From positions 62,001 through 126,000 of IMG/VR virus record IMGVR_UViG_3300036715_000626: a DNA stretch of 64,000 nucleotides; one strand, written 5' to 3'. Positions 1 to 64,000 of this stretch are shown here, piece by piece. How positions within the stretch are numbered: position 1 is the first letter of the stretch; each line of letters opens with the position of its first letter. The notes beneath the pieces were generated by a model, which was not told the origin of the DNA, made no database searches, and was given only the letters and a program-made list of their open reading frames with translations. The position numbers and the translations under genes are program-made.

Positions 1-52
1 CGCTAGCACTTAAGCTCGCTATTAGAGCTATTATCAAAAGTAGAGTTTTCAT
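1..52 (-). CDS. 5' part of a secreted/membrane protein, truncated by window edge
   Basis: ATG at 52 after GAAGGA RBS; reads MKTLLLIIALIASLSAS, a typical Sec signal peptide. Confidence 0.6.
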   Translation of the reverse strand, partial: MKTLLLIIALIASLSAS

Positions 53-90
53 GGTCATCCTTCGTATCATGATTTAGAATCTCTGTATTA

Positions 91-702
91 TTACAGCGAT
101 CCTCCGTCTGGGTCAGTTGGGTCGATTCCTCCGGCGATCAACCTTTCTACATTTTCCCAGGTATCAAGAACACTCAATTTATCGAATACGTCGAGTTCAT
201 TGTCCTTGTCACTATGATGGTAAGAGTAATGCATAGCATACCCTTCGCCATTACCATCAAACTGCAATACCCCATCCATTACCTGCATATATTCCACACT
301 CTCTTTTCCATGTTGTGGGTTATTATTTATATACGTGTCTTGAAATCCGTAACACATGTTACGTTGGTAGAGTTTATCTACCTCTGGATGTGCCATGATG
401 TATTGTTGCATAATTAGATTAGCGCTTGCAAATGCATCGTAGGCGACGGGATATATTACCGTTTGGTTCATATGTGAACCAGTTTTGAACAGCAACGCTT
501 TTGAAGCGTTTATAATGCTGCTGTCATTGAATCTGTTATACATAGTTTTCACAGTATCTACAAATCTACTACCGATGGCTGTTGTATTATCAATAGCTGA
601 TTGTATATTGTTCTGTAAATAGTTTAACAGATTACTATCAGGTTGTTTGTATAACATAGCGTTTAGTGCTAATTCTCCGCCCTTGATAGTATTTACATAC
701 AT
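91..702 (-). CDS. hypothetical protein (probably conserved phiKZ-like)
   Basis: 203 aa ORF with AAGGAGG RBS, downstream of an early-promoter motif. Confidence 0.7.
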   Translation of the reverse strand: MYVNTIKGGELALNAMLYKQPDSNLLNYLQNNIQSAIDNTTAIGSRFVDTVKTMYNRFNDSSIINASKALLFKTGSHMNQTVIYPVAYDAFASANLIMQQYIMAHPEVDKLYQRNMCYGFQDTYINNNPQHGKESVEYMQVMDGVLQFDGNGEGYAMHYSYHHSDKDNELDVFDKLSVLDTWENVERLIAGGIDPTDPDGGSL

Positions 703-809
703 AATATTAACCTCCTTGTGGTCATTTATAACCTTTCTACAAAAAAATTGTAGAGCTTTATTTAATAAGTCCGTTGCGCAACAGGCTTAGGATGGTTAGT
801 CCTATATTA

Positions 810-818
810 ATAATATAT
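810..818 (-). promoter_or_regulatory. putative early promoter ATATATTAT
   Basis: Repeated intergenic motif; resembles phiKZ early consensus TATATTAC. Confidence 0.65.
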
Positions 819-847
819 GGTTATAATAAAATAAAAAAATATACACA

Positions 848-872
848 TAGCTACTGGTATTACCAGTAGCTA
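848..872. terminator. palindromic intrinsic terminator
   Basis: TAGCTACTGGTA-T-TACCAGTAGCTA just after the stop of 898..1353. Confidence 0.7.
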
Positions 873-897
873 CATCTTTTATCAGTACATGGTGTAA

Positions 898-1353
898 TTA
901 TACCTTAGTCACATTAAGCAAAGTGAGTAGTTTAGTAACCATGTCCGGAGCTTGTTTTCTAAGCTGGTTGTTCTTATTAAAAACTCCAGCTACGCCATTC
1001 TTAACAAACTTATGTTTTTTGTCCTTAGGTATTCTATATGGTAAATTATCCACTTGTTGATAGACTCCCCAAACAGGACTATCCGTAACTTCAGAACACT
1101 TTTTAAAAGTACCAGTTTCTAAATTAACTACAATGCAACCTCTTTCACGTACCAACATCAAAGCTTTCTCTCTAGTAAAATTATCATCACCTGTAGTATT
1201 GATAACGTTCACTACGTCATTAACCATAACCTCACTATTACCAACTGAATCGGACCCATTTGTTGCATATAAAACATCTGCTTTACTACCGTATCTTGAG
1301 TGCAGTGTTATCTTTTTATTCTCAGTAAGCCTGTTGACTAATGCTGGTTTCAT
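898..1353 (-). CDS. hypothetical protein
   Basis: 151 aa ORF with AGGAAAG RBS, flanked by terminators. Confidence 0.7.
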   Translation of the reverse strand: MKPALVNRLTENKKITLHSRYGSKADVLYATNGSDSVGNSEVMVNDVVNVINTTGDDNFTREKALMLVRERGCIVVNLETGTFKKCSEVTDSPVWGVYQQVDNLPYRIPKDKKHKFVKNGVAGVFNKNNQLRKQAPDMVTKLLTLLNVTKV

Positions 1354-1376
1354 AACTTTCCTTTATTAAAAAATAC

Positions 1377-1412
1377 TGTAACTACTGGCAGGAAATCCTG
1401 CCAGTAGTTACA
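1377..1412. terminator. terminator of nvRNAP gene
   Basis: 17-bp inverted repeat overlapping the exon 2 stop, followed by a T-run on the minus strand. Confidence 0.75.
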
Positions 1413-1629
1413 TGTTAACTGTATTTAACAGTTTTGATATTGTATCATCTACTAGATTCTCCGAATCGTCGCTAAGATAATTAGATAAAATACTATTAGC
1501 AGGAGCTAATAAAGTTAAGTTACCTGATACGCTATATGGTTTGGATAAATCTGGGATATTGTAAAACGGTCTAAGTGTTTTAAACTCTTCTGTTAGAAGA
1601 TTATCTAACAAGATAGTGAAGTTTAATTC
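1408..1629 (-). CDS. non-virion RNAP beta' subunit, exon 2 (phiKZ gp56.1-like)
   Basis: ELNFTILLDN... continues the DFDGD motif of exon 1 in frame; exact 3' splice site uncertain (1629, 1632 or 1638). Confidence 0.75.
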   Translation of the reverse strand, partial: ELNFTILLDNLLTEEFKTLRPFYNIPDLSKPYSVSGNLTLLAPANSILSNYLSDDSENLVDDTISKLLNTVNM

Positions 1630-3484
1630 TCTCTTATTCACATAATACGTTACTATTACGTCGCGGCTTTACCCGCTGCTCGATCTTTCGACCGATGACT
1701 GTGTTTTACACAGAAAACCCTCTTAAGGGTGAGTAGACTATATCTTATTTTTGATTGTTTTGTGTTCAAGTCTTCTGATCTTAATATGGGGGTGATCAGA
1801 AAGACTCACTAATTCTTCTAAACTGTGTCTAAGTAAGTACGAGTTTATGTTTGATCTTGGATTACCAGCATCTTTAAATACTCCTAAATACATAGCTAAT
1901 CTGAAGTTACCAAATACATAAAATACTTGTTTACCTTCTTCTCTATTACTATCAATGACTTCATATGTAGCAGCACTAATATCTACATTGTATCTACTGT
2001 TTACTACCTCTTCTTCAGTATAGTTTTTCCAAGTAAAGTCATTAACAGATGATTTTATACCATAGCCTTTAATTATCCAAGACTCATTGCATGTAGACGA
2101 TTTAGCTAATGCCGTACTAATCCTGTGATTATTTACTTGGTTGGATACCGGCTCTTTTGTTAACAAGAAATCAGATACTTCATCAATAGTGTTTAACACT
2201 ATTTCTTCTTTAAGTGTATAATCATACAGATAGTAAAAATGATCTCTCTTGATATATGGTTTAGACAACCATGTTTCTCTTGCTAATATAACTTCTTCTT
2301 TATTAACACTGTTGGGTATTTTAGTAACATCCATAGTTGGAGTAACTAGATAACCCATGGTGTATATATAACCATCTCGATTAAGAAACTTAGATAAATA
2401 TCCAATGGACATACCTGTATTATAAGATACCAACATCATACTGTTATACATAGTCCATGTCTCATCAAGTACATCATATACCCACATCTCCACAGCAGCT
2501 TTACCACTGGTATTAACAGGTCCTAAAACAAACTTATCCTTTAGAGATATAATATACCTATTTAGAATAGGATACTTATCAGAATGTTTTATATGCGATA
2601 CGATAGCTAATGGATTGACATTCAAATATTTAGACATTCTACTAATAGACATAAAAGTTTTTTCAGTATTATCCAGTATATCTTTAACAGTGACTATTGC
2701 ACTGTTCGTCCATAACCCGCTATCAACTGCGTGATTGGTATTCTCTTTACGAGTATTCCAAGCCAAATTCCAAATCCTATTATTTTGTTTATTTCCATCT
2801 TCATGATTAACAGTTGGTTTATTTTCTGGATTAGGTATCCATGCTAAAGCAACCATTCTGTGTACTTTTCTAGGGTTCCTAGCTAAGGTATCAGATGTTA
2901 ATGTGGCGTTAACATAACCATCCGGATCTAGGCTTGTTTTTAAAAGCCCTCCAGTAATAACCCGCAGTCTACCTATATTACTAGCTTCGTAACCTTTATA
3001 CCCGAGCACTGGTTTCCAGAGTTCATTTTTTAATTCCTCCTCTGTATAAGGAATGTGTTTACTTCGTATTACCACTATATTCCTTTTTTAACAAACAACA
3101 CCCCCGTATTATTTGTTCCTTTTATAAAACAATCAAAATCCTTCCGTTTCGATTTAAGGGATTTGATACCCACCCACTTGGGCCCTACTCTACTCCGTTG
3201 AGTACTTATTAGTACCGAGAGCGTCTATAGCTCTCTCATACACTGTCGTGCGTCGTTTCGATAGTCGTTGAGCACATCTCTTCATCTTACATGCTAAGAG
3301 ACTTCGCTGCGTCGATTCCCAAATCCTGATGAGTTTTTACCATTCCTTTATTTCCATTATTACGGTTAAGGTTGTTATACTCTGTTTCCAGGTATAAGTG
3401 GTATCATCAAGCTCTAACGGGGTCCCCGCAATTAGGAAGGTTATTTTACTACGCATCACTGCGTAGGGAGACAAATTATTCTTT
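1630..3484 (-). mobile_element. group I intron (phage IA2-like) in nvRNAP beta', with homing endonuclease in P8
   Basis: P1: exon GGAGAU pairs IGS GUCUCC with the conserved U.G; P element AAUUGCGGGGA; Q AAUCGACGCAGC; R CUCAACGACUAUC; S AAGAUAUAGUCU; several P9 hairpins before exon 2. Confidence 0.9.
1738..3075 (-). CDS. intron-encoded NUMOD4-HNH homing endonuclease
   Basis: WKPVLGYKGYEASNIGRLR (NUMOD4); VHRMVALAW...VNHEDGNKQNNRIWNLAWNT (HNH_3); its TAG stop lies inside the intron S element. Confidence 0.9.
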   Translation of the reverse strand: MVIRSKHIPYTEEELKNELWKPVLGYKGYEASNIGRLRVITGGLLKTSLDPDGYVNATLTSDTLARNPRKVHRMVALAWIPNPENKPTVNHEDGNKQNNRIWNLAWNTRKENTNHAVDSGLWTNSAIVTVKDILDNTEKTFMSISRMSKYLNVNPLAIVSHIKHSDKYPILNRYIISLKDKFVLGPVNTSGKAAVEMWVYDVLDETWTMYNSMMLVSYNTGMSIGYLSKFLNRDGYIYTMGYLVTPTMDVTKIPNSVNKEEVILARETWLSKPYIKRDHFYYLYDYTLKEEIVLNTIDEVSDFLLTKEPVSNQVNNHRISTALAKSSTCNESWIIKGYGIKSSVNDFTWKNYTEEEVVNSRYNVDISAATYEVIDSNREEGKQVFYVFGNFRLAMYLGVFKDAGNPRSNINSYLLRHSLEELVSLSDHPHIKIRRLEHKTIKNKI

Positions 3485-4732
3485 ATCTCCATCAAAGTCA
3501 GCATTGGACGACTTAGCGATGAGACCCGAGATACCAATAGTGTTATCATAGGTATCTGTTTTAAACTTACCTATATACACTGCTTGTGATGAACCTTGTA
3601 GTAGACTTGGATTCCGTTGTGCTAAGACCATAATCTTTCTGTCAGGCGCTTCGTTAATGAGTTCCTGTAACAGTTCATCGATAAGCGGTATGTACCGTTT
3701 AACCGCGTCAAACAGCATGTTACTTGCTTTCTTATACGTCATTTTACGTTGATTAACCAACTTGTTTATAAGATGAGGTCTAAACGCAGTTACTCCGATA
3801 GCCCAAGGTACCCATATCTCGTCATGACGATGTTTACCAGGGATACTTGTAATAACTGATCTGAAAGTAAAATGTGATCTTGCTCCGTATACATGCTTAC
3901 GAAATAATCCTACTTTCTTAGTAATATACCGTTCATAGTAGTTATGATACAATGAAGCTAATTTAGAAATAACTACCGATGTATGAGATGCATTTTTACG
4001 ATGGCTTTGTTTCTCACTTGTAGAGTTAATCTTAATCCACGTCATAACAACATCAATAACATCCGATACCGCTAAGTTAATAAATTTACCTTTAGTGGTA
4101 TTTTCCATAACGAAGAGTTTCTTATTGATAATCGGTAAATAGTTACTGAAGATGAGATCCTTTTGATGGGTATACATGTCCAATAACAAATACAAGTTAT
4201 CTTGTTTATCGATATCTTTAAACTTAGCATGGTTCATCAGATACTGAATGATTTCAGGGAGTTTGATAATAAAGTTCTTATAAGAACGTTCTACCATAAT
4301 CTCTTTGATACCATGAGTAAAGTTTTGGAGTTCCACCGGTGGGTTATACATTGGATCAGTCATCCATCGTACATAATCGATTTTCTTATCGAGAATGTTA
4401 CGTAGCATCAACCAGTAAGCTGGGTTGATAAATTCTAACCCATCTTCTAATTTTTCTAACCAAAGCATAGGATCTACTTTTTCATGCACTTCTTTACAGA
4501 CAGTACCGCATGAACTACATACTTTTTCAAGTAGATAGCGACCTTTAAGGTTACCACAATCACAGGAAGGAATAGTAGATAGTATATCACTGTCATAAAC
4601 AGTAATCAGTTGGTTGTTAACTTCTTCGATGTCATCTACTGAGAAATGATCTAGGTTGTTAACGATTACTTTAAACCCTGTGGAGTGTGCGAAGAATTCG
4701 TCGAAATTGACTAAACGTTGTGTGATAGCCAT
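3485..4732 (-). CDS. non-virion RNAP beta' subunit, exon 1 (phiKZ gp55-like)
   Basis: Zn ribbon CDC...CSSC; RNPSL; catalytic NADFDGD immediately before the intron. Confidence 0.9.
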
Positions 4733-4816
4733 TATGTTCTCCTTTGACTTTAGATATTACCTTGCGCAAGATAATAGGAATACAACAATTGTTTATAGCA
4801 AAAGGTTCCTGCATAA

Positions 4817-4825
4817 ATAATATAT
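4817..4825 (-). promoter_or_regulatory. putative early promoter of nvRNAP beta'
   Basis: ATATATTAT with upstream A/T tract. Confidence 0.65.
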
Positions 4826-4850
4826 GTTTAAAAATAAATAAAAAAAGATA

Positions 4851-4879
4851 ACCCTCACAACACCTAGGTGTTGTGAGGT
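4851..4879. terminator. palindromic terminator
   Basis: CCTCACAACACCTAGGTGTTGTGAGG perfect palindrome. Confidence 0.65.
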
Positions 4880-4881
4880 AT

Positions 4882-4965
4882 TCATTGTAGATCACCACAA
4901 CCTTCTACAGGACAGAACCCTGTAAATCCTTCGATACGAGTTATTGTAATCAGCGGCTCTTCCAT
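4882..4965 (-). CDS. 27-aa Cys-containing peptide
   Basis: AAGGGT RBS; MEEPLITITRIEGFTGFCPVEGCGDLQ; lies between two terminators. Confidence 0.45.
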   Translation of the reverse strand: MEEPLITITRIEGFTGFCPVEGCGDLQ

Positions 4966-5012
4966 TGTAATACCCTTATTAATTATATCACAAATATACC
5001 AAAAAAATAATA

Positions 5013-5040
5013 GTAGGTAACGGGATGTCCCGTTACCTAC
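5013..5040. terminator. palindromic terminator
   Basis: GTAGGTAACGGGA-TG-TCCCGTTACCTAC with T-tract on the minus strand. Confidence 0.7.
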
Positions 5041-5050
5041 GTATATTGTT

Positions 5051-5533
5051 CTATTCGATAATAAAATTATCTAATATCTCGGTAGACTTTAAAGCAGATC
5101 TCTGGACAGTTAAGTTAAACTTTACTTTAATATACTCTTTAGTATTAAGAATCATAATACGCATAAGCACGCATATGAAATCATAATCCGATGGTAAACC
5201 AGGTAACTCATCAACAATAGTGTCAGGAAAATTAAGGTATACTACCTTAACATTTTTATGCGTTACAGCATACTCTATCCTATTAAGAAGTTTTTCCATA
5301 GAAGAAACTTCCGTTAGGATTAGATTCTTATTATTTACCTCGTCAACTGTATAACCGTGTTTGACGAAATCGGTACCGAGTTTATCTAAACCAGACATAC
5401 ATTCAAAATATACTGATTCTTCATTAGTTTCACGTATATTTTGAATCGCATCTTTAACCATATCCATGTTTGTATTTACTTCATAGTCTTCTAACAGATA
5501 GACTGTTATATTGCTAAATTCGATTTTTTGCAT
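5051..5533 (-). CDS. hypothetical protein
   Basis: 160 aa ORF with AAAGGA RBS. Confidence 0.7.
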   Translation of the reverse strand: MQKIEFSNITVYLLEDYEVNTNMDMVKDAIQNIRETNEESVYFECMSGLDKLGTDFVKHGYTVDEVNNKNLILTEVSSMEKLLNRIEYAVTHKNVKVVYLNFPDTIVDELPGLPSDYDFICVLMRIMILNTKEYIKVKFNLTVQRSALKSTEILDNFIIE

Positions 5534-5561
5534 TTTTTATCCTTTTAATAATAAGTATTAA

Positions 5562-5765
5562 CTACTTAACTATATCATCATAGATCGCTCTGGCTACAGA
5601 GTGTACTACAATACCACACTTATTAACATCCAAAACACAGCTACCACGTTCTTTTTCTTTCGTACGTGATATGTTAATGTATGTTACTAAATTACTACTG
5701 CTACATGCCGGACATACTTTATAATGTCTAGGAACTAACGCCTGACAACTATTACACTTTTTCAT
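5562..5765 (-). CDS. small zinc-ribbon protein
   Basis: CNSC...CPAC motif; AGGTG RBS. Confidence 0.65.
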   Translation of the reverse strand: MKKCNSCQALVPRHYKVCPACSSSNLVTYINISRTKEKERGSCVLDVNKCGIVVHSVARAIYDDIVK

Positions 5766-5774
5766 TGCACCTAC

Positions 5775-6476
5775 TTACATAATATCGCTTAATGTCGATA
5801 ACGTAATTAGATTAACTAAAGAACCTAATTCACTATCGCTATAGCTTTCTAACTTACTCCAGAGTTCTTCCAACTCAACTTTGTAATGCTCTACATATTC
5901 AGTATCATTGGTTATATAGCCAGTTCTACTGTATTTAGCCTTAAGATGATCGATAATGTACTTGATTTTTTCACCATAGGCGTCTAAAGAATCTTTAATA
6001 TCGGTAGGAAATTTATTAGACTTAACCATGCGTGAAATGATTGCCTGCAAATCCGGTCTACCTTTATCAGCGATTCTCAGTATTTTACTGTAAATAGAAC
6101 TTGATGATGTAACACTACTAGCTCGGTGCTCACGAACAGCATTCTCTATAATACAGAGTTCATCACTATTAAACATCTTTAGATATTTATCAGAGATATT
6201 TTTAACATAATCACCAGCTAAATCATGATGTTCCTTACGATTTTCATAAACTTTGATATCGTGAAGATACGCACACATGAAAATAATATGGTAATCGATT
6301 GAAGGTGATTTTAGTTTACACGCTAGCATAGCCATATTTTTATAAACATCATCTGCGTGATCGATCTGATGACCTAGATCGTTATGTATATAAAAGGTAT
6401 GTCTATAGTACTCCCTGGCTTCTTTTTGCCATTGATTTCTAAAATACGCCTCTATGGGTATATTTCTATTGCTCAT
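5775..6476 (-). CDS. HD-domain phosphohydrolase
   Basis: H..DH, LHDI, HR, IAD motifs. Confidence 0.85.
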   Translation of the reverse strand: MSNRNIPIEAYFRNQWQKEAREYYRHTFYIHNDLGHQIDHADDVYKNMAMLACKLKSPSIDYHIIFMCAYLHDIKVYENRKEHHDLAGDYVKNISDKYLKMFNSDELCIIENAVREHRASSVTSSSSIYSKILRIADKGRPDLQAIISRMVKSNKFPTDIKDSLDAYGEKIKYIIDHLKAKYSRTGYITNDTEYVEHYKVELEELWSKLESYSDSELGSLVNLITLSTLSDIM

Positions 6477-6505
6477 GATTTTCCTTTAAGTCTTTAAGAT
6501 AAGAT

Positions 6506-6549
6506 ATGTCTATACCAGGATACCGATTACGGTATCCTGGTATAGACAT
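6506..6549. terminator. long palindromic terminator closing the non-coding locus
   Basis: 20-bp inverted repeat ATGTCTATACCAGGATACCG / CGGTATCCTGGTATAGACAT. Confidence 0.7.
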
Positions 6550-6563
6550 CAGTAAAAAATATT

Positions 6564-6940
6564 CAAATCCCGGAGTGCGCCCGAGATTTGGTTTAAAAAG
6601 GGGCAGCATATTTTTTATTATACTCTCCGTAAGACTTAACTATCGGAGAGTCCAGAGTTTCTTTTATCGCTAAGTATATCTCAACTACAGCGGTGAATAC
6701 ATCTGAATTGTTTTCTAATTGAAGCGTCCAACAATTAGAAACACTTAAACAGTTTAAATATCCGTGAGTTATCGAACGCGTAAGGCGTAAACCCGATACC
6801 GATACTACATCGCGATGAGGTAGCCTGACCAACCGCGAAATACCGGCAACGAATACTTAAATAAACTGTTTAAATGGGGTCTATCACGCGCCGTTTAACG
6901 CCGGCCAATAAGCCGGCTGATCGGCACGTATAGAACACCA
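6564..6940 (-). ncRNA. candidate large structured ncRNA
   Basis: GC-enriched; nested helices with many G.U pairs on the minus strand; no credible RBS-led ORF. Confidence 0.55.
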
Positions 6941-7049
6941 GTCAATGTTAATATAACACTCAATGGTATTCTTATGTTATCCACTCGACTAATACTTATT
7001 GTACCGTCAAGCTTTTCGAATATGATGCATTTCATTTCTAACTGATAAC

Positions 7050-7123
7050 TGGTTAGACTAGACAGATTCAAACTGTCGACCTCTGTAGGGTGATACAGTG
7101 CTCTATCGCTGAGCTATAGCCTT
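7050..7123 (-). tRNA. tRNA-like RNA with CCA end and a non-canonical 6-nt anticodon loop
   Basis: AAGGCTA/TAGTCTA acceptor, GCTC/GAGC D stem, CTGTA-TCACCC-TACAG, GACAG-TTTGAAT-CTGTC, ACCA end. Confidence 0.75.
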
Positions 7124-7223
7124 GTATGTTGTCATACAGGCTTGCAATTCCTACATTGTCAGATTTTTGTCTGTGGGCCTGTATAACTGGTGTCATTACT
7201 GACATAAAAAAGTTGCCTGTGCG

Positions 7224-7314
7224 TGGTGGGTGCGGTAGGATTCGAACCTACGACGTTTCTTTAAATGTGGTCGATTATGAGTCGACAGGGCTCGACCGCT
7301 GCCCGTACACACCC
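7224..7314 (-). tRNA. tRNA with CAT anticodon (elongator Met or Ile2), long variable region
   Basis: GGGTGTG/CGCACCC acceptor, GTCGA-CTCATAA-TCGAC, GTAGG-TTCGAAT-CCTAC, encoded ACCA. Confidence 0.85.
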
Positions 7315-7699
7315 AGTATAAATACTTCCTGTGATAATTTGCAACTTATTCACAGGTTGTACTGGTAGGATATGAGCTGCATGTACTACCATTCATGCAG
7401 ATGAGCTGGTCCAGTTGACCCGATATAAAAAGATAGTTTGCTCAACACGTATCTTAACTTAAGTACACTCGATTATTGTCACAGCTCTAAGCAGTAACTC
7501 ACACAGTGCGTACAAAACATCTTACTCAAGGATGCTTCGGGTGACGTATATGTTGTTGAATACCAAAATGCTAGCTGGCGTTACGCCTAGGCTTTTCGCT
7601 ACGGTAATACGGACTATAACGAGTCCGTAACAAAAACATACATTTATCGCCACCACTCAATGCTAATAAAGCACTCAATGGTAACCACAATCTAATATT

Positions 7700-7708
7700 A
7701 TAATATAG
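7700..7708 (-). promoter_or_regulatory. putative early promoter of the non-coding/tRNA operon
   Basis: CTATATTAT motif. Confidence 0.6.
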
Positions 7709-7896
7709 GGGTAAAATAAACTCGAACTTATACGCAACAATAACCTACGACGAAACACATTAGTTATTGTGCATATAAGAGTGTCAACCGTGTACGTATA
7801 ACACCTATCAGTATTAAAGTTAATATTCATAGGTAGTATATTATGGTCATAATAATCTATTCTGATAAAAAATTATTGCATCACCATTACTCATAT

Positions 7897-7917
7897 TGAG
7901 AGGGAACATCCCTCTCA
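7897..7917. terminator. terminator after chimallin
   Basis: TGAGAGGGA-ACA-TCCCTCTCA. Confidence 0.55.
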
Positions 7918-7923
7918 GATCGT

Positions 7924-9786
7924 TTAATAACGACCGAAACCCATATTAGAGTATCCGGTACCGAAGTTCGGCCCAGCGCTAATATTTTGACGAGCAAACC
8001 CAGAGGCATTTGTAATACCAGTGTTTTGATAGTGTTGTCCAACAAGACCGATATTGGTGTTTTCTGTAAACACGATTTCTGGTTCGTAACGAACATCAAG
8101 ACCGGCTGCTGTTGCTGCGTTTGCAAGAGTTGTGATAAAGTCAGCTGTGAATGTAACACGGATAGCTTTACCAGCGATTTCTGCATCAGGCATGATGCGA
8201 GATATGACATCTACACGATTGATAAATGGATCAGATCCACCATTCAAATCACGTGGAAGTGATGAGTAGACATATTTGTTCATAACCGCGGTATCACCAT
8301 TTTTAGCGCATACGAATGCCAAGTCGACATCACGGATATCGCGCTCACCAGATTTATCAGCCCAAACACCAGTAGGTACAACAACACCAGAAGTAGCGAA
8401 GATGTTACCGATTGGGAAATCTGATGGGAAGTTACCATCTGTCAACCAGTTAGCTGCTGCGATAAGCTCTTTAGCCGCTGCTGTTTTGTTTTCGTTGTTA
8501 CCCGGTTGGGCCGCCTGTGAGAATATCGAAAGATATGATGTTTGTGGTCCGAATGACGGAATATCCAAAGATACTACCGGCGCAAGACTGAACATTTGAC
8601 CAATGATCCCGTAGATTTCATCTGTGGTATTTTTCTTACTTGTAAGATCAAGTACCGCGCCGATACCATTAGGATTACCTTCAAGGTTGGTGATCATGTT
8701 CAATACACCTGGGGTACGATCGTTACGTGGAGTAAGAGCTGCCATCCACATATTCTTTTGAGTCATAACCATACCGGCGATCAAACCAAGAAGTGCGAAA
8801 CCTGTTGTAGGCATAGCCACCGCATCACTTGTAATCACAATATGTGGTTTAAGACGTAGTTGTGATACCATAGGCATACCTGGAACTTGCGTTTGAACAT
8901 TGTCAGGAATAGCATCGATATAACCAGAAACCGCAGCAAGTGTTTGACGACCAGTGTCAGCGTTCAACGAATGGAATTGTTGTTGTGTGTTAACACGTAA
9001 CAATTCGATACGCCAGTCTGTACGTACTGGGCGACCTGATTCATCACGAGATACAGGGTTACCCATATTTGACTCTATTTTAAGCATTGATTCACCAGAA
9101 CGACCGACCGCTTCACGGATATTCAAATCACGGGTTGTGCCGCTCGTAAGAGCTGCTTCTACGTTCAACGCGTTGAATGCAATTGGCGCGATACGACGCG
9201 CAAGCGTCGCAACATCTTCATGTGTAGCATGTACGACAAGACCGTCAACGGTGACAAATTCAGTATTTTCACCGTACTCTTTAGAAAGTGCAGATACGAT
9301 GATACGCATCAATTCAGAATCGATTGCGTCGTCAGTTGTGAAGATAAATGGACGAGTATTTGTTTTAATCGCTTGGTTAACTTCATTTGTGATTTCGATC
9401 GCTTTCATAGGACGGCGACCAGTGTCCTCGAGAAGTAACGTATAGTAGTTAACTACGCCGCCGTCCGATTTAGAAATCACGATAGTGCTGTACGCAATAC
9501 CAGTAAAAATTTCTTTGTCAATAACCGTCACACGAGGACGTTGTGCGGTTAGAATTGGTTTGAACGTTTCCAACAATGCGTTACCGATGTTCATAGTATA
9601 TTCTGAACCTTGGTTAGTGGACATTGTGTAAATGTCACGACCGCCAAAACCTATTCCCATAGGGGTTTGCATTTTAGCACCCATATTTGATTTAAGATCT
9701 GCAACTGCTGCGGCTGTTTGCGTAGCTCCTACTGAAGCACCTGCGTTTGGTTTTTGATTGTTGTTAGCATCTGAGTTTACACCCAT
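7924..9786 (-). CDS. chmA: phage nuclear shell protein chimallin (phiKZ gp54-like)
   Basis: 620 aa; flexible N- and C-terminal tails; G.PVR.D motif; lies upstream of nvRNAP beta' as in Chimalliviridae. Confidence 0.8.
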   Translation of the reverse strand: MGVNSDANNNQKPNAGASVGATQTAAAVADLKSNMGAKMQTPMGIGFGGRDIYTMSTNQGSEYTMNIGNALLETFKPILTAQRPRVTVIDKEIFTGIAYSTIVISKSDGGVVNYYTLLLEDTGRRPMKAIEITNEVNQAIKTNTRPFIFTTDDAIDSELMRIIVSALSKEYGENTEFVTVDGLVVHATHEDVATLARRIAPIAFNALNVEAALTSGTTRDLNIREAVGRSGESMLKIESNMGNPVSRDESGRPVRTDWRIELLRVNTQQQFHSLNADTGRQTLAAVSGYIDAIPDNVQTQVPGMPMVSQLRLKPHIVITSDAVAMPTTGFALLGLIAGMVMTQKNMWMAALTPRNDRTPGVLNMITNLEGNPNGIGAVLDLTSKKNTTDEIYGIIGQMFSLAPVVSLDIPSFGPQTSYLSIFSQAAQPGNNENKTAAAKELIAAANWLTDGNFPSDFPIGNIFATSGVVVPTGVWADKSGERDIRDVDLAFVCAKNGDTAVMNKYVYSSLPRDLNGGSDPFINRVDVISRIMPDAEIAGKAIRVTFTADFITTLANAATAAGLDVRYEPEIVFTENTNIGLVGQHYQNTGITNASGFARQNISAGPNFGTGYSNMGFGRY

Positions 9787-10009
9787 AATATCTCCTTGGA
9801 TAGTTTGTCGACAAACTACGATTTGTTTGTATAAGTATAACTTACACTATCTAAATGATATGTGGTTATTTTTTATTCTAAAAACATATTAATTAGATAT
9901 TTCGGTCACAGCGGGTTGTGTATCTACACCATTAGATGTAGTTTACTTTTATCATATATATAGTTATATGTTTAAAAAAATATTTTATTGATTACTTAAA
10001 GGAAATTAC

Positions 10010-11104
10010 ATGTTTAGTTACTTTCTAAATAATAACATAGACACTACTGAATATGTTGTTAAAGAATACTCACGGTTTGAATATTTCCAACGTCGGTACC
10101 GTCACGAACTTGATAAAGTAGTAAACTATTATAAATTAAGAGAACGTACTGTTAACAATAGACACATACTGAGCAGATTAGTCAATATGATAGCTCCTAA
10201 TATAAATCTCGATGATGTTACTTATTTAAAGATAGTAACCGCTACTGCTAAATACGTTAGTAAACAATTTGGTATTACCAGTACTATCAACTATGGAATA
10301 GCTCATGAGAGTATATTTTATGGGCAAAATTCAACAGAGTTACTTATATACACAGAGACAAGTATAGACTTAGCATATGTTGCTAAAAACTATGATGCTA
10401 TAGCTAGTGTAAAACCTATCTATCATGAAGATACCGATTTAGACTATTATGTACCTATGGGTACTAAGGATTTACGTAAACCATCTTTATCTGTTTTTGA
10501 AATAGATATCGTTATGATGCTGATGCAATATAAATACTGGGCTCTTGACAGAATCTATTCAGACCTCGGAACTAACCCCAATGTATTTGTAGCGACTGTC
10601 GTTATTCCTAATATGGTTTACCAAACATTTGATTTAGCCTTATGGAACAGATTTGTAGCTATTCACCGAACGGATTATATTCCTAAGTTTGTTATTAAAC
10701 ACCCATTCCCACTTATAAACTTCGATGATAAAGCGGATAATATCTACCGCGACATCTTAAAATATGTTAGTAATAATATAATACCTCTCAGAGGTCTTTT
10801 AGAGACTATTCCAGCTGCTTATTCTGTTAACATGGATAATGTACTTGCAATAGATATAAATTACTATACTGCTCAATCTGAATGGGTTATATGGTTATCC
10901 CGTATCTTTGTAATAAACGATCTTATTGATATCCTTGGTGAAAAAGGTCGTATTAGAAATGTTCTTTTAATAAATGAGCTTCCTGTTAAAATGCGTTTAT
11001 TAGATAACCGAAGTACTAGACTTGAAGGTATGTTACCTGAAGTTATTTACAATAGATATATCGATACTATCAATTCTATTAAAGAAAAAGTAGGAAAAAG
11101 ATAA
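10010..11104 (+). CDS. conserved phiKZ-like protein next to chimallin
   Basis: 364 aa, AAAGGA RBS, divergent from chmA. Confidence 0.75.
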   Translation: MFSYFLNNNIDTTEYVVKEYSRFEYFQRRYRHELDKVVNYYKLRERTVNNRHILSRLVNMIAPNINLDDVTYLKIVTATAKYVSKQFGITSTINYGIAHESIFYGQNSTELLIYTETSIDLAYVAKNYDAIASVKPIYHEDTDLDYYVPMGTKDLRKPSLSVFEIDIVMMLMQYKYWALDRIYSDLGTNPNVFVATVVIPNMVYQTFDLALWNRFVAIHRTDYIPKFVIKHPFPLINFDDKADNIYRDILKYVSNNIIPLRGLLETIPAAYSVNMDNVLAIDINYYTAQSEWVIWLSRIFVINDLIDILGEKGRIRNVLLINELPVKMRLLDNRSTRLEGMLPEVIYNRYIDTINSIKEKVGKR

Positions 11105-11109
11105 GAAAA

Positions 11110-11180
11110 AAATAGGCTGGATTCGAACCAGCGACCGATAGCCCTTGCGGGCTATAACTCTACCACTGAGCTACTATATA
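11110..11180 (-). ncRNA. anticodon-less tRNA-like small RNA
   Basis: TAGCTCAGTGGTAGAG D arm; ATAGCCC-GCAA-GGGCTAT in place of the anticodon arm; GCTGG-TTCGAAT-CCAGC T arm; weak acceptor, no CCA, ends in a T-run. Confidence 0.7.
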
Positions 11181-11183
11181 ATA

Positions 11184-11192
11184 ATAATATAG
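11184..11192 (-). promoter_or_regulatory. putative early promoter driving the tRNA-like RNA
   Basis: CTATATTAT with upstream TTATAACC and A/T tract like the other copies. Confidence 0.65.
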
Positions 11193-11221
11193 GGTTATAA
11201 ATAAATCAAAATAAAAAGGTT

Positions 11222-11252
11222 AAGATAGCACTACCATTGGTAGTGCTATCTT
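11222..11252. terminator. palindromic terminator
   Basis: 15-bp arms, 1-nt centre, directly after the stop of 11253..11555. Confidence 0.7.
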
Positions 11253-11555
11253 TTAATCTTCATATCCGGAACCGCCACATACATCGCATGTTTTTTCGCA
11301 ACGTCGGTTATCGTCATCGTAAATATCATCATCTACAACACCGGTGCCGCCACATCCATCACATTTATTTTTCTCTTCGTAAGCCATAGTACCCTCCTTT
11401 AAAGAATCTGCTTCTTGACAAATTTGTTTATACGAATTCCGTACTAAAGTCATATACCCGCTACCACCACAATTACTGCATGTTTCTGTAACATTATTGC
11501 TCTTAACATATCCTGTGTGGTTACACGTCGGACACCCAACACTAACACTACCCAT
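11253..11555 (-). CDS. DnaJ-type cysteine-rich zinc-finger protein
   Basis: Four CxxCxGxG-like repeats. Confidence 0.75.
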   Translation of the reverse strand: MGSVSVGCPTCNHTGYVKSNNVTETCSNCGGSGYMTLVRNSYKQICQEADSLKEGTMAYEEKNKCDGCGGTGVVDDDIYDDDNRRCEKTCDVCGGSGYED

Positions 11556-11581
11556 ATAAACTCCTTTGTCATTACAACTTA

Positions 11582-11590
11582 ATAATATAT
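11582..11590 (-). promoter_or_regulatory. putative early promoter
   Basis: ATATATTAT upstream of 11555. Confidence 0.55.
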
Positions 11591-11592
11591 AA

Positions 11593-11778
11593 TTATTCCC
11601 ATGCGGAAATAATCTTTTTATTAGGTACTAAAGTTAATATCCACCCGGTACCTATACACGTAGGACAGATACGTGTAACGATACCATGCTCGGCCTCAAA
11701 CTCTTCTGGGAGTTGTCCTGTGCCAAAACATTCTTTACAATATTCTTTACTCTCTGTAAACCCTTCAATCGTGCACAT
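11593..11778 (-). CDS. small DnaJ-type zinc-finger protein
   Basis: CKECFGTG and CPTCIGTG. Confidence 0.7.
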   Translation of the reverse strand: MCTIEGFTESKEYCKECFGTGQLPEEFEAEHGIVTRICPTCIGTGWILTLVPNKKIISAWE

Positions 11779-11786
11779 AAATTCTC

Positions 11787-14237
11787 CTATATCGTTGTTA
11801 ACTTCATATTGGCATTTACACTTTTCACATCTCCGTACATACTAGGATCCCCTAAGATATTAATATCGCTATTAGTAAATCTTCCATACATACTTTCAAA
11901 ATGCGATACCATGAATATCTGTTTAAAGTGTCCTGCGAAAATTGATTCTATTATATCGTATGCCTTAACTCGATGATGTTTATCAAAAGTTCTAGCAAAC
12001 TCATCCAATATAAGCGGTGCGTCGATTATCTTAGAGTATTTAATAAATACTATTTTAAAAGCTAAATCCACTATCTCCTGCATAGAACTAGATAGTTTAC
12101 TAACATCTTCTATTACTTCACTTCCATCTACTCTAACTGGAAATTTATAATCCAAATCACTACCTTCTGAAATAGTCGAAGGTAATATCTCTATATCGTA
12201 AGACCATACTTTAGATATAATGTTATTCATATCCCGAATATAGTTATTTAAAAAACTATTAATACTTTTAGCGATAATGCCTTCAGAAGGAGATAACTCT
12301 TTTACCAACAACTTAAGAACCTTTTCTTTGGTGGTAAGTATTTCTATTTCATTAGTATCGTTAGTTATCTTGTTAACATACGTATTGTTAGATGCTATGC
12401 GTTGTTCTATTTCAGCCATTTGTTGTTTAAGTTGTGAAACAAGGTCTGTAATATACTTATTACGTACTTGATCCACTGTTACTCCGATACCACGATTAAT
12501 ATTCTTTAGAGTAGTTCGTAACTCAAAATGAGCTTTCTCTATTTTAGTTAGATCTGATATTAGTTTATTATAACCTATAATTTCTTGTTGTTTAGAATAG
12601 ACTATTTTAATATAAGAACTTAGATTTGTTTCTAGTTCTTCTATATTCTTAAGATTATTTTCTTTTATTATCTTGTTAATGGTTTTGATATTTTCAAGAT
12701 CTTTTTCTAACATCTTAAGTTGCTTACTCTTTTCGGCGATACTACACCATTCTTCTAAACGGTTCTTAACCATATTGAGTTTATTAACAACTGAAGCTGA
12801 ACTTTCTTTAAGATTAGTCTCAGTAAGGATATACGTCCATATAGGACGTACTAGAGGAATAGAAAGACTGTAGGTATGTAATTCCTTAACTAACTCTTTG
12901 TATTCGTTATAAGTAGTCAATACGAGACTGTTACTATCGATATAGGTTCTTAACTTATCAAGTTCTACTTTAAGTATATCTTTATCTCTTAGAAGTATCT
13001 TTTGATTATCTTGGTCAAAATGATGATACCAAGAATTACCACATTGTTTACACGATACTTTATTTTCATCAGTTTTGTGTTTTTCAATATGTTCTAACTC
13101 TTTAACAATAAGATTATAACGAGTTTCTTTAGCTTTGTATTCTTTACTAGCTATATCTACCGAACTCATAAGTTTTACCATCTCAGAATTATCTTTATTT
13201 ATGTTCTTATATTCGTCAAGTCTCGCTAGCACACCTATGACTTCAAAATATGTATCGTTTATAACGCTATATATATTTTCTACGTTATCAAGAGTTACGC
13301 CATCTATAGTTAGCTTACTTTCGGATATTAATTTTGTTATGTTTAATATCTCGTGTGTTAGCTCTTCTTCGGATTTAAGAGCTTTACTATCAAAGCTACT
13401 TAGTTTATCCTTAATAGCAGTAATACTGGAATTATAAAAGATAATTTCATTTTCTAATATACTTATTTTACTTTTTATATCATTTACATTAACCGTTAAT
13501 AACCCAACATTAGAACTGTATATTTTGGTTATCTCTCTATTAGCAATGTTTAACTTATCGTACATACTATCTAAGTCTACCGCTCTGTCTACATCGTGCT
13601 TGTAGAGCGAGATAAGATATTCTACATAATTAGATAACATGACCAGATTTGTTTTATAACGTTCTAGTTCTTTATCTTCAATAACAGTAGATTTTATCTT
13701 TAAGATATTCTCTTGTAATATTTTAATACCACCAACGATATCTCTGTGCCTCTGCCGTAATTCATTATATACTCGTAAAGGATATGTGTAGTCGATGTTA
13801 GATATATCGCTAAAGACTTTTTTACGTTCTACCGCCGGCATTGAGGTAAATTTAGTATTTCCTAATAAGATACTGTGTATGTAACCAGTAACTTGAAAAT
13901 GTTCTTTAACCAATTCAATCTGAACTGATTTAGTACCACCTTGATTTAACTCTGTGTTATTAAATAAAAAACTATGTTTATTACCTAACTCACCACCAGA
14001 ACTTAATATATAATAACTGTTGTTATGTTCTATTTCGATTATCTTGTACCCACCTTCGTTAAACTCGCGTTTAAGATCAGGTGGGACTGGTGTTAACATG
14101 TATAGTAGACTACTCTTACCTTGACCGTTACCACCAAGTATCAATTGTATATTTTGTTCTGGAGTATATTCTAACGTTTCAATATTGGATAAAAATAATC
14201 GTTTGTATCTAAATAAAATTAATTTCTTAATTACCAC
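11787..14237 (-). CDS. SbcC/Rad50-like SMC ATPase
   Basis: Walker A GGNGQGKSS; coiled coil with CKQC hook; LSSSMQE signature; LILDE Walker B. Confidence 0.9.
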   Translation of the reverse strand: MVIKKLILFRYKRLFLSNIETLEYTPEQNIQLILGGNGQGKSSLLYMLTPVPPDLKREFNEGGYKIIEIEHNNSYYILSSGGELGNKHSFLFNNTELNQGGTKSVQIELVKEHFQVTGYIHSILLGNTKFTSMPAVERKKVFSDISNIDYTYPLRVYNELRQRHRDIVGGIKILQENILKIKSTVIEDKELERYKTNLVMLSNYVEYLISLYKHDVDRAVDLDSMYDKLNIANREITKIYSSNVGLLTVNVNDIKSKISILENEIIFYNSSITAIKDKLSSFDSKALKSEEELTHEILNITKLISESKLTIDGVTLDNVENIYSVINDTYFEVIGVLARLDEYKNINKDNSEMVKLMSSVDIASKEYKAKETRYNLIVKELEHIEKHKTDENKVSCKQCGNSWYHHFDQDNQKILLRDKDILKVELDKLRTYIDSNSLVLTTYNEYKELVKELHTYSLSIPLVRPIWTYILTETNLKESSASVVNKLNMVKNRLEEWCSIAEKSKQLKMLEKDLENIKTINKIIKENNLKNIEELETNLSSYIKIVYSKQQEIIGYNKLISDLTKIEKAHFELRTTLKNINRGIGVTVDQVRNKYITDLVSQLKQQMAEIEQRIASNNTYVNKITNDTNEIEILTTKEKVLKLLVKELSPSEGIIAKSINSFLNNYIRDMNNIISKVWSYDIEILPSTISEGSDLDYKFPVRVDGSEVIEDVSKLSSSMQEIVDLAFKIVFIKYSKIIDAPLILDEFARTFDKHHRVKAYDIIESIFAGHFKQIFMVSHFESMYGRFTNSDINILGDPSMYGDVKSVNANMKLTTI

Positions 14238-14302
14238 AATATCTCCTTATAGTTCTTACTTAATTTGGTCTTTTATAAAAACTATTTAAGAAAAAAATAC
14301 CT

Positions 14303-14332
14303 AGTTAGTAACGGGATATCCCGTTACTAACT
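14303..14332. terminator. palindromic terminator
   Basis: AGTTAGTAACGGGA-TA-TCCCGTTACTAACT. Confidence 0.7.
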
Positions 14333-15156
14333 TAGTCTTGTTTATCCGTGTTATGGTCGATAACTCTTTTGTAAGTTTCGCTAAGCCATGTTTCAGCATC
14401 AGCTAAAGATAATACCACGTCATCATTAAGATCACTTACGTAGTTGAACATGACAACATTATCTTCAATTACTGTATCAAGGTCGTACATGTTCCAATTT
14501 TTAATATAGGTACCTTCTTTATAGCCATTTGCACTACGTACTAGGTTAAGTGCGTTTTTACCAATATACAGATTTACCATATCGTTAAAACTAAACGAAT
14601 AGTACGTCTCTAACAGGTACTGGATATAATATATGATTTCCAAGTTTTCAGGTAACCTCATAAGACTGTCGGATAACAGTTGGAGTAAATTATCCACATT
14701 ATCAGAATTGGTTCGATGCGTTTCGGTAATAGTATTAAGATCGTCTTTATGAAGTTCTAAAAACTCTTCATATGTATAGACTTCTTCAATACGCGCAATT
14801 GCTGCCGTAATCAACGCCGCGTTATCGTACTCTACTTGTTGATCCTCAGGAAGTTCTGAATTGATTTTCAAAATATCTTTCGCCAACGAAGCCAGCATCA
14901 AACTGATAACAAAATGCCATAAATCAACATACTCGATTTTAAAGTTGTTGATATCCGAAACCATGTCGATGTCTTTCCAATGTTTCCATGGAAAACAATC
15001 CAACATTTCAGATGCTTCCATACTGATACACGTCACCCAGTTAATTTCTTTACCCTTATTGGTAACTCCTGTGATCCATTCATCTCCACTGGTAGCTGTG
15101 TTTAAACTTGCTTGTAACTCTGCAAGTGAAATCAATATCTCTTTTTGTTTTGTCAT
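14332..15156 (-). CDS. dimeric (all-alpha) dUTPase
   Basis: E..E...FPWKHWK; IEYVDLWHF; Y..KNALN..R..NGYKEGTY.K.W; EDN motifs. Confidence 0.85.
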   Translation of the reverse strand: MTKQKEILISLAELQASLNTATSGDEWITGVTNKGKEINWVTCISMEASEMLDCFPWKHWKDIDMVSDINNFKIEYVDLWHFVISLMLASLAKDILKINSELPEDQQVEYDNAALITAAIARIEEVYTYEEFLELHKDDLNTITETHRTNSDNVDNLLQLLSDSLMRLPENLEIIYYIQYLLETYYSFSFNDMVNLYIGKNALNLVRSANGYKEGTYIKNWNMYDLDTVIEDNVVMFNYVSDLNDDVVLSLADAETWLSETYKRVIDHNTDKQD

Positions 15157-15184
15157 ATGGAACCCTTTGTGTTATTATATATAA

Positions 15185-15193
15185 ATAATATAT
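15185..15193 (-). promoter_or_regulatory. putative early promoter of dUTPase
   Basis: ATATATTAT motif. Confidence 0.6.
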
Positions 15194-15206
15194 GCTTAAT
15201 TATTAA

Positions 15207-15626
15207 TTGGAACAAAAATATAATAAGGGATTGATTGTGGCTAAAGAAGCTATCGTTATAAATTTAAATCTAACTGATACGAATGTGTTCATATGTTTTA
15301 ATAGTAATGCCTATAGTAAGGTATACAATAGTCTTGTAGGTGATTATGAGGATTTACATACAGATGGCGTAACTACAGAAATAATGAATACGCGTACTAA
15401 AAAAATAAGTTACATAATTGGACTACAATGTGATTTTGATACATACGATCTTATAAACACTAAAGCTCTATTAGTACACGAGTTGTCACACCTAGTAACC
15501 ATGCATATGAAAGTATTTAATTTTAATTGTGATGAGTTCAGATCGGTACTATTACAGCACTTATATTTAGAGACTATTCCAGCATTAGACAACTATTACG
15601 ACAAAAAAAACAATACCAGTAACTGA
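15207..15626 (+). CDS. hypothetical protein with HExxH (possible zincin metallopeptidase)
   Basis: LLVHELSHLV; start codon uncertain. Confidence 0.6.
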   Translation: MEQKYNKGLIVAKEAIVINLNLTDTNVFICFNSNAYSKVYNSLVGDYEDLHTDGVTTEIMNTRTKKISYIIGLQCDFDTYDLINTKALLVHELSHLVTMHMKVFNFNCDEFRSVLLQHLYLETIPALDNYYDKKNNTSN

Positions 15627-15646
15627 ACCATCAAGGTTCAGTTACT
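15618..15646. terminator. bidirectional terminator
   Basis: AGTAACTGAACC / GGTTCAGTTACT between convergent ORFs. Confidence 0.65.
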
Positions 15647-15846
15647 TAGTTTTTTCTTTTTAGCTAGCAATCTAGACAATCTAGCTTTTTTTTGCTGCTC
15701 TTCATACTTCCTACGGTCGAGATCATTAAGTCTAGCTATATGAAGCCTAGCTATGTGTTTCACGACTATAACTTTATAGTATTTATAACTCTAACTTTGT
15801 GTTTAGGTTTACCCTTAACAATAGTTGTCGTAATTTGTATTTTCAT
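15638..15846 (-). pseudogene. small basic protein interrupted by a 1-nt frameshift
   Basis: GGAGG RBS; MKIQITTTIVKGKPKHKVRVIN... stops after 26 aa, while the -1 frame continues YKVIVVKHIARL...KKLSN. Confidence 0.4.
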
Positions 15847-15870
15847 AATATCCTCCTACCACTTTTAACA

Positions 15871-16329
15871 TTACTTTAATAATATGTAGTTATAATTCTC
15901 TAAGACTATATAACTACTGTCTCCATGATACCATAAGATATCCACTTGAAATTTTTCTACTTTACGGAATACCTTAGGCAACTCTTCTTCTAAGAATTCT
16001 ACAATAGTAGTTTCTATCTCATCTTTGTTTTTAACTAAGTAATCACTAAGATTACTAACATCAAGATTTTTTCTAACACGAGAGGTTCTGTAACTAAGTG
16101 AACGTTTAGAAGTGATATCTGAACGTACATAAGTTGCGTCTCTACAATAGAACCTGTTTACAAAGGATAGTATTGTTGTATTGTTATGTGGTGTTTTAAT
16201 CATTACTTTAAAACTAACATCGTTAGTATTATCATTAGAGTTTACCAATACACTGTTCAGCATACTCTTAACGTTATCAACGATAACCCCACATACATCA
16301 AAATCATTTACAACTATATCTTGAACCAT
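15871..16329 (-). CDS. hypothetical protein
   Basis: 152 aa ORF with AGGG RBS. Confidence 0.7.
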   Translation of the reverse strand: MVQDIVVNDFDVCGVIVDNVKSMLNSVLVNSNDNTNDVSFKVMIKTPHNNTTILSFVNRFYCRDATYVRSDITSKRSLSYRTSRVRKNLDVSNLSDYLVKNKDEIETTIVEFLEEELPKVFRKVEKFQVDILWYHGDSSYIVLENYNYILLK

Positions 16330-16389
16330 CTTGTTTCCCTATAACTGTTATATTAACTATCAACTAAAAAAAAATAAGTTAGAGGGAGA

Positions 16390-16692
16390 TTAACTCTCCC
16401 ACTTAACTTCGGTTATAACTGCCGACTGTGTGTTCGGACAGTTATACATAATTCTACCTTTTTCAAGGTAAATCGGTTTTATGTTATACGGGTTCGCGTA
16501 GACAAAACGCGTATCGTATGTTAATTTAAATAACATAATGTACCATATCCACCCAATGGTGCCATGGAAGACATCATACCAACGCCCAGTACTTTCTTGA
16601 ATGTCGATGATATCACCAGTATCATTGACAACTATATTAAATTGTACACCCGAGATAGGGTCTACAAATCTACCCTTATAACATATTTCCAT
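16390..16692 (-). CDS. hypothetical protein
   Basis: 100 aa ORF with AAGGAG RBS. Confidence 0.7.
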   Translation of the reverse strand: MEICYKGRFVDPISGVQFNIVVNDTGDIIDIQESTGRWYDVFHGTIGWIWYIMLFKLTYDTRFVYANPYNIKPIYLEKGRIMYNCPNTQSAVITEVKWES

Positions 16693-16706
16693 AATACTCT
16701 CCTTAC

Positions 16707-17048
16707 TTATGCGATACGTTGTTTACGTATCGCAATGTTAGCGTGTGATGTAGTATAGATAGCATCTCTGATATCTAATACGTTATAATACGGCTTACGT
16801 TCAACTTTCCAGCCTTCACTTACTAGCCGAGATGATAATCCATTCAGAGGAACGTAAGTTCCTCCAAATGATGTACGTGATAGAAATACATCGCCATTGT
16901 CATCTACTTCTACGTAGTTAATACAATGGATATTTTCACCGATATCGGCACCTAATTTCACTTCTCCTGTAGGAGAAGTAAATACCCATAAACCTACAAT
17001 TCCGATTGTGCCATCTTTTTTATGGCTATCTCTAATAATTACAGACAT
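16707..17048 (-). CDS. hypothetical protein
   Basis: 113 aa ORF with AAAGGA RBS. Confidence 0.7.
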   Translation of the reverse strand: MSVIIRDSHKKDGTIGIVGLWVFTSPTGEVKLGADIGENIHCINYVEVDDNGDVFLSRTSFGGTYVPLNGLSSRLVSEGWKVERKPYYNVLDIRDAIYTTSHANIAIRKQRIA

Positions 17049-17083
17049 TGTTTATCCTTTTCTTTCTAGTTTAATCTACAGTT

Positions 17084-17092
17084 ATAATATAG
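17084..17092 (-). promoter_or_regulatory. putative early promoter
   Basis: CTATATTAT motif. Confidence 0.6.
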
Positions 17093-17132
17093 AACTATAA
17101 AATATTGGAAATAACAAATATGTACTTAAGTA

Positions 17133-17381
17133 TTATACGTTACTATCAGGTAGTCTTTCCCATACTCCATTACGTAAGTAACCATGCCATCTTAACCCAT
17201 TCCATTCAGTAACTAATATACTAGGTTCAACACTTATACTTTTATTATCATGCTCAATTACCGTATGTGCTTCTAAATTACAAAACATAAACATTTCTTT
17301 ATTCTCAGTAGGTATCCTACCGTACCATATACCATCATGCTTAATAACTTGTCCCGGTCTTAATGTAAATAGATTTAGCAT
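17133..17381 (-). CDS. small protein, DUF6527-like
   Basis: H.V......ISV.PSIL.....WHG.L.NG.W pattern. Confidence 0.5.
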   Translation of the reverse strand: MLNLFTLRPGQVIKHDGIWYGRIPTENKEMFMFCNLEAHTVIEHDNKSISVEPSILVTEWNGLRWHGYLRNGVWERLPDSNV

Positions 17382-17510
17382 AGGTTAAATTCCTTTAATT
17401 TGTTATATAATAATAATTCACTTATAAATATTACTTTATTAATAAGATATATATGATACTAATAATTTAAACTTAATTAAACTTATATTATTTTATAATT
17501 ATTTATTATC

Positions 17511-17710
17511 CTAGGTAGTTGATGTATGTATGCACTATTATAACCTATACGACATGAGTCAGACTTATTCTGACGTTGGCAGGTAACACAGGCAGGCAAG
17601 CAAGATAACTTACACTAGATAACTAACTCGGCATACATATATTAATTACTTAGTAATAGATAACCTATCTCTTGTAGAGATAGGGGACGAGGGGCGTAAG
17701 CCCCGAGTCC
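17511..17710 (+). ncRNA. candidate structured ncRNA in the strand-switch region
   Basis: 23-bp helix 17511-17533/17631-17653 whose four non-WC pairs are all G.U; two following hairpins, one with a GTAA (GNRA) loop. Confidence 0.55.
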
Positions 17711-17865
17711 TTAAATAAATAAATAAATAATCACTAATATAGATATTTATTAATTTTATATAAAAGTTACATAAAGGATTAATCGTGATAATAACAGGAA
17801 TATTAGTATCTAAAAAATAAAAATACTAAATAAACAATTTAGTAGACACTAACAAAGGAAATACC

Positions 17866-18306
17866 ATGTTTAACATTATACGTTTATTTATCAATTCTTT
17901 AAAGATAACTTACCTAGATCTTATATTCTATTATAAGCTACAAAGTATTCTTAAACAATTGGTAAACATCAAGATACCTATCAGAACTGTTCATTACGAT
18001 AAGAGAACTAAAGCTATTGTACTAACACATGTTAATTATGGTTCTAATTGTGTAATACTTCATAGGATTAAAACGAATAACCTTTATGGTAAGTACCGAT
18101 ACAATCCTAATAAACCTCATAGTGAAACTATCCTTACCTTAAGAGAAGCTTATAGGTTGTTATTTTTATATTACTCAGAAGGAGCTCCTATTCTAAAAGG
18201 ATTAGATTTTGCTTCTTTACGAGTTATTGAATTACGTATTGAAAAGATCGTCAAAGCAAATAACCAAATGAGGTTTACAGACACATCAAGATTTCATAAA
18301 GGTTAA
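17866..18306 (+). CDS. hypothetical protein
   Basis: 146 aa, AAAGGA RBS. Confidence 0.65.
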   Translation: MFNIIRLFINSLKITYLDLIFYYKLQSILKQLVNIKIPIRTVHYDKRTKAIVLTHVNYGSNCVILHRIKTNNLYGKYRYNPNKPHSETILTLREAYRLLFLYYSEGAPILKGLDFASLRVIELRIEKIVKANNQMRFTDTSRFHKG

Positions 18307-18308
18307 TA

Positions 18309-18827
18309 ATGAAACAGAGACCATTCCATGTTATAGCTAGTATAGCTAATTATAACAAACTAACTGGTTTAGGTTATAACCATGTAAGCGGTAAAAGAAA
18401 GATAGGCGGGTTTAATTTTAAGTATTTTTCCGTAGTTGGTAATGAATTTTTTAATACGGATAACCCTTATGGTCTTAGATACGATATAGTGGATAAAAAG
18501 TTTGAGTTAACAATCTTTCCTAAACCACGAATAGTATGTTTATGCGGTAGTACTAGATACCCAGAGTTATTTAAAGAAGCTGAGCGCACAGAAGCGTTAA
18601 AAGGCAACATTGTAGTTACCGTAGCCATGTTTGGACATACAGAGGGTTTAGACATGCTTAGCGAGGATAAAATGAAGTTTGATATACTTCACTATCGTAA
18701 GATAGAAATCGCTGATGAAATATTTGTTTTAACTAAGGATAAATACATCGGTGAATCTACCAATAATGAAATCTTATATGCTAAGTCCCTTAGTAAGAAA
18801 ATTCGATACCTAGAAGAGATGGAGTGA
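18309..18827 (+). CDS. nucleoside 2-deoxyribosyltransferase-like domain protein with N-terminal extension
   Basis: IVCLCGSTR...KI..ADEIFV...YIGEST..EI.YA...K.IRY pattern. Confidence 0.65.
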   Translation: MKQRPFHVIASIANYNKLTGLGYNHVSGKRKIGGFNFKYFSVVGNEFFNTDNPYGLRYDIVDKKFELTIFPKPRIVCLCGSTRYPELFKEAERTEALKGNIVVTVAMFGHTEGLDMLSEDKMKFDILHYRKIEIADEIFVLTKDKYIGESTNNEILYAKSLSKKIRYLEEME

Positions 18828-19141
18828 TTATGGATAATCTTTATATTGGGTTATTTCTATTAGTATGTTTTGCAATGGTAATGATGTTTATTTGGTTGTT
18901 GATAGGGTTGTTCCACGAAAGCTTACCAGCGAGTGTAACTTGTGATCTACTAAACTACCATAGTGAAATAGAAGACGTTAATTACGATGACCTGGATGCG
19001 GATAAAACATCAGATGTAATAGGGCGGTGTGTAAAGTGTAAAAGACTTATTGAAGTCGGTCCAGATGGTACTTGGATTAAAGTTTCTGCTGAGTTAGAAA
19101 AAGCATGGCTAAAAGATCTTAAAGAAGAACAGAAAGAGTAA
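18824..19141 (+). CDS. single-pass membrane protein with a Cys/His motif
   Basis: Hydrophobic N-terminus; C....H and CxxC. Confidence 0.65.
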   Translation: MIMDNLYIGLFLLVCFAMVMMFIWLLIGLFHESLPASVTCDLLNYHSEIEDVNYDDLDADKTSDVIGRCVKCKRLIEVGPDGTWIKVSAELEKAWLKDLKEEQKE

Positions 19142-19142
19142 T

Positions 19143-19170
19143 ACTACAGTACCCAATTGGGTACTGTAGT
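19143..19170. terminator. bidirectional terminator
   Basis: Perfect 28-bp palindrome between convergent genes. Confidence 0.7.
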
Positions 19171-19173
19171 TAG

Positions 19174-19494
19174 TTATTTTTTAATTATCAAAGAACCTAA
19201 GTCCGGAGTAGCAACATTATTCACATATGATGTTCCGTAACATACTTCAAGAGCTCGTTTTTGTAAAACAACACATTCGAGTAATCTTTGTGTTGGAGTG
19301 TATCCTTCACCTTTAAAGTTACAGGTAACGTTTTGATCAGGACAAGGAACTGGGCGATCAACGTACTGTGTTTTATACTGTATTGTTACCTGTGGCGGTG
19401 GACATGGCTTACATGGTTCTGGAGAATCAAAGATGCATCCAGCAAAATACAAACCAGCGAATACCAACATAATTAAACTAAATATCTTTTTCAT
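19174..19494 (-). CDS. outer-membrane spanin (Rz1-like lipoprotein)
   Basis: Signal peptide with FAGC lipobox; Pro/Cys-rich; overlaps the upstream membrane gene. Confidence 0.7.
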   Translation of the reverse strand: MKKIFSLIMLVFAGLYFAGCIFDSPEPCKPCPPPQVTIQYKTQYVDRPVPCPDQNVTCNFKGEGYTPTQRLLECVVLQKRALEVCYGTSYVNNVATPDLGSLIIKK

Positions 19495-19945
19495 AGTTTA
19501 ACTCCGATATGGATTTATTAAATTGTAGTATTTCTTCCAGCGAAGTTGGTTTGCTACCATTAGTATCTAATAAACCTTCTACTGGTTGTGTGTACTTACC
19601 ATTACCGTTCTTCTTTTTCCAAGCTTCAAAATTAGCAACCGCATCGGTATAGTTTTTACTCAACTGTCCGATATACTGGTTGTTATCGTCAATAGCTTTT
19701 TGTAATGTATTGACATTACCTTCTGATAGCGCTAGTTGTAACTTTTGTGTGTTTATAGTATTAGCATCAGTATAGATCGTTTTATTCATATCTACAATGA
19801 CTGCATCTCTATCAGTGACTTGTTTTTCCAGAGTATTGATAGTGTGGTTTACTTTGTACACACCATACCCAATTACCGCGGTGATCGCTACACCTATGAC
19901 AAAATAAATTGTCAACTTATACGTTTCAAACCAACCATTAAACAT
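19478..19945 (-). CDS. inner-membrane spanin (Rz-like)
   Basis: N-terminal TM helix followed by a periplasmic coiled coil. Confidence 0.7.
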   Translation of the reverse strand: MFNGWFETYKLTIYFVIGVAITAVIGYGVYKVNHTINTLEKQVTDRDAVIVDMNKTIYTDANTINTQKLQLALSEGNVNTLQKAIDDNNQYIGQLSKNYTDAVANFEAWKKKNGNGKYTQPVEGLLDTNGSKPTSLEEILQFNKSISELNYEKDI

Positions 19946-20008
19946 GGGCAGACCTTTGTGTTGAATTTCAAATAATCAAGTTATTTGAATATTTCATAAA
20001 GGATAGTT

Positions 20009-21862
20009 ATGGTAGTCCTAAAATTAAAACCGTGGGAACCTATAAACGGGCTCGTGCATGAATCTACCACATGGCAGATAGCATCTGACTTAGGGTTTAC
20101 AAATATACTCGATAGTTTATTAACAAGTACAGAACATCTTACTGATTTTACAAGTACTGTTGAAGTTCCTCCTAATACTGTTTACTACAGTAGAGCTAAA
20201 CGATTTTTTACTAATGGAACGAGCGCTAGTTGGACAAATACTGAAAAACTAGTTAGTAAAAGTTTCATGTCTAATATCGTAACTTCTAAAAAGATAGTTA
20301 TCGATAAACCAATTGTTATTGTCGACAAAGCGAGTTTAGACCCATCAAGTGATAACATAGTCGTGCGTACATCATCTTTTAAAGGTGAGTATACCGATCA
20401 TATCAGTACCCATTGGATTATTACCAACGATAACGGAGAAGTGTGTTATAAGAGTATTAACGATACTGTTAATCTAACTACATTAAGTATCAATAAGTAT
20501 ATTAACAACTTAATGGATAAAAATGAGTTATTGATATTTGCTATACACAATGGTAATGAGAGTGTAGAAAGTCCTCTCGGTAAAACAAGCATATCTTTAG
20601 GTACATTTAACTATCGTATCTTAAGCAACACACAACGAGTATTGCCATATAATGACTTTGTTTTAAATATAGAAAAAATCGACGTATACGCACCTACACA
20701 TATAACAGGTATTTCGCTTATTAATCCGATTACTAATGAAGCTGTGCAAGAGCTGGTTGTTACAACTGATGATACTACTTTCACAATTCCCGGAGATGCG
20801 TTGTCTCCTTATGCTGAATTCTATTTAGATATTTACAGTATTGGTAATAATGGTATCTACAATTATAAACGCCGCTTACTTAAAACAATAGGTAGTTATC
20901 ATTCAGAAGCTGAGGATAGTGATTATGTTTACAGTAAGAGTTATGAAAGTTACGATTATACAGGAGTGAGTTCTTTAGTAAACATACCGACTAACTTCTA
21001 TACTGAAGAGTTACTAGATGGGTATTTTATATCGGCTAAAACCTTAGGTACCCGGTTATACAAATGTACTTATGATCGACTTACTAAATTGATTACTATG
21101 GGTGCTGTGTATAAGAATATCGGTTTACGGTATGGCGCTGAAGGTGCTAATGATCCAGTTAGCACTAACCATAATAATAACATATTCGTTAAACTATTTG
21201 ATACTAATTATTTACTTCTGGATAACGAAATGACATCTAACGGATCTATGTATCCAGTATTCACTATTTATAGATATCGCCCAAATACAGATGATTTTAT
21301 ATTAATCAGTAGTACACATCTACGTTCAGATGAATTTAGAGCTCTTGGATATACCAATAACTATCTACAAGAAACAGCTACCACGATATTATACATACCG
21401 TATAAGAATAATGTTATTAAACGTTTAGATTTATCTACAGGTAATATAAATATTATAACCACAACACCTTTAGATACCGATGGAGTTAATCTAATATTTG
21501 AGGTGAATAGTGACATGTACATTGTGATAGGTAGTAACACACCTAAAGCATACTACTACGAACCGAGTTCCGGAATATATACAGAAGCATTCGTAATACC
21601 TACACTCTTTAGAAATAAACATTTAAAAGCTAATAAACTTATAAATGGTGATGTCGCTATTACTATAGTAGAACCTATAGACAGTAATGATACGTATCAC
21701 GGTGTATTGTATTTTAATAAAGCAAAAAATCAAATTTCATTAATAGAAACTACTACCATGGTAGATAGCTGGTATCCTGATGTTAACATCAAATTAAAAA
21801 CAGGTGAGTTATTATTGTTAAAAGGTAATGATAGTAATTCTAAATATGCTGTATTACAATAG
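20009..21862 (+). CDS. putative virion structural protein (beta-rich, propeller-like C-terminal half)
   Basis: 617 aa directly upstream of the sheath; repeated xLxxGxxL units. Confidence 0.65.
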   Translation: MVVLKLKPWEPINGLVHESTTWQIASDLGFTNILDSLLTSTEHLTDFTSTVEVPPNTVYYSRAKRFFTNGTSASWTNTEKLVSKSFMSNIVTSKKIVIDKPIVIVDKASLDPSSDNIVVRTSSFKGEYTDHISTHWIITNDNGEVCYKSINDTVNLTTLSINKYINNLMDKNELLIFAIHNGNESVESPLGKTSISLGTFNYRILSNTQRVLPYNDFVLNIEKIDVYAPTHITGISLINPITNEAVQELVVTTDDTTFTIPGDALSPYAEFYLDIYSIGNNGIYNYKRRLLKTIGSYHSEAEDSDYVYSKSYESYDYTGVSSLVNIPTNFYTEELLDGYFISAKTLGTRLYKCTYDRLTKLITMGAVYKNIGLRYGAEGANDPVSTNHNNNIFVKLFDTNYLLLDNEMTSNGSMYPVFTIYRYRPNTDDFILISSTHLRSDEFRALGYTNNYLQETATTILYIPYKNNVIKRLDLSTGNINIITTTPLDTDGVNLIFEVNSDMYIVIGSNTPKAYYYEPSSGIYTEAFVIPTLFRNKHLKANKLINGDVAITIVEPIDSNDTYHGVLYFNKAKNQISLIETTTMVDSWYPDVNIKLKTGELLLLKGNDSNSKYAVLQ

Positions 21863-21919
21863 CATATCGTTTAAATTTTTAAGTTATTAAATGATTTAAA
21901 TATCCCGAAGGAGCAAATT

Positions 21920-24900
21920 ATGGGCTTGTTTAACAACGCATCTCCAGATGTCATTATGCTGGGAGCTAATGACCTAAGCATTAGACAGATTCCGGTATCG
22001 GATCAACCGATTCCACAACACTTACCACTTTTTTATATGTTCTCTGAAAAAGGTCCAACAAAACGTAACTTGGTAGGTGGTTCGGGTCTTACCAATCTCT
22101 ATGGTTCAAAAACTTTTGATATCAATGGTAAATACTTTAACCACCAAACACGTTTCCTACAATCTATCGCTGGTACAGGTAATACTTGTATGGTAAACCG
22201 TCTTGTACCACTTGACGCGGGTGATGAAGCTAATGCTATTATCTACGCATGTGTTCTTGATACCGCTAACAAAAATATCATTGCTCGTAACAGTGATGGG
22301 AGTTATAAAATTGATCCTAGTACCGGTAGTTATGTTATTGATGGTACTGATTCTGTTTATAGTATCACCTTTATGAAAGAGTATACTGGAGATCTTCCTA
22401 AAACTTCGCCGGTTCCAGCTGTTAGCAGTTATGCTAATGGTTTGCATTACCAAAATAACGCTGTGATGTCTTCAGGTACAACAACTGCTGGTGGCTGGTC
22501 TAAATATGGTGAGCTTCCGTTAGATACTGTCTACGCTGGGGCGTATGGTTCCGGTCAATTGAGTAAACATCAAGTTGTTGAAACTAATAGTCGTGTTTAT
22601 ATCATTGGCGGTTTTGAGCAAACTCTTAACGCGCCTAGTGATGCAATCTATTCAGCTTTGAAATACGCTGACGGTAGTATCGGAGAATTCACACTTGAAA
22701 ACTTCAAACTACCACGCGGGGTAGCAGGACATAAATGTCTTATTACAAATGGTTATTTATATGTTATCGGCGGATTATCTTCAGATACAACTTTGAACAA
22801 TGTTTATAATTATGCTATCGATGTTGATGGTACTATTATTCCTGGTACGTATACAGCGCAAGCAAATCTTCCGATACCGGCTAACGGAAGTCAAGTATTT
22901 GTTGTTGGAAGTAAGATCTATTGTGTTGGTGGTGCCGGTAATACAACAATCGCGTATGCGAGTATCGGTAGTAATGGTATCATCAGTAGTTGGTTTACCT
23001 ACACTGGAGCTGGTTACACTATCGATGGTACAAATACTTTAAAAGATGCTGGTGTGTTTGTTACCGCTAAACGCGATAACGCTACAGACGGTATTGCTTA
23101 CAAAGTGTATTTGATTGGTGGTATTAAAACTACTAATGCCGGAGTAGAGAGTCTGTCTTCTACAGTATACCAGTTGATCTTTAACGAAAATGGACAACCG
23201 CTTACATCATTGAGCGGCCAAACATTTATCAAAGCTAATACAGGTGTTTTACCAGCTACTATGGCTGCGTTCCAAATGTATGCTACTAAAGATAAGATTC
23301 ATATCTTTGGAGGGTTAACCGATGGAAATGTTGCTAATATTGAAAAAGTAAGTACTGTTGCGTATACACTTGAACTCGATGCCAATCAAGATTTCATTAT
23401 TGACTCAGTAAGCGGTACTTTGTTTAAAGCTAAAGCCGACTACGATAGTACTTATGTAGGATCCGCATATGGTCAATTGTTTGTAACAACAACCCGTATT
23501 TATGTAGTGGGTGGGTACGCAGGTACTAATTTACCTGTCAACGGTTACGCCGGTGCGTTAGTACCAACGCATGTTTACTACAACGCGGTATTCTCTACTT
23601 TGATCAATGATGGATGGTTAATTAAAACTAACTACGCGTCAGCAGTACCAATGGCTCCTAAGGTTGATATTGGTGCGGTATGCGCTAAACCTATTAAAAT
23701 GGGTAGTTCTACAGGTATAGCTTATCCTATTTTTGAATTCCGTGCTAAAGAAAAAGGTGCATATTACAATAACTTGGCATTTAGTATCTCTCCTATTCGC
23801 GGATCTGACGTTGACACCAAAGCATTACTTGCTAATAAAGCATTAGAGTATACTCTTGCATTGTACTCACGCCCGGATGTAAACAGCTCACCGTCGGTTA
23901 TTCGTAGTTTATACGGTGAAACATCGCTACCATTTACATTTAAAGAAAAAGCTATTCACCCGGTAACAGGTATTCGCTACGATCTTGAAAATGTATTTGG
24001 AAATAACTGGTACAACGAAACCGATAACTTGCTTCCGTACAAACCGTATGAGTTTGACAACATTCATGTTTACCATGATAACATTGACAAACTTTTAACT
24101 ATGTTCATGAAGCGTGAAGCTAGTTATATCGACAGTACTACTATGACATGGTACGATTTTACAACTGATAATGCTACATTGTTGGTACAAGACGAGCGTT
24201 ATCTTTTAGATATGTTTACTTGTAATTCAACATCAGGTATTCCTTACAGTACTCTTGAGTACTTTAAAGATGGTTTAGCGGAACTTACTCCGTATCAATC
24301 AGAAATCATGTTGACTTCAAATACACCGGTATTCTTATCAGGTGGATCTGATGGTAGTCTTACTAATGAGATGTTCGAACTTCTTGTTAAACAAGATCTT
24401 TTGAAATATAACGATACTGAATCAGACGTACAAGATATGGCTATAAACGTTGAGTCTATTCTTTGGGATTCAGGCTTTACAGTTCCTACAAAAATGGAAT
24501 TGGCAAACTTCATTTCATTGCGTAAAGATACTGTTCTTGCGTTGTCAACGCATGATGCATCAATGGGTAACAAAAACTATACTCTGTCACAAGAGCGCGC
24601 TATTGCAGTAGCTTTGAGATCACGTCTTAACCTTACTCCTGAATCTGAGTATTATGGAACGGGTGTAGCTCGTGCTATCATTGTTGCTGGTACTGGTAAC
24701 TTACGTGACGGATCTACCGATGAGCGTATTCCGTTGATCTACGATATCGCTATGAAATCAGCTACCATGATGGGTGCCGGTAATGGTAATTGGAAACAAG
24801 AGTTTTTGTTCGATAAAGCTCCTGGTAATATCGTTACTACTCTTACCAATATCAAACCTGACTTCATTCCGGCTGGTGTTAAACCTACGTTGTGGGCTGA

Positions 24901-25303
24901 TGGAATCGTATGGGCACAACCATTCGATAGAACACAATTCCATTTCCCTGCTATTCAAACAGTGTACTCCGATGATACATCAGTATTGAATTCATTCTTT
25001 ACAGTTATGGTATTGGCGACCTTGAATAAAATTGGTGCTGATGCATGGCGTAACTTTACTGGTTCAACTGCTCTTACTAACGGACAGTTTATCGATGCAG
25101 TTACTGCATATGTAAACAAAAAACTAGTAGATCGTTTTGCTGGTATGGTTACTGTTGTTCCTGAAGTTGTTATTACCGAAGAAGATGCCATCAGAGGCTA
25201 TAGCTGGCGGTTAGTTAACAAACTCTATGCTTCTAATATGAAAACCAAAATGGTATATAGTACAGAAGTATATAGAGCATCTGATCTCACTACGGGAGCT
25301 TAA
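21920..25303 (+). CDS. tail sheath protein (phiKZ gp29-like) with inserted Kelch domain
   Basis: PQHLPLFY..SEKGP; YPIFE..A...G; GGSDG; WDSGF; PES.YYGT..RA; much longer than gp29. Confidence 0.85.
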   Translation: MGLFNNASPDVIMLGANDLSIRQIPVSDQPIPQHLPLFYMFSEKGPTKRNLVGGSGLTNLYGSKTFDINGKYFNHQTRFLQSIAGTGNTCMVNRLVPLDAGDEANAIIYACVLDTANKNIIARNSDGSYKIDPSTGSYVIDGTDSVYSITFMKEYTGDLPKTSPVPAVSSYANGLHYQNNAVMSSGTTTAGGWSKYGELPLDTVYAGAYGSGQLSKHQVVETNSRVYIIGGFEQTLNAPSDAIYSALKYADGSIGEFTLENFKLPRGVAGHKCLITNGYLYVIGGLSSDTTLNNVYNYAIDVDGTIIPGTYTAQANLPIPANGSQVFVVGSKIYCVGGAGNTTIAYASIGSNGIISSWFTYTGAGYTIDGTNTLKDAGVFVTAKRDNATDGIAYKVYLIGGIKTTNAGVESLSSTVYQLIFNENGQPLTSLSGQTFIKANTGVLPATMAAFQMYATKDKIHIFGGLTDGNVANIEKVSTVAYTLELDANQDFIIDSVSGTLFKAKADYDSTYVGSAYGQLFVTTTRIYVVGGYAGTNLPVNGYAGALVPTHVYYNAVFSTLINDGWLIKTNYASAVPMAPKVDIGAVCAKPIKMGSSTGIAYPIFEFRAKEKGAYYNNLAFSISPIRGSDVDTKALLANKALEYTLALYSRPDVNSSPSVIRSLYGETSLPFTFKEKAIHPVTGIRYDLENVFGNNWYNETDNLLPYKPYEFDNIHVYHDNIDKLLTMFMKREASYIDSTTMTWYDFTTDNATLLVQDERYLLDMFTCNSTSGIPYSTLEYFKDGLAELTPYQSEIMLTSNTPVFLSGGSDGSLTNEMFELLVKQDLLKYNDTESDVQDMAINVESILWDSGFTVPTKMELANFISLRKDTVLALSTHDASMGNKNYTLSQERAIAVALRSRLNLTPESEYYGTGVARAIIVAGTGNLRDGSTDERIPLIYDIAMKSATMMGAGNGNWKQEFLFDKAPGNIVTTLTNIKPDFIPAGVKPTLWADGIVWAQPFDRTQFHFPAIQTVYSDDTSVLNSFFTVMVLATLNKIGADAWRNFTGSTALTNGQFIDAVTAYVNKKLVDRFAGMVTVVPEVVITEEDAIRGYSWRLVNKLYASNMKTKMVYSTEVYRASDLTTGA

Positions 25304-25336
25304 GACAAGTTCTTAAGTATATCTTAGAAAGAAAAT

Positions 25337-26212
25337 TTGGAGGAACAAATGACAGTCGCAGACGCAATTTTACAAAAGGGTAGCGTATACGCAGGACACG
25401 GTCCTGCAGCTAACTTAATCTATGGTGGTCAAAATGGCCCAATGGCAAAAATAGGTATGAAGGGACCTGACGGAAAAAACTACGATGAATGGATTTCCAA
25501 TCAAGCGTATGTCCGTCGTAACATCATTCCTATCGTTCTTCGTTATCCTAAGTTCTTTGACTTTATGCCGGATAAAGATAAATGGATTGCCACGTACAAA
25601 GCACTTATTGAACTTCACGCACTCACTATTGATGGGTTAAGTTCTGGTCTTAGTGTTGAGACTGACGAACATCCTGTCGGTGGTGCTGGTGAGATGCAAG
25701 AAGAGATTACTAACGTAACTCGTGCTCGTAGTACACTTACATTTACCTACAAAGAAAAATCTGGTAAAGCTATTCAGAAGTTCTTGGATTACCTTATTCG
25801 TTATGGGTATATGGATCCAGATGCTAAACGTCCTTTGGTATCACAATACATTACTAAAGTCGCGGATATCAGTAATATGTATACTGCTGATTACTATACT
25901 GGTACGGTTATCTTCATCGAGCCAGATATTACACAGAAACTTGTAGTTGATGCTTGGTTATGTACTAACATGTTCTTTAAAGGGAATGGTGATCGTACAG
26001 GTAAACGTGACGTACACAGCGCTGGAGAAGTTCCAGAGTACAGCATCGAATCTTCATGTATCACAATGAATAATGAAGCAGTGTTTACACTTGCTGACAG
26101 TATTCTTTCATCTCTTACTGTTCTTACTACTCTTCCTGATACAGGAATTGTTGTTCCAAGTTCAGGAGTAGATAGCGCATTAGCTGCTACTAAAACCGGA
26201 TTTAATTCATAA
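25337..26212 (+). CDS. tail tube protein (phiKZ gp30-like)
   Basis: 291 aa directly after the sheath; W.SNQAYVRRN; EPD...AWL..NMF. Confidence 0.8.
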   Translation: MEEQMTVADAILQKGSVYAGHGPAANLIYGGQNGPMAKIGMKGPDGKNYDEWISNQAYVRRNIIPIVLRYPKFFDFMPDKDKWIATYKALIELHALTIDGLSSGLSVETDEHPVGGAGEMQEEITNVTRARSTLTFTYKEKSGKAIQKFLDYLIRYGYMDPDAKRPLVSQYITKVADISNMYTADYYTGTVIFIEPDITQKLVVDAWLCTNMFFKGNGDRTGKRDVHSAGEVPEYSIESSCITMNNEAVFTLADSILSSLTVLTTLPDTGIVVPSSGVDSALAATKTGFNS

Positions 26213-26215
26213 TAT

Positions 26216-26248
26216 CATACACTACATAGCATTGCTATGTAGTGTATG
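26216..26248. terminator. bidirectional terminator
   Basis: 16-bp arms, 1-nt centre. Confidence 0.7.
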
Positions 26249-26299
26249 TATCATTTTATCGAAAAAAATAACGGAGAGAGAATATCTCTCCGAAAGCAA

Positions 26300-26743
26300 T
26301 TACTTCAGCAACGCCGCTGTAAGTTCTGCTTCAAGACCTTTGATAAAGGTTTTACCGACTTTAGCATACGGGTCAGTGATCGCGACCCGTATAGTGGATT
26401 TTGTAACATCCGGAGCATCGCCGATACCAGGATAGGTATGTGAACGATCTACGGTTACCGAAGCTCCGCCACGTTTAGATGTTGTATACGGGAACTCGGC
26501 AATAACGCGGTTAACAGATGGATTATTTTCCATCTCTGTTTTAGCAGCGTTAGCCGCGGCAGTAGTACATGCTTCGGTGTAGTCACTGATGTGGTTAAAC
26601 ACTTTTTTCAGGGTTGCTTCATCAACATCAGTTGTTGAAACAAATGCTTCCTCGTCTGTATATTTAAGAGTGACGATTCCGTCAATCTCAGTCCGGTCGA
26701 ATTTTGTAACGTCCAATGTCACAGCTGCAGCTTCTTTAGGCAT
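26300..26743 (-). CDS. hypothetical protein
   Basis: 147 aa, AAGGAG RBS, highly-expressed-type codon usage. Confidence 0.75.
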   Translation of the reverse strand: MPKEAAAVTLDVTKFDRTEIDGIVTLKYTDEEAFVSTTDVDEATLKKVFNHISDYTEACTTAAANAAKTEMENNPSVNRVIAEFPYTTSKRGGASVTVDRSHTYPGIGDAPDVTKSTIRVAITDPYAKVGKTFIKGLEAELTAALLK

Positions 26744-26803
26744 AGGAACTCCTTATAGGATTTAAATTAGAAATGTAAGTAATAGCTATTACACTCTACA
26801 TAA

Positions 26804-26812
26804 ATAATATAT
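26804..26812 (-). promoter_or_regulatory. putative early promoter
   Basis: ATATATTAT motif. Confidence 0.6.
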
Positions 26813-26874
26813 GTCCAAATTTTTTTAGAGTATCTTATTACATACTCTTTTTTTGATTATATAAAGGATACACT

Positions 26875-28170
26875 ATGGCACAAATTACTAATAGAATAGA
26901 ATCATCAGTTATTACTAACCTACAAAGTACCAAATTCGATGTAGCTTCAGAAGCAGTAGCAGTAGCTGGTAAAGAATCACTATCCACAATAGCAGCGCAA
27001 AGTAAACTTTTATCAGCTGGCGGTTGTGCTAGTGCATTAGGCGGTCTTGGTGCTAGTGCATTGGGTTCACTAAGCGGTCTTGGATTAGACGCATTAGGTC
27101 TAAGTGGAGTTAATGAAAAACTAGGTATCTTTAAAGGATCGTTAGCTGCAGCTAAATCACTGTTACCATCATCAGCTACGTTAGCAGGTCTTAAAAACGC
27201 CATTCCTAGAGGCTTACCACCTAAGAGTATATGTGGTATAAGTCTAAAGAATCCTATGGCGTCTATGTCTACTATTCTTAGTGCACAAGGACTAGATACT
27301 AAAAGTCTAATATCCAAAGCTGGGTTACTGGAATCTAAATTATTGGATTCGGTACTTACAAATGATACTAAGAAATTATTAAATAATGCTATAGGTACTG
27401 CTAATGGTTTAAGCTCTGTTAGTATATCTAAAATAAAAGATAGTATTAGTAAACAACTTAGTTTATCAGGCGGTAGTCTTAAAGATAAATTGAATCTTGT
27501 TAAGCTTATAAGTAGCGGAGTAGACATAAATAAAATCTCTGCTTTATCCAAAACCAAGAAGCCAGTGACCATAGCTACCAATACAGCGATCATAAACCAC
27601 CTCACAACGATCGATCCTAGTTTAGCTGCCTCGTATATCCAACAAGCACTAAACGACACGTCTAGCACTAATACTGTGATGACTAAAGAGATCATCATGA
27701 CAAGTATGGCTTCATCACTAACAGCTAACAATGATACACATGTAGAATCTAAGTTATTATTGTTATCAAGCCTAGCAACTACTATAAAAACTGGGTCAGC
27801 TAAAGAGAGTGCCACTTTAAGTGTTGCTACTAAAGGTGTTACAGATAAAGTACTCGCTAATCTAAGTACAGCTGATACGAGTAATTCTACTAGTCCTGTG
27901 AGTGACTATAACAATATAATCACTTCGTTAAACACACTGGACGCTAGTTGGAACAAAGATTCGTTAGGCGAAATAAACTATTCTGTTGTTATGCGAAATA
28001 AACGACTAGTTACATTATCCAATAAGCTAATAGCTACAAATAACGTAGCTCCTGTATTAAATGGTAATGCTGATACAACATTACCAGATTATTTACAAAT
28101 TGCTATATTAAGTAGTATCGCAGGTAACACTGAAGCTCCTGTCAGTAGATGCTCTAAAATAGCCATATAA
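26875..28170 (+). CDS. putative virion structural protein
   Basis: 431 aa, S/A/L/G-rich, within the tail gene cluster. Confidence 0.65.
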   Translation: MAQITNRIESSVITNLQSTKFDVASEAVAVAGKESLSTIAAQSKLLSAGGCASALGGLGASALGSLSGLGLDALGLSGVNEKLGIFKGSLAAAKSLLPSSATLAGLKNAIPRGLPPKSICGISLKNPMASMSTILSAQGLDTKSLISKAGLLESKLLDSVLTNDTKKLLNNAIGTANGLSSVSISKIKDSISKQLSLSGGSLKDKLNLVKLISSGVDINKISALSKTKKPVTIATNTAIINHLTTIDPSLAASYIQQALNDTSSTNTVMTKEIIMTSMASSLTANNDTHVESKLLLLSSLATTIKTGSAKESATLSVATKGVTDKVLANLSTADTSNSTSPVSDYNNIITSLNTLDASWNKDSLGEINYSVVMRNKRLVTLSNKLIATNNVAPVLNGNADTTLPDYLQIAILSSIAGNTEAPVSRCSKIAI

Positions 28171-28171
28171 C

Positions 28172-28203
28172 ATGTACTACATACCATATGGTATGTAGTA
28201 CAT
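28172..28203. terminator. bidirectional terminator
   Basis: Perfect 32-bp palindrome between convergent stops. Confidence 0.75.
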
Positions 28204-28206
28204 AGT

Positions 28207-30378
28207 TTATTGTGCGTTAAGGTTACTAAGTGTTAGAGCGTGGTCTGAAGCAACACCACCTAGTATGAATCTTAGATTCTCACCGGTACGCATACCCCAT
28301 GCTGATGGAGATATTGCTTGGTCTACGTTCATTAACATACGAGATGCTTTCATCTTCAATCTGTTGATAATATACTTATCGGTATTAATATCACGAGATG
28401 CTAATGTAGCTATATAATTAGATAACGGAGTATTATCTTCTAAAGAAACATTGAATACATCAAATACGCTACTATTAACAGGAGCAGCTATCAACGAACT
28501 AAAATCGGTTACTGTAAAACTAACATCTATAGCAAGAGGTCGTTTTTGTTTATTAAATCCTAAGTTACTCGTACCACGGGTAATTGATAAACTTGTGATC
28601 ATACCCATATTTATCTTTTGAACACCTTTGTTATAAAGACGACATAAGAATGGTGACGTATATGATGCTTTACCGGTAGCTAATGGTAACGTACCAGCTA
28701 ATAACATAGCTAACGGAATATACATATTCTGTAATTGTGATAAGGCGTTACCATAAGGCGATATAAGTTGGATATTGTAAGTAATGCTAGGAAAACTACT
28801 ATCGCTATCTTCCCATTTCTTAGGAAGGTCTATGAAACCACCACCTGTTAATGTAGCCAACACACTAGAAGCGCCAAAGGTTACACTGTCTAACGCTCCA
28901 GCTATCATATCTTTACCATACTGTAAAACTTTCTCAACAGTATTTGTAAGGTTACCACCAGCAAGATTAAATTTAACATCTCTAGCTCTACCGCCTACTT
29001 GCTTAAGCATTTGTCCAGAGGATATCTCACCAACACTATTGCTAAAACTTTCACTTACACTACCAACATAGTCAACTGCAAATACCGCGTACATACCACC
29101 ATCACGAACAGTAGAGTCAATAGCGCCAGCAAATTTCTCTAGATAAGTAGCTTCAGGTGTTAAATCAATAGGATAAGTACCGTTTTCATTTTTCTTAAGA
29201 GATGGTTTACCAGGGTCAGCTACTGGAGCTGGTTTACCGGTAGCGTCTGCTGGAGCTGATGGTTGTTCAGGGAGCTGTTTATTTTCTTGTAGATCTGGTG
29301 CTAACCAGTTACCAGATTTAAGGTTTTTAAGATGGTTTATATAAAACATAAATGACCCTCTGGCATTTATATCATTCCAAAATCCAGATCCAGGAGCTGT
29401 GCTATCCAGTTGCGTTGTTTTGGTACCTAATACATAACCCATATAATCTTTACCAGCGGCTAAGCCTTTTCTATCAGCAAGCTCTTTTTCTCTAAGCTGT
29501 TGACTATTAGCCATCGCTTGGGCTCTGGTTGCCATCATAAAGACATCGATATAGTTAGAAGAGCTACTAAACAATCCTGGTATCATATCTCCAATACCAG
29601 GATAATTTTTATCAGTACTATGAATATCATCTGTAGTTATTTTAACAGGAATACCCATTTGTTGTGCTTCTGTTGCGCTAGCCATAAGCTCAGGCATTAG
29701 TATACCCATTTCAGTAGCTAGGTTAGTAACGATAGTATTTACAGTACCCCAGTAAAGATGCATAGCTGGTTCTAAGTAATAATATGAAAATGGTTCATTA
29801 CCAACAGCTAATTTACTTAGACTGGTAATAACCCAAATAGTTACCGTTATAAGTGGAAACGCCGCTAACATAAGTCCACCACCGACTATCTTACCAATTT
29901 TATAAGCGATAGGGCTTCTACCAGTATTAGCAACGACACTGTCTTCATAATCAATAGCTCTAGTAAAGTAATCTATCAATCCATTGAATTTAGGTAACCC
30001 AAATTCTAGGAATACAAATTGTTGGTTATCGTCGATGCTTTCAGAATAATATCTACCCATACCATGACCCCCGATATCGTGCCATGCTGTAGTTACTTCT
30101 TCACGCTTCATACGATCTTTACCCTTTAAATCGCAGTACCGTGTAAATTGTGGTCTACAGTTTATGGCTAGATTACCACCCCAGCTAGTATCGGTAAACT
30201 TTCTACTAGTACTGGAATTAAAACGATTCTTTTTGTCAATAGTTTCTTCTAAACTTGAACTAGGGGTCATAAATCGTGACATAACCCATTCTTTATCAAT
30301 AACTCGTACGTCATCATTAACTTTACTAGTTTTATCACCATTACTGAAAATATTCTTTAAATCATACACGGTTGCCAT
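28207..30378 (-). CDS. conserved phiKZ-like virion (tail/baseplate) protein
   Basis: KFTDTS.GGN.AIN..PQFTRY.D; GMGRYYSE.IDDN motifs. Confidence 0.7.
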   Translation of the reverse strand: MATVYDLKNIFSNGDKTSKVNDDVRVIDKEWVMSRFMTPSSSLEETIDKKNRFNSSTSRKFTDTSWGGNLAINCRPQFTRYCDLKGKDRMKREEVTTAWHDIGGHGMGRYYSESIDDNQQFVFLEFGLPKFNGLIDYFTRAIDYEDSVVANTGRSPIAYKIGKIVGGGLMLAAFPLITVTIWVITSLSKLAVGNEPFSYYYLEPAMHLYWGTVNTIVTNLATEMGILMPELMASATEAQQMGIPVKITTDDIHSTDKNYPGIGDMIPGLFSSSSNYIDVFMMATRAQAMANSQQLREKELADRKGLAAGKDYMGYVLGTKTTQLDSTAPGSGFWNDINARGSFMFYINHLKNLKSGNWLAPDLQENKQLPEQPSAPADATGKPAPVADPGKPSLKKNENGTYPIDLTPEATYLEKFAGAIDSTVRDGGMYAVFAVDYVGSVSESFSNSVGEISSGQMLKQVGGRARDVKFNLAGGNLTNTVEKVLQYGKDMIAGALDSVTFGASSVLATLTGGGFIDLPKKWEDSDSSFPSITYNIQLISPYGNALSQLQNMYIPLAMLLAGTLPLATGKASYTSPFLCRLYNKGVQKINMGMITSLSITRGTSNLGFNKQKRPLAIDVSFTVTDFSSLIAAPVNSSVFDVFNVSLEDNTPLSNYIATLASRDINTDKYIINRLKMKASRMLMNVDQAISPSAWGMRTGENLRFILGGVASDHALTLSNLNAQ

Positions 30379-30425
30379 AAAAGTCCTTTAAACGATATGT
30401 GTTGTAGGGTTACCTACAACACATA

Positions 30426-31220
30426 TTACCAAATTTTCAATATTGAATTTGAGTTATTAAGCGGTGTTGTAGAACGTATGAGCTCGTTAACCATCTCTCG
30501 TTCATCATTGCTTTCTAACGAACAGTTAATACACTCATTGATTTTACCAGCGCTAGATATTTCTGAAATGTCCATACTACATATACTAAGTGTGTCCATA
30601 TAGAAGTTTACTAATGACTCTGAAGAAAGTTTTGTAAATTTGTTAGCTCGTTGAATACCAGGTTCAACTACCCAGTCCCATGTGACGATTTGTGCTAATT
30701 TCTTAACATTAACACCGCCGATCATAACATCCTGAGTAAATGAACGAATACTGAATGCAACGTTACACTCTGGATTGTCAAGATCCTTCTTAAGAGCATC
30801 ACCGTGAATACCGCTTGGTTTAACCCAACCTTCGATAAGAACAGTGTTACCACGACCAGGTAAACCAGAAGGCTCGTTCGTAGGAGTTAGTATGATCTCT
30901 CGAATGTGATGCGATACTAATGGTTGGTGTATACGTAAGTTACGACTAAAGAATTCTGCTTTAGTCATACCTGGTTCATATACAGGATGTCCAGCTTCTC
31001 CTTTTAGATATCCAGCTTTTAATCGGCGAGCTAAACTGTTAGATTCATTCTCGATTAAATCCTTGATACCATCCTCTAAGTAAAAGTCACCTGATGCATT
31101 AAAGGCATTAAGAGCACCCAAAGTTACTCTGTAATATCCATTAGCATCTTGTTCTAATACTTTATTATCTGCAAATGTCTTAATAGACGAAAAAATGATT
31201 TGTCCCATGATTGTATCCAA
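30426..31220 (-). CDS. prohead maturation protease (phiKZ gp175 / T4 gp21-like)
   Basis: GEAGHP (His), FSIRS (Ser), TWDWV.EPG. Confidence 0.85.
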   Translation of the reverse strand: MDTIMGQIIFSSIKTFADNKVLEQDANGYYRVTLGALNAFNASGDFYLEDGIKDLIENESNSLARRLKAGYLKGEAGHPVYEPGMTKAEFFSRNLRIHQPLVSHHIREIILTPTNEPSGLPGRGNTVLIEGWVKPSGIHGDALKKDLDNPECNVAFSIRSFTQDVMIGGVNVKKLAQIVTWDWVVEPGIQRANKFTKLSSESLVNFYMDTLSICSMDISEISSAGKINECINCSLESNDEREMVNELIRSTTPLNNSNSILKIW

Positions 31221-31235
31221 AATTGTTTATTTAAA

Positions 31236-31967
31236 TTAGGCTCTTAATAGGTCCGCTACTAGAGTAGTCTTAGTTTCAGGATCCATGATCGCGTTAGTTA
31301 CTCCGTATCCGTAGTACCCTCCGATTATACGAGCTCCTGTATTATCAAACGCATAATAAATATTATTTAATCCAATGTAAACAGGATCAGCTTTAGCTTT
31401 ATCCAGATTGGTTTCAATAGTTTCGCGTATGCGGATAGTTTTATCATCCTTATGTCTAGCAATAATACTAGTAATGATTTCCATAGTCAATGGATTATTA
31501 CCAACATTACTATCAGCATACTTTTTACTCTCTACCAATAAGTTACTAACATCTTCATAACTTAAGAACCAAGGTATGTTACCCTTAATAAAGAACTCGT
31601 CAAAAATATCGTAAATGAAACTATCTTGTTTTACCAATACTCTCGTAGGCATAAACACATCGTTAGCGTCAAAATGAAGTACCTTATAGACGTTATCGTC
31701 TACAAGTAAGTCAGTTACGTTATTAGGAGATAATTCTTGGAATATAGGAGCACATACGATAGCGTAGTTATTCTCATTATCCAGTACAGCATAAATAGAT
31801 AATAGTCTTATGGTATTACCCATAAAGACTAGTTCTCGGTTCATGTATCGTTCAGGAAATAAAACACGAATGGTTTTAGTAGTTACAACCGTTTCCCCTA
31901 CATTCTTAAAAAATGATTTTACTAACTCAGGGTTACGTTTTAAACTATGAACAGATAACTTATCCAT
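31236..31967 (-). CDS. conserved phiKZ-like protein (gp176-like by position)
   Basis: 243 aa in the protease-vRNAP operon. Confidence 0.7.
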   Translation of the reverse strand: MDKLSVHSLKRNPELVKSFFKNVGETVVTTKTIRVLFPERYMNRELVFMGNTIRLLSIYAVLDNENNYAIVCAPIFQELSPNNVTDLLVDDNVYKVLHFDANDVFMPTRVLVKQDSFIYDIFDEFFIKGNIPWFLSYEDVSNLLVESKKYADSNVGNNPLTMEIITSIIARHKDDKTIRIRETIETNLDKAKADPVYIGLNNIYYAFDNTGARIIGGYYGYGVTNAIMDPETKTTLVADLLRA

Positions 31968-31968
31968 A

Positions 31969-33291
31969 TTACATACGGCTTATATCGTTAACCGTTACTT
32001 GCTGTAGTAAATAGTCCATGATAACTTCAGCGCTTGCTAATGAAGCTGCGTCTTTACCAGAAATACTCGGGTTGATACGGCTGAATTCTAACATATAATT
32101 AACAAAACGGTAGAAGTTAGTTTCCGGTACTAAAATAACACCGACTACTTCTTTAGAGATAAAGTCTACATCCATAAGGAAAGAAGATTCTTTACCACTA
32201 AGCATCGCTTGTAACATTTTATCAGCGTCAGCGTAAGATACTTTGATAAACTCAGTTAGATCACCAGGTACGTTCTCTAACAATTCTCTTAACGAGATAC
32301 TGTAGAACATTTTGTACTTAGAAGCTTCTGTATATGACGCAGCGATTTTATCCAACTTAACTTTTTTGTCCCAAGTAGATTTATACGCATCCGCTTTGGC
32401 AGTAATGTCAGCTAGAGTAGAATTTTCAAGATCATATGATGTTACTGAAGTTAACATACCAAGAAGGACTTCAGATTCATACCCACCTGCAATAAACTCT
32501 TTATATACATCACCAGCTACTGTAAGCGTGAATGGATTCTCGCTACGAATAACAAGACGTTTTACAGAAGTATATGTATCCATAACTTTAATAGCATTTG
32601 CTAGCAAGTTAAGTAACTCATTAACAAAGTAATTCATAGTTAAGTTAAATGTTTCTTCTGGGATGTTTACTCCGGCAGGTCGCTCTTCGCGAAGTTTAAT
32701 AGCTAATACATAAAGTACTGCTACCAAGTCAACATTGTCAACAGGATACAACGAAAGCTCGTTGATAAAGTTATTACCACCACTTACGTTAAGTAGGTAC
32801 TTATTCCAAATACCGACCAGATCTTCTTCAGTATACTGGGAAACGATCATCTGTAGTTTTTTATCCATAAATGGATCTACTAATGTAAGTAAAGACTTGA
32901 TAGGTGTTTCAGGTACCGGAAATGAAAGAACTGTTACTGGAAGAGTACTAGGAGTACGAGCTGGTTGGATAGCACCACTTACTTGTAACGAAATAACAAA
33001 TTCCGGAATATTACGAGGAATAATTCGGTATTGACTATATGGGTTAACTGCAGCCGATTGTGCAATTTTCTCTTTTACCAAATTAGTAAAAGTTTCCATA
33101 AATGGTAGTAATTTTGTTTTAACAAGAATAAGATCGTTCATGCCACTAGCCGCAATAGCTCCAGCTACTTTATTAAGATCTTCTTCTTTATTACCATAAA
33201 GATTCAAAGCAGCGAATACGCTGTTGTTTCCAAATGTTAATGATGCTCGTTTATTAGCTAGAGCGCCAGCAATAAGGTTAGTTGCAATCAT
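31969..33291 (-). CDS. conserved phiKZ-like virion protein (gp177-like by position)
   Basis: Start moved to MIATNL at 33291, which follows an AAGGA RBS. Confidence 0.7.
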   Translation of the reverse strand: MIATNLIAGALANKRASLTFGNNSVFAALNLYGNKEEDLNKVAGAIAASGMNDLILVKTKLLPFMETFTNLVKEKIAQSAAVNPYSQYRIIPRNIPEFVISLQVSGAIQPARTPSTLPVTVLSFPVPETPIKSLLTLVDPFMDKKLQMIVSQYTEEDLVGIWNKYLLNVSGGNNFINELSLYPVDNVDLVAVLYVLAIKLREERPAGVNIPEETFNLTMNYFVNELLNLLANAIKVMDTYTSVKRLVIRSENPFTLTVAGDVYKEFIAGGYESEVLLGMLTSVTSYDLENSTLADITAKADAYKSTWDKKVKLDKIAASYTEASKYKMFYSISLRELLENVPGDLTEFIKVSYADADKMLQAMLSGKESSFLMDVDFISKEVVGVILVPETNFYRFVNYMLEFSRINPSISGKDAASLASAEVIMDYLLQQVTVNDISRM

Positions 33292-33301
33292 GGTTTCTTC
33301 C

Positions 33302-33511
33302 TTAGTCGATTTTAAATGTTTTGCGGAGTTTGTTTTCGATAATAGCATCGAGGTTGTTATTGAGGGTCATTAATTCAGCAGCATTTGTTGGTGCTGTCAA
33401 GATATCGCCTTCAGGATTACTATTAACTAGAATGTCCATAGATCGTTTAGCAACTCTTACAATGATGTCAAGCGCGTACATATTATTCTCTGTTAGATTG
33501 TCAGCAAGCAT
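33302..33511 (-). CDS. small hypothetical protein
   Basis: 69 aa, GGGG RBS. Confidence 0.6.
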   Translation of the reverse strand: MLADNLTENNMYALDIIVRVAKRSMDILVNSNPEGDILTAPTNAAELMTLNNNLDAIIENKLRKTFKID

Positions 33512-33545
33512 AGTTAGCCCCTATATGTTATAATATCAATAAAAG

Positions 33546-33575
33546 ACTAACTGACGCATAGATGCGTCAGTTAGT
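33546..33575. terminator. terminator after vRNAP beta
   Basis: 14-bp arms, AG centre. Confidence 0.7.
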
Positions 33576-36500
33576 TATAAGAATTTAGCATCCTTTTTCA
33601 AAGGATCTTTTTTCTGCATTTCTTTCCACTGGTCAAAAGTTATTACTTTAAACCCATCGATAGTTGTTCCGTCAATAGAAAATAATGATTTATCATTTAC
33701 ATTAGGTACAGCTATTTCATGGATAAAACTTAGATTACCAATATCTAACTGTGCACATTCTGAACCAGGTTTACAATTAGGTTTGTTCAGTTCCTTTTGA
33801 ATTTTTTCAAAGACATCTTTTTTAATACCTATATCCAAATCATTAGGATACCGCAATCCATGTATACCAAGAACAATACTTCCAAATAAAACAATAGAGT
33901 TTTTAGGTACGTCATGTTCAGAACAAAATGTTTTTAGCTCATCTAGCAGAGATTTAACACGCTTACTAATAACATCTTTTGAAGTTTTATCAACCTCTTT
34001 TAATCCTTCAGTAGCTACATCTCCAAAATACATATCGAGTGCTTTATCAGTTATAACAGACAATAATGTGCTAGTTGTCCCTATTAAATCGGGAGAGTTA
34101 ACAATCCTTGCTTTAATCGAAGTATTAGAGAACACAAGATCTATTTCTTTGTTATCCATAGTCTTCATATCATACTCGTATACTTCACCAACAGTAAACT
34201 TAAGTTGGTTACCTAAAATAGCTTTATCTCCGATACCCATAGTGTCTAGTACTTGGATATATATTTTTATTTCTACTTGGTCTGGTAATAATGATGTGCC
34301 ATTAACCCGATAGGTAGAATTAACACGACCCGTTTGTCCTACATCATGTTTAAGATCTTCATCAGTAAGCGCGATTAGATCTTGTAACGATTTAGACATG
34401 GTATCTAATTCACAATTGTAGTAAACTACTATTTTACTAATAGTCCCGCGCAACTTAGCTTTAGGAGAAACGTTTTTAAGATTTTGTAGAATTGCTAACG
34501 CTCGTTCGTCTAACTCTTTACCGTTAATAGAGATACCATCAGTTATAGTAAACAATACGTCACTAGGTTCTAATAAGGTTCCTTTCGGTTTAATGCCAAT
34601 TATATTATCAGTATTGCTAACAATGATAGATTTAACCTTAGTAACGGTAGCAGCCATCTCTTGATTCATTCTCTTAGAGATAGCAGCAGAGTCTTCAAAA
34701 GTTTGAATATCTTCCATCAACGCAACATTAACATAAATACCAGATTTGTAAATAACACGTTTACGATTAAACACATCTGGTTCGAAGAAACTAGTAGCAT
34801 ATGCTAATGTATCATCTTTAACTACAGTATCACCTACTATAAGAGAAGTAGTCATATAGTGGGTGTAACAACTACCAGATTCTTCTTTAGTAGTCCAAGA
34901 ACTTAATTTAATACGCTCTTGTTTTTTATCACTATACATAACCACAATTTCGGATTTAGTTACTTTAGTAACAATTCCGTCAGTACGAGCAATTTTAACA
35001 TATTTACCAGCTGCTTTAATAGGTAAGATAGCTTCATAACCAGTACGTACAAATGGAGCTCTCATATTGATCATCGGGATAGTATGTGAGTTCTGAATAT
35101 TGACGAAGTTCAATCTTTTTACATCCTCAGTTATTGCGAACGGAGCTAGCATAGAACTCGTGCTGAGTATGCTAGAGAATCCATTAGCATCGATGTCAAA
35201 ATTACCCACGATACCACGAGTATTAGATAAATTAGGATTAGCAGACATATAGGCGCTAATACCAACATCACCGCTATCTGGAGAAGATTCAGAAACTAAT
35301 CCTATCTCGCTACTATGCATTTCGCGAGTATCTCTAGACATACCTTCTTTACTTCTACCACCATGCCCTAAGTAGGTAATGGTTTCTGCTTGTTTCACTA
35401 TAGTAATAGGATTAAGATCATCAACCATAACCGTAGTGCTATCCTGATCTATTTTATTAACAACAGCATACGGATATACAGTCATTTTACTTCTACTAAA
35501 GAAACTACGATTACGGTGTTCTTTAATACTATTTACTAATTCACTATAGAGTATAGCAGAGATGCGTTCGTAACCTTTGATACTCATTTCGGTAATATTA
35601 TTAGGATTATTATAATTGTCATCAGAAAGTAAGTCAACTGCTTTTAACAACATACCTTTAAAGTTAACAGGTTGTTTAAGTTGCTCTAGAATAGTCATAG
35701 TCGTAGGATCTATAAACATTTCTTCTAAAAGTTTAATCTCGTTGATATATAGAATACTGAGCTTCATTAAGTTGAAAATGTTAGCAAACTTAGATCGTGT
35801 ATTCAAAGTATCTTTAGGAACACTAACTAAAGTAGTGTTCATAGTAGATAATCCATAGAATACCATATCAGCTTGTTTATGTGTTTTTTCAAAAATATAT
35901 TTATAATCTTTAAACGTTACTACATATTCATTAGCTGCTATGGTTGTTCGTACACTCATAGGAACTATTCTAAACTCAGGTTTTAACAAATGAATAAGAT
36001 TATCAAACCCAATATAATACGCTAGTAAAAATCCTACCGGAAATTGTTCCTTATAAATGCGCACATTAGCATATTCAATAGGTCCAGAATCTTTATGGAT
36101 ATTTAACATCTTAAAGATATCATCGATCTCATGATACTTCTTACCTTCATATCGATACAGCTTACTGTTCATATCCATTACAACAGGAGTAGTTCCAACA
36201 GTACCAACCATAACAGTACCATTATCCTCTATACCTTTAAGCATATCATCAGTCAGGTCTTTTATCATTTTCTTACGGTTATAGTAATCAAAACTAAAGG
36301 AAATGTTTCCGTAACGGAAAGCTTTAATATATCGAGATATAATATTGTAATCTTCAGGAAGAACAGCATCAATATTTTCAATAGTGAGCATAACAATATC
36401 TTTAAGTTTATTGTCTACTTCATATTTAGCTATAAGTTGTTTTCTAAACCAGTAGCCGATGTCATCTTTCTTAAAGGTAGCATTAGTTACGAATAGTTTA

Positions 36501-38281
36501 CCATACTGACTTGACAACGCCACAGTACCACGATCGATTTTACGTATAGGAAGATCCGCACGCATTTTTCTCATCGTATACGTATTACCGGCTAACTTGA
36601 AGGTTCCATCTTCGTTTACCTTCGGTAGTATAACTTTGATAGTAGATGGCTTACCATTAAGAGAAGTCATTTTAACAGTATGCGTTTCAGTTCCACCTAG
36701 AACAGATTCTTCTTCAACCACAGTATGTTCTTCTATAATATTACCAGTATTCTGAACTGCTTGGAAGGTTCTAACGATATCCTTATGCAGCTGTTCTTTA
36801 ATGTATTTTTTATCAATATTAACAACAGTATTGGTGTTGTATTCTTTATCAAAGACAACGGCGTTATCTTCAATTTTAGTATCTTGCTTAGAAACAGCAT
36901 AGTTATCTTTAGAAGTATCTAACAATCCACCCAGTGTAATATCATCATTCTCATATGGAGACTTAGCTTCATTTTGAGTTGTTATTATAGATTGTAATCG
37001 AGCAGATTCTTTCTTAGACATGTAGCCGGATTCACCAAGTACCGATATCTCAGTACTTAATTTATTAATAGGATCGATCTTTTCACTATAGAGAGCTGTT
37101 ATGGTACTTACAGTAGGTGCTGGGGCAATATTCTCTATAATATCATTAAGTTCAGAACTGGTTGTTTTAACAACCTCAGGTTCAGTATCCATATCATCAT
37201 CTGCGAGATCATTACTCTCTACGACGTCATCATTTTTCTCAGGTATGTTTTTATCAAGAACTGAATCGATGTCCACAACAGTAGTTGTGTCACCCACAAC
37301 AGTAGTTTTATCTGTAAGTTCGGTTTTACCAGTAGCTGTGACATCAGATAGTTTAATGGCGATATCTTTATCGTCTTTATCATTAGCGATAGTATCTAGA
37401 GATTCAGATTTACCATTCAGTGTTCTGAATAACATCACGTACAATAACTTACGAACAGTAGCTGCTTTATACTTAGCTAACTTACCTAAACGAGTTTCAG
37501 TGGTGTATTCAGCAACGATACTGGATAACACATTTAGATTAACCATAACTAACTTATTGTCTAGATTCAATAACAATGTTACTTTGTCTAACATACCGTT
37601 ATCGATTTTACTAAATATACTCGACTCTTTTAATTCAGGGGTTAAATACTTCCAGAGTTCTAATACATTCATATACCGATAATCGGTAAAGATATTTAAA
37701 GAACTTCTTGACAGATTAGCTGCGGCTCTGTCAAATTGTTGTCTGGATGGTAATGATGGCGGTAGATCCAGCAATATAAAAACATTACGATCAGTTACAT
37801 ATTTGTTACCACTAGTATTTGCAATTACCGTTTCCATAACATTACTATACTTGTAGTATTCCGCTAACGGGTTAATTACATACTTATACATATGGTTAAG
37901 AGAACCATAGTTAATAACTAAAAGATCCCTAGATAACATAGGAACTGTTTTAACATTTGGTTTAATAAACTTAAAGATCTTTTCATTTTTAGATATTTCT
38001 GTAATTACCGATAACGGAGTTAAGTTCAAATGTCGAAAATGCCCCAATAGCGGAATTTCAGGATACGTCAATATAGTATCTACAAAAAGCTTACCAGGTA
38101 TCTTATCGAAATAAGCATACTCTTTAGTCGGGTTAACTGTTAGATCAGATACTTTTGACCAATGAAAGATGGTGTCCAATGGAAATATAAATTCTTTAGC
38201 ATTTAGGATTACTGGTTCCAGAAAGTTAGATATCTTTCTAATACCGTATTTTCGATAGTGTTGTTCAAAGTGTAATAACAT
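33575..38281 (-). CDS. virion RNAP beta subunit (phiKZ gp178-like) with C-terminal nucleotidyltransferase-like domain
   Basis: TYLGHGGRS; G.VSESSPDSGDVG; NFVNIQNSH; FEDS; GDK...NQLK motifs; extension GS-x12-DLD. Confidence 0.9.
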   Translation of the reverse strand: MLLHFEQHYRKYGIRKISNFLEPVILNAKEFIFPLDTIFHWSKVSDLTVNPTKEYAYFDKIPGKLFVDTILTYPEIPLLGHFRHLNLTPLSVITEISKNEKIFKFIKPNVKTVPMLSRDLLVINYGSLNHMYKYVINPLAEYYKYSNVMETVIANTSGNKYVTDRNVFILLDLPPSLPSRQQFDRAAANLSRSSLNIFTDYRYMNVLELWKYLTPELKESSIFSKIDNGMLDKVTLLLNLDNKLVMVNLNVLSSIVAEYTTETRLGKLAKYKAATVRKLLYVMLFRTLNGKSESLDTIANDKDDKDIAIKLSDVTATGKTELTDKTTVVGDTTTVVDIDSVLDKNIPEKNDDVVESNDLADDDMDTEPEVVKTTSSELNDIIENIAPAPTVSTITALYSEKIDPINKLSTEISVLGESGYMSKKESARLQSIITTQNEAKSPYENDDITLGGLLDTSKDNYAVSKQDTKIEDNAVVFDKEYNTNTVVNIDKKYIKEQLHKDIVRTFQAVQNTGNIIEEHTVVEEESVLGGTETHTVKMTSLNGKPSTIKVILPKVNEDGTFKLAGNTYTMRKMRADLPIRKIDRGTVALSSQYGKLFVTNATFKKDDIGYWFRKQLIAKYEVDNKLKDIVMLTIENIDAVLPEDYNIISRYIKAFRYGNISFSFDYYNRKKMIKDLTDDMLKGIEDNGTVMVGTVGTTPVVMDMNSKLYRYEGKKYHEIDDIFKMLNIHKDSGPIEYANVRIYKEQFPVGFLLAYYIGFDNLIHLLKPEFRIVPMSVRTTIAANEYVVTFKDYKYIFEKTHKQADMVFYGLSTMNTTLVSVPKDTLNTRSKFANIFNLMKLSILYINEIKLLEEMFIDPTTMTILEQLKQPVNFKGMLLKAVDLLSDDNYNNPNNITEMSIKGYERISAILYSELVNSIKEHRNRSFFSRSKMTVYPYAVVNKIDQDSTTVMVDDLNPITIVKQAETITYLGHGGRSKEGMSRDTREMHSSEIGLVSESSPDSGDVGISAYMSANPNLSNTRGIVGNFDIDANGFSSILSTSSMLAPFAITEDVKRLNFVNIQNSHTIPMINMRAPFVRTGYEAILPIKAAGKYVKIARTDGIVTKVTKSEIVVMYSDKKQERIKLSSWTTKEESGSCYTHYMTTSLIVGDTVVKDDTLAYATSFFEPDVFNRKRVIYKSGIYVNVALMEDIQTFEDSAAISKRMNQEMAATVTKVKSIIVSNTDNIIGIKPKGTLLEPSDVLFTITDGISINGKELDERALAILQNLKNVSPKAKLRGTISKIVVYYNCELDTMSKSLQDLIALTDEDLKHDVGQTGRVNSTYRVNGTSLLPDQVEIKIYIQVLDTMGIGDKAILGNQLKFTVGEVYEYDMKTMDNKEIDLVFSNTSIKARIVNSPDLIGTTSTLLSVITDKALDMYFGDVATEGLKEVDKTSKDVISKRVKSLLDELKTFCSEHDVPKNSIVLFGSIVLGIHGLRYPNDLDIGIKKDVFEKIQKELNKPNCKPGSECAQLDIGNLSFIHEIAVPNVNDKSLFSIDGTTIDGFKVITFDQWKEMQKKDPLKKDAKFL

Positions 38282-38354
38282 AGTTATCCTTTAGTCTTCT
38301 TCAATAATGACCGTCGATATCATTATTTTTTGATTACTAACAAAAGGAAATATT

Positions 38355-39146
38355 ATGAACGCTATTATAAAAGCACTTACGGATTTACCATATACTGTTC
38401 CTGTAGAAATATTAAATATTGCTTTTTACGAAAATAGCACACATGTAAATACTATCATTCCGTTAGAAGAACGTATCACTACACAGGTTATACGTCAGCG
38501 TGTATTACAAGATTTAAATATCGTAGGCGGGGTAGAGATACGTATTGATACGGGTCAATGTTTTATGCAACAAGTTAACTACAACGAGTTTACTATTCAA
38601 GTACCAAAAGCAGTTACTGGAGGAAGATCCATTGTTAGTGTGCTTTCGTTGGTAGCTAACAGTATGATGGCTGCTTCTGACACCGCATACACTATACCAC
38701 AACAAACTGAGAACGCGATGCTTAAAATGTATAATAACTTAGCAAGTGCTAATGTTATACAAACTTCACGTTTAGAGTTAATCGGTGAAAATATGGTATT
38801 GGTACAAGATCCTAATCTTTCTCTTATTAATTCAGTGCTGCGATGTACAGTAGAAAACAATAACAATCTTGAAAATATCCACCCTAGATCATATCTAGAT
38901 GTGAGCAAATTAGTGTCATTAGCAGTTAAAAGTTTTGTATATTCAAGACTTAAAATTAAACTTGATCAAGGTTATATTTACGGCGGGCATGAGCTTGGTG
39001 TTATCACAGAGATAGTTGATAGTTATGCGGATGCTGAGGAATTGTATCAAGAGTTCTTAAGAACTAAGATGCGTAAAATTCTGTTTATGAATAACCGTGA
39101 ATCTGTTAATAGACTTATTAAGAGTATGTTAAGCAATAATATTTAA
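38355..39146 (+). CDS. conserved phiKZ-like protein
   Basis: 263 aa, AAAGGA RBS. Confidence 0.7.
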   Translation: MNAIIKALTDLPYTVPVEILNIAFYENSTHVNTIIPLEERITTQVIRQRVLQDLNIVGGVEIRIDTGQCFMQQVNYNEFTIQVPKAVTGGRSIVSVLSLVANSMMAASDTAYTIPQQTENAMLKMYNNLASANVIQTSRLELIGENMVLVQDPNLSLINSVLRCTVENNNNLENIHPRSYLDVSKLVSLAVKSFVYSRLKIKLDQGYIYGGHELGVITEIVDSYADAEELYQEFLRTKMRKILFMNNRESVNRLIKSMLSNNI

Positions 39147-39155
39147 GGAAATAAT

Positions 39156-39623
39156 ATGGGTATCTTTGATAGATTATCTGCGGAAGAAATAAATTCTTTT
39201 AATATTCGTAGGTTAGAAGCGAATCATGAAGATATCTTAGGGGTAAAAAATAGTTTATCAGAAGGTTTTGATACAGAGTATCCTTATAAAACTACTAAAA
39301 AATCTTTTGACACCTATGAATATTATGGGATAATCGACAATGGTTTATATAGTGTTATTGGTGTTGCGTTTGCGGATAAAAATACTAAACCTGATTATAT
39401 TAAGAAAGCTATTAAATCTAAACGCTATATTGTTATTGCTAATTTAGTTTCTAGGAAAAAAGGGAGAGGTAAATTACTCGTGGAGTATGTTCTTAATAAA
39501 TATAGTTCATTCCCATGTTATCTAACCTCACGGACTAAAAGTCTTATACCCTATTATGAACAGTTCGGATTTAAACTAATAGAAACTGATAAAGAGAATC
39601 ACTATCCTATGGTGCGTCAATAG
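39156..39623 (+). CDS. GNAT-family acetyltransferase
   Basis: RKKGRGKLL (motif A) and YYEQFGF (motif B). Confidence 0.75.
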   Translation: MGIFDRLSAEEINSFNIRRLEANHEDILGVKNSLSEGFDTEYPYKTTKKSFDTYEYYGIIDNGLYSVIGVAFADKNTKPDYIKKAIKSKRYIVIANLVSRKKGRGKLLVEYVLNKYSSFPCYLTSRTKSLIPYYEQFGFKLIETDKENHYPMVRQ

Positions 39624-39658
39624 TAACTACACTGCAGCATAGCTGCAGTGTAGTTACT
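39622..39658. terminator. bidirectional terminator
   Basis: 17-bp arms, 3-nt loop, between convergent stops. Confidence 0.75.
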
Positions 39659-40269
39659 TATTTACATTTTTGTGCTTTAACACAGGCCTCAAGTGCGGCA
39701 TGTTTAGCTAGTAGTGCATCGTACCTTACCTTAAGTTCTAAGTACATAGTAAGATGTGATTTATCAACTGTTTTCTTATGCGCAAGAAGTGCTCTAAAAG
39801 TAGCATCCTGATCTTCGCTATACAGTATCACTGCAGAAGCCAATACTGTTTTAGCAACAGAATTAATACCAACAGTGTTATAAACTACTTCTTGTACTTG
39901 TGTTTCCACAAGTGATAAATCATAATCAAGTGGTAACGGTCCCAACGGGATAGCGATTACTTTCTCCATATACTGAACACCGCTAATATCAGGCATAGAT
40001 AATATACGGTTACCAGGAACATAGAATAATTCATTACCCGTAGTAGAAAATACCACGATAGGAATATTGGCATCGACATCAGCTTTAAAGTCCGCTTCGC
40101 TAAGACCTACAGCTTTATAGATAGTGTCGTAAGGTTGTTCATTAGAGTTATAGAGTTCTACTAACGAACGTATACTCGTTACGACGTATATTTGGTTACT
40201 TGGTATAATGGTATTGAAGGGCTCCGAGAATACGAAGACACCTTTACTGTTTATAGGAGGTATTAACAT
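39658..40269 (-). CDS. conserved phiKZ-like structural protein
   Basis: 203 aa next to the spike-like gene. Confidence 0.65.
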   Translation of the reverse strand: MLIPPINSKGVFVFSEPFNTIIPSNQIYVVTSIRSLVELYNSNEQPYDTIYKAVGLSEADFKADVDANIPIVVFSTTGNELFYVPGNRILSMPDISGVQYMEKVIAIPLGPLPLDYDLSLVETQVQEVVYNTVGINSVAKTVLASAVILYSEDQDATFRALLAHKKTVDKSHLTMYLELKVRYDALLAKHAALEACVKAQKCK

Positions 40270-40294
40270 TTATTTCCTTTATAGAACATCTCAC

Positions 40295-41134
40295 TTATTT
40301 TTTAAAACTATCGATTTTAGCTTTTATAGCTTCATATTTAGAAGAACTACCAGGTGATAATGAAGTAGGTGCTCCTAAATTACCAATATGTTGTTCAGAC
40401 ATCATAGCACTGACTAATTCAGATAGTACCGATATCAATTCATTTCCACCATTGGAGATAGACAATTTTTGTAAAGTAATATCAAGGTTTTCTTCGATAT
40501 TCTGTGTGATATTCTTAGTAGCTATTTTAATGTTTTCATTAGTATTAATGGTTAAGGTATCTTCTTTACTATCAAGCATAATAAGATTGTCTTTACCATC
40601 TTCTATTATTAGCTTACCATTACTAGTATCGATTTGTATATCATAGGTAGTATATTCACCGTCACTTATGCTAGTATGCAAACTCACATGTTTATTAATT
40701 GTATCAACTGCCAAAGTGTAATATGGATCATCAGGTGCGTTAGTAACGCTTAGTTTGTTAGAGAACGCATAAATAACTTTTTCTCGTTTACGTAAGTCAA
40801 CTTCGTTATAAAGATTAACCCAGAAATACTTATCAGAATCTCCAAACTTATATAGCCCAACCGTCTCACCTTTACACACCATAGGAGGAGTTATTCTGTT
40901 AGGGTTACCATAGGCTAACCACTTAGCAGTAACGGTTGTTGTTTTAACAACAGTAGTAGTGTTAACACCACCATTAAGATCAGTGCTTGTGATAGTCTTA
41001 CCTACTTCAGTAGAGATGTCACCATCTATATTAGGAAAATGCTCTATTGGAGTAGCATCAATATAAGGTGAGTCTTCTCTGCTATCTTTAGCAACAAGAC
41101 CAAGTGAATGAAATACGAATTGACTCTTTGCCAT
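40295..41134 (-). CDS. putative baseplate central spike (gpV/gp5-like OB fold plus beta-repeat)
   Basis: W...G..NR.TPP.V.KGE.V.L; beta-strand repeats; HxH-like tip MMSEQH. Confidence 0.6.
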   Translation of the reverse strand: MAKSQFVFHSLGLVAKDSREDSPYIDATPIEHFPNIDGDISTEVGKTITSTDLNGGVNTTTVVKTTTVTAKWLAYGNPNRITPPMVCKGETVGLYKFGDSDKYFWVNLYNEVDLRKREKVIYAFSNKLSVTNAPDDPYYTLAVDTINKHVSLHTSISDGEYTTYDIQIDTSNGKLIIEDGKDNLIMLDSKEDTLTINTNENIKIATKNITQNIEENLDITLQKLSISNGGNELISVLSELVSAMMSEQHIGNLGAPTSLSPGSSSKYEAIKAKIDSFKK

Positions 41135-41143
41135 AGTTTTCCT

Positions 41144-43267
41144 TTAATATCCAGATTCGCTAATTAATTTACCGTTATGACGGTAATACCCTACTGACTC
41201 AAGTACAAGATACAGCATATTAAGATTGTCCATAACGATACGTTTCATATCGATAGCTTCAATAATCTCTTCAGGGATACCAGAACTCGCTACAATACTC
41301 ACAGCAGGTCTAAATGTACCTAAAGTAGGTTTGTTATGCTTAACCATAAAGTTCTTTAATCGTTCCTTAATTTCAGGATCTTTTAGATTCTCTAGGTATT
41401 CGTCAGTATCTTTTTTACTCTTTAATTTAGTAGGTATCTTAATAATCATATACGTCGGATCACCAGGAGTGCCATACTTATCAGCAAATACTTCATTCCA
41501 AAGCATGTGATGTATAAATGGTGACTGAGTTGGGTCTAGTTTATAAGAACCAGCTTCTTTAATCTTATCTCGTTTAAAGATAGAAATATCACCACTTTTA
41601 ATTCTGGTTATAAGAGAACGCTCTAACTCAGCGGCTTTATGGACGTATTCGTATAAACTTATTTTTTCATTGTTAGAAATCTTTTTATTAATTTCTTTAA
41701 TTATGTTATGACCTTCTTTAACGATATCTTGGTCAATAGCAGAAGCTAATAGGTGTACACCTTTAAGTTCTAGTTCGGGTTCTGAAAATACGTTACCTTC
41801 TTGCACCGCGGTATCTGCAAAATAGTGCTTACTAACATTAGTTGCCGTAAATACAGGCCAGAAATACTCATTCTTCATTTTTAACAATTCTACTAAAGAA
41901 GTTTCAACATTCATATTCCTAGCGAACAGTTTAAGATTATGGTCAACTACTTGAGTATTGATTGTCATAACAGCAGCTGCTAACCCAACTGCTTCTGGTG
42001 AGAACTTAGTATAACCAAAGTACCACTCAACCCACTTGTCATAACTACCACACGTACTATCAGTATCGGATAACACGATAGCGTCTCTTAACATATCTTT
42101 AATATAAGCAATCCCAGCAGGCATAACACTAGAAGTAAAGAATATTCTAAAAAATGGTTTGTACTCTAATAACGTATCGGTAATATGTTTGGAAGTAGAG
42201 GCTAATGACATTAATAGATCTGGATTACTTTTCGCAAGTTCGCCGTAGTCTATACTCATACCACGAATCTCGTCAATCCAGATATGGTGTGTTAATATGT
42301 TAATACCTTCCGGAGCTTTCTTAAGATCTTTAAGATTATCAACGCTACCAGTAGTTACCTTAGCAGACATTTTTGTTAGAAGAGTTTTTATAAATTCTTC
42401 ATTATAGATACGTAAATGGTGTAAATCATTTAGATACATTACTGCGGCTAGTTGGTATGGAGTTAGTTTCATTAAGAAATCAAGAATAGTTTTCTCAAAG
42501 ACAGGATCTCTCCAATAATGTTTACTAGAATAAATCAAACTATCAAATACTTCAGTAGCGGTAGGTTTATATAGCTTGTATTTTTCTATAACATGCTCAA
42601 CGGTATTCATATGTAGGTTACTTACGATACTTACAATGTAGTTATACATAATCTCAGGACTACGTAAATGCTTGTTACCGGCAATAACAGATTCACTTAT
42701 GGCATTACCTATAGAGGCTACCGATCGTGTGATAGACGTGAGCGTATAGTGCGCTGTCGGGTTATATAGAATAGTAGACTTACTAGCATATGCTCCAGAG
42801 AGTGAGTTATTCTGAATCTTACGTGTTTTTTGTAAAGTTTCATAGTATAAACTACGGTCACCATCACCAGCTTGTTTAAATTTAAAAGCGTTATGTTTAT
42901 CTTGCTTACGTAAGGCTATGTTAATAGACAGAAAGTCAGCGTGTAGACTTTTCTTTTTAGAAGGATGCATGTAACAAGTAAACGAAGGGACAATAACCTC
43001 GCCATTTGCGATAACATCTTTTATATAATCGGTTATTTTATCTTCTTTAACGACAGTGTCACCATTTTCTTCTCTATAACTATACTTAATAATAGGATTC
43101 TTAATAGGTTGTTTTTTAAGAATGGTTTTTACAAGCTTATTAGCTTGCTCTATAGGAATACCTTTATCAATAGCTAAGAATTCTGTAGCTTGGGCAAAGT
43201 AATCTTTTACGGGTGCTAAATTTATCTCATATTCTTCGTTAGGTCTTTTAAAAACGTAATCGCTCAT
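41144..43267 (-). CDS. family B DNA polymerase, catalytic subunit (split phiKZ type)
   Basis: KIQNNSLSGA (motif B) and SDTDST (motif C). Confidence 0.85.
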   Translation of the reverse strand: MSDYVFKRPNEEYEINLAPVKDYFAQATEFLAIDKGIPIEQANKLVKTILKKQPIKNPIIKYSYREENGDTVVKEDKITDYIKDVIANGEVIVPSFTCYMHPSKKKSLHADFLSINIALRKQDKHNAFKFKQAGDGDRSLYYETLQKTRKIQNNSLSGAYASKSTILYNPTAHYTLTSITRSVASIGNAISESVIAGNKHLRSPEIMYNYIVSIVSNLHMNTVEHVIEKYKLYKPTATEVFDSLIYSSKHYWRDPVFEKTILDFLMKLTPYQLAAVMYLNDLHHLRIYNEEFIKTLLTKMSAKVTTGSVDNLKDLKKAPEGINILTHHIWIDEIRGMSIDYGELAKSNPDLLMSLASTSKHITDTLLEYKPFFRIFFTSSVMPAGIAYIKDMLRDAIVLSDTDSTCGSYDKWVEWYFGYTKFSPEAVGLAAAVMTINTQVVDHNLKLFARNMNVETSLVELLKMKNEYFWPVFTATNVSKHYFADTAVQEGNVFSEPELELKGVHLLASAIDQDIVKEGHNIIKEINKKISNNEKISLYEYVHKAAELERSLITRIKSGDISIFKRDKIKEAGSYKLDPTQSPFIHHMLWNEVFADKYGTPGDPTYMIIKIPTKLKSKKDTDEYLENLKDPEIKERLKNFMVKHNKPTLGTFRPAVSIVASSGIPEEIIEAIDMKRIVMDNLNMLYLVLESVGYYRHNGKLISESGY

Positions 43268-43331
43268 GTTCTACCCTTTGTTTAATCAAAAATTACTCAC
43301 TCTTCAAAATTATATTACGGATATAAATAAC

Positions 43332-43361
43332 AGTATACCTAGGGATATCCCTAGGTATACT
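43332..43361. terminator. palindromic terminator
   Basis: 14-bp arms, TA centre. Confidence 0.7.
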
Positions 43362-43745
43362 TTAGAATGTTTTTATATCGAAATTGACATACCCGAGTTC
43401 CAGCATTCTGTTACGTAGAATAGCCAGATCATCACTTGTAACGTTTAAAAGATCAATACGAATATTAGTAGTGGTAACGCTTGTGATAGAATTGACGTCT
43501 AACCACTCATATGCCAATACTACTTTTTCTTTGTTAATGTTTTCTAATAGAACAAAAGTACAAATACCAATATCTGGTAATGCCGGTATAGTATTTTTTA
43601 GAACTGTGTGTAACGTAGACACATCACGATACTTAATAGCTTCGCTAACAGTCATCAGTGCTTTTACGCGCATGTTTGTAAACGAGCTACCTAATACAGC
43701 TGGTGATAAAGTAGAAAATGAATAAGTTTGATTAACTGTTAACAT
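43362..43745 (-). CDS. conserved phiKZ-like small protein
   Basis: 127 aa, AAAGGA RBS. Confidence 0.7.
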   Translation of the reverse strand: MLTVNQTYSFSTLSPAVLGSSFTNMRVKALMTVSEAIKYRDVSTLHTVLKNTIPALPDIGICTFVLLENINKEKVVLAYEWLDVNSITSVTTTNIRIDLLNVTSDDLAILRNRMLELGYVNFDIKTF

Positions 43746-43798
43746 AAATTATCCTTTTGATATTGTCAATTAAAATAAAAAAAAATAACAACGGATGG

Positions 43799-44194
43799 TT
43801 ACCGTTGTTCTGGACATAGTATGACTAATTTATAATCATCTATGGATTGTAAGATCTTGATTCTTGAAATAATCTCCTCTTCGTAGAACTTATCTAAAAA
43901 GATTTTAGTTAATTTTGGAATAATTTCTAAGGACAATGTATTAACAGCTACTTCCATAGGTCTCACCATATGTAAGTTAGCACTAGCCGTATTTAGATAC
44001 TTGATAGCTATGGCCCGCTCAGCATCTGTAGAAGTCTCATCTTCAATACCGTAATAATAGAGCTTACATAGGTTGAAGATAGGATTTAATAAATCCTTTA
44101 TAGTTTGCTTACCATAAATATCGATATATGGTAATAGCTCAGTGGGCGTATCCATAATTAAAATCTTCATCATCATTACTATCATCCTTTTCAA
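43799..44194 (-). CDS. hypothetical protein
   Basis: Member of an overlapping operon; true start may lie downstream. Confidence 0.55.
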   Translation of the reverse strand: MKRMIVMMMKILIMDTPTELLPYIDIYGKQTIKDLLNPIFNLCKLYYYGIEDETSTDAERAIAIKYLNTASANLHMVRPMEVAVNTLSLEIIPKLTKIFLDKFYEEEIISRIKILQSIDDYKLVILCPEQR

Positions 44195-44654
44195 TATGCT
44201 CTACAAGAGCTAGCTTAACACTATCATTAACAGTAGTCCATCGAAATGGTACCAAGTGTTGCGGTATGGTCCCATCAACACGTAAGTCATTGATGTATGC
44301 TACTAGTATACTAGACATAGCATCAGAATGATAATAAAACAAATCATAGTATAACTCATTTGATCTGTCTTCTTTACCATAAATAGGAGCCGTATATTCA
44401 GCATTGTTAGCAGCCTCTACAACAAGATCCTCGAATACAAGATTGTCAGGAGATATTCTAATCACAATGTTGATAGCCTCAATAACCGTTTTGAACAAAG
44501 CCAGCTTATCCATATTCTCAGTACTGCATACCGTATCGACAAATAATTCATACAGCTCTGTTAAATCAACACGCACAAAGTTTTGCAATGTATTTACGTT
44601 ATAAAACTGAAAGCTATCGGCTATACTTTCTTTTATAAGAATATTACTCTTCAT
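44139..44654 (-). CDS. hypothetical protein
   Basis: 171 aa, operonic. Confidence 0.65.
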   Translation of the reverse strand: MKSNILIKESIADSFQFYNVNTLQNFVRVDLTELYELFVDTVCSTENMDKLALFKTVIEAINIVIRISPDNLVFEDLVVEAANNAEYTAPIYGKEDRSNELYYDLFYYHSDAMSSILVAYINDLRVDGTIPQHLVPFRWTTVNDSVKLALVEHIEKDDSNDDEDFNYGYAH

Positions 44655-45042
44655 TCGTATCCTTAAATTTAAAGATTTTAAACACGACCTCCAACTTAAT
44701 ATCAGTATTTACTTTGTAACTATCAAAAACAATGTCAGCTACATCAGGAGGGGTCTTATTTAATAATATATATTCTAAGGTATTTATAAACCCAAAAACA
44801 ATATTAATATAATCACGTTCTCTATAAAAGTGAACGATTTCATCGTAGTGTCGATTAACGTCATCGTTATAAACATGTTTAAGAACTTCATTGGTAAATA
44901 TCCCTATAGGTTCAGTTTCATCTGTGTGATGTAAACGGTATAACTCTATGAGACGTAATTCAAGAAGAACTCCTGGTATCAATTTACCAGCTAACGGTTT
45001 AAGACGTGTTAAATCAACAACAAGAGTTTCTTCTATTATCAT
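44644..45042 (-). CDS. hypothetical protein
   Basis: 132 aa, coupled stop/start. Confidence 0.65.
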   Translation of the reverse strand: MIIEETLVVDLTRLKPLAGKLIPGVLLELRLIELYRLHHTDETEPIGIFTNEVLKHVYNDDVNRHYDEIVHFYRERDYINIVFGFINTLEYILLNKTPPDVADIVFDSYKVNTDIKLEVVFKIFKFKDTNEE

Positions 45043-45632
45043 TATGCTTTCCTGTAAAAACGAATAGTGAGGGTTATTGACGATACTGTTTCGGTAAAGT
45101 AAACTTTAGTGCTGTTATACACATAAAACCGAGATGGTATATCATCATCATTTGGATCGAATCGTCTACCCTGTTCAAAAGATCTAGTCTGGTATGATAC
45201 TACGGTGTTAAGAGTGCTCTTGATAGCTAAGAAGTATTTAAGTAGCGCCATGTCTATATCTAAGTTGTCCTGATTAAACTCGTGGTCAAAATAAGACGGA
45301 ACTCTCCATTTATGGTTTATCTGGTTAGATATCTCATTAAGAACTGACTCAATACTAGAAACACTTACGTTGTTACACGACATACAGTAATCTATTATCG
45401 TTTCAAGAACAATGACATCAATATTATCTAGCATAGACGGTTCCATATTGCGATCAAGTGATAGTAAACGATATATGTCTACAAACGATATATTTGTAGA
45501 GGGTCTAAGAACACTTAGTTGGTCAACATCAACAATCAGCATATCACAATAATGTGACTTAGTATCGCGGAATAGGTCGGTGAAATAGTCGTTAAGTATT
45601 ACATTATACGACAATGTATCTATTAAATCCAT
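45042..45632 (-). CDS. hypothetical protein
   Basis: 196 aa, operonic. Confidence 0.65.
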   Translation of the reverse strand: MDLIDTLSYNVILNDYFTDLFRDTKSHYCDMLIVDVDQLSVLRPSTNISFVDIYRLLSLDRNMEPSMLDNIDVIVLETIIDYCMSCNNVSVSSIESVLNEISNQINHKWRVPSYFDHEFNQDNLDIDMALLKYFLAIKSTLNTVVSYQTRSFEQGRRFDPNDDDIPSRFYVYNSTKVYFTETVSSITLTIRFYRKA

Positions 45633-45635
45633 AGG

Positions 45636-46265
45636 TTACCTTTGTGGTTTAACATTATATTCTATATGATCATGCAGTTCTTCATATCGATAGGCTCGGA
45701 TATCAATACCTATCTCGCATACAAAGTGTTCGGAATCAATATTAAAATATATTGTATTGTTTTTAAGATTATCAGGAATCAAACTATACATATAATCAAA
45801 TATGTCCATTATAGCTTTAGTTATCATACTCATATCAGCACGGGTTATATTGGTTCCAACATAAGAAAGAATGGTATCTTCAATTTCTTCATTCAGTCTA
45901 TTAGTGCTTATAAAAGCATAACTGTACATAGGTATATGTGGGTTAACAACATACAATTCTCTGTAGGAAGTATTCGCTATGTACATGTTTTTTAACACTT
46001 CAGCAACACAAGATACGGAATGAACGGGATAGAATGGCGTATTACTTACCATTTCTATATTACTCCGTGATACAGCAGGTCGCATGTGTTTGTTGTATTG
46101 ATCGTCAATAGGTATTTGTTTATCTCCGGAAGCAAGAGCTACTGGGAAACGAGCACCCCGTACATAAAGAAGATTATCATATACAGGAACATACTTTGTA
46201 AAGATACCGTCTAGTCCGATCAATTTGTCTTCAATGTCTAAGAAGAGTTTTAGATTAATGTCCAT
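45636..46265 (-). CDS. conserved phiKZ-like hypothetical protein
   Basis: 209 aa, AAAGG RBS. Confidence 0.65.
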   Translation of the reverse strand: MDINLKLFLDIEDKLIGLDGIFTKYVPVYDNLLYVRGARFPVALASGDKQIPIDDQYNKHMRPAVSRSNIEMVSNTPFYPVHSVSCVAEVLKNMYIANTSYRELYVVNPHIPMYSYAFISTNRLNEEIEDTILSYVGTNITRADMSMITKAIMDIFDYMYSLIPDNLKNNTIYFNIDSEHFVCEIGIDIRAYRYEELHDHIEYNVKPQR

Positions 46266-46274
46266 GTGTTACCT

Positions 46275-46682
46275 TTATTTTGTAATTCGTATGTGTATAT
46301 TTCTGTTAACTATCATAACCTTAATAAAGTAATGATATTCAATGTTAAGTATTAATACATCCATAAGTATACTATACAATACCATAGATATATATTTGTA
46401 AACACTTTTTAAGTATTGCTCGCTTCTCGGAGGTAATTTCAAAACATCCGTTAATGAACTTTCTGAATACGTAACAACGTAACCTAATTCATTACGCATA
46501 GTATTATAGACAGCATTTTCTATAATTGAATCAGTCATACGCTTAACATTGTATTTGTTATAAGGTATCGGTGCCGTTAATTCAGCCATCTCGACTAAGG
46601 CTTTACGTACCTCATCACTTACGTAATTTATAAGTTCGCTACCATCAAGTATCCAAAGTGTATCTTGTTGATTTTGCGTCAT
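46275..46682 (-). CDS. hypothetical protein
   Basis: 135 aa, GGGGAG RBS. Confidence 0.65.
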   Translation of the reverse strand: MTQNQQDTLWILDGSELINYVSDEVRKALVEMAELTAPIPYNKYNVKRMTDSIIENAVYNTMRNELGYVVTYSESSLTDVLKLPPRSEQYLKSVYKYISMVLYSILMDVLILNIEYHYFIKVMIVNRNIHIRITK

Positions 46683-46732
46683 AATCTCCCCTTTTTATCA
46701 TGTATATGAGATGTTTATAAAAAATATATAAC

Positions 46733-46762
46733 GTATAGGTAGTGGTATACCACTACCTATAC
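46733..46762. terminator. palindromic terminator
   Basis: Perfect 30-bp palindrome. Confidence 0.6.
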
Positions 46763-46815
46763 TTAGAGTGTTTTGATTTGTTATACCCAAAGTATGGACA
46801 TAAGGAATAAAAACA

Positions 46816-46837
46816 ACAGTACGGAATTCCGTACTGT
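46816..46837. terminator. terminator after phuZ
   Basis: Perfect 22-bp palindrome with T-run on the minus strand. Confidence 0.65.
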
Positions 46838-46840
46838 ATG

Positions 46841-47890
46841 TTAGAATACTAAACCGGTATCATCATCGATAACTGCTCGAGATGGAGCATCGATAGGTTT
46901 GTTCACCATTGAATCACGAATGTTATGATAATCATCTACAACTTTAGACAAAGCAGATTCTTCCGCAGTAAAGAAGTTTAAGTATGAAACCATATGCAAT
47001 GGGAATTGACCTTCATAAGTTTCGATAGCATTCTTCTCAGTAACATAACCGACTTTATGATGCATTGGGTTTGGTACATTAATGTCAGGCGATGTTCCGT
47101 GTACTGATAATGTTCTTGTTAACGTAGGTATAGTACCTTTTGGAATATCTACAGTTTTACTGTAGATTCCGATACCACACAAACCAACTGGTACATCAAG
47201 TTTCTTATAAGTACTTGGATCGATAAAGATTTCTAAATCTCTAAAATCCAGAGATTCGTTTTCTCCACTTAAGAATAATGATAACGTACAAAGAGAATTA
47301 AAGATAATCTCATTTACTGTTTCAATAGCTCCAAGAGCACCATGTTCGATGTATGAGTGGTTGTTAACATACATAATCGATAATGGCTTACCTTGTGTAA
47401 GTGAAATATTACTTAAAGTAGCCAGTGTGCCTAAAGTATTGACAGCAGTACCACCGCTAGTACTATCACCAATAACGATCGGTAGAACGTTGATCCCACG
47501 TTCCAAAAGATTTTTTACGTAAAGAGGTCCTATAACAGAACCAGATCCACCACCAGCACTGAAGATAACAATATTGTATTCTCCGGTTACTCGTGATAAT
47601 AGTTTATGTTTATCCATAAACTCTTTAACGTTTACATCAATATCAGAAGTATTGTCACTACGTACACCACCAGAACCACTGATTACAATTTTAGAAGCGG
47701 ACTTACCTTTGACTAACCAAAAGTCATCTTCGTTATGTGTAATGTTCTTAATGTTAGCCCTAGAGGTATCCATATATCGAACTCGGATATCTGCAAACCC
47801 TTCGCCAAGATTAGCGACCGCGCGAATAACTTTATCCGCAATGCTAATGCCAGCTCCGCCGGCACATAGTATGTTAATTTTATTCTTCAT
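46841..47890 (-). CDS. phuZ: phage tubulin PhuZ
   Basis: CAGGAG; GSGGVR; SAGGGSGS tubulin signature; acidic C-tail IDDDTGLVF; start set at MKNKI after AAGAGG. Confidence 0.9.
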   Translation of the reverse strand: MKNKINILCAGGAGISIADKVIRAVANLGEGFADIRVRYMDTSRANIKNITHNEDDFWLVKGKSASKIVISGSGGVRSDNTSDIDVNVKEFMDKHKLLSRVTGEYNIVIFSAGGGSGSVIGPLYVKNLLERGINVLPIVIGDSTSGGTAVNTLGTLATLSNISLTQGKPLSIMYVNNHSYIEHGALGAIETVNEIIFNSLCTLSLFLSGENESLDFRDLEIFIDPSTYKKLDVPVGLCGIGIYSKTVDIPKGTIPTLTRTLSVHGTSPDINVPNPMHHKVGYVTEKNAIETYEGQFPLHMVSYLNFFTAEESALSKVVDDYHNIRDSMVNKPIDAPSRAVIDDDTGLVF

Positions 47891-47891
47891 A

Positions 47892-48254
47892 TTACCTCTT
47901 TTGTTTAACGACATCGATGTGTACGAAATACCCATCTTCTTTCAACTCAGCTACTCTAGCAGCACCTTCTTTTTCTTCATACTGATAACACTCTCTGAAA
48001 GTTCCTTTGTGAAGAACTTCACGATGCGAGAACTTACTAGCATATAATTCATAGCTGTTGGGGATAACACGGGTTTTTTGTTTCTTGTGATCAGGTTTAG
48101 CTAAACCGAATTTACCCTTACCTTCACCACCGGCAATAGAAGCTTTGTAGTGGTTATCGCAAAGTTTATTTTTACGCATAATTTCTTCTGTAGTATGCGC
48201 ACTACATTCAATACCGCATACTTTACATAGGTATTTAGGATAAATGAGTTCCAT
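47892..48254 (-). CDS. zinc-finger protein (paralog 1)
   Basis: YLCKVC...KLCDNH. Confidence 0.7.
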   Translation of the reverse strand: MELIYPKYLCKVCGIECSAHTTEEIMRKNKLCDNHYKASIAGGEGKGKFGLAKPDHKKQKTRVIPNSYELYASKFSHREVLHKGTFRECYQYEEKEGAARVAELKEDGYFVHIDVVKQKR

Positions 48255-48574
48255 TACTTAACCCTGTTAAAGGAAGTATGGTCACATACTTTACAAACAG
48301 ACGGAGCAAAGTGATGTGATTCATTACCACAATGTTTACATTCATATACTGAACCAAGAATACTCTTTATCATGATTTCACGTTGAAAACGTACAACTTT
48401 TTTAGGAGTACGTTTATGTTCTCCATTGATACATTTAAGACATAGTTTACCACGAGTAACAATTTGTTCGAATGACTCAGCTGTTGTCATTTCCTCACAT
48501 TGTTTACATCGATAATCTAGTTCGCCATCTAAAAAACTTTTTTGGTCAGCTACACACGCTTCCATTATAATCAC
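48254..48574 (-). CDS. double zinc-finger protein (paralog 2)
   Basis: YRCKQC...KLCLKC plus CKHC...CKVC. Confidence 0.7.
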   Translation of the reverse strand: MIIMEACVADQKSFLDGELDYRCKQCEEMTTAESFEQIVTRGKLCLKCINGEHKRTPKKVVRFQREIMIKSILGSVYECKHCGNESHHFAPSVCKVCDHTSFNRVK

Positions 48575-48623
48575 CTCGCACTAAAAGATTACATTAAAAT
48601 ATCAAACTCTAATGTCTATATTA

Positions 48624-48632
48624 ATAATATAT
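48624..48632 (-). promoter_or_regulatory. putative early promoter
   Basis: ATATATTAT motif. Confidence 0.6.
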
Positions 48633-48679
48633 ACATGTAGAAATCTGAAACATAAATACACATAGTAAGCTAATGCTTA

Positions 48680-49009
48680 CTATGCGTTAGGCGTGTTACT
48701 ATCAGAAACATCTATTTGGTATAATGGAATTGTTTTACAGGTCTTGCACGTTAACGGTCTTCCTTTGGAAGGCTTCGAAACCCAGCCGCACGAGTAACAC
48801 ATATATGTATAAAATAATCCAGTACCTGCTTTACGTCTACGAAAAGTACTTCTTAAACCATGCCTGTTAACAACAGTTATTGCTTGTTCTTCTTTATCGT
48901 ATTTATTAGCAAAGCACTCTTCACAAAGTTTCTCACGTTTAACAATTAAGTCAAAGTCACTAGTCTCTACAAACTTACTACAACCAATACCTTTACAAGT
49001 ATAAACCAT
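48680..49009 (-). CDS. double zinc-finger protein (paralog 3)
   Basis: YTCKGIGC...KLCEEC plus CYSC...CKTC. Confidence 0.7.
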   Translation of the reverse strand: MVYTCKGIGCSKFVETSDFDLIVKREKLCEECFANKYDKEEQAITVVNRHGLRSTFRRRKAGTGLFYTYMCYSCGWVSKPSKGRPLTCKTCKTIPLYQIDVSDSNTPNA

Positions 49010-49012
49010 AAA

Positions 49013-49423
49013 TCATTTACCTTTGTTCCAAGCTACTCTACCTAAGGTATAGGTATGTTCTATATTCTCACTTTGGGTACTCCACTCTAAGTTGGTATAC
49101 TTGTTATTAGATTTATCACCGTCGAGATGATTTACATAATCCTTACCACGTACTTTAGCTAAGTATAATCTAGCAACAATGATCTGCGCTTGTATGTGTT
49201 GTTTATCTCCATTAGATAATGTTAATACGTACTCCACATAACCATCTTTAGTAATAAAGGGTTTCATCTCTTTACAAACAAAGTATTTTTCAGTTTCATC
49301 ATCAGTTAGTAAATATACGTTACCTTTAGAATCACATACATATCTAGAATCAAAGTCATACTTACCAATACTCTTTAAATTCTTAACTGTTGATTTTAAT
49401 ATCCTAATAGTCTCCGTATCCAT
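49013..49423 (-). CDS. free-standing HNH endonuclease
   Basis: VNHLDGDKSNNKYTNLEWST..EN..H. Confidence 0.8.
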   Translation of the reverse strand: MDTETIRILKSTVKNLKSIGKYDFDSRYVCDSKGNVYLLTDDETEKYFVCKEMKPFITKDGYVEYVLTLSNGDKQHIQAQIIVARLYLAKVRGKDYVNHLDGDKSNNKYTNLEWSTQSENIEHTYTLGRVAWNKGK

Positions 49424-49778
49424 GTGTCAACCTGTCATTTTCTGTTAGTTCTATATTATGTTCTAACACCATAGATGCTAAAACTTCCTGTGTGATAGGT
49501 GCGTAATCTGTTTTAATAAACATATTGTTATCTTTAGATACCAACTCAATATTAAACGCTATAACACCATCTACACCATCGATTATTGGTGTATTTTGCA
49601 ACCAACTATCATTACTAAGATCTATTTCATAACTATGATAGTGATTTCCCGGGTTAGCGTTTAAACGATACGTGTTACTTTCAATACCACTAGTTATGTG
49701 GGTACAAGTAATATACCCACTGTCTATTTCTACGTTGCCTATGAAACTAATTTTTCCTTTTAATAACAATGAACCCAC
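49404..49778 (-). CDS. hypothetical protein
   Basis: 124 aa, operonic. Confidence 0.65.
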   Translation of the reverse strand: MGSLLLKGKISFIGNVEIDSGYITCTHITSGIESNTYRLNANPGNHYHSYEIDLSNDSWLQNTPIIDGVDGVIAFNIELVSKDNNMFIKTDYAPITQEVLASMVLEHNIELTENDRLTHGYGDY

Positions 49779-49786
49779 GGTAATCC

Positions 49787-51415
49787 TTAAAAATCAGTCA
49801 TGTGACCTAAGATAAATTCTAATGGAGCAGTTTTAGCACTATAAGTAATGTGTCCTTCAGGAGTTATATAATATTCTTTCTCGGTGAATGTTCGATCAAT
49901 CTCTTTAATACTTTCATCGGTATAAAGTATGTTCAAACTACACATGTCACCATCAAAGTCAGCCGTTAATCTGCTCAGGTGACAATAATTTGGCGAAAGA
50001 GATGATACTAACTCTTCTTTAAGAATAGGATATTCATTAACAACCATATCCTGACTACCTTCCATTTTAAATGTAACTGTTCTGCCTGTTACGGTAGTTT
50101 TCAAATAGATATTGGTAGGGTATATACCACCCAGTGAAGCTACGGGATAACGTGTTAAAAAAGCAGGGTATTTATTACGGACTGGATAAACAGCTAGGTA
50201 CACAAGTTCTACATATGTAATTGGTCGTAGTTTACTACGATCGTAATCTTCAGGTAGATTTTGTGTATTAGTAATTAACTCAATAGTATCTCCAGTGTCA
50301 TTAACTAAATACATATAGTAATTACCTATCTTAATAGGCTCAGTACGTATACTCTCTTGTCCAAGTTTGCTCAAAATACCGTCAAGCCCTTCTAACGATA
50401 ACCATTCATCACGTTTATTAGCAGGTATATCAACAAGAGTAGATTCCATAGTTTTAGTATCTACTAATAATGTTGAAGTGGTATCCGGATTCATGATGCG
50501 GCTTATGAATTTAGTATTTAAACAATTCATCGTAATCGGAGAAATACCTTTAGCAAATTGGTATAACCCGCATACCGTATCGTTCATACCGATTATACTA
50601 TCGGTTTTATCAAGATCGTTAATATGTATCATAGGCGGAGTAATGACATTACGAGTACCGTACGTAATAGCACGTTTAGCCCACTTACCTTGTATAAACT
50701 TATTCTTGCCATCTAACAATGTTTTAAAATGTAGATAGATATCTAAAATAATATTTTGTATCTTATATCGTACGGGATCTAGTAGATGAATATTATCATC
50801 GGTTATGTTAGTGTTTTTAAGCATCTGTGTGGTGTTAATAAGTTTACGATAGATATCGTTAACTTCATCCTCAGACGGTTTACCGCTATTGTCAACCGTA
50901 TAATCTCTTAATCCAGCTGGTAGCACTAACCACTTATTAATAAGGAAATTATTACCAGAATACTTTTTAATAAATTGTATTCTAAAATTACGTTGGTCTG
51001 AGTCAAGATCTTTGAAATCAATATCTTTAAGATATTTCATAAAAAATGTGAATCCAGTTTGACCGGTAGCTCTATCGGCTAATACAAAATCTTTCTCAGT
51101 TTTATCAAAGTAAGCATATTTAGTACCAGAGATAATATCTTTATAAAGTGAGCGCATTGTAATAAGATGTTGATAGACCAAAGGATGTAATACATTTACT
51201 TTAAGTTCTACATATCCAAAAGAAGTACTTCGCATACTAGAACCAACTGGTCCAAAGATATCTGTGGAAAACAATCCTTTAGGATCGAACATTTGACTAT
51301 TTGATTCGAAAATATTTAATTTAGTTATTTCTTTTAGATACTTAGAATTGTTCGCATCCAGAATTAAAATATCGATATTAAACAACCGATTATCCATAGG
51401 TTTCGGAGCATCCAT
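49787..51415 (-). CDS. virion RNAP beta' catalytic subunit (phiKZ gp180-like)
   Basis: GLFSTDIFG; RYP; ADFDGD. Confidence 0.9.
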   Translation of the reverse strand: MDAPKPMDNRLFNIDILILDANNSKYLKEITKLNIFESNSQMFDPKGLFSTDIFGPVGSSMRSTSFGYVELKVNVLHPLVYQHLITMRSLYKDIISGTKYAYFDKTEKDFVLADRATGQTGFTFFMKYLKDIDFKDLDSDQRNFRIQFIKKYSGNNFLINKWLVLPAGLRDYTVDNSGKPSEDEVNDIYRKLINTTQMLKNTNITDDNIHLLDPVRYKIQNIILDIYLHFKTLLDGKNKFIQGKWAKRAITYGTRNVITPPMIHINDLDKTDSIIGMNDTVCGLYQFAKGISPITMNCLNTKFISRIMNPDTTSTLLVDTKTMESTLVDIPANKRDEWLSLEGLDGILSKLGQESIRTEPIKIGNYYMYLVNDTGDTIELITNTQNLPEDYDRSKLRPITYVELVYLAVYPVRNKYPAFLTRYPVASLGGIYPTNIYLKTTVTGRTVTFKMEGSQDMVVNEYPILKEELVSSLSPNYCHLSRLTADFDGDMCSLNILYTDESIKEIDRTFTEKEYYITPEGHITYSAKTAPLEFILGHMTDF

Positions 51416-51488
51416 GGTTATTCCTTGAATATAGTTTTATCAAGAAAACAGGGTTTTTTAACAAACTTTTTTAACAAAGGAGTATCTA

Positions 51489-54400
51489 ATGGCTAAAAAA
51501 GATGATGACTTAGATTTTGACTTAGACAATTTAGGGTTAGATAATGATTTAGATTCTATCATGGGCGATGATTCCTTATCATCAGGTGGTGGTAAGAAAG
51601 GTGACCGTAATCCAGTTACAAGTACTCTTAAAAATACTGCTAAGGGTATCGCAGATAGTATTAAAGGTGATCCTTTAAAAACTGCTACAGAGATTGCTAG
51701 AAATTCAATACCGAAAGGTATCACAAGTGAAGTAGATGATTTACTCGACATACATGATACCATTAAGTCAGAAGTTAAAACGGCGGCTAGTGATCTTAGA
51801 AAAGCTGGATACTCTTCTGTAAGTGCAGTAGACCGGTTATTATCAGACGGTAGTAAGATTAAAAAACTAACTACTAAGATTAAGAAATTACTAGCTAGCG
51901 ATGAAGATTCTTATAATGGTAAGAACACAGCTCAAATACAAAGTGATGCTATTGCAGATGCTATCGCTAAAACAATAGGTAGTGTAGGTGGTAGTAGCGA
52001 TTCAGCTATTAAAGAACAACTTGCCTTAAATCGACATAAAAGTGCTCAAGAACTACAAGCCGGTATCTATACTAGTATAGATAAGATTCGTAGATTTCAA
52101 TTCGAGATAACTAATAGTTATTATAGAAGATCTCTAGAATTGCAATACAAATCATTATTTACCTCTAAAGAACAACTCGAAGTTCTTAAAACAGGTATCA
52201 ATACTTTTAAAGACCAACTTGATGCTATTGCTAAGAATACTGGTTTACCAGATTTTGTTAAGCTAAGAGCAAGTGAATCTATCAAGGGTACATTTAATAG
52301 TAGAATGACTAATGGAGCTTTAGATGTATTCTTTGGTTCTAAGAGCACTGGTGATAAAGTTAAAGAGAAATTAACAAATACCGTTAATAATGTTAAAAGT
52401 AGTATTATAGAGAGCCTTTTAAATACTGAAGAGTTAGCTAACAATGCTTACGAGTTTAGTGATATGGCTAGTATGATGGGCGGTAAAGCTAACATGGCTG
52501 GCGGGGTAATCGGTGAATATCTTAAATCCATGGCTGGTGATTATGTAGGCGACAAAATAAGTGCGACTAAAAAAGGTCGTAATAATATTTATAACCTTAA
52601 AAACATGATGATGAATCCTGAAGGTTATTTCAAAGCTGCTTCTAGAAAACAAGATTATAACAGCGCCGGTGGTAGATTTAAAGGCGACTTCTTATACACA
52701 CTAGCATCGTTAACCAGTGATGGTAGGAAAGGTAACTCTTTACATACTTTTGAAAGAGAAAATCTAGATAATGCTGCAGTATACGATATACGTACAAAAG
52801 ATAGCATCGTTAAGATCATACCAGGACTATTAGCTAAGATTTATGGGGAAGTCAAAACACTACGTTCAGCTACAGTTAAAGGTGGCGATAATTTAGCTAC
52901 TGGTAATGAAGTTCATTACGATACTGATACCGGTACGTTTAAAACTGTGGTACAATTTAAAAGTTCTATAAAAACTGATTATAAAAAGAAAATGGCTACT
53001 GCTATAGGCATTTATTTAGATTCTTTCATAGGTAGATTAACAGAGAATGGTTTAAAGCTTACTGGTGTGTCTAGATCAGATCTTTCATCAGGTATTATTA
53101 AATATGTGTTAGAGACTGGTAATACTGCTCCTGACATGCTATTAAATTCAGAATTTAATCTTCTTACCTTTATGCCGACTTCTATGCGACCTAAGTTACA
53201 AAAAGCATTAATGCGTGTGTTGGCTAGATCAAGAAGAGATTACTATTATTTAGAAAGCGTTCATTATGAATTAAAAGCCATAAAAGAAAATGCTCCAACA
53301 CTAACTTCTAAACTTATAGATTTACAAAAATCTGGGTTAACAGGTGTTGTAGGTAGTATGGGACTTATGGAAACAGATTCAGTAAGTGGTGTGTCTTTTG
53401 TTAACCGATCTAAAATGTCAGATTTTGCAACTAGAACTGCTAAAGGTATCAGTCAAGCTGATATAACAGAGAGTCTTAAATCTCGTAAAGCATTTATGGA
53501 TGCTGCTGGTATAGTCGAACCTAAGGTAGCAGGTAAAAAACGCAAGCATCGCTATAAAACACCTAAAGAGTTATTAGACGAAGGTCTTAGACGCATAGGG
53601 TTCGATAAAAATAAATTTAACGATAGTGTTAATAGTAAAATTGAAGAAGTAAGTGGGTATACTCCAGAAGAGATATATAATACGGTACATGATAAAGTAA
53701 CTTCTGCAAAAGATAGTATGATGCATAACGCAAAAATACAATCGATTTTAAATAGTATGGCTATCGATAAAGAAGATCCTCGTATTAAGAAGCTTACTTC
53801 ATCACAGCTCTATGCGTTGTTACATTCTAAAGCCATTGATGTAAACAATACGATGGATCTTAAAACCCATATTGCTAAGGTTACCAATAGTAAAGCATAC
53901 ACCGCTATGCGTGATAAATTGTCTGGTATTAATAATAGTGATGTTGCTAATAACGCTCGTAACGGATTTAATACCTTTAAGAAAACTAAGCTTGGTGACA
54001 TGCATAAAAATATGCGTGGAAGAGTCAGTAGATTACGGGATACGTTTAACCCAGTTCAAGGACCGGAATTACCACCTTCAGTAGATGACAATTTAACATC
54101 GTTACCACCAGAAGAAGAAGCAGTGTTGCGTACTATGTATTTCGATAGTCCTGAATATATTTCAGGTAGTGTAAATAACTTCGAAGATTATGCTAAAACA
54201 TTTGGTGTAAAAGTGGATACTAGTAACGATGGTTTACGAACCAGATTCGGTTATGCTAAAGCATATGTTAATAAAATGAAGAAACGTACTTCAGGATATA
54301 TAGCGGATAAGTTAAAAGAACTTAAAGAGAGTTATAAACTTCGTCGTATTAAAAAAGATGAAGAAGACGGTCAACGTACTGAATACTATAACTCTGATGA

Positions 54401-56879
54401 GTACCAAGCAGGGTTAGTAACTGATTTTAGAGAATGGTTACGTAATAAAGGTTTACGTAACACACCATTGATAACTATTCCGTCACTAGCATCTATTCTT
54501 AAGAAAACTCGTGAATGGGATCGTAAGATATTTAAAGCTGGTGCTAGAGGTATCGGTAAAGTATTTAAATTGCTACCACGGTTATTTAAAACTGGTGGAT
54601 CTAAAGGCGGAAGCTTGATGGGTAAACTTGGTAAGTTACCATTGTACGCTATGGATGGACTAATGTCCACAGTAGGGTTAGGTTTTATGGGTGTTAACGA
54701 TGGTTTACCAGCAAGAGCCGTTAAAGGAGCCTATGGCGGTATTAAAAATATCTTTGGTAAGATGTTTGGTATGTCTAGTCCTGATGATGATTCTGGTAGC
54801 ATTATAGACAGTATATTAGGTAAAACTAGAGCTGGCGAAAGAGCAGCTCCTGGGTTTATTAAACGAACTGGTAGTAAAATTGCTGGTGGTTTAGGAACTG
54901 CGGCTGGGTATGGTAGTAAGGCTATTAAAGGTACTCTCGGCGGTATCGGTGGTATGTTAGGTTCTATCTTTGGTAAAGAACCTAAACCTAAGCATAATGT
55001 TAGTGAAGAGTTTGATAAAGATGGTAGTGGTAAGCGTGATGGTGACTGGAGAGATCGACTTAATTTATTCGGTAAGAAAGATAAAGAACATCACGATACT
55101 CCAGCAGGAGTTAAAGAAGATAAGTCTGGTGGGTTAATGGGCATGATAATGACCGGGCTAGGTGCTATAGCTAGTATTGGTATGAAACTCTTTAAATCAT
55201 TAGGTAACGTCCCTAAACTATTAAAATGGATAGGAGAAGGTATCTTTAAACTACCAAGTCTATTAGGTAAATTTGGAGCTACTGCTTGGGCTGCTGTTAA
55301 AGCAGGTACCGGGGCTATAATGGATGTTGGAAGCAAGATCGTTAAAAAAATAACACCTGAAGCGATCAAAGCTGGTTTAGGTAAACTTAAAACACTTATC
55401 ACATCACGTGCCGCTAAAATTGGTGGTGAGGGTCTAGCTAAGAAGTTATTAGGTAAAGTAGCAACTAGATTAGTACCAGGACTTGGTATGGCGATGTTAG
55501 CTTATGATGCAGCTATGGTATCCAAGGATATGATACAAAATAATACACCGTTTTTAAAAGCGGTTTCTATGCAAGTACTTGGTTTCGATGTAACTGATGA
55601 CAGTACACCTATGAGCGACGATGGAGTACCAGTTAAACCTTCAGACGCAGCAGTGGCTGATGCCAATAAAACCAATTCTACAGTAAAACCAGCTACTGTA
55701 AGCTTTATGGATAACGCGCGTAGTACATTATCTAATGCTTACAGTTATACTTCTAATGCTATCAGTAGTGGAGTCAGCGCTGTGAGTGATTTTGGTAATA
55801 AAGTTGGTAACTTCTTGACCGGTGGCGGGTTTACTTTAACAGGAATACCTGCTGCTAAAGGTAAGATATTAAGTATCATAGATAATGCTGCTCAAAAAGT
55901 AGGCGTAGATCCAGGAATACTTAAAGCTATTGCTGGGGTTGAATCTAGTTTTAATCCCAATTCAAATATTGATAAACCAAATGCACATGCTAAAGGGTTA
56001 TTCCAATTTATGCCAGATACATGGAATAAAATGATCGCAAATAACGGTAGTAAGTATGGATTTTCTGAGGATGTTTCGATATACGATCCTGATGCAAATG
56101 CTACCATGGGGGCATTATATGTACGTGATAATATAAATATTCTTAAAAGTAACGGGTTACCAGCCGGCCCTACAGAAGTTTATTTAATGCATTTTCTAGG
56201 AAGTGGTGGTGGTCCTAAGTTTCTTAAATCACCTCCTGATGCTATCGCCGCAGATTTATTTCCAAAAGAAGCACGTCAGAATACAGGTATTTTTTACGAT
56301 GCTAAAAATGGTAATAAACCAAGAACTATAAGTGAAGTATATAATTTCTTAGCTTTTAGACTGCAAGCTGGCGCTAAAGCAGGTGGTTTTCAAGCGGGTA
56401 GTTCAACACTCGTTAATAGTATGCCACCACCAGCTGTTAATATGACTAAACCACCTACCAGTGCTTTTGGTAACACTACTATAAGAGGTGCTCTAGGTAT
56501 GGGTAACAACCCTAGCTATTCACCGAACGCAACGAAGCTTACCACAGCAGCTAATACTGCAGTTCCTGTAACAACAGGTACTACTACACCAGTAGTACCT
56601 AAATCATTAAGTACATCGAGTAGCTATACTTCACCGACAGCAGATTTTAAAACCACTTCGTATAATAACGACGTTACTGCAAATAGTGATGTGCTAGCAG
56701 ATATGAAATCAATTCTATTGAAATCATTAGAAGTACAAATACGTATGGCAGACTCTTTAGATATTATAGCCAATATTAGTAATACTAATAAACAGTTAGA
56801 TTTAGATAATGCAAATAAACCTGCTAACAGAGATACCTTCCCAGATCCAGTTATAGATTTGAGAAGAAAAACATTTTAA
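51489..56879 (+). CDS. large tail protein with lytic transglycosylase domain (phiKZ gp181-like)
   Basis: 1796 aa; KAIAGVESSFNP...AKGLFQFMPDTW SLT motif. Confidence 0.85.
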   Translation: MAKKDDDLDFDLDNLGLDNDLDSIMGDDSLSSGGGKKGDRNPVTSTLKNTAKGIADSIKGDPLKTATEIARNSIPKGITSEVDDLLDIHDTIKSEVKTAASDLRKAGYSSVSAVDRLLSDGSKIKKLTTKIKKLLASDEDSYNGKNTAQIQSDAIADAIAKTIGSVGGSSDSAIKEQLALNRHKSAQELQAGIYTSIDKIRRFQFEITNSYYRRSLELQYKSLFTSKEQLEVLKTGINTFKDQLDAIAKNTGLPDFVKLRASESIKGTFNSRMTNGALDVFFGSKSTGDKVKEKLTNTVNNVKSSIIESLLNTEELANNAYEFSDMASMMGGKANMAGGVIGEYLKSMAGDYVGDKISATKKGRNNIYNLKNMMMNPEGYFKAASRKQDYNSAGGRFKGDFLYTLASLTSDGRKGNSLHTFERENLDNAAVYDIRTKDSIVKIIPGLLAKIYGEVKTLRSATVKGGDNLATGNEVHYDTDTGTFKTVVQFKSSIKTDYKKKMATAIGIYLDSFIGRLTENGLKLTGVSRSDLSSGIIKYVLETGNTAPDMLLNSEFNLLTFMPTSMRPKLQKALMRVLARSRRDYYYLESVHYELKAIKENAPTLTSKLIDLQKSGLTGVVGSMGLMETDSVSGVSFVNRSKMSDFATRTAKGISQADITESLKSRKAFMDAAGIVEPKVAGKKRKHRYKTPKELLDEGLRRIGFDKNKFNDSVNSKIEEVSGYTPEEIYNTVHDKVTSAKDSMMHNAKIQSILNSMAIDKEDPRIKKLTSSQLYALLHSKAIDVNNTMDLKTHIAKVTNSKAYTAMRDKLSGINNSDVANNARNGFNTFKKTKLGDMHKNMRGRVSRLRDTFNPVQGPELPPSVDDNLTSLPPEEEAVLRTMYFDSPEYISGSVNNFEDYAKTFGVKVDTSNDGLRTRFGYAKAYVNKMKKRTSGYIADKLKELKESYKLRRIKKDEEDGQRTEYYNSDEYQAGLVTDFREWLRNKGLRNTPLITIPSLASILKKTREWDRKIFKAGARGIGKVFKLLPRLFKTGGSKGGSLMGKLGKLPLYAMDGLMSTVGLGFMGVNDGLPARAVKGAYGGIKNIFGKMFGMSSPDDDSGSIIDSILGKTRAGERAAPGFIKRTGSKIAGGLGTAAGYGSKAIKGTLGGIGGMLGSIFGKEPKPKHNVSEEFDKDGSGKRDGDWRDRLNLFGKKDKEHHDTPAGVKEDKSGGLMGMIMTGLGAIASIGMKLFKSLGNVPKLLKWIGEGIFKLPSLLGKFGATAWAAVKAGTGAIMDVGSKIVKKITPEAIKAGLGKLKTLITSRAAKIGGEGLAKKLLGKVATRLVPGLGMAMLAYDAAMVSKDMIQNNTPFLKAVSMQVLGFDVTDDSTPMSDDGVPVKPSDAAVADANKTNSTVKPATVSFMDNARSTLSNAYSYTSNAISSGVSAVSDFGNKVGNFLTGGGFTLTGIPAAKGKILSIIDNAAQKVGVDPGILKAIAGVESSFNPNSNIDKPNAHAKGLFQFMPDTWNKMIANNGSKYGFSEDVSIYDPDANATMGALYVRDNINILKSNGLPAGPTEVYLMHFLGSGGGPKFLKSPPDAIAADLFPKEARQNTGIFYDAKNGNKPRTISEVYNFLAFRLQAGAKAGGFQAGSSTLVNSMPPPAVNMTKPPTSAFGNTTIRGALGMGNNPSYSPNATKLTTAANTAVPVTTGTTTPVVPKSLSTSSSYTSPTADFKTTSYNNDVTANSDVLADMKSILLKSLEVQIRMADSLDIIANISNTNKQLDLDNANKPANRDTFPDPVIDLRRKTF

Positions 56880-56887
56880 AAAAAGAT

Positions 56888-56920
56888 ACATACAGTACAG
56901 GCAATGCCTGTACTGTATGT
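56888..56920. terminator. bidirectional terminator
   Basis: 16-bp arms, 1-nt centre. Confidence 0.75.
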
Positions 56921-57822
56921 TATTCTTTAACTTTAGGTTCTTCAGCAACCGTAAACACGTCATCTTCTTGAGATGGAGAAGTCATATCTACGAATTCATC
57001 TGTAGAATCGCATTCGTCAATTTCAACATCGAGTTCGGGATTTAATTCTAAGAACTCGTTTTCAGTAAGTTCTTGATCAATACCGGTATCAGGAAGCCCG
57101 TCAAGAGTTGAACCTGATTCAAGATCCGGTTCTTCTTCGATAATTTTCATAGCACACGCAACACCTTCGTACAAATCAACGTCAGGATTGTTTTTACACG
57201 CTTCTACAAACGTACGAATGTTTTCATCGTTGAAACGGTTTTCATCGAGCATGATTTTGATATGGCGAATAATACTCAAATAGATACCCATACGAGTATT
57301 ACTTACCGAAGTAGCAATGCTTGCGTTCCAAAGATCTATATGTTTGATTTCGTTAAACGAAGTGAAGACAACATTTTTGCCAAGTTTACGGATAAGAGAT
57401 TTAAGTTGTTTAGACATCTTAACACGTTCACAAAGCACCATTGCAACTAATGCCCAATAGTTTGGAACATCAACCGGCTTTAGTTTATAGATAAGATCAG
57501 CTTCGTTTTTGTACAGTTTTGATTTACCCAAAAGTTTTTGTGGATAACCGGTTTTAGTAACATAATCCTGGAAGTTACGGATCGTACCGATAACACCAAA
57601 TGGAGTACGCACTTTAACTTCAAGCGGATAACCAGGAGCAAGTTTTTGACCGATTTCAGTTGTACCATGTTTAGATACATTTATGTAATCAACACCATCA
57701 ATATCTTCAGCCATAATAGTTGGTACCCCAGAGGTACTCTTTAGAATCCAATCGGGTCGGAATGACGCAGGGCGTTTTTTGTTAGAAGTGTTTTTCTTAT
57801 CCCAGTCTATAAATGTTGCCAT
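56920..57822 (-). CDS. conserved phiKZ-like protein with acidic C-terminal tail
   Basis: 300 aa; DG.DYINV...G.T..G..L pattern. Confidence 0.7.
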   Translation of the reverse strand: MATFIDWDKKNTSNKKRPASFRPDWILKSTSGVPTIMAEDIDGVDYINVSKHGTTEIGQKLAPGYPLEVKVRTPFGVIGTIRNFQDYVTKTGYPQKLLGKSKLYKNEADLIYKLKPVDVPNYWALVAMVLCERVKMSKQLKSLIRKLGKNVVFTSFNEIKHIDLWNASIATSVSNTRMGIYLSIIRHIKIMLDENRFNDENIRTFVEACKNNPDVDLYEGVACAMKIIEEEPDLESGSTLDGLPDTGIDQELTENEFLELNPELDVEIDECDSTDEFVDMTSPSQEDDVFTVAEEPKVKE

Positions 57823-57838
57823 AATATTTCCTTAAGTG

Positions 57839-58264
57839 TTATTTTTGTTTACATTCATTAACAAGGTTAATAACCCGTTTAATGTTTAATTTTGTTAGAA
57901 AAAGGACAACGGCGATGTTGTCATTTGTAACGAGTTCATCTACTTTAAGTAGTTTACGCATATTTTCATCAAGAGTACGGGCATATGTAAATGCTTGTGT
58001 CGCGGCGTTAGTAACTTTTTTAAGGTCGGCCGCGGTTATACCTTCAATAGACATATTTGCTATAAACATTACCGTATAATCAAGAACTAGTTCTTGATGG
58101 TCGGTTACTAGTTTTTTTACTAGTTTTATACCGGTATCGTTTAACATAGACGACAATACGATCCTGTCTAGGTCTCTTAAAAATGCGCCCATGGGTTCGC
58201 CTAGATATATTTCATCAAGCTCCCGAATGGTGTTATCCAGTATTTGATTTATTTTTGTCTTCAA
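57839..58264 (-). CDS. hypothetical protein
   Basis: 141 aa, GAGGAGG RBS. Confidence 0.7.
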   Translation of the reverse strand: MKTKINQILDNTIRELDEIYLGEPMGAFLRDLDRIVLSSMLNDTGIKLVKKLVTDHQELVLDYTVMFIANMSIEGITAADLKKVTNAATQAFTYARTLDENMRKLLKVDELVTNDNIAVVLFLTKLNIKRVINLVNECKQK

Positions 58265-58646
58265 CTTTAACCTCCTCTTCTAGGTTATAATCGTTATTAT
58301 TAATATCGATTGTGTGGATTGACTTATCATTGTTAGCATGTGTTAACATGATAGTTATAGTTATCTTTCTAACCGACAAGAAGTTAAAAAGTAAATCTAA
58401 AAATGTTTTAAACGTCATTTCACCAGCAGCTATATTGTTTATAAGACTACTACGTGTTTTACGTTTTACATTAACACTACGACCTTCTAAGATATCGGTC
58501 TTACGAACATACTTATTGACCATGATGTCTATAGCGTAGATGAAGTTGTTTTCTTTAAGTATAGCTCTCCAGAGAGCACTTAAAACACCACCTTCCTTAC
58601 TAGACAGATCGTCAAATTCTACCTTTGACATGATTTCTCCTATCAA
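58233..58646 (-). CDS. conserved phiKZ-like hypothetical protein
   Basis: GVLS.LWR.IL; MTFK.F..L..FL pattern. Confidence 0.7.
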   Translation of the reverse strand: MIGEIMSKVEFDDLSSKEGGVLSALWRAILKENNFIYAIDIMVNKYVRKTDILEGRSVNVKRKTRSSLINNIAAGEMTFKTFLDLLFNFLSVRKITITIMLTHANNDKSIHTIDINNNDYNLEEEVKVEDKNKSNTG

Positions 58647-59131
58647 TATTTCTGGAGATATAGATCGACTATATATTGCGCAATATAATCTAAATTAATA
58701 ATATATGGTTTTAATTTATGCGAATTAGTAAACGCAAAGTGATTAAGATTGTTTTTAGCCCCTTTTTCATAACTAGTAACAAACACAGAAGCCACATCCA
58801 GAAAAGTATTAAATACCTCTCGTTCGTTAGGCAACATTTTACCCGAACTACTACACCATTGGTATAGTTGTAACTTAATGACCCTTTCTGTAGAGATAGG
58901 TTTATATGGATAGTAACCGGTTTCTAAATCAAAGCAGTTTATTCCTTTAAACAATTCAATATAGTCTACAAGATCTTTTTCTTGGGAATATATAGTACCG
59001 CTAGAATAAGGTTTCTCGTAAAGTGATATATTGCATAACTTAAGAAATTTAATACGATCTAATAAAGTACGTATTTTTAATATTTTAAATCGGTAGAGTA
59101 ATAACAATATTTTGTTAATATATAATCGCAT
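58643..59131 (-). CDS. hypothetical protein
   Basis: 162 aa, CAGGAG RBS. Confidence 0.65.
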   Translation of the reverse strand: MRLYINKILLLLYRFKILKIRTLLDRIKFLKLCNISLYEKPYSSGTIYSQEKDLVDYIELFKGINCFDLETGYYPYKPISTERVIKLQLYQWCSSSGKMLPNEREVFNTFLDVASVFVTSYEKGAKNNLNHFAFTNSHKLKPYIINLDYIAQYIVDLYLQKY

Positions 59132-59174
59132 GTTAACTCCTGTTGTTCATTATATGGATGTCGATATAAAAATT

Positions 59175-59206
59175 ATATACACTGTAGCACACGCTACAGT
59201 GTATAT
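59175..59206. terminator. terminator
   Basis: 14-bp arms overlapping the RuvC stop. Confidence 0.65.
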
Positions 59207-59751
59207 AGGATATAAGGAAACTCTCGTATCTCCATTAGTACAGTATAACCAATAGCTATAGCATCTACTTCATGTTCTGATAATATGTATGGGTTAATAT
59301 GGTTAGTAAGTTCGTCTATTGCGGACATAGTTACCATCATATCATCCTTATCAGCACTGCCACCAGCTCCCAAAATACGCTTGATATAACGGGGCATATA
59401 TCTAAACATTTTGATACGGGTATTGAGAGTATACATAGTATGTTCTATAACAGCTACATACTGAGATAGTTGTAATACGGCTTTAGGAAAACGAGTATTG
59501 AGAAAGGACGTTTCTACGCCAAGAGCAATAGGATTATACGCAACATATAGATCAGTTACTATATCCTGTATCACACTTAACTTATAAAGTAACTTATTAA
59601 AATTATCGTCCAATACCGGTATGAGATTTTCGAGCACATAAAGCCTCGTCTCAATATTAACTATGGAAAAATCTCTAACATCTACAGTGATAATAGAAAC
59701 ACCTATGTTATTACCAGGGTCTATCGTCAGTATGTTTATTAAGTTATCCAT
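59194..59751 (-). CDS. ruvC: RuvC-like Holliday junction resolvase
   Basis: TIDPG; VE; G.A.KDDM; HE.DAIAIG; start set at MDNL. Confidence 0.85.
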   Translation of the reverse strand: MDNLINILTIDPGNNIGVSIITVDVRDFSIVNIETRLYVLENLIPVLDDNFNKLLYKLSVIQDIVTDLYVAYNPIALGVETSFLNTRFPKAVLQLSQYVAVIEHTMYTLNTRIKMFRYMPRYIKRILGAGGSADKDDMMVTMSAIDELTNHINPYILSEHEVDAIAIGYTVLMEIREFPYILYTL

Positions 59752-59752
59752 T

Positions 59753-60598
59753 TTAATACCTAAACAATTCCATACCACCGATATCGATACTTCTATAGAT
59801 GTTAGCATTAGAGTTCATATAGATCAATAGATCAAGATCTACTGCTACATGGTACATGATCTGCGAACATGAAACTTCTTTACCATTACAACTAATATCA
59901 TTAACTGGTATTGTCTCTTCTAGACCAGAACAAATACCAATTTCAGTTATGGGTTTGGTAATAGTAACTCCGTTAGTGTTTTTACCATAAATAAGATCCA
60001 TTACGTTATGTAAATCCGTAAGTTCTGTATTCAGTAAGGTAAATTCTAGTTTAGCTGTTTTAGCAGCGTATCGAACGGCATTGAAGTTATCTACAGTGAT
60101 GTCTCTATTAACCGGCGTTGGATTAAGATACACATCAGTACTGGTAGGTAACAAACTCAATACTGAATTATCATTTTCAGTAATAACCTGGTACATGTTA
60201 GCATTGATATATATACTAGGTATCTTTTTAAAATAGTACGCGTAGTAGTCTAGACCATTAATGGTTTTGATAACTTTCATACGATACTTATCCTGCTCTG
60301 AAGCAGTTAGATCGTTGTTAGTTCTACGCATAACAAATGGGATATGCTCGAATAGCCCAGCATCAACCGGAGAATGTTCTGAATACAATATCTGCCCGCT
60401 ACCTGGAAGAATAGTGCCTCCGCCGACACCAATGGTATAGTAACCAATAGTAGGATAGCGACCATCGGGTTTAATATTAGCAATTCGTGCAAACTTTTCA
60501 TTAAGAGATGTATTTGGTAATAAACTATAAGGAGTACCGCACATCATACGCAATGCGAGATCTACTCCATACAGTGTTCGTTGTGAGTTTAAAATCAT
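59753..60598 (-). CDS. conserved phiKZ-like virion structural protein
   Basis: RT.YG..L; T.LNEKF; Y..IG.GG; H.P.DA.LF.HIPFV.R. Confidence 0.7.
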   Translation of the reverse strand: MILNSQRTLYGVDLALRMMCGTPYSLLPNTSLNEKFARIANIKPDGRYPTIGYYTIGVGGGTILPGSGQILYSEHSPVDAGLFEHIPFVMRRTNNDLTASEQDKYRMKVIKTINGLDYYAYYFKKIPSIYINANMYQVITENDNSVLSLLPTSTDVYLNPTPVNRDITVDNFNAVRYAAKTAKLEFTLLNTELTDLHNVMDLIYGKNTNGVTITKPITEIGICSGLEETIPVNDISCNGKEVSCSQIMYHVAVDLDLLIYMNSNANIYRSIDIGGMELFRY

Positions 60599-61008
60599 TC
60601 TTTAGTGTCTCCTTCTATAAAGTCCGCAATCTCAAGTCGTTCAGGATTTATCTCAGCTTCACCATATACAGTATCCAAAGGAATATATTCCTGTGGTAGT
60701 TCTGTAAGCTGTGCTTCTAAGACGGGTCTGTTCATTTGCTGTCTACCGATCGCTTTAAGTGTCTCAGCAACAATTTCTAATGCAGATTGGTTATCACCAG
60801 CTGCTTGGAACTTAACTCTGTTAGCAACACCTGTATGTACTGAACTATCAATAGAATTTAGCACTTCATTAAGCACACGTATCTCTCCAACTTTTTCAGG
60901 TACCTTACCATCTTTTGTCATCGTATTGATTATATTCAAACGATTATTTTTTACTAAATTTAAAAGATCTTCTTCTTCTTGTGTATATACACCAGCTAAT
61001 CCAGCCAT
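60595..61008 (-). CDS. conserved hypothetical protein
   Basis: 137 aa, AAGGA RBS. Confidence 0.7.
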   Translation of the reverse strand: MAGLAGVYTQEEEDLLNLVKNNRLNIINTMTKDGKVPEKVGEIRVLNEVLNSIDSSVHTGVANRVKFQAAGDNQSALEIVAETLKAIGRQQMNRPVLEAQLTELPQEYIPLDTVYGEAEINPERLEIADFIEGDTKE

Positions 61009-61066
61009 AATTAATCCTTATCGTTTATATCAAGAAAAAAGGAAATAAAAAAATGATTACCATGGA

Positions 61067-61444
61067 TTACTCCATGGTATTAATATCCCATACGGTTTCA
61101 ACTTCAAAATTGAATAATATCCAATTGAATATTTCTACCGTAGAAATATCTTTCTCGAGAGATATAAGAAGCTTTTCTTTAGAAGAAAATGATACTTCTA
61201 ATAATACATCGAAAGGTTGGTATGTATCTTGTTGTTCGATACTAACTACAAGTTCTAGACTTTCACCATTGTCACTACCAAGGATAGTGATGCTATCATC
61301 ACCAACGAATACTTCTAAACAAGAATACTCCGCAAGTTTAGTATTTACTTTATTTAAAGCTTTAGCCGCCTCTACGAAGTTACTGCGAACTTCGTTAACT
61401 TTTTTAGCAATATAGAATGCTAATTGCGAATTTGTATAATTCAT
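61067..61444 (-). CDS. hypothetical early protein
   Basis: 125 aa downstream of an early-promoter motif. Confidence 0.65.
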   Translation of the reverse strand: MNYTNSQLAFYIAKKVNEVRSNFVEAAKALNKVNTKLAEYSCLEVFVGDDSITILGSDNGESLELVVSIEQQDTYQPFDVLLEVSFSSKEKLLISLEKDISTVEIFNWILFNFEVETVWDINTME

Positions 61445-61473
61445 TTTATTCCTTAATCTTTATATGTACAGTT

Positions 61474-61482
61474 ATAATATAG
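61474..61482 (-). promoter_or_regulatory. putative early promoter
   Basis: CTATATTAT motif. Confidence 0.6.
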
Positions 61483-61568
61483 TGGTATATTTTATTGGAA
61501 GTACTTGAATATCTTTTTTATAGATCTCAGATACATGATAAACTTAACTATAACTTAGGAATACTTAA

Positions 61569-63035
61569 ATGGAAAATATCGCAGAAACACCAATAATAGA
61601 AGAAATACCTTATAACGTAGCTGTTTGTTATGCTGATGGAAGTGCTATGCCGAATCCAGGATTCTACGGAACGGGTGTACATGGTTATATATACAATACT
61701 ATTAATCTAGATAAGAAAAATGGTGACAAACCAAGTAAGTACGTTATATCAGATATTGGTTATTTAGAAGCAGATCAATTGCTTAAATACAAATATAGAA
61801 CTGTTATACCAGATTATTATATTAACGGGTATGTTAGTTACGACGGCATCGGTACTAATAATATAGGAGAACTTAATGGGTTTATAGAAGTGATCACTAA
61901 CTTAATGCAACAAACTGAATTAGCTATTAAACACTACATTATTAAAACCGATAGTATGTATCTTATCAATGTTGAGAAATCTATATTACGAGATACAGCT
62001 AGAAGTTGGGCAAGTGAATTTGGTAAACCTAATTTACAATACTGGCATGTACTTGAAAAACTTATTCTAGAGATGAAAGAAAAAGATATAACTTATGAAA
62101 TAGTTAAAGTCTTAGGCCATTCAACATCGTTAGGAAATATTCTAGCAGACCGTTTAGCATTATTAGGACGTACTGAATCAACGCGTTTAAACGCAGATAT
62201 CTCTATAATGGTTACTCCTGCTAAGAACTACTGGACTGCTAAAGTTGATAGACATCCGTTCCTAAGTTTTAAACAATTGTTCTTTACTAACACATTACGA
62301 GAATCTAACACTGAAAACTTGTATGCTGTGATGAACTACAAACGTGATGTAGAACCTGGTAAGAAATCACACGAAGCTTGTTTTGGACTAGTACTCTTAC
62401 AAGAACAACAAACCTACATTGAAAGTGTTATTGACGTATATCAAAAGCATCTTAAGACATTATCGATAATTTATACAGCAAATCTAAATGATATTTATTC
62501 ACAATATGCTATCTTGTATAATAGTTTGTTTGGAGATAAAATATATAATTATAACCGTAAGAGAGGAATTCTGAGTGTATTGGAAAGACTTGAATTAGTA
62601 TATGACGTAAGACCTACTGGATTAGCTAACCAAGCTATCGACAAGATAATGGGGCTCTACACAATTATTCGTGAATATCGATCAACTGATAAGGTTCATG
62701 CTAATCGTCTCTTTATAGACGTCACAGATAGCTTCTACGGTGTAGATGAGAAAGGTAAACCAGTTACTGTTATTAAAAACGGTATTAACTCTGTTAACCT
62801 TGAAGTAAACGCTTTCGATACAGATTTGTTTATTCCGATTGAATTAGGAAAAGATACTTTAGAACGTAATGTATTTAAACGTATTGAAAAAGAAAATACT
62901 AAAGTTACTTTAGTGGTCACTAAGATATCTCCGACATTTATCGATTACTATCTTGTAGTTGAAATGGTTAACACTGGAGATATTTCAGTATGGTGTAATT
63001 TCTATAATAATAACATACTTTTACCAAAAAAATAA
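61569..63035 (+). CDS. RNase HI with C-terminal extension (phiKZ type)
   Basis: YADGS..PNPG; TNN.GEL; TDS.Y; VLGHS...GN.LADRLA. Confidence 0.9.
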   Translation: MENIAETPIIEEIPYNVAVCYADGSAMPNPGFYGTGVHGYIYNTINLDKKNGDKPSKYVISDIGYLEADQLLKYKYRTVIPDYYINGYVSYDGIGTNNIGELNGFIEVITNLMQQTELAIKHYIIKTDSMYLINVEKSILRDTARSWASEFGKPNLQYWHVLEKLILEMKEKDITYEIVKVLGHSTSLGNILADRLALLGRTESTRLNADISIMVTPAKNYWTAKVDRHPFLSFKQLFFTNTLRESNTENLYAVMNYKRDVEPGKKSHEACFGLVLLQEQQTYIESVIDVYQKHLKTLSIIYTANLNDIYSQYAILYNSLFGDKIYNYNRKRGILSVLERLELVYDVRPTGLANQAIDKIMGLYTIIREYRSTDKVHANRLFIDVTDSFYGVDEKGKPVTVIKNGINSVNLEVNAFDTDLFIPIELGKDTLERNVFKRIEKENTKVTLVVTKISPTFIDYYLVVEMVNTGDISVWCNFYNNNILLPKK

Positions 63036-63039
63036 CCGA

Positions 63040-63073
63040 TAACTACTACCTAGGTAATCCTAGGTAGTAGTTA
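63040..63073. terminator. bidirectional terminator
   Basis: 15-bp arms, TAAT loop. Confidence 0.75.
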
Positions 63074-63214
63074 CTTAATGAAACTGTGTATGCTGTGTAT
63101 AAAACTAGCAGCATAGTATGTACCTGTCGCTAAAGTCGCGACTCCTAATACTGTGGCTAGAATTTCTTCTAGAACAGTATTCCAATTCCCGGTAACGATA
63201 TTTTTAACATTCAT
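63071..63214 (-). CDS. 47-aa single-pass membrane protein (absent from the ORF track)
   Basis: GGAG RBS; MNVKNIVTGNWNTVLEEILATVLGVATLATGTYYAASFIHSIHSFIK; own promoter motif. Confidence 0.6.
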   Translation of the reverse strand: MNVKNIVTGNWNTVLEEILATVLGVATLATGTYYAASFIHSIHSFIK

Positions 63215-63247
63215 AATAGACTCCTCGGTCTGGTATTAATTAACTAT

Positions 63248-63256
63248 ATAATATAG
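63248..63256 (-). promoter_or_regulatory. putative early promoter
   Basis: CTATATTAT motif. Confidence 0.6.
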
Positions 63257-63282
63257 CTTTATATTTTAATGGAAATGATGTT

Positions 63283-63312
63283 ACACTATGGACGCATATG
63301 CATCCATAGTGT
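63283..63312. terminator. terminator
   Basis: Near-perfect 30-bp palindrome at the stop of the last gene. Confidence 0.65.
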
Positions 63313-64000
63313 TATTTATCGGCTAACTTCTCTACGAGAGTAATAGAATGTTTAAACGTATCTAAACACTGATTGTATACATAGATCATTGTGATAGCAC
63401 TTGTGATTGCTTTAGCGGAGTTCTCTAGCATACCACCAAGATGTTCTAACACGTTACGAGAAATATTCATATCTTTATTATCATTAAGATACTTGTAAAG
63501 AGTGTTAACTCGTTCTGAAATAACTTTGGAAAGAGTTTTAATCTCTTCCATGCGTTTAAGCGTCGCGGTACCGTTTAGTTTAATAATAGTGTCATAACAC
63601 GTATCATAACTATTGATAGACGGAATAACGTTACCTAAGTTAGCTCTATCCTTAACACCGTTCTCATCGATGATTTCTGCGATAAGACCATATAATTTTG
63701 AAGAGATTTCAAAATCGTTTTTATCGCGGAATGGTTTAGTTTGTGTACGGAAATCTTTATTAGTAAGAACTTTTGAAACAGTATCGTCAGTTTCTTTAAG
63801 TATAGCGATAAGTTCCTTATCGATAATATCAAATCCACGCGATACACGATCAAGACTGTCCGGTAATGAAAGTTTCATACCTAACAAGACAGGTACTTGT
63901 ATTTTTTCAACATCAACAAGTTTAACGTTTTGTTTAATCTTATCAATACTCTGACGCATATCAAAGAGTTCTTTACCGCTGCGAGTAAGTTGTTGATCGT
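63312..64000 (-). CDS. 3' part of a conserved phiKZ-like protein (5' end outside the window)
   Basis: Frame stays open from 63959 to the window edge. Confidence 0.65.
   Translation of the reverse strand, partial: DQQLTRSGKELFDMRQSIDKIKQNVKLVDVEKIQVPVLLGMKLSLPDSLDRVSRGFDIIDKELIAILKETDDTVSKVLTNKDFRTQTKPFRDKNDFEISSKLYGLIAEIIDENGVKDRANLGNVIPSINSYDTCYDTIIKLNGTATLKRMEEIKTLSKVISERVNTLYKYLNDNKDMNISRNVLEHLGGMLENSAKAITSAITMIYVYNQCLDTFKHSITLVEKLADK

What the first reader, a model, noticed from the sequence alone, without database searches (positions are those of the whole stretch)
17511..17710. Hidden + strand structured RNA in the 480-bp AT-rich strand-switch region
Seen: CUAGGUAGUUGAUGUAUGUAUGC (17511-17533) pairs along its full 23 nt with GCAUACAUAUAUUAAUUACUUAG (17631-17653). 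All four non-WC positions are G.U, which works only as + strand RNA. It encloses a 97-nt interior with hairpin GUCAGA/UCUGAC and the repeat CAGGCAGGCAAGCAAG. It is followed by CCUAUCUC/GAGAUAGG and GGAC-GA-GGGGC-GUAA-GCCCC-GA-GUCC (GNRA loop). A TATATTAT lies at 17484 on the same strand. Inference: a new sRNA (6S-like RNAP decoy, replication primer RNA or leader switch).
Basis: partly seen in the sequence, partly recalled or inferred. Interest (0 to 1): 0.7.

Follow-up and report, generated by a model that had tools for sequence, protein, structure and literature searches.

The report
New structured RNA in jumbo phage
The long AT-rich gap between two diverging genes of an uncultivated nucleus-forming jumbo phage holds a previously undescribed folded RNA of about 145 nt, read from the + strand and kept in four related phage lineages; its job is still unknown.

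Summary
17511-17533 pairs with 17631-17653 over 23 bp with four G.U pairs, enclosing 97 nt, and two hairpins follow (17664-17684, 17685-17710).

It is not chance. The + strand folds far better than shuffles (z -7.2). The same element sits upstream of the homologous 146-aa gene in three more diverged phage lineages (L006, L008/L009, L018), where that protein appears at 73%, 56% and a distant profile-level match.

Across the four lineages:
- 97% of cells pair.
- Five pairs show compensatory double changes (shuffles give 1.2).
- Only the + strand folds well (z -3.3 to -5.7, against -0.6 to -1.6 for the - strand).
- The inner bulged hairpin arm (17544-17583) is almost invariant.

The host genome is a chimallivirus-like jumbo phage with its own RNA polymerases, from a microbial mat. 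Nothing matches in Rfam or in phiKZ, 201phi2-1 and FLC4-3B. The element is single-copy, with no origin-type skew signal.

Best reading: a discrete small RNA (or a piece processed from a 5' leader). Its long end-to-end stem is a stabilising or RNase III stalk that presents an invariant arm, probably for a protein. The 6S-like, primer and leader-switch functions are not shown. No RNA data could be obtained.

The parts
17448..17464 (.). Box A, TATATATGATACTAATA. It is invariant in three lineages, and its core TATATGATA is also kept in L018. It lies 44-56 nt upstream of the stem. It is a candidate promoter, either for the RNA (it contains TATG, the phiKZ late-promoter core) or, read on the - strand, for the leftward gene.
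   Evidence: Alignment A1; L018 sequence; TATG core cited from PMC7598289; the - strand reading scores 8.3 bits on the promoter matrix. Its role was not determined.
17484..17491 (+). It matches the genome's intergenic promoter-like motif, but weakly outside the 8-mer, and it is not conserved in relatives.
   Evidence: TATATTAT: 29 of 67 copies are intergenic, against 7.3% of the genome being intergenic; 20 lie within 200 nt upstream of a same-strand gene. This site scores 11.0 bits, rank 39 of 410,000 positions, against a training median of about 25. Absent in L006, L008 and L018.
17511..17533 (+). P1, 5' arm of the 23-bp closing stem.
   Evidence: Four P1 pairs show double compensatory changes, and several show A-U/G.U exchanges.
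17534..17543 (+). 5' joining strand. Its length and sequence vary among lineages.
   Evidence: Alignment A4.
17544..17583 (+). Nearly invariant bulged hairpin arm. In order: P2 (CCU/AGG), internal loop AUA/GC, P3 (CGAC/GUUG), 4-nt bulge AUGA, P4 (GUCAGA/UCUGAC) and loop CYUAU.
   Evidence: P4 and P2 are invariant in all four lineages. P3 has one compensatory C-G to U-A change (L006) and one G.U to A-U change (L018).
17584..17630 (+). Variable, A/C-rich 3' joining strand with no conserved helix. Only short motifs recur (ACUAGAUAA in three lineages, CUAAY in four).
   Evidence: Alignment A4; single-sequence folds disagree here.
17631..17653 (+). P1, 3' arm. It contains CATATATTA, nine bases of the phage's promoter-like core. 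This is a weak observation.
   Evidence: Promoter-matrix scores are 0.4 to 7.9 bits in the four lineages.
17664..17684 (+). Hairpin H5 (9-bp stem). It is present in the window type and in L008/L009, and replaced by other hairpins in L006 and L018.
17685..17710 (+). Hairpin H6. It is GC-rich, with a tandem G.A internal loop and a GNRA tetraloop, and no U-tract follows. It is probably a 3' end or stabiliser hairpin of the window/L008 type only.
   Evidence: A strain variant changes the loop from GUAA to GCAA, still GNRA. L007 holds its 3' half.
17718..17737 (+). Box B (AAATAAATAATCACTAATA region). It is conserved and lies in front of the 121-aa nuclease-like gene in L008, so it is probably that gene's promoter or 5' region.
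17785..17820 (+). Eleven-codon remnant (GTG...TAA) of the N-terminus of the 121-aa PD-(D/E)XK/HSDR_N-like gene that is intact in L008 and L009.
   Evidence: Read (VIITGILVSKK against MHTTGIKVSKK); Pfam hit on the L008 protein; strain substitutions cluster here.
17866..18306 (+). 146-aa ORF of unknown function. The RNA is found upstream of this gene family in all four lineages.
   Evidence: The AF2 model (pLDDT 85.7) has no significant fold match.

Best explanation
The gap encodes a conserved structured RNA, read left to right on the + strand.

Architecture: a core of about 143 nt (17511-17653) is closed by a 23-31 bp helix, P1, formed by its two ends. Inside are a variable 5' joiner, an almost sequence-invariant 40-nt bulged hairpin arm (P2-P3-P4) and a variable 45-nt 3' joiner.

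Proposed mechanism, which is inferred and not shown: the RNA is made as its own short transcript, or is cut out of a longer rightward transcript. P1 acts as a rigid double-stranded stalk that fixes and protects the ends. Its length also makes it a plausible substrate for host RNase III. The invariant arm is the working part, recognised by a phage or host protein, so the RNA would act in trans as a small RNP or protein sponge during infection.

Shown here: the structure, its strand, its conservation and covariation, that it is single-copy, and its fixed position upstream of the 146-aa gene family.

Inferred: that it is transcribed, where its ends lie, any RNase III processing, and any protein partner.
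For: - Fold: z -7.2 on the + strand. The core gives z -5.3, -5.2, -3.3 and -5.7 on + against -1.1, -1.2, -1.6 and -0.6 on - in the four lineages.
- Homologous elements lie upstream of homologues of the 146-aa protein, at 73% and 56% identity and one distant profile match.
- On alignment A4, 97.3% of cells pair. Five pairs have double compensatory changes against 1.2 +/- 0.9 in shuffles (0 of 500 as high) and 0-1 in slid controls.
- P1 varies while keeping its pairing: A-U to G.U to G-C, G-C to A-U, U-A to C-G, C-G to U-A. P2 and P4 never vary. This pattern fits a helix that only has to be a helix, plus an arm read by sequence.
- In L018, P1 is 31 bp and is followed directly by U8, then by a second hairpin and a TTGATAA promoter-like box before the gene. 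In L006 a strong hairpin with a U-rich tail separates the RNA from the gene. In L008 a whole gene lies between them. All three favour a separate unit.
- H6 has a GNRA loop and tandem G.A pairs on the + strand only, and a strain variant keeps the loop GNRA.
- The covariance model finds one copy in the genome, at 178 bits on + against 30 on -.
- Chimalliviruses are known to make intergenic and UTR-derived small RNAs of unknown function (PMC11512511; PMC8545117).
Against: - No transcript evidence exists: no RNA run was listed, and the only holders found are DNA metagenomes.
- No conserved promoter is assignable. TATATTAT is not conserved, and box A is ambiguous in direction.
- In the window and in L008 no U-tract follows P1, H5 or H6, so read-through into the downstream genes is possible.
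- There are only four independent lineages.
- No protein partner was identified. The adjacent 146-aa protein has no recognisable fold, and the phage encodes no Ro/TROVE, RNase III or reverse transcriptase.
- L015-L017 carry a distant homologue of the gene in the same synteny but lack the RNA.
Confidence: 0.55

Rival explanations
1. It is a cis-acting 5' leader or attenuator of the rightward operon (the 121-aa nuclease-like gene and/or the 146-aa gene). The invariant arm would bind a regulator, possibly the operon's own product or a small ligand, and so control termination or mRNA stability downstream.
For: - The element always lies on the same strand upstream of the 146-aa gene family in the four lineages.
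- In L018, P1 plus U8 looks like an intrinsic terminator.
- In the window and L008 no U-tract separates it from the downstream gene.
- Eight of the eleven 201phi2-1 sRNAs arise by premature termination in 5' UTRs (PMC11512511).
Against: - P1 is so long and stable (23-31 bp) that no competing fold is evident, and none was predicted.
- The distance to the regulated start codon is 200 nt or more.
- Extra terminator-like hairpins, a promoter-like box, or a whole gene lie in between.
- No known riboswitch or leader family matches.
Confidence: 0.2
2. It is purely an RNase III processing site, like the T7 R sites or the stems that flank rRNA precursors. On this view P1 exists only to be cut, separating or stabilising neighbouring transcripts, and the interior has no function of its own.
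For: P1 is a near-perfect duplex of 23-31 bp in every lineage. That meets the roughly two-helical-turn length typical of RNase III substrates (general knowledge). After such a cut, H5 and H6 would sit at the 5' end of the downstream RNA.
Against: The interior arm is more strictly conserved than P1 itself, with P2 and P4 invariant, which a mere spacer would not be. The phage has no RNase III gene of its own. Cleavage was not tested.
Confidence: 0.1
3. It is a 6S-like decoy that titrates an RNA polymerase, either the host holoenzyme or one of the phage's own enzymes.
For: The topology is loosely similar: a closing stem, a large asymmetric open region and an inner hairpin. The phage carries its own multisubunit RNAP genes. 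The P1 3' arm contains nine bases of the phage's promoter-like core in all lineages.
Against: - No 6S model matches, even at E up to 10.
- The sequence-invariant arm with variable joiners is the opposite of the usual 6S pattern (my own knowledge).
- The promoter-core match is weak, at 0.4-7.9 bits. A TATATTA heptamer is expected by chance in about 5% of 143-nt stretches of this genome, estimated from the counts.
Confidence: 0.05
4. It works at the DNA level rather than as RNA: an origin or cruciform, a protein-binding inverted repeat, or the relic of a small inverted-repeat mobile element.
For: It lies in the longest divergent intergenic gap of the genome, the gap is AT-rich, and it holds an inverted repeat.
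Against: - All non-Watson-Crick positions are G.U on the + strand in every lineage. The - strand and the DNA cruciform would therefore carry 4-6 mismatches, and the - strand z-scores are not significant.
- Substitutions pass through G.U intermediates.
- The element is single-copy.
- The cumulative GC skew has no extremum here; the global maximum is at genome position 55,049.
Confidence: 0.04
5. The conserved arm encodes a micro-peptide. An AUG at 17555 opens MSQTYSD(V/I/G)GR, 10 codons in the window and 17-19 in the relatives.
For: Reading by eye, the first ten codons are kept in all four lineages, and three of the five substitutions are synonymous.
Against: - There is no Shine-Dalgarno sequence, whereas this phage's genes have strong AAGGA-type sites.
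- The AUG sits in the bulge between P3 and P4.
- The C-terminal tails differ in length and sequence.
- The compensatory C to U change lies outside the ORF and is explained only by RNA pairing.
Confidence: 0.04

Closest known systems
Small RNAs of chimalliviruses: phiKZ intergenic and UTR-derived ncRNAs, and 201phi2-1 sRNA001-011 including the conserved sRNA005
   Same: Same kind of virus, with a nuclear-shell protein and two multisubunit RNAPs. Same kind of object: a short, structured, non-coding RNA in an intergenic or 5' UTR position, conserved among related jumbo phages, with unknown function (PMC11512511; PMC8545117).
   Different: There is no homology. The covariance model finds nothing in phiKZ, 201phi2-1 or FLC4-3B. 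The genomic position differs, and so does the architecture: here a long end-to-end stem around a large interior. The described sRNAs were found by transcriptomics; this one rests on covariation only.
6S RNA
   Same: A long closing helix formed by the two ends, an open asymmetric middle and an inner hairpin, with a size of about 150-200 nt.
   Different: No Rfam 6S match. The inner arm is sequence-invariant and the joiners are variable. RNAP binding is untested.
Y RNA / bacterial YrlA
   Same: The 5' and 3' ends pair into a long stem that carries a functional module, and such RNAs are known in some phages (my own knowledge).
   Different: No Rfam match, no tRNA-like module, and no Ro/TROVE gene in the phage.
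RNase III processing stems (T7 R sites, stems flanking rRNA precursors)
   Same: A near-perfect duplex of two or more helical turns, formed by sequences that flank an RNA segment.
   Different: The enclosed segment here is short and has its own invariant hairpin. Cleavage is untested, and the phage has no RNase III gene.

Membership tests
Any Rfam 15 family (including 6S, Y RNA, riboswitches, leaders, introns) | Score at or near the family's gathering threshold | tested here: not met
   The gathering scan of the window finds only two tRNAs. The permissive scan of 17300-17950 gives only BSnc120 at 18.6 bits against a gathering score of 114, E 0.25.
6S RNA | Closing stem, central bubble and internal stem; conserved as a shape rather than a sequence | tested here: inconclusive
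   The topology is loosely similar. The conservation pattern is reversed, with an invariant arm and variable joiners.
6S RNA | Binds RNAP holoenzyme and templates product RNA | not testable with these tools
   Needs biochemistry.
Y RNA / YrlA | Partner Ro60/Rsr (TROVE) protein encoded nearby or in the genome | tested here: not met
   PF05731 finds nothing in the 205-kb genome, while the controls ring.
Retron msr/msd | Adjacent reverse transcriptase | tested here: not met
   PF00078 finds nothing in the genome.
Intrinsic terminator | Stable hairpin followed directly by a U-tract | tested here: inconclusive
   Met in L018, where P1 is followed by U8. Not met in the window, where UAAUAG follows P1 and UUAAAUAAAU follows H6. 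The scan calls only a - strand site at H5.
RNase III substrate | Roughly 20 bp or more of near-continuous dsRNA | tested here: met
   23 bp in the window and L006; 21 of 23 in L008; 31 bp with one bulge in L018. Actual cleavage was not tested.
Miniature inverted-repeat element / IS relic | Multiple copies with terminal inverted repeats | tested here: not met
   Single copy by blastn-short and by the covariance model.
Replication origin / terminus | Extremum of cumulative GC skew | tested here: not met
   The global maximum is at genome position 55,049 and the minimum at the end. The local sign change follows gene strand, as at the other 44 block borders.
Chimallivirus sRNAs already described (phiKZ, 201phi2-1) | Homologue detectable in those genomes | tested here: not met
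   Model R1 gives no hit in NC_004629, NC_010821 or LC819007, and only E of about 0.05 noise in MW749006.
This phage's TATATTAT promoter-like class | Extended match (upstream AACC, downstream TAG) that is conserved in relatives | tested here: not met
   The 17484 site scores 11 bits against a median of about 25. No such site lies upstream of the element in L006, L008 or L018.

The most novel reading that the evidence does not exclude
The RNA is a polymerase decoy of a nucleus-forming phage. It would be a 6S-like molecule whose conserved stem carries an RNA copy of the phage's own promoter core (CAUAUAUUA). It would titrate the host holoenzyme or the injected virion RNAP and so time the early-to-late switch.
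Probability: 0.05. Interest if true: 0.85.

Novelty: new member of a known kind. Interest (0 to 1): 0.55.

Why it matters
Nucleus-forming jumbo phages transcribe with their own polymerases, and transcriptomics has shown that they make small RNAs whose functions are unknown. This element is a family of that kind defined by covariation rather than by expression. It has a clear two-part design: a freely covarying 23-31 bp stalk and a sequence-invariant bulged hairpin. That design gives a concrete bait for pull-downs and a compact target for mutagenesis.

The analysis also yields a covariance model for finding more members in metagenomes. As by-products it yields a promoter-like motif (TATATTAT) for this uncultivated phage clade and a probable group I intron.

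The limits are real: the family is rare, with four lineages; the host is unknown; and there is no expression evidence yet.

Tried and rejected
- DNA similarity of the gap to GenBank phages found nothing.
- Exact-pattern scans of viral, metagenome and genome contig collections, using the last hairpin and two core patterns, gave no true relatives. The one metagenome hit, L014, is GC-rich. It matches only 36 nt of the model and no Rfam family, so I treat it as chance.
- The search for related loci with the 146-aa, 617-aa and tail-sheath proteins in viral contigs found nothing.
- Homologue searches with the DUF6527 protein and with P0010 added no new lineage.
- RNA runs: none was listed. The DNA runs gave only a strain about 98% identical, with three substitutions in the element.
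- Target search: there is no extended complementarity or paralogue in the genome, and no enrichment of arm-related words near start codons.
- ACTAATA, which is shared by boxes A and B, is not a genome-wide motif. A T-run plus TTGAT(A/T) promoter-like class exists but is only mildly enriched, so assigning box A to it stays uncertain.
- The 146-aa neighbour: the Atlas lookup gave no usable hit by sequence features and no interpretable structural neighbour (its own model there is poor, pLDDT 0.43). The AF2 model is good (pLDDT 85.7), but no PDB or viral fold match reaches E 0.001 or better, so it gives no clue to an RNA-binding role.
- K-turn, box C/D, tetraloop-receptor and anticodon-loop readings of the arm were checked by eye and do not fit.
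It was repeated with a coarser step, where the element's 200-nt window ranks ninth on the + strand. The windows above it lie in the 30-nt tandem repeat and at two other structured regions, one of them a terminator pair.

Full report
**1. What the window is**

The window is bases 62,001-126,000 of a 205,015-bp IMG/VR virus record with terminal repeats.
- It encodes a phiKZ-type tail sheath (21920-25303), a nuclear-shell (chimallin) protein (7924-9786, - strand) and several multisubunit RNAP beta-like subunits. This makes it a chimallivirus-like, nucleus-forming jumbo phage.
- It is only about 35% identical in the sheath protein to any GenBank phage.
- DNA runs that hold the sequence are microbial-mat and sediment metagenomes.

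**2.

- Reading the sequence, 17511-17533 pairs with 17631-17653 over 23 consecutive pairs, four of them G.U. The enclosed interior is 97 nt.
- Two hairpins follow, at 17664-17684 and 17685-17710. The second has a GUAA loop and a symmetric GA/GA internal loop.
- The gap between the leftward DUF6527 gene (start at 17381) and the rightward 146-aa ORF (17866) is 484 nt. It is the longest divergent gap among the genome's 45 strand blocks.
- Folding 17505-17715 gives -75.8 kcal/mol on the + strand (z -7.24), against z -4.57 for the - strand.
- In a genome-wide scan of 200-nt windows, this window ranks ninth on the + strand. The windows above it lie in a coding tandem repeat and at two other structured regions, one of them a terminator pair.

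**3. Relatives**

Direct DNA and pattern searches found nothing.

Homologues of the adjacent 146-aa protein led to contigs that carry the same element upstream on the same strand:
- L006, where the protein is 73% identical.
- L008 and L009, 56% identical.
- L007, where only the tail of the last hairpin is present.
- Three near-identical strains, L011-L013.

An exhaustive profile search added two distant homologues:
- L018-L022 carry a diverged copy of the element.
- The syntenic L015-L017 do not carry it.

A covariance model built from the alignment gave these scores:

| Sequence | Score, + strand |
|---|---|
| Window type (own genome; strain L013) | 178 bits |
| L006 | 167 bits |
| L008 | 148 bits |
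| L018 | 121 bits |

- The - strand scores 22-30 bits.
- The model finds a single copy in the phage genome.
- It finds nothing in phiKZ, 201phi2-1 or Ralstonia phage FLC4-3B.

**4. Structure and covariation**

The RNAalifold consensus and my explicit structure on alignment A4 agree on four helices:
- P1, 23 bp.
- P2, CCU/AGG.
- P3, CGAC/GUUG.
- P4, GUCAGA/UCUGAC, with a 4-nt AUGA bulge before it and a CYUAU loop.

Pairing statistics:
- 97.3% of cells pair.
- Five pairs carry double compensatory changes, four in P1 and one in P3, against 1.2 +/- 0.9 in shuffles (0 of 500 as high) and 0-1 when the partners are slid.
- Several more P1 pairs switch between A-U and G.U.
- P2 and P4 never vary.

In L018, P1 is lengthened to 31 bp with one bulged C.

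The strand test is clean in all four lineages:

| Lineage | z, + strand | z, - strand |
|---|---|---|
| Window | -5.3 | -1.1 |
| L006 | -5.2 | -1.2 |
| L008 | -3.3 | -1.6 |
| L018 | -5.7 | -0.6 |

A strain about 98% identical has only three changes in the element: one in an unpaired junction, one outside P1, and one that turns GUAA into GCAA, which is still GNRA.

Limits of this evidence:
- There are only four independent lineages, so the covariation is supportive rather than overwhelming.
- The shuffle control does not correct for relatedness.

**5. Boundaries and signals**

Promoter-like motifs:
- TATATTAT is a genuine intergenic motif of this phage. Of 67 copies, 29 are intergenic, and 20 lie within 200 nt upstream of a same-strand gene. 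One sits 8 nt before a tRNA.
- This fits the AT-rich box centred near -10 that is described for jumbo-phage early promoters (PMC7598289).
- The copy at 17484 matches the extended motif only weakly, and it is missing in the relatives.

Conserved boxes:
- Box A (17448-17464) lies 44-56 nt upstream of P1. It contains TATG, the phiKZ late-promoter core. Read on the - strand it also resembles the TATATTAT class. Its direction is therefore undecided.
- Box B (17718-17737) precedes a 121-aa PD-(D/E)XK-like gene in L008. Only an 11-codon remnant of that gene survives in the window, at 17785-17820.

What follows P1 differs by lineage:
- Window and L008: H5 and H6, with no U-tract.
- L006: other hairpins.
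- L018: U8 directly after P1, then another hairpin and a TTGATAA box before the gene.

This favours a separate transcription unit, or an RNA that is cut out, over a classical leader switch. Without RNA data the ends are unknown: no RNA run was listed.

**6. What it is not**

- No Rfam family matches.
- The phage has no Ro/TROVE, RNase III or reverse-transcriptase gene.
- There are no extra copies and no complementary targets in the genome.
- There is no skew extremum at the site.
- A ten-codon ORF, MSQTYSD(V/I/G)GR, is conserved inside the arm. It lacks a ribosome-binding site, starts in a bulge and has unrelated tails. One compensatory change lies outside it.
- The neighbouring 146-aa protein folds confidently (pLDDT 85.7), but its fold matches nothing significantly.

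**7. Verdict**

- Its most likely mode of action is as a small trans-acting RNP-type RNA. A covarying end-to-end stalk, possibly an RNase III site, presents an invariant hairpin arm.
- A cis-acting leader is the main rival. The 6S-like and primer ideas are not supported.
- It belongs to a known kind, the small RNAs of chimalliviruses, but it is not homologous to the described ones.

Noticed in passing
window 3177-3494 (-), with ORF 1738-3075 (-) and gene 3476-4732 (-): A probable group I intron: Intron_gpI at 32 bits, E 2.7e-5, below the gathering score of 50. It lies next to an HNH endonuclease ORF and abuts an RNAP beta-subunit gene (phrog_2987). It looks like an intron with a homing endonuclease in a phage RNAP gene.
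   Followed up: partly
window 7053-7123 (-), 7224-7314 (-), 11108-11180 (-): Three tRNA genes. The one at 7053-7123 appears only in the permissive Rfam scan. ARAGORN calls the one at 11108 with an odd anticodon. A TATATTAT box lies 8 nt upstream of that tRNA's 5' end.
   Followed up: partly
whole genome; for example window 17084-17091 (-), 15185 (-), 26804 (-), 4817 (-): The phage has a promoter-like motif, consensus about AACCATATATTATTWATGTAGA. It lies 26-110 nt upstream of many genes in the gene's own orientation and is probably the early (virion RNAP) promoter class. A second, looser class is a T-run plus TTGAT(A/T)A, 17-32 nt before start codons.
   Followed up: partly
window 17785-17820 (+): An eleven-codon remnant of a 121-aa PD-(D/E)XK/HSDR_N-like gene that is intact in L008:3183-3548 and in L009. 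Strain substitutions cluster in it.
   Followed up: partly
L002:2351-3005 (genome 54,350-55,004, outside the window): About 22 tandem copies of a 30-nt unit with internal dyad symmetry. These are the most stably folding windows of the genome. They lie inside a - strand coding block and right beside the global maximum of cumulative GC skew (55,049). The weak Rfam hits there (isrG, miRNA models) are repeat artefacts.
   Followed up: partly
window 6833-7923 and 59132-59752: Two other long non-coding stretches, 1091 and 621 nt. The first holds the tRNAs and lies upstream of the chimallin gene. Neither was examined further.
   Followed up: no
L015:5836-5865: In the syntenic relatives that lack the RNA, the same gap holds only a short hairpin (CUAGG...CCUAG) directly after a TTTTTTGATAC box. 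The box resembles box A and the TTGAT class.
   Followed up: no

What the first reader, a model, noticed from the sequence alone, without database searches (positions are those of the whole stretch)
22390..23665. Six-bladed Kelch beta-propeller inserted into the tail sheath protein
Seen: between gp29-like segments lie ~425 aa with six hydrophobic-GG motifs (VYIIGGF, LYVIGGL, IYCVGGA, VYLIGGI, IHIFGGL, IYVVGGY), making the sheath 1127 aa. Known: phiKZ gp29 is ~695 aa, and sheath outer domains tolerate insertions (usually Ig-like or beta-sandwich). Inference: hundreds of propellers coat the tail, acting as adhesin/lectin, armour or a contraction regulator. I know of no described Kelch-armoured sheath.
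Basis: partly seen in the sequence, partly recalled or inferred. Interest (0 to 1): 0.75.

Follow-up and report, generated by a model that had tools for sequence, protein, structure and literature searches.

The report
Kelch propeller built into phage sheath
An uncultured nucleus-forming jumbo phage from microbial mats has a six-bladed Kelch propeller spliced into a surface loop of its only tail sheath protein, at a site where related uncultured phages carry other large modules, so the tail is probably coated with a likely host-binding domain.

Summary
Window 21920-25303 (+) is one 1127-aa ORF. Residues 1-160 and 595-1127 are a phiKZ gp29 / phiKp24 gp118-type tail sheath. Residues ~161-594 are an in-frame insertion that folds as a six-bladed Kelch propeller, with top matches to solved Kelch domains.

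The insert sits in a beta-hairpin loop of the outward-pointing gp29PR domain. It is the only sheath gene in the 205-kb genome, and the tube gene follows it. The insert is real coding sequence: independent assemblies span both junctions, no insert-free form was seen, and it is under purifying selection. It is not intein-like.

Two further phages share the architecture and form one clade. No cultured phage in the collection has it, and no paper I found describes it.

The same loop is an insertion hotspot. Of 148 related metagenomic sheaths, 16 carry 200-630 aa there, in several unrelated module families. One of these is an RCC1-like propeller.

Function is inferred, not shown. The insert's nearest relatives are Kelch arrays in tail-collar fibre-like phage proteins. 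phiKZ's Kelch virion protein gp298 is needed for adsorption to some hosts. The fastest-evolving part of the insert is the B-C loops. A multivalent tail-surface adhesin is therefore the best guess. It is a new variant of a known kind.

The parts
21920..25303 (+). Tail sheath gene, 1127 aa; the only sheath gene in the 205-kb genome
   Evidence: PHROG 3242 at E 4.6e-163. PDB 8au1 at E 9.9e-68. The full-length AF2 model aligns to 8au1 at Z 47.7 over 648 residues and to phiKZ gp29 9xpf at Z 45.2. The own genome holds a single match.
21920..22399 (+). Sheath N-terminal segment (res 1-160): N-terminal extension, part of the inner sheath, and the first strand of the outer-domain hairpin (res 140-154)
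   Evidence: Aligns to 8au1 residues 7-134. pLDDT is above 90 for residues 30-158. Insert-free relatives align up to about residue 160.
22400..22498 (+). N-side linker (res 161-193); low model confidence but conserved sequence
   Evidence: pLDDT is below 50. It is 79% identical to P0001, similar to the sheath core. Its HYQN-type motif is also present ahead of the propellers of fibre-like Kelch proteins.
22499..23590 (+). Six-bladed Kelch beta-propeller (res 194-557). Approximate blades: 22571-22732, 22733-22888, 22889-23050, 23051-23263, 23264-23467 and 23468-23590. The N-terminal strand at res ~194-198 probably closes blade 6.
   Evidence: Six hydrophobic-GG motifs. Pfam Kelch hits. AF2 model. 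Foldseek hits in PDB, BFVD and Swiss-Prot are all Kelch. In the full-length model, residues 174/211-563 align to RAG2, LZTR1 and NanM/YjhT propellers at Z 20-21.
23591..23701 (+). C-side linker (res 558-594)
   Evidence: pLDDT is below 50 for residues 563-587. It is 78% identical to P0001.
23702..25300 (+). Sheath C-terminal segment (res 595-1127): return strand of the hairpin, the rest of the gp29PR outer domain, the C-terminal domain and the C-terminal extension
   Evidence: Pfam PF20961 at residues 601-812. 8au1 residues 184-689. pLDDT is above 90. The gp29PR crystal fragment 3spe (gp29 residues 103-381) aligns to model residues 102-812, which brackets the insert.
25337..26212 (+). Tail tube gene (291 aa), immediately downstream
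   Evidence: Pfam Phage_TTP_14 at E 6e-71. The order is the same in L005, L006 and L007.
20009..21862 (+). Conserved upstream ORF (617 aa), function unknown, syntenic in the other two Kelch-sheath phages
   Evidence: A 608-aa ORF and a 617-aa ORF lie directly upstream of the sheath in L005 and L006. No Pfam or PHROG hit.
26216..26248 (+). Terminator-like hairpin after the tube gene
   Evidence: A 15-bp stem followed by a T-rich tail. This is a consensus match only.

Best explanation
What it is (shown): the major tail sheath protein of an uncultured nucleus-forming jumbo phage (chimallivirus). A ~434-aa module, made of two ~30-aa linkers and a six-bladed Kelch propeller, has been inserted into the loop of a beta-hairpin in the outward-pointing gp29PR domain. 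The parts of the sheath that bind the tube and neighbouring subunits are intact.

How it most likely works (inferred): each subunit displays one propeller on the outside of the tail. That would be six per ring, and roughly 260-280 per virion if the tail has 44-47 rings as in phiKZ and Goslar. The propeller probably binds a host-surface or matrix ligand, most likely a glycan, through the face formed by its fast-evolving B-C loops. This would give weak, highly multivalent, reversible side-on attachment that concentrates virions on cells or in the mat matrix before the baseplate commits.

Origin (inferred): the module looks borrowed from the Kelch arrays of fibre-like receptor-binding proteins. 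The hairpin loop is a general 'display socket' into which related phages have plugged other modules.
For: Sheath identity and intact core.

Insert position in the outer-domain hairpin. PMC9700779 states that the gp29PR-like outer component points outwards and is not involved in inter-subunit contacts during assembly.

Kelch fold.

Every subunit carries it: the genome has only one sheath gene.

The insert is real and translated:
- Logan contigs of a second sample span both junctions, and no deleted form was seen.
- dN/dS is 0.15 in the insert.
- Of 19 listed strain-level SNPs inside the insert, 15 are synonymous.
- GC content equals that of the rest of the gene.

Conserved in a clade: P0001 (80% identical overall) and P0004 (51%) have the same architecture and synteny. 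The three are monophyletic with support 1.0.

Adhesin inference:
- The nearest sequence relatives of the insert are tail-collar (PF07484) plus multi-Kelch proteins on phage-like contigs.
- The only INPHARED hit above noise is annotated as a tail fibre.
- phiKZ gp298, a Kelch virion protein, is required for adsorption to some hosts (PMC12676376).
- Variation is concentrated in the B-C loops. They are 39% identical to P0001, against 70% for the other loops and 68-93% for the strands (Fisher p 1.7e-5). dN is 0.70 there, against 0.18 for the rest of the propeller.

Hotspot: 16 of 148 relatives carry 200-630 aa at the same loop, in several unrelated module families, including an RCC1-like propeller.
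Against: - No ligand, binding site or virion structure is known, and the phage is uncultured.
- B-C loops of Kelch domains are generally variable, so fast evolution there is not specific to binding. dN/dS in those loops is 0.30, not above 1, and dS is saturated.
- Assigning the B-C loops to the 'top' binding face rests on general Kelch topology, not on coordinates of this model.
- Eukaryotic Kelch domains mostly bind peptides, not sugars.
- Similarity to phiKZ gp298 is only at fold level (hhalign probability 64%).
- Blades 1 and 6 and both linkers are modelled with low confidence in the full-length model.
- Steric fit of the propellers in the extended and contracted sheath was not modelled.
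Confidence: 0.5

Rival explanations
1. Docking platform. The propeller is a protein-protein interaction module that anchors accessory fibres or whiskers along the tail shaft, as in 'hairy' jumbo phages, rather than binding the host itself.
For: Solved Kelch domains that match best are peptide or protein binders such as KLHDC10, KLHL3/12, LZTR1 and KLHDC2. Phage CBB, which has hair-like fibres along its tail, is unusual in encoding several Kelch proteins, one of them a virion component (PMC5259590). This genome also encodes three tandem paralogous 729-789-aa proteins, at least one of them Kelch-bearing, which could be such appendages.
Against: No partner has been identified. The fast-evolving B-C loops fit an external, changing ligand better than a co-inherited virion partner. 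The nearest relatives are distal parts of fibre-like proteins.
Confidence: 0.2
2. Armour or mechanical role. Neighbouring propellers contact each other and stiffen or stabilise the extended sheath, or tune contraction.
For: Outer sheath components of successive layers are proposed to interact electrostatically after contraction in phiKp24 (PMC9700779). The linkers are as conserved as the core, which suggests a fixed mounting.
Against: The same loop holds unrelated modules of 90 to 630 aa in related phages, and nothing at all in most, including all cultured ones. The sheath mechanism therefore does not need any particular module. The outer domain is reported not to take part in assembly contacts (PMC9700779). 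The propeller evolves 2-7 times faster than the core.
Confidence: 0.15
3. Shield or decoy. The bulky, fast-changing module masks conserved sheath surfaces from host sensors of phage structural proteins, or from environmental proteases and grazers.
For: Bacterial STAND-type receptors sense core phage structural proteins (PMC13581612; abstract only, seen). The diversity of modules at one surface site is what an evasion arms race could produce.
Against: This is purely circumstantial. Chimalliviruses already shield much of their cycle. The conserved inner sheath surfaces are not covered by an outward-pointing insert.
Confidence: 0.06
4. Enzyme. The propeller is a sugar-modifying enzyme of the NanM mutarotase or galactose-oxidase type that processes host surface glycans.
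For: E. coli YjhT/NanM (2uvk) is the Kelch match with the highest sequence identity (18%, Z 19.9). Related fibre-like proteins and gp298 carry NANM-type Pfam hits.
Against: The insert itself gives no NANM hit at E<=1. Catalytic residues were not examined. Identity is very low.
Confidence: 0.05
5. Not a functional part of the protein: an assembly chimera, or a selfish element (intein or intron) removed before the sheath assembles.
For: The module is large and lineage-restricted, and it is flanked by low-confidence linkers.
Against: Independent contigs cross both junctions, with no joint or deletion. Three divergent phages keep it in frame. dN/dS is 0.15 and strain SNPs are mostly synonymous. 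There is no Hint or endonuclease domain and no intron family in Rfam. The fold is Kelch. GC content matches the gene.
Confidence: 0.02

Closest known systems
phiKZ gp29 / phiKp24 gp118 / Goslar gp218 tail sheath (PDB 9xpf, 8au1; Pfam PF20961)
   Same: The core fold is the same: N- and C-terminal extensions, inner sheath domains and the gp29PR outer domain. The tube gene is downstream, and the phage is a chimallivirus.
   Different: Those proteins are 689-695 aa with a ~60-aa hairpin region. Here ~434 extra residues forming a Kelch propeller sit in that hairpin loop.
Multi-domain ('type 3') sheath proteins with extra outer domains (T4 gp18, phage 812, Ackermannviridae, AR9/PBS1; PMC9230969)
   Same: The principle is the same: additional domains are inserted away from the tube-contacting core and point outwards.
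   Different: The described extra domains are Ig-like beta-sandwiches, or alpha-helical in AR9/PBS1. No beta-propeller is described.
phiKZ gp298 and other free-standing Kelch virion proteins of jumbo phages (PhiPA3, Noxifer, PA7, PS119XW, CBB)
   Same: These have the six-bladed Kelch fold in virion proteins of related phages. gp298 is needed for adsorption to certain hosts.
   Different: They are separate, low-copy proteins, not part of the sheath. Sequence relation to the insert is marginal (hhalign probability 64%).
Tail-collar (PF07484) plus multi-Kelch fibre-like phage proteins (P0003, P0005, P0009) and the annotated AgentSmith tail fibre
   Same: These are the closest sequence relatives of the insert (26-31% identity). 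They share the blade register and the pre-propeller HYQN/QQQY-type motif.
   Different: There the propellers are C-terminal arrays of a fibre-like protein. Here a single propeller is an internal insertion in the sheath.
RCC1-like propeller sheath P0113 (found here, L007:4001-7210)
   Same: A gp29-type sheath followed by a tube gene, with a large beta-propeller at the same hairpin.
   Different: It has a seven-blade RCC1/WD40_RLD-type propeller that is unrelated in sequence, and it lies in a different branch of the sheath tree.
T4 Hoc-type Ig-like capsid decoration (from general knowledge, not tested here)
   Same: The concept is the same: a dispensable, highly multivalent surface domain giving weak adherence to glycans.
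   Different: Hoc is a separate protein on the capsid. Here the module is fused into the contractile tail's main structural subunit.

Membership tests
phiKZ gp29-type contractile tail sheath | Significant full-length sequence match to the family profile, on both sides of the insert | tested here: met
   PHROG 3242 at E 4.6e-163 in two stretches. PF20961 at 72.9 bits against a cut-off of 26. 8au1 at E 9.9e-68 and 9xpf at E 1.8e-61.
phiKZ gp29-type contractile tail sheath | Sheath fold with inner domains, outer gp29PR domain and N/C extensions | tested here: met
   The AF2 model (core pLDDT above 90) aligns to 8au1 at Z 47.7 over 648 of 689 residues, and to 3spe at Z 25.4.
phiKZ gp29-type contractile tail sheath | Genomic context: adjacent tail tube gene, single copy, chimallivirus gene set | tested here: met
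   Tube gene PF23806 at 25337-26212. Single sheath match in the genome. Nuclear shell protein, split RNA polymerase and DNA polymerase are in the window.
phiKZ gp29-type contractile tail sheath | Assembles around the tube and contracts | not testable with these tools
   Needs virions or recombinant polysheaths.
Kelch-repeat beta-propeller | Four to seven tandem ~45-65-aa repeats, each with a hydrophobic stretch followed by a GG doublet | tested here: met
   Six motifs at residues 226, 280, 333, 396, 460 and 527, spaced 53-67 aa apart. Outside the insert, only two other GG doublets occur in the whole protein.
Kelch-repeat beta-propeller | Pfam Kelch models above their curated thresholds | tested here: met
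   Kelch_1 at 33.8 bits against 20.1, and Kelch_6 at 27.0 against 25.3. The whole-domain model PF24681 falls below its cut-off (42.1 against 50), and only one or two repeats score individually.
Kelch-repeat beta-propeller | Closed six-bladed propeller of four-stranded blades | tested here: met
   The AF2 insert model is all-beta with about 4 strands per repeat and pTM 0.78. The top 50 PDB matches are Kelch-type propellers, mostly natural six-bladed Kelch domains; TM normalised to the target is up to 0.74, at probability 1.0. Blades 1 and 6 have lower confidence in the full-length model.
Kelch-repeat beta-propeller | Ligand binding on the face formed by the B-C and D-A loops | not testable with these tools
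   Only indirect evidence: the B-C loops are the fastest-evolving part.
Intein / self-splicing insertion | Hint domain or homing endonuclease, or an intron RNA family | tested here: not met
   No such Pfam hit. No Rfam intron in the window. The fold is Kelch. No spliced form appears in the assemblies.
NanM / YjhT sialic-acid mutarotase | Match to the NANM profile and its catalytic residues | tested here: inconclusive
   The insert gives no PF24996 hit at E<=1. The structural match to 2uvk is Z 19.9 with 18% identity. Catalytic residues were not examined.

The most novel reading that the evidence does not exclude
In chimalliviruses, the outer-domain hairpin of the gp29-type sheath is a natural modular display socket. 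Lineages swap in host-adhesion modules there: Kelch, RCC1 and several unknown folds of up to ~590 aa. This would turn the whole contractile tail into a ~270-copy, side-on adhesin that takes part in host or matrix recognition. It would be a receptor-binding role for the sheath itself, which is normally regarded as purely mechanical.
Probability: 0.3. Interest if true: 0.75.

Novelty: new variant of a known kind. Interest (0 to 1): 0.58.

Why it matters
Sheath proteins are treated as mechanical parts whose extra domains are small Ig-like decorations. Here a complete 360-residue propeller, of a type that a related phage uses for adsorption, is fused into every subunit. The same loop accepts unrelated modules of 90 to about 590 aa in other uncultured jumbo phages.

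If these modules bind ligands, then the tail shaft takes part in host or matrix recognition in dense habitats such as microbial mats, not only the baseplate and fibres.

There is also a practical point. The hairpin is a naturally validated site for high-copy display of large folded domains on a phage tail.

Tried and rejected
- **More members.** Scans of IMG/VR and of JGI metagenome contigs with the clade alignment confirmed no relatives. The clade therefore rests on three sequences, plus one near-identical fragment (P0002).
- **Other inserts at the hotspot.** Pfam at a lax E-value gave nothing credible except RCC1 in P0113. Two ESM Atlas searches gave only unnamed viral clusters at chance-level scores.
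- **Structure prediction.** Model coordinates are not exposed, so I could not measure where the hairpin tip lies or test steric packing.
- **Link to phiKZ gp298.** Profile comparison was marginal (probability 64%), so I claim only a shared fold.
- **gp29PR crystal-structure paper.** It is not held in the library.
- **Tandem 729-947-aa proteins beside the free-standing Kelch protein.** Pfam and PHROG searches found nothing.
- **Recent intragenomic duplication.** Rejected. The genome's own 789-aa Kelch protein is only 26% identical to the insert, no closer than proteins from other phages.
- **Recent foreign acquisition.** Rejected. The insert's GC content (0.40) equals that of the rest of the sheath and tube genes.
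- **Positive selection.** Not supported. dN/dS in the B-C loops is 0.30, with saturated dS.
Full report
**1. The observation**

The window carries one uninterrupted ORF at 21920-25303 (+), 1127 aa long. They begin at residues 226, 280, 333, 396, 460 and 527, spaced 53-67 residues apart. Outside the insert, only two other GG doublets occur in the whole protein.

The stated start, 22390, is one base out of frame. Codons begin at 22391.

**2. The flanks are a gp29-type sheath**

- PHROG 3242 'tail sheath' matches at E 4.6e-163 in two stretches.
- Pfam phiKZ_gp29PR matches residues 601-812, at 72.9 bits against a cut-off of 26.
- Among solved structures, the phiKp24 sheath 8au1 (689 aa) and phiKZ gp29 9xpf (695 aa) match query residues 1-134 and ~597-1126, with nothing in between.
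- The next gene, 25337-26212, is a tail tube protein (PF23806, E 6e-71).
- The window also holds a nuclear shell (chimallin-type) protein, split RNA polymerase beta subunits, a DNA polymerase and a gp181-like SLT protein.

The host genome of this gene is therefore a nucleus-forming jumbo phage. It is a 205,015-bp IMG/VR record with direct terminal repeats. Public runs that hold the gene are microbial mat and sediment metagenomes.

**3. Boundaries and position of the insert**

I aligned the protein with 95 insert-free relatives. These relatives have no residues opposite query residues 161-234, 261-300 and 305-593.

The insert is therefore residues ~161-594 (nt ~22400-23701). It lies between two strands of a beta-hairpin. 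The first strand covers residues 140-154, and the return strand covers residues 590-609.

The full-length AlphaFold model has pLDDT above 90 for residues 30-158 and 590-1110. It aligns to 8au1 at Z 47.7 over 648 residues, and to phiKZ gp29 at Z 45.2.

The protease-resistant outer fragment gp29PR (3spe, gp29 residues 103-381) aligns to model residues 102-812, so it brackets the insert.

The phiKp24 paper describes this gp29PR-like component as the tip of the subunit. It points outwards and is not involved in inter-subunit contacts during assembly (PMC9700779).

**4. The insert is a six-bladed Kelch propeller**

- Pfam Kelch_1 and Kelch_6 pass their curated cut-offs for one repeat. The whole-domain Kelch model is just under its cut-off.
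- I made a 12-sequence alignment of the insert with its two orthologues and with Kelch segments of phage fibre-like proteins. It shows six repeats in a common register.
- The AlphaFold model from that alignment is all-beta, with about four strands per repeat. The propeller blocks have pLDDT 80-90, and pTM is 0.78.
- Its 50 best PDB matches are Kelch-type propellers: KLHDC10, KLHL3, KLHL12, LZTR1 and KLHDC2, plus designed Kelch-like proteins. The best E-value is 6.6e-12, and TM normalised to the target reaches 0.74.
- Swiss-Prot models and viral models give the same answer.
- In the full-length model, which had only three sequences covering the insert, residues 174/211-563 still align to RAG2, LZTR1 and NanM/YjhT propellers at Z 20-21. 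Blades 1 and 6 and both ~30-aa linkers have low confidence there.

**5. It is real, translated and selected**

- Logan contigs from a second mat sample (X2) run across both junctions, at 21707-22914 and 23133-24079. No joint or deleted form appears in any of the four runs.
- Against the 80%-identical orthologue P0001 (locus L006), dN/dS is 0.15 in the insert and 0.08 in the C-terminal core. dS is close to saturation.
- Of the strain-level differences listed, 23 are synonymous and 9 are not. Inside the insert the split is 15 to 4.
- GC content of the insert (0.40) equals that of the rest of the sheath and tube genes.
- There is no Hint or endonuclease domain and no intron family.
- The genome holds only this one sheath gene.

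Unless the protein is processed, every subunit therefore carries a propeller. phiKZ has 44 hexameric rings and Goslar has 47 (PMC13250141, PMC13742148). By analogy, this phage would display about 260-280 propellers per tail. That number is an inference.

**6. Distribution**

- Among 50,697 phage records, 289 match the sheath, but none covers 80% of it. All match in two pieces that skip the insert.
- An insert-free relative, P0023, matches 225 of 285 records over 80% or more of its length. In the 60 records sampled, nearly all matches were a single piece, and spans were 1.8-2.0 kb where the match covered most of the query. Cultured relatives therefore lack large insertions.
- In the 5.8-billion-protein collection, the same architecture (Kelch plus gp29PR) appears in P0001 (1127 aa, 80% identical) and P0004 (1115 aa, 51% identical). 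Both have the same gene order: a ~610-aa ORF, the sheath, then the tube.
- An exhaustive HMMER search of 1.84 billion cluster representatives found no further Kelch-bearing sheath among the top hits.
- On a tree of the sheath core, the three Kelch sheaths form one clade with support 1.0. Its neighbours have different insert lengths.

**7. An insertion hotspot**

In the 148 closest representatives, the segment corresponding to query residues 128-603 has a median of 62 residues. However, 13 proteins have 130-146 residues there, and 16 have 200-630. In every case the extra residues follow an N-terminal part of 118-135 residues, so they sit at the same loop.

After trimming the conserved flanks, the inserts fall into several mutually unrelated families:
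- the Kelch trio;
- a ~586-aa module (P0043, P0054, P0057);
- P0058/P0060;
- P0048/P0064;
- P0022/P0026;
- a ~90-aa module shared by six proteins;
- a ~103-aa module;
- several singletons.

One singleton, P0113 (1069 aa), carries an RCC1-like propeller (PF25390, E 1.6e-50). Its gene is followed by a tube gene in two independent assemblies. The other modules have no Pfam or Atlas assignment.

Large insertions at this site are therefore common in uncultured phages. The Kelch version is one rare instance.

**8. Likely function**

Four lines point to adhesion.

(a) The insert's nearest sequence relatives are proteins that combine a phage tail-collar domain (PF07484) with arrays of Kelch propellers. 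They sit on phage-like contigs. The only credible hit among cultured phages is annotated as a tail fibre. The relation extends to a shared motif just ahead of the propeller.

(b) Kelch propellers are recurrent free-standing virion proteins in phiKZ-like phages (PMC5259590). A transposon study shows that phiKZ gp298, a Kelch virion protein, is required for adsorption to two wild Pseudomonas isolates but not to PAO1 (PMC12676376).

(c) Within the propeller, the loops that follow each GG doublet (B-C loops) are only 39% identical between the window and P0001. Other loops are 70% identical and strands 68-93% (Fisher p 1.7e-5). dN is 0.70 in the B-C loops, against 0.18 for the rest of the propeller and 0.10 for the core. 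By general Kelch topology these loops line the usual ligand-binding face. This assignment comes from established knowledge, not from this model.

(d) The same genome encodes three tandem paralogous proteins of 729-789 aa. One has a clear C-terminal Kelch propeller that is 26% identical to the insert. Kelch modules are therefore part of this phage's structural repertoire.

None of this shows binding. I put the adhesin reading at about 0.5.

The main rivals are:
- a docking site for accessory fibres;
- a mechanical or armour role, weakened by the fact that most relatives have nothing at this loop and others have unrelated modules;
- a shield against host sensors;
- an enzymatic role of the NanM type.

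**9. Comparison with what is known**

Extra outward-pointing domains in sheath proteins are well described. The survey of 112 sheaths reports Ig-like beta-sandwiches and, in AR9/PBS1, helical domains (PMC9230969).

Three full-text searches for sheath with Kelch, with propeller, or with insertions found no description of a propeller in a sheath.

The protein is a full member of the gp29 sheath family, and its insert is a member of the Kelch propeller class. What is new is the combination, and the recognition of the loop as a general insertion site. I class it as a new variant of a known kind.

Noticed in passing
L007:4001-7210 (protein P0113); also L008: A gp29-type sheath of 1069 aa from another uncultured phage carries an RCC1-like (WD40_RLD) beta-propeller at the same hairpin loop. 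A tube gene follows it, and it was seen in two independent assemblies.
   Followed up: partly
Proteins P0043, P0054, P0057, P0058, P0060, P0048, P0064, P0022, P0026, P0051, P0036, P0031: Metagenomic gp29-type sheaths of 883-1285 aa have inserts of 217-628 aa at the same loop. The inserts fall into several unrelated module families with no Pfam or Atlas assignment.
   Followed up: partly
L013:7798-14625 (= G000:C1 ~188797-195625, minus strand): Three tandem paralogous genes of 789, 755 and 729 aa. The 789-aa product has a C-terminal Kelch propeller (PF24681, E 5.4e-17). The other two align to it over their full length but give no Pfam hit. Two further unannotated genes of 819 and 947 aa lie on the same strand nearby. 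This may be a fibre gene block.
   Followed up: partly
window 7924-9786 (-), 3476-4732 (-), 33575-38281 (-), 41144-43267 (-): A nuclear shell (chimallin-type) protein, two RNA polymerase beta-type subunits and a DNA polymerase. Together they mark the genome as a nucleus-forming chimallivirus from microbial mats.
   Followed up: partly
window 1738-3075 (-): An HNH endonuclease ORF (445 aa) lies directly beside an RNA polymerase beta-subunit gene fragment (3476-4732). It may be a homing endonuclease associated with the split polymerase gene.
   Followed up: no
window 7224-7314 (-) and 11108-11180 (-): Two tRNA genes. One is an unusually long tRNA-Met (CAT), 88-91 nt. For the other, ARAGORN reports a two-base anticodon and no amino-acid assignment. 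Both pass the Rfam tRNA threshold.
   Followed up: no
window 26875-28170 (+) and 26838-27815 (-): A 431-aa Ser/Leu/Ala-rich ORF with no family match, syntenic with a 438-aa ORF in L005. It is overlapped almost entirely by a 325-aa antisense ORF that is probably spurious.
   Followed up: no
window 51489-56879 (+): A 1796-aa protein with a C-terminal SLT lytic transglycosylase domain. It matches the phiKZ gp181-like tail protein family (phrog_3201).
   Followed up: no
window 21707-22914 versus 23133-25700, in run X2: The strain in the second mat sample differs from the window by 2.4% across the 5' third of the sheath gene, but by only 0.4-1.0% across the rest. The gene may be a recombination mosaic.
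   Followed up: partly
Protein P0078: A 6548-aa metagenomic protein matches the insert in about 40 separate stretches, so it is a giant array of Kelch repeats.
   Followed up: no

Follow-up and report, generated by a model that had tools for sequence, protein, structure and literature searches.

A virion RNA polymerase beta subunit with a C-terminal nucleotidyltransferase-fold domain in an uncultured jumbo phage, and its possible delivery into the host

Why does a virion RNA polymerase (vRNAP) subunit of a jumbo phage of the nucleus-forming type run on into what looks like a second enzyme, and could this enzyme travel into the host together with the polymerase? Proteins ejected with phage DNA act ahead of any phage gene expression, and this makes them well placed with respect to host defence. 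To our knowledge, very few ejected phage proteins have a known enzymatic activity, the classic cases being T4 Alt and IPI. The locus lies in a stretch of 64,000 nucleotides from an IMG/VR virus record, here called the window. The original prediction, made from the letters alone, was that the polymerase carries a nucleotidyltransferase (NTase) behind a maturation-protease site and serves as its packaging carrier.

The reading frame and its polymerase body

The features that define the open reading frame (ORF) and its downstream edge are as follows.

33575..38281, (-) strand: vRNAP beta subunit and NTase domain in one ORF; 1568 aa, stop codon included in the range
34025..38281, (-) strand: vRNAP beta (N-terminal/DPBB) subunit of the phiKZ gp178 / 201phi2-1 gp273-274 type, residues 1-1419
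33536..33575, (-) strand: intrinsic terminator hairpin with a 13-bp stem and a T tract, directly 3' of the stop codon
33302..33511, (-) strand: conserved 69-aa downstream gene, marking the downstream edge of the insertion

Translation of the ORF gave its terminal codon as the sole stop and, as had been proposed, the frame continues for 149 residues after ALDMYF (residues 1414-1419) with no internal stop. The exact 1568-aa protein is also on record from a 205-kb contig. The window comes from JGI sample 3300036715, and a contig from another sample (L002, 1038 bp, JGI sample 3300037010) spans the RNAP/NTase junction without a stop and encodes an identical protein. The two assemblies have the same bases throughout the junction and differ at 5 of 1038 positions, four of these being substitutions inside the ORF, all synonymous. 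Assembly error as the source of the fusion is thus ruled out by an independent contig, and the fused tail is confirmed as a genuine feature. Among about 15 billion proteins its only carriers are these two near-identical contigs, so that long-term retention is not demonstrable. The evidence for selection on the fusion is limited to the four synonymous SNPs, a small sample.

Residues 1-1419 are, by their sequence, a virion RNAP beta subunit of the phiKZ gp178 type. The PHROG 3148 'RNA polymerase beta subunit' profile (phrog_3148) matches residues 4-1420 with positions 3-1422 of its 1424 (E=0), and since it is nearly exhausted by residue 1420, the tail is truly additional to the RNAP. A tblastn search with the RNAP against 50,697 phage records matched 311 of them, annotated as RNAP beta, and in these cultured-phage records the RNAP also ends at most 6 residues from "MYF". 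Similarly, 85 of 86 metagenomic relatives stop 0-6 residues past the position that corresponds to F1419, and only P0088 continues from there into the beta C-terminal subunit. The tail domain is absent from all 86; as the RNAP relatives all do without the tail, the fusion is specific to this lineage. Neither tblastn of the tail (E <= 1) nor megablast of the locus matched anything in the 50,697 phage records. A tblastn match to the Xanthomonas phage RTH11 that reached residue 1476 was not upheld; the 71-aa gene downstream in RTH11 matches neither the tail nor the 69-aa gene of the window.

The Chimalliviridae-type beta subunits phiKZ gp178, 201phi2-1 gp273-274 and SPN3US gp241 are homologous to residues 4-1420 of the window protein, and gp178-family relatives share with the window the conserved C-terminal '..RIVNSP..GTT..MYF' and the same order to the prohead protease. 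Unlike the window, no family member, described or metagenomic, has a catalytic domain past MYF, the variation known so far being a propeptide at the N-terminus in 201phi2-1, a mobile intron and, in P0088, a renewed joining to the beta C-terminal subunit. The head-gene neighbourhood is kept (beta subunit, small ORF, gp177-like, gp176-like, gp175-like protease), with a gene order down to the protease that is the same as 201phi2-1 gp273/274-gp268 and that RTH11 matches too. According to the 201phi2-1 GenBank record, mass spectrometry identified gp273/274 and is also the ground for listing gp268 as a virion protein. The vRNAP subunits are head ejection proteins (PMC5694885). For this uncultured phage we infer packaging of the fused subunit from the 201phi2-1 and SPN3US orthologs found by mass spectrometry. 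A search of the window with the P0088 tail did not find the beta C-terminal subunit, which is presumably located elsewhere on the 205-kb contig.

The composition of the tail is foreign to the body that carries it: its GC3 is 0.174 versus 0.255 +/- 0.025 for the RNAP body (minimum 0.195; equal-size windows). Contigs with stand-alone copies of the domain have a GC content of 24-30%, and the window 35%. These values point to horizontal acquisition of the tail gene from a more AT-rich phage. The closest relatives (L008 and L009) have the gene order of the window without the NTase gene, with an equivalent hairpin immediately 3' of their shorter RNAP genes. The 69-aa gene is 57% identical to a 69-aa gene behind the L008 RNAP beta, and the order is the same in L008 and L009.

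A minimal Pol-beta-fold domain

The domain and its putative active-site residues are located as follows.

33578..33982, (-) strand: minimal Pol-beta-fold NTase domain of the phrog_12854 family, residues 1434-1568, as predicted by model and profiles
33878..33883, (-) strand: G1467-S1468 in the hG[GS] motif, identical across 9 close homologs
33833..33841, (-) strand: D1481-L-D1483, the predicted metal-binding D-x-D on strand b2, invariant in the close homologs
33743..33745, (-) strand: D1513 on strand b3, a candidate for the third carboxylate, unchanged across the close subfamily of 9

The Pol-beta signature on which the prediction was built is present: F-G-S (residues 1466-1468) and D-L-D-I (1481-1484), with a spacing of 12 residues between S and D, fit hG[GS] x9-13 Dh[DE]h. 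Its G and S and both of its Asp residues, D1481 and D1483, are kept in at least 90% of 36 homologs. The later LDI also recognized at the outset lies within Q-L-D-I-G (1511-1515), where the D1513 column holds D, E, K or R in the wider family and is fixed only in the 9 close homologs. Further motifs invariant in this close subfamily (S-F-x-H-E, Q-W-K-x-M-Q and D-P-L) are annotated in no library searched.

An AlphaFold2 (AF2) model of the tail domain alone, built from 36 sequences, reached a pLDDT of 92.3 and a pTM of 0.87, with the topology a1-b1-[GS]-a2-b2[DxD]-a3-b3[D]-b4. It superseded an earlier model of the RNAP end, linker and tail from 10 sequences (pLDDT 76), which gave no usable Foldseek result. 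The top 50 Foldseek matches in the PDB were nearly all Pol-beta NTases, each weak when taken singly (best E-value 9.7e-3, TM never above 0.5); the best global ones were TM1012 and ANT(2'')-Ia (TM 0.48-0.49), and the distant ones included terminal uridylyl and adenylyl transferases. Among the sequence profiles, phrog_12854 matched the tail at E 1e-5 and Pfam NTP_transf_2 (PF01909) at 15.3 bits (E 0.027), under its 21-bit gathering cutoff. Pfam families of the NTase clan gave weak matches in only 8 of 38 tail relatives, profile searches against PDB sequences returned TM1012 alone (E 0.15), and an NCBIfam search of the tail gave nothing meaningful. In the model the tail adopts, with high confidence, a Pol-beta nucleotidyltransferase topology, and the structure matches agree with it, each of them being weak.

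The tail shares hG[GS]-x12-D-x-D, an a-b-a-b-a-b core and a size of about 130-170 aa with minimal Pol-beta NTases, that is, NTP_transf_2, DUF6036 (PF19502), TM1012 (PDB 2EWR/4HX0), ANT(2'')-Ia and the MNT antitoxins, and its family has the same conserved C-terminal helix with K-D. It differs from them in scoring below the Pfam gathering score, in that its PDB matches reach neither E < 1e-3 nor TM > 0.5, and in lacking a HEPN partner. The best structural matches of all were small uncharacterised proteins, similar in length, of phiKZ-like and other jumbo phages (201phi2-1, RP12, RSF1, EL, PhiEaH1 and Noxifer; Foldseek probability 1.0, TM 0.55-0.63), only 14-20% identical to the tail. One of them, 201phi2-1 gp304, is tentatively a probable structural homolog by length and topology; its record has no virion-protein flag, and it is likely inactive because G-F and H-A-E replace G-S and D-x-D. 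An HMM search over 246 kb of the 201phi2-1 genome did not find the structural homolog.

Several other enzyme classes were considered and rejected. The NTase domain ends about 55 residues past the candidate third carboxylate, and its core of about 125 residues has no RNA-binding neck, body or central domain. The activities suggested at the outset, namely repair of the tRNA mimic, AMPylation and synthesis of a signal nucleotide, are hypothetical. CCA-adding enzymes, poly(A) polymerases and terminal uridylyltransferases match by the head only (target TM 0.09-0.19), the tail being without a body domain. The 135 residues here are too few for a cGAS/DncV-like CD-NTase, which takes about 300 aa for its two lobes, the C-terminal one being helical, and CdnC, CdnD and CdnE gave target TM values of 0.13-0.20. 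The antitoxin of an MNT-HEPN module was set aside since the neighbour in the window is the conserved 69-aa gene, without a HEPN partner. A Pfam scan of the neighbours of stand-alone copies on contigs L003, L005, L006 and L012 gave no match.

Stand-alone homologs, leader arrays and the candidate cleavage site

Homologs of the tail also occur as genes of their own, with 47-58% identity and 131-184 aa, adjoining no polymerase gene. We found 15 genes on 6 contigs, in tandem arrays, whose common part is a 13-aa N-terminal leader only, ending in hydrophobic-x-Glu ([LI]-x-E in 14 of the 15); BLASTP matched their bodies only between NTase pairs, and they are otherwise unrelated. In T4, a 10-residue capsid-targeting sequence (CTS) directs internal proteins into the head and gp21 cleaves after L/I-x-E (PMC9026906), and proteins joined to the IPIII C-terminus are packaged and delivered (Mullaney and Black; reviewed in PMC9026906). 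T4 internal-protein loci, like those of the stand-alone homologs, consist of tandem unrelated genes with one short leader ending in [LI]-x-E. The leader-bearing contigs (80-296 kb) are uncharacterised, and this likeness is read from their genes alone and does not imply kinship to T4. Because the stand-alone homologs share a T4-like leader with unrelated array genes, the family looks like recurrent capsid cargo, a genomic context that is new here. By the same analogy, the tail enzyme is probably injected into the host, and the idea of the RNAP as packaging carrier gains indirect support.

No protease or capsid gene lies within +/-10 kb of the leader arrays. Searching IMG/VR for leader DNA patterns of both types gave no match for one and 22 single, chance-like matches for the other, and tblastn of the array neighbours against cultured phages gave none, or two weak matches. 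Leaderless members exist, two of them (P0196 and P0037) in records that carry a bacterial or archaeal MAG label, so the NTase family is not exclusively cargo. The closest stand-alone homolog, P0002, is preceded by a leader interrupted by a stop codon, which suggests turnover in the family.

The joint between polymerase and tail, and the protease that might act on it, comprise three features.

33983..34024, (-) strand: linker G-D-V-A-T-E-G-L-K-E-V-D-K-T, residues 1420-1433, found in no RNAP relative
34007..34015, (-) strand: A1423-T1424-E1425, candidate prohead-protease site by motif fit, with the cut after E1425
30426..31220, (-) strand: prohead (head maturation) protease, phrog_3014 E 6e-64, which would cut at ATE1425

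The linker is predicted to be disordered (pLDDT < 50 in the first structure model). No in-frame ATG, GTG or TTG occurs between M1417 and the NTase core, so the tail is not separately translatable. The phiKZ-type prohead protease that had been recognized at 30426 is indeed encoded there, four genes from the RNAP-NTase ORF, and its orthologs in relatives carry Pfam Peptidase_S80. The window protease has S-S-E at 199-201, where relatives have G-T-E or A-S-E.

The proposal that the protease cuts ATE|GL stood as regards the motif, which fits S/A-x-E; the cleavage itself is more doubtful. The known sites are S/A-x-E in phiKZ and A-x-E in SPN3US, which has ATE among the sites that are cut (PMC5694885, PMC9026906). 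The warning that such short motifs arise by chance was well placed, as [SAG]-x-E occurs 13 times in the 1568-aa protein versus 14.7 expected, A-x-E (3 times) is also at chance level, and the chance of one [SAG]-x-E in a linker of 10-16 residues is about 0.09-0.15, with the fusion seen in a single lineage. In SPN3US, the sole relative exhaustively mapped, all cleavages but the protease's own take off an N-terminal propeptide (PMC10052503, PMC5694885), and the vRNAP beta is uncut there and probably uncut in phiKZ (PMC5694885, PMC10052503). Cleavage at A-T-E1425|G may occur, but on this sequence evidence we consider it somewhat less probable than an intact joint.

A possible route into the host and its alternatives

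We propose that a small Pol-beta-fold NTase gene from a more AT-rich phage was added in frame to the end of the vRNAP beta gene, behind its last codons and ahead of its terminator. Having no start codon of its own, the NTase would be made only as the C-terminal domain of vRNAP beta, which, as in related phages, would enter the prohead as part of the assembled vRNAP and be ejected, with the NTase along, into the host. The vRNAP subunit would thus serve as packaging address in place of the leader used by the stand-alone homologs, and the prohead protease may first free the NTase at A-T-E1425|G. Once ejected, the NTase might contribute to early takeover or to counter-defence by modifying a host protein or small molecule with a nucleotide, of which AMP is the likeliest. 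Taken as a whole, this account is in our judgement on balance probable. Its arrangement resembles that of T4 internal proteins (CTS and IPIII fusions), in which cargo is joined to a packaged partner and a prohead protease specific for Glu can cut where the two meet, the site in the window being a candidate. The address is a 10-residue leader in T4, whereas here it would be a 1419-residue essential enzyme subunit, in a fusion of natural origin.

The tail is attached where beta splits from its C-terminal subunit, and it could therefore disturb vRNAP assembly instead of riding along. The same position, the point at which P0088 proceeds into the beta C-terminal subunit, would place the tail on the assembled vRNAP, as expected if the NTase were never released and acted as a tethered accessory domain on transcripts, by non-templated 3' addition, or on the polymerase itself. 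The uncleaved vRNAP beta of SPN3US and probably phiKZ, the N-terminal position of known cuts (PMC5694885, PMC10052503), the chance frequency of the ATE motif and the distant matches to terminal uridylyl and adenylyl transferases are all consistent with such tethering. We nevertheless hold it to be unlikely, given that the enzyme stands alone in other phages away from polymerase genes, that its core has no RNA-binding domain and is globally closest to small-molecule-type or uncharacterised NTases (ANT(2'')-Ia and TM1012), and that a canonical site lies in the linker, for which disorder is predicted.

We regard it as more improbable still that the fusion arose recently by accident and is essentially neutral, a mobile small gene having landed at the RNAP 3' end and lost its start without bringing the virion any function. 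Such an event would account for a fusion present in just two near-identical contigs, for the still foreign GC3 and for 86 relatives that manage without the tail, and the stop-interrupted leader before P0002 suggests a family in turnover. Such an accident sits less well with a domain complete to its last conserved residues, with all family-invariant motifs intact, a junction exactly in frame and a terminator retained directly 3' of the new stop; all four ORF substitutions are synonymous, in a small sample, and a harmful appendage on an essential vRNAP subunit would be strongly selected against. A last reading takes the long ORF for an artefact of annotation or assembly and has the tail made on its own, through internal initiation or some programmed event; it is largely refuted and strikes us as very improbable. 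The stand-alone homologs do speak for it, and M1417 is an in-frame ATG slightly upstream of the junction, but it belongs to an RNAP motif conserved in relatives and has no Shine-Dalgarno-like sequence upstream; the linker offers no start codon, and the two independent assemblies are identical across the junction. At or downstream of the junction the coding strand has no sigma-70-type promoter-like site; the only one on that strand ends about 145 nt upstream, within the RNAP body, and shuffled sequence yields more matches of this kind.

The account of an injected NTase has a functional parallel in the T4 Alt ADP-ribosyltransferase, a head-carried enzyme that is processed by the prohead protease (also at its C-terminus), ejected, and modifies host targets at the onset of infection (PMC9026906). 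Alt differs from the tail in fold and chemistry, and it stands by itself, having propeptides of its own and no polymerase fusion. A more far-reaching version would make phrog_12854-type NTases a new injected-enzyme family, loaded interchangeably by a T4-like leader or by riding on the vRNAP, that, ahead of phage gene expression, would nucleotidylate either an effector of host defence or a small molecule directed against phage; we offer this as a speculative and rather unlikely extension.

In conclusion, the locus is a natural case of an enzyme welded to the virion RNAP of a nucleus-forming-type jumbo phage, and it ties the fused enzyme to a family that elsewhere bears leaders resembling capsid-targeting sequences. 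If the proposed account is true, the tail would represent a new class of injected enzyme, and the C-terminus of gp178-type subunits would tolerate cargo, a property of use in packing proteins into the heads of jumbo phages. The T4 principle of variable cargo behind a constant leader would then hold also for uncharacterised phage contigs, as long as about 300 kb, from sewage and other metagenomes.

The fused polymerase subunit and its junction

A profile for RNA polymerase (RNAP) beta subunits, PHROG 3148 ('RNA polymerase beta subunit'), matches residues 4-1420 of the fused protein over profile positions 3-1422 of 1424, so the normal protein of this family ends at about residue 1420. The gene and those downstream of it are as follows.

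33575-38281, minus strand: fused ORF, 1568 residues, sole stop at the end of the translation
33302-33511, minus strand: 69-aa ORF, first gene downstream of the fused ORF
Downstream, minus strand: 459-aa protein, phrog_3841
Downstream, minus strand: 243-aa virion structural protein, phrog_2926
Downstream, minus strand: 264-aa head maturation protease, phrog_3014, E 6e-64

Xanthomonas phage RTH11 shares this gene order, and so does Pseudomonas phage 201phi2-1, with gp272 to gp268 coming after gp273/274. The GenBank record of 201phi2-1 describes gp273/274 as RNAP beta, similar to phiKZ gp178, and as identified by mass spectrometry; gp268 is a virion structural protein on the same basis. Because of this shared order, the window subunit is, as judged by homology, a gp178-type virion RNAP (vRNAP) beta subunit. 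Cultured phages include no close relative: megablast gave no matches, and the best tblastn identity is about 30%.

The 69-aa gene is itself conserved, with 57% identity to its counterpart on L008 and a likewise placed gene on L009, the contigs carrying the closest RNAP relatives. It matched no Pfam or PHROG family and showed no BLASTP similarity to the 71-aa RTH11 gene at the equivalent position; 201phi2-1 gp272, also at that position, is of similar size.

The original prediction held that the frame runs about 150 aa past the beta end, and indeed ALDMYF (residues 1414-1419) is followed by 149 residues without an internal stop. The motifs that it quoted are all present: F-G-S at 1466-1468, separated by 12 residues from D-L-D-I at 1481-1484, a later Q-L-D-I-G at 1511-1515, and A-T-E at 1423-1425, which fits the phiKZ S/A-x-E motif. 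An intrinsic terminator with a 13-bp stem lies immediately 3' of the stop codon.

The window is part of a 205-kb IMG/VR contig from sample 3300036715. A separate 1038-bp contig from sample 3300037010 (L002) takes in the final 70 codons of the RNAP part and, beyond them, the linker, the entire tail, the terminator and the 69-aa gene. The two differ at 5 positions. An assembly error hiding a stop codon, the objection raised in the original prediction, is very unlikely as the source of the fusion, because L002 crosses the junction without a stop and its 4 differences inside the ORF are all synonymous. No in-frame ATG, GTG or TTG occurs between M1417, which is part of the conserved RNAP ending, and the domain core, and no Shine-Dalgarno-like sequence precedes M1417; the tail must be translated as a piece of the polymerase subunit.

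A minimal nucleotidyltransferase domain

Sequence searches with the tail placed it in no curated family among the libraries searched. Pfam NTP_transf_2 scored 15.3 bits (E 0.027), below its 21-bit cutoff, and phrog_12854, which is annotated without function, matched at E 1e-5; 22 of the 36 family members match it as well. Nothing significant came from NCBIfam or from PDB sequences, where TM1012, a 'putative nucleotidyltransferase', ranked best (E 0.15). Profile searching of 1.84 billion representative proteins returned 68 relatives at E <= 1e-3, a few of which weakly match nucleotidyltransferase (NTase) families (DUF6036, NTP_transf_2, Polbeta, MTPAP-like).

An AlphaFold2 model of the tail from a 36-sequence alignment reached pLDDT 92.3 and pTM 0.87. 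Its elements are a helix, a strand and G-S, then a helix and the D-x-D strand, then a helix and the strand carrying D1513, and lastly a further strand, a hairpin and a C-terminal helix. The Foldseek check was favorable to the proposed fold: almost all of the top 50 PDB matches are Pol-beta-superfamily NTases, each match individually weak (best E 9.7e-3). They include CdnC, TM1012, ANT(4'), JHP933, TUT7, ANT(2'')-Ia, CutA, Cid1, poly(A) polymerases, MNT and one CCA-adding enzyme; the best over the whole domain are TM1012 (TM 0.49/0.44) and ANT(2'')-Ia (TM 0.48/0.40). As for conservation of the catalytic Asp residues, at least 90% of the 36 homologs have the D-x-D pair, along with the G, the S, an Arg between them and a C-terminal K-D pair; D1513 is invariant solely in the close subfamily. 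We conclude that the predicted fold is of the NTase class and that constraint acts on the putative active-site residues.

The domain is small and carries no RNA-binding body domain, which speaks against a CCA-adding, poly(A) or CD-NTase-type enzyme. Distant members of the family are fused to a protein kinase/RIO domain, a NUDIX hydrolase (twice), GrpB and a GNAT acetyltransferase (P0175, P0178, P0197, P0222 and P0238), partners that point to chemistry on small molecules or nucleotides across the wider family. The same fold also appears (TM 0.55-0.63) in small proteins of phiKZ-like and other jumbo phages, such as BFVD B3FJG4, A0A1L7N1D0, A0A0K2QRC9 and Q2Z0W0 and 201phi2-1 gp304 (L046 32524-32946). 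The latter is a probable 201phi2-1 member that lacks the G-S and D-x-D residues and may be an inactive relative of the tail.

Origin of the fusion and leader-bearing relatives

Searching about 5.8 billion protein clusters with residues 1200-1568 recovered 86 full-length relatives, at most 67% identical, all of which match the RNAP part alone (60% of the query); 85 end 0-6 residues past the MYF equivalent. The proposed check of gp178 homologs for the fusion thus came back empty, with the tail in none of the 86 metagenomic relatives nor among 311 cultured homologs. On the contigs of the closest relatives (133 kb and 11 kb) the gene order is that of the window, with a terminator straight after the RNAP stop codon, then a 69/70-aa gene, and no NTase gene at this locus. 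A tblastn search with the tail found nothing at E <= 1 in 50,697 phage genomes. Among about 15 billion proteins, the junction is carried by the window protein and the L002 fragment only, and knowledge of the fusion rests on these two near-identical metagenomic contigs.

Tail GC3 is 0.174, against 0.255 +/- 0.025 (minimum 0.195) in RNAP-body windows of equal size, and contigs with stand-alone homologs have 24-30% GC against 35% in the window. The composition looks foreign, and the fusion is unique and recent; in the simplest history, a gene from a more AT-rich phage was inserted in frame between the MYF codons and the terminator. In P0088 (1626 aa; L011 732-5612), a 214-residue beta C-terminal subunit (phrog_3233, E 6e-69) continues at the same point, so the gp178-type C-terminus is a natural split site of the beta chain that tolerates a continuing polypeptide. 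P0088 joins a gp178-type subunit to the normally separate beta C-terminal subunit in one chain, so the vRNAP beta split is not universal; the split point is also where the window's NTase is attached.

The closest homologs (P0002-P0009, P0162 and P0163; 47-58% identity, 131-184 residues) are separate genes with no adjoining polymerase gene. They sit in tandem arrays of small genes on AT-rich contigs, with one leader of about 13 residues throughout each array.

L003 493-1670, L005 40-1911 and L012 446-989: leader type 1, M-I-Y-x-I-N-K-x-[ILV]-L-L-E-E
L013 9513-11390, L014 9513-10480, L017 825-1968, and L016 6651-7398 and 10001-10555: leader type 2, M-x-[IV]-P-I-K-Q-I-[IL]-[LT]-E; includes sewage contigs of 80-296 kb

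After trimming of the first 16 residues, BLASTP among 15 array genes gave significant matches between NTases only, and the leader ends in [LI]-x-E in 14 of the 15. The fused copy starts just past the position that leader and spacer would occupy. No T4-type protease or other diagnostic gene lies within +/-10 kb of each leader-bearing gene, and leaderless family members exist, two of which (P0196 and P0037) are in records labelled bacterial or archaeal MAGs.

Upstream of P0002, the closest stand-alone homolog, a remnant leader (M-I-Y-S-K-K; L012 28-60) meets a stop codon in an A-base run, and a TTG three codons further on is the start of the gene as called. Either the leader is decaying or the homopolymer was misread in sequencing. 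L016 also has a gene of the Acb1 family (anti-CBASS phosphodiesterases) at 5095-5649; two leader-bearing genes lie about 1 kb downstream of it, an arrangement that would suit a neighbourhood of counter-defence genes.

Possible cleavage, proposed delivery and alternative readings

A-T-E|G also fits the SPN3US A-x-E motif, and ATE sites are used in SPN3US gp50 and the SPN3US portal protein (PMC5694885). The candidate site lies within a 14-residue linker that was disordered in a first model. The window protease has S-S-E at 199-201, where close relatives have G-T-E or A-S-E and near which SPN3US autocleavage maps (AQE-203), a position that fits a putative [S/A/G]-x-E specificity. C-terminal processing exists in T4 Alt (PMC9026906). 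Against cleavage, the beta subunit stays whole in SPN3US, where cuts other than the protease's own take off N-terminal propeptides; in 201phi2-1 the beta subunit is shortened by 275 residues at its N-terminus, and phiKZ gp178 probably stays intact (PMC10052503, PMC5694885). The [S/A/G]-x-E motif occurs 13 times in the fused protein against 14.7 expected, a linker this long would contain it by chance with probability 0.09-0.15 (0.025-0.04 for strict A-x-E), and the site is seen in one lineage. We regard release of the tail by cleavage after E1425 as possible but tentative.

As its orthologs do, the fusion protein would join the vRNAP assembly, be packed into the prohead and be ejected with the DNA; the domain, freed or on its flexible linker, would then pass a nucleotide to a host target as soon as infection begins. 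We favor a protein or small molecule as the likely acceptor, rather than RNA tailing, because of the size of the tail and its nearest structures, ANT(2'')-Ia, TM1012 and MNT. That the tail stays tethered and acts on the polymerase or its transcripts seems unlikely, and a neutral recent fusion less likely still. Separate expression or an artefact is highly improbable, given the missing start signals and the open junction in the second sample.

ARAGORN called a tRNA-like gene, its anticodon given as no more than the two bases 'ca', at 11108-11180 (minus strand), presumably the 'tRNA mimic' of the original prediction, and a 91-nt tRNA-Met at 7224-7314 (minus strand); no link between either and the NTase was found.

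The review PMC9026906 describes a 10-residue capsid-targeting sequence (CTS) of T4, common to otherwise divergent proteins, with an L/I-x-E site at its end where the gp21 protease cuts, and CTS-like leaders in T4 relatives with varying cargo behind them. The leader arrays, on uncharacterised contigs, have the same architecture as the T4 internal-protein loci, and the tail's family is associated with these capsid-targeting-like leaders by sequence. The same review reports packaging, and delivery into cells, of foreign proteins attached to the C-terminal end of T4 IPIII, an experimental precedent for the window's arrangement.

In conclusion, a complete NTase domain of foreign composition, its motifs intact, is obligately fused to vRNAP beta. 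Taken singly, the components are of familiar types: a vRNAP subunit, a minimal NTase, and packaging by fusion plus a protease site. The literature search turned up no catalytic domain joined to the vRNAP subunit of a jumbo phage. The fusion anatomy is clear and testable, and the occurrence of leader arrays outside T4 relatives is a second finding that merits follow-up. By analogy with T4, we read the NTase family as one that may recurrently serve as capsid cargo, with the addressing role in the window apparently passed to a polymerase subunit.
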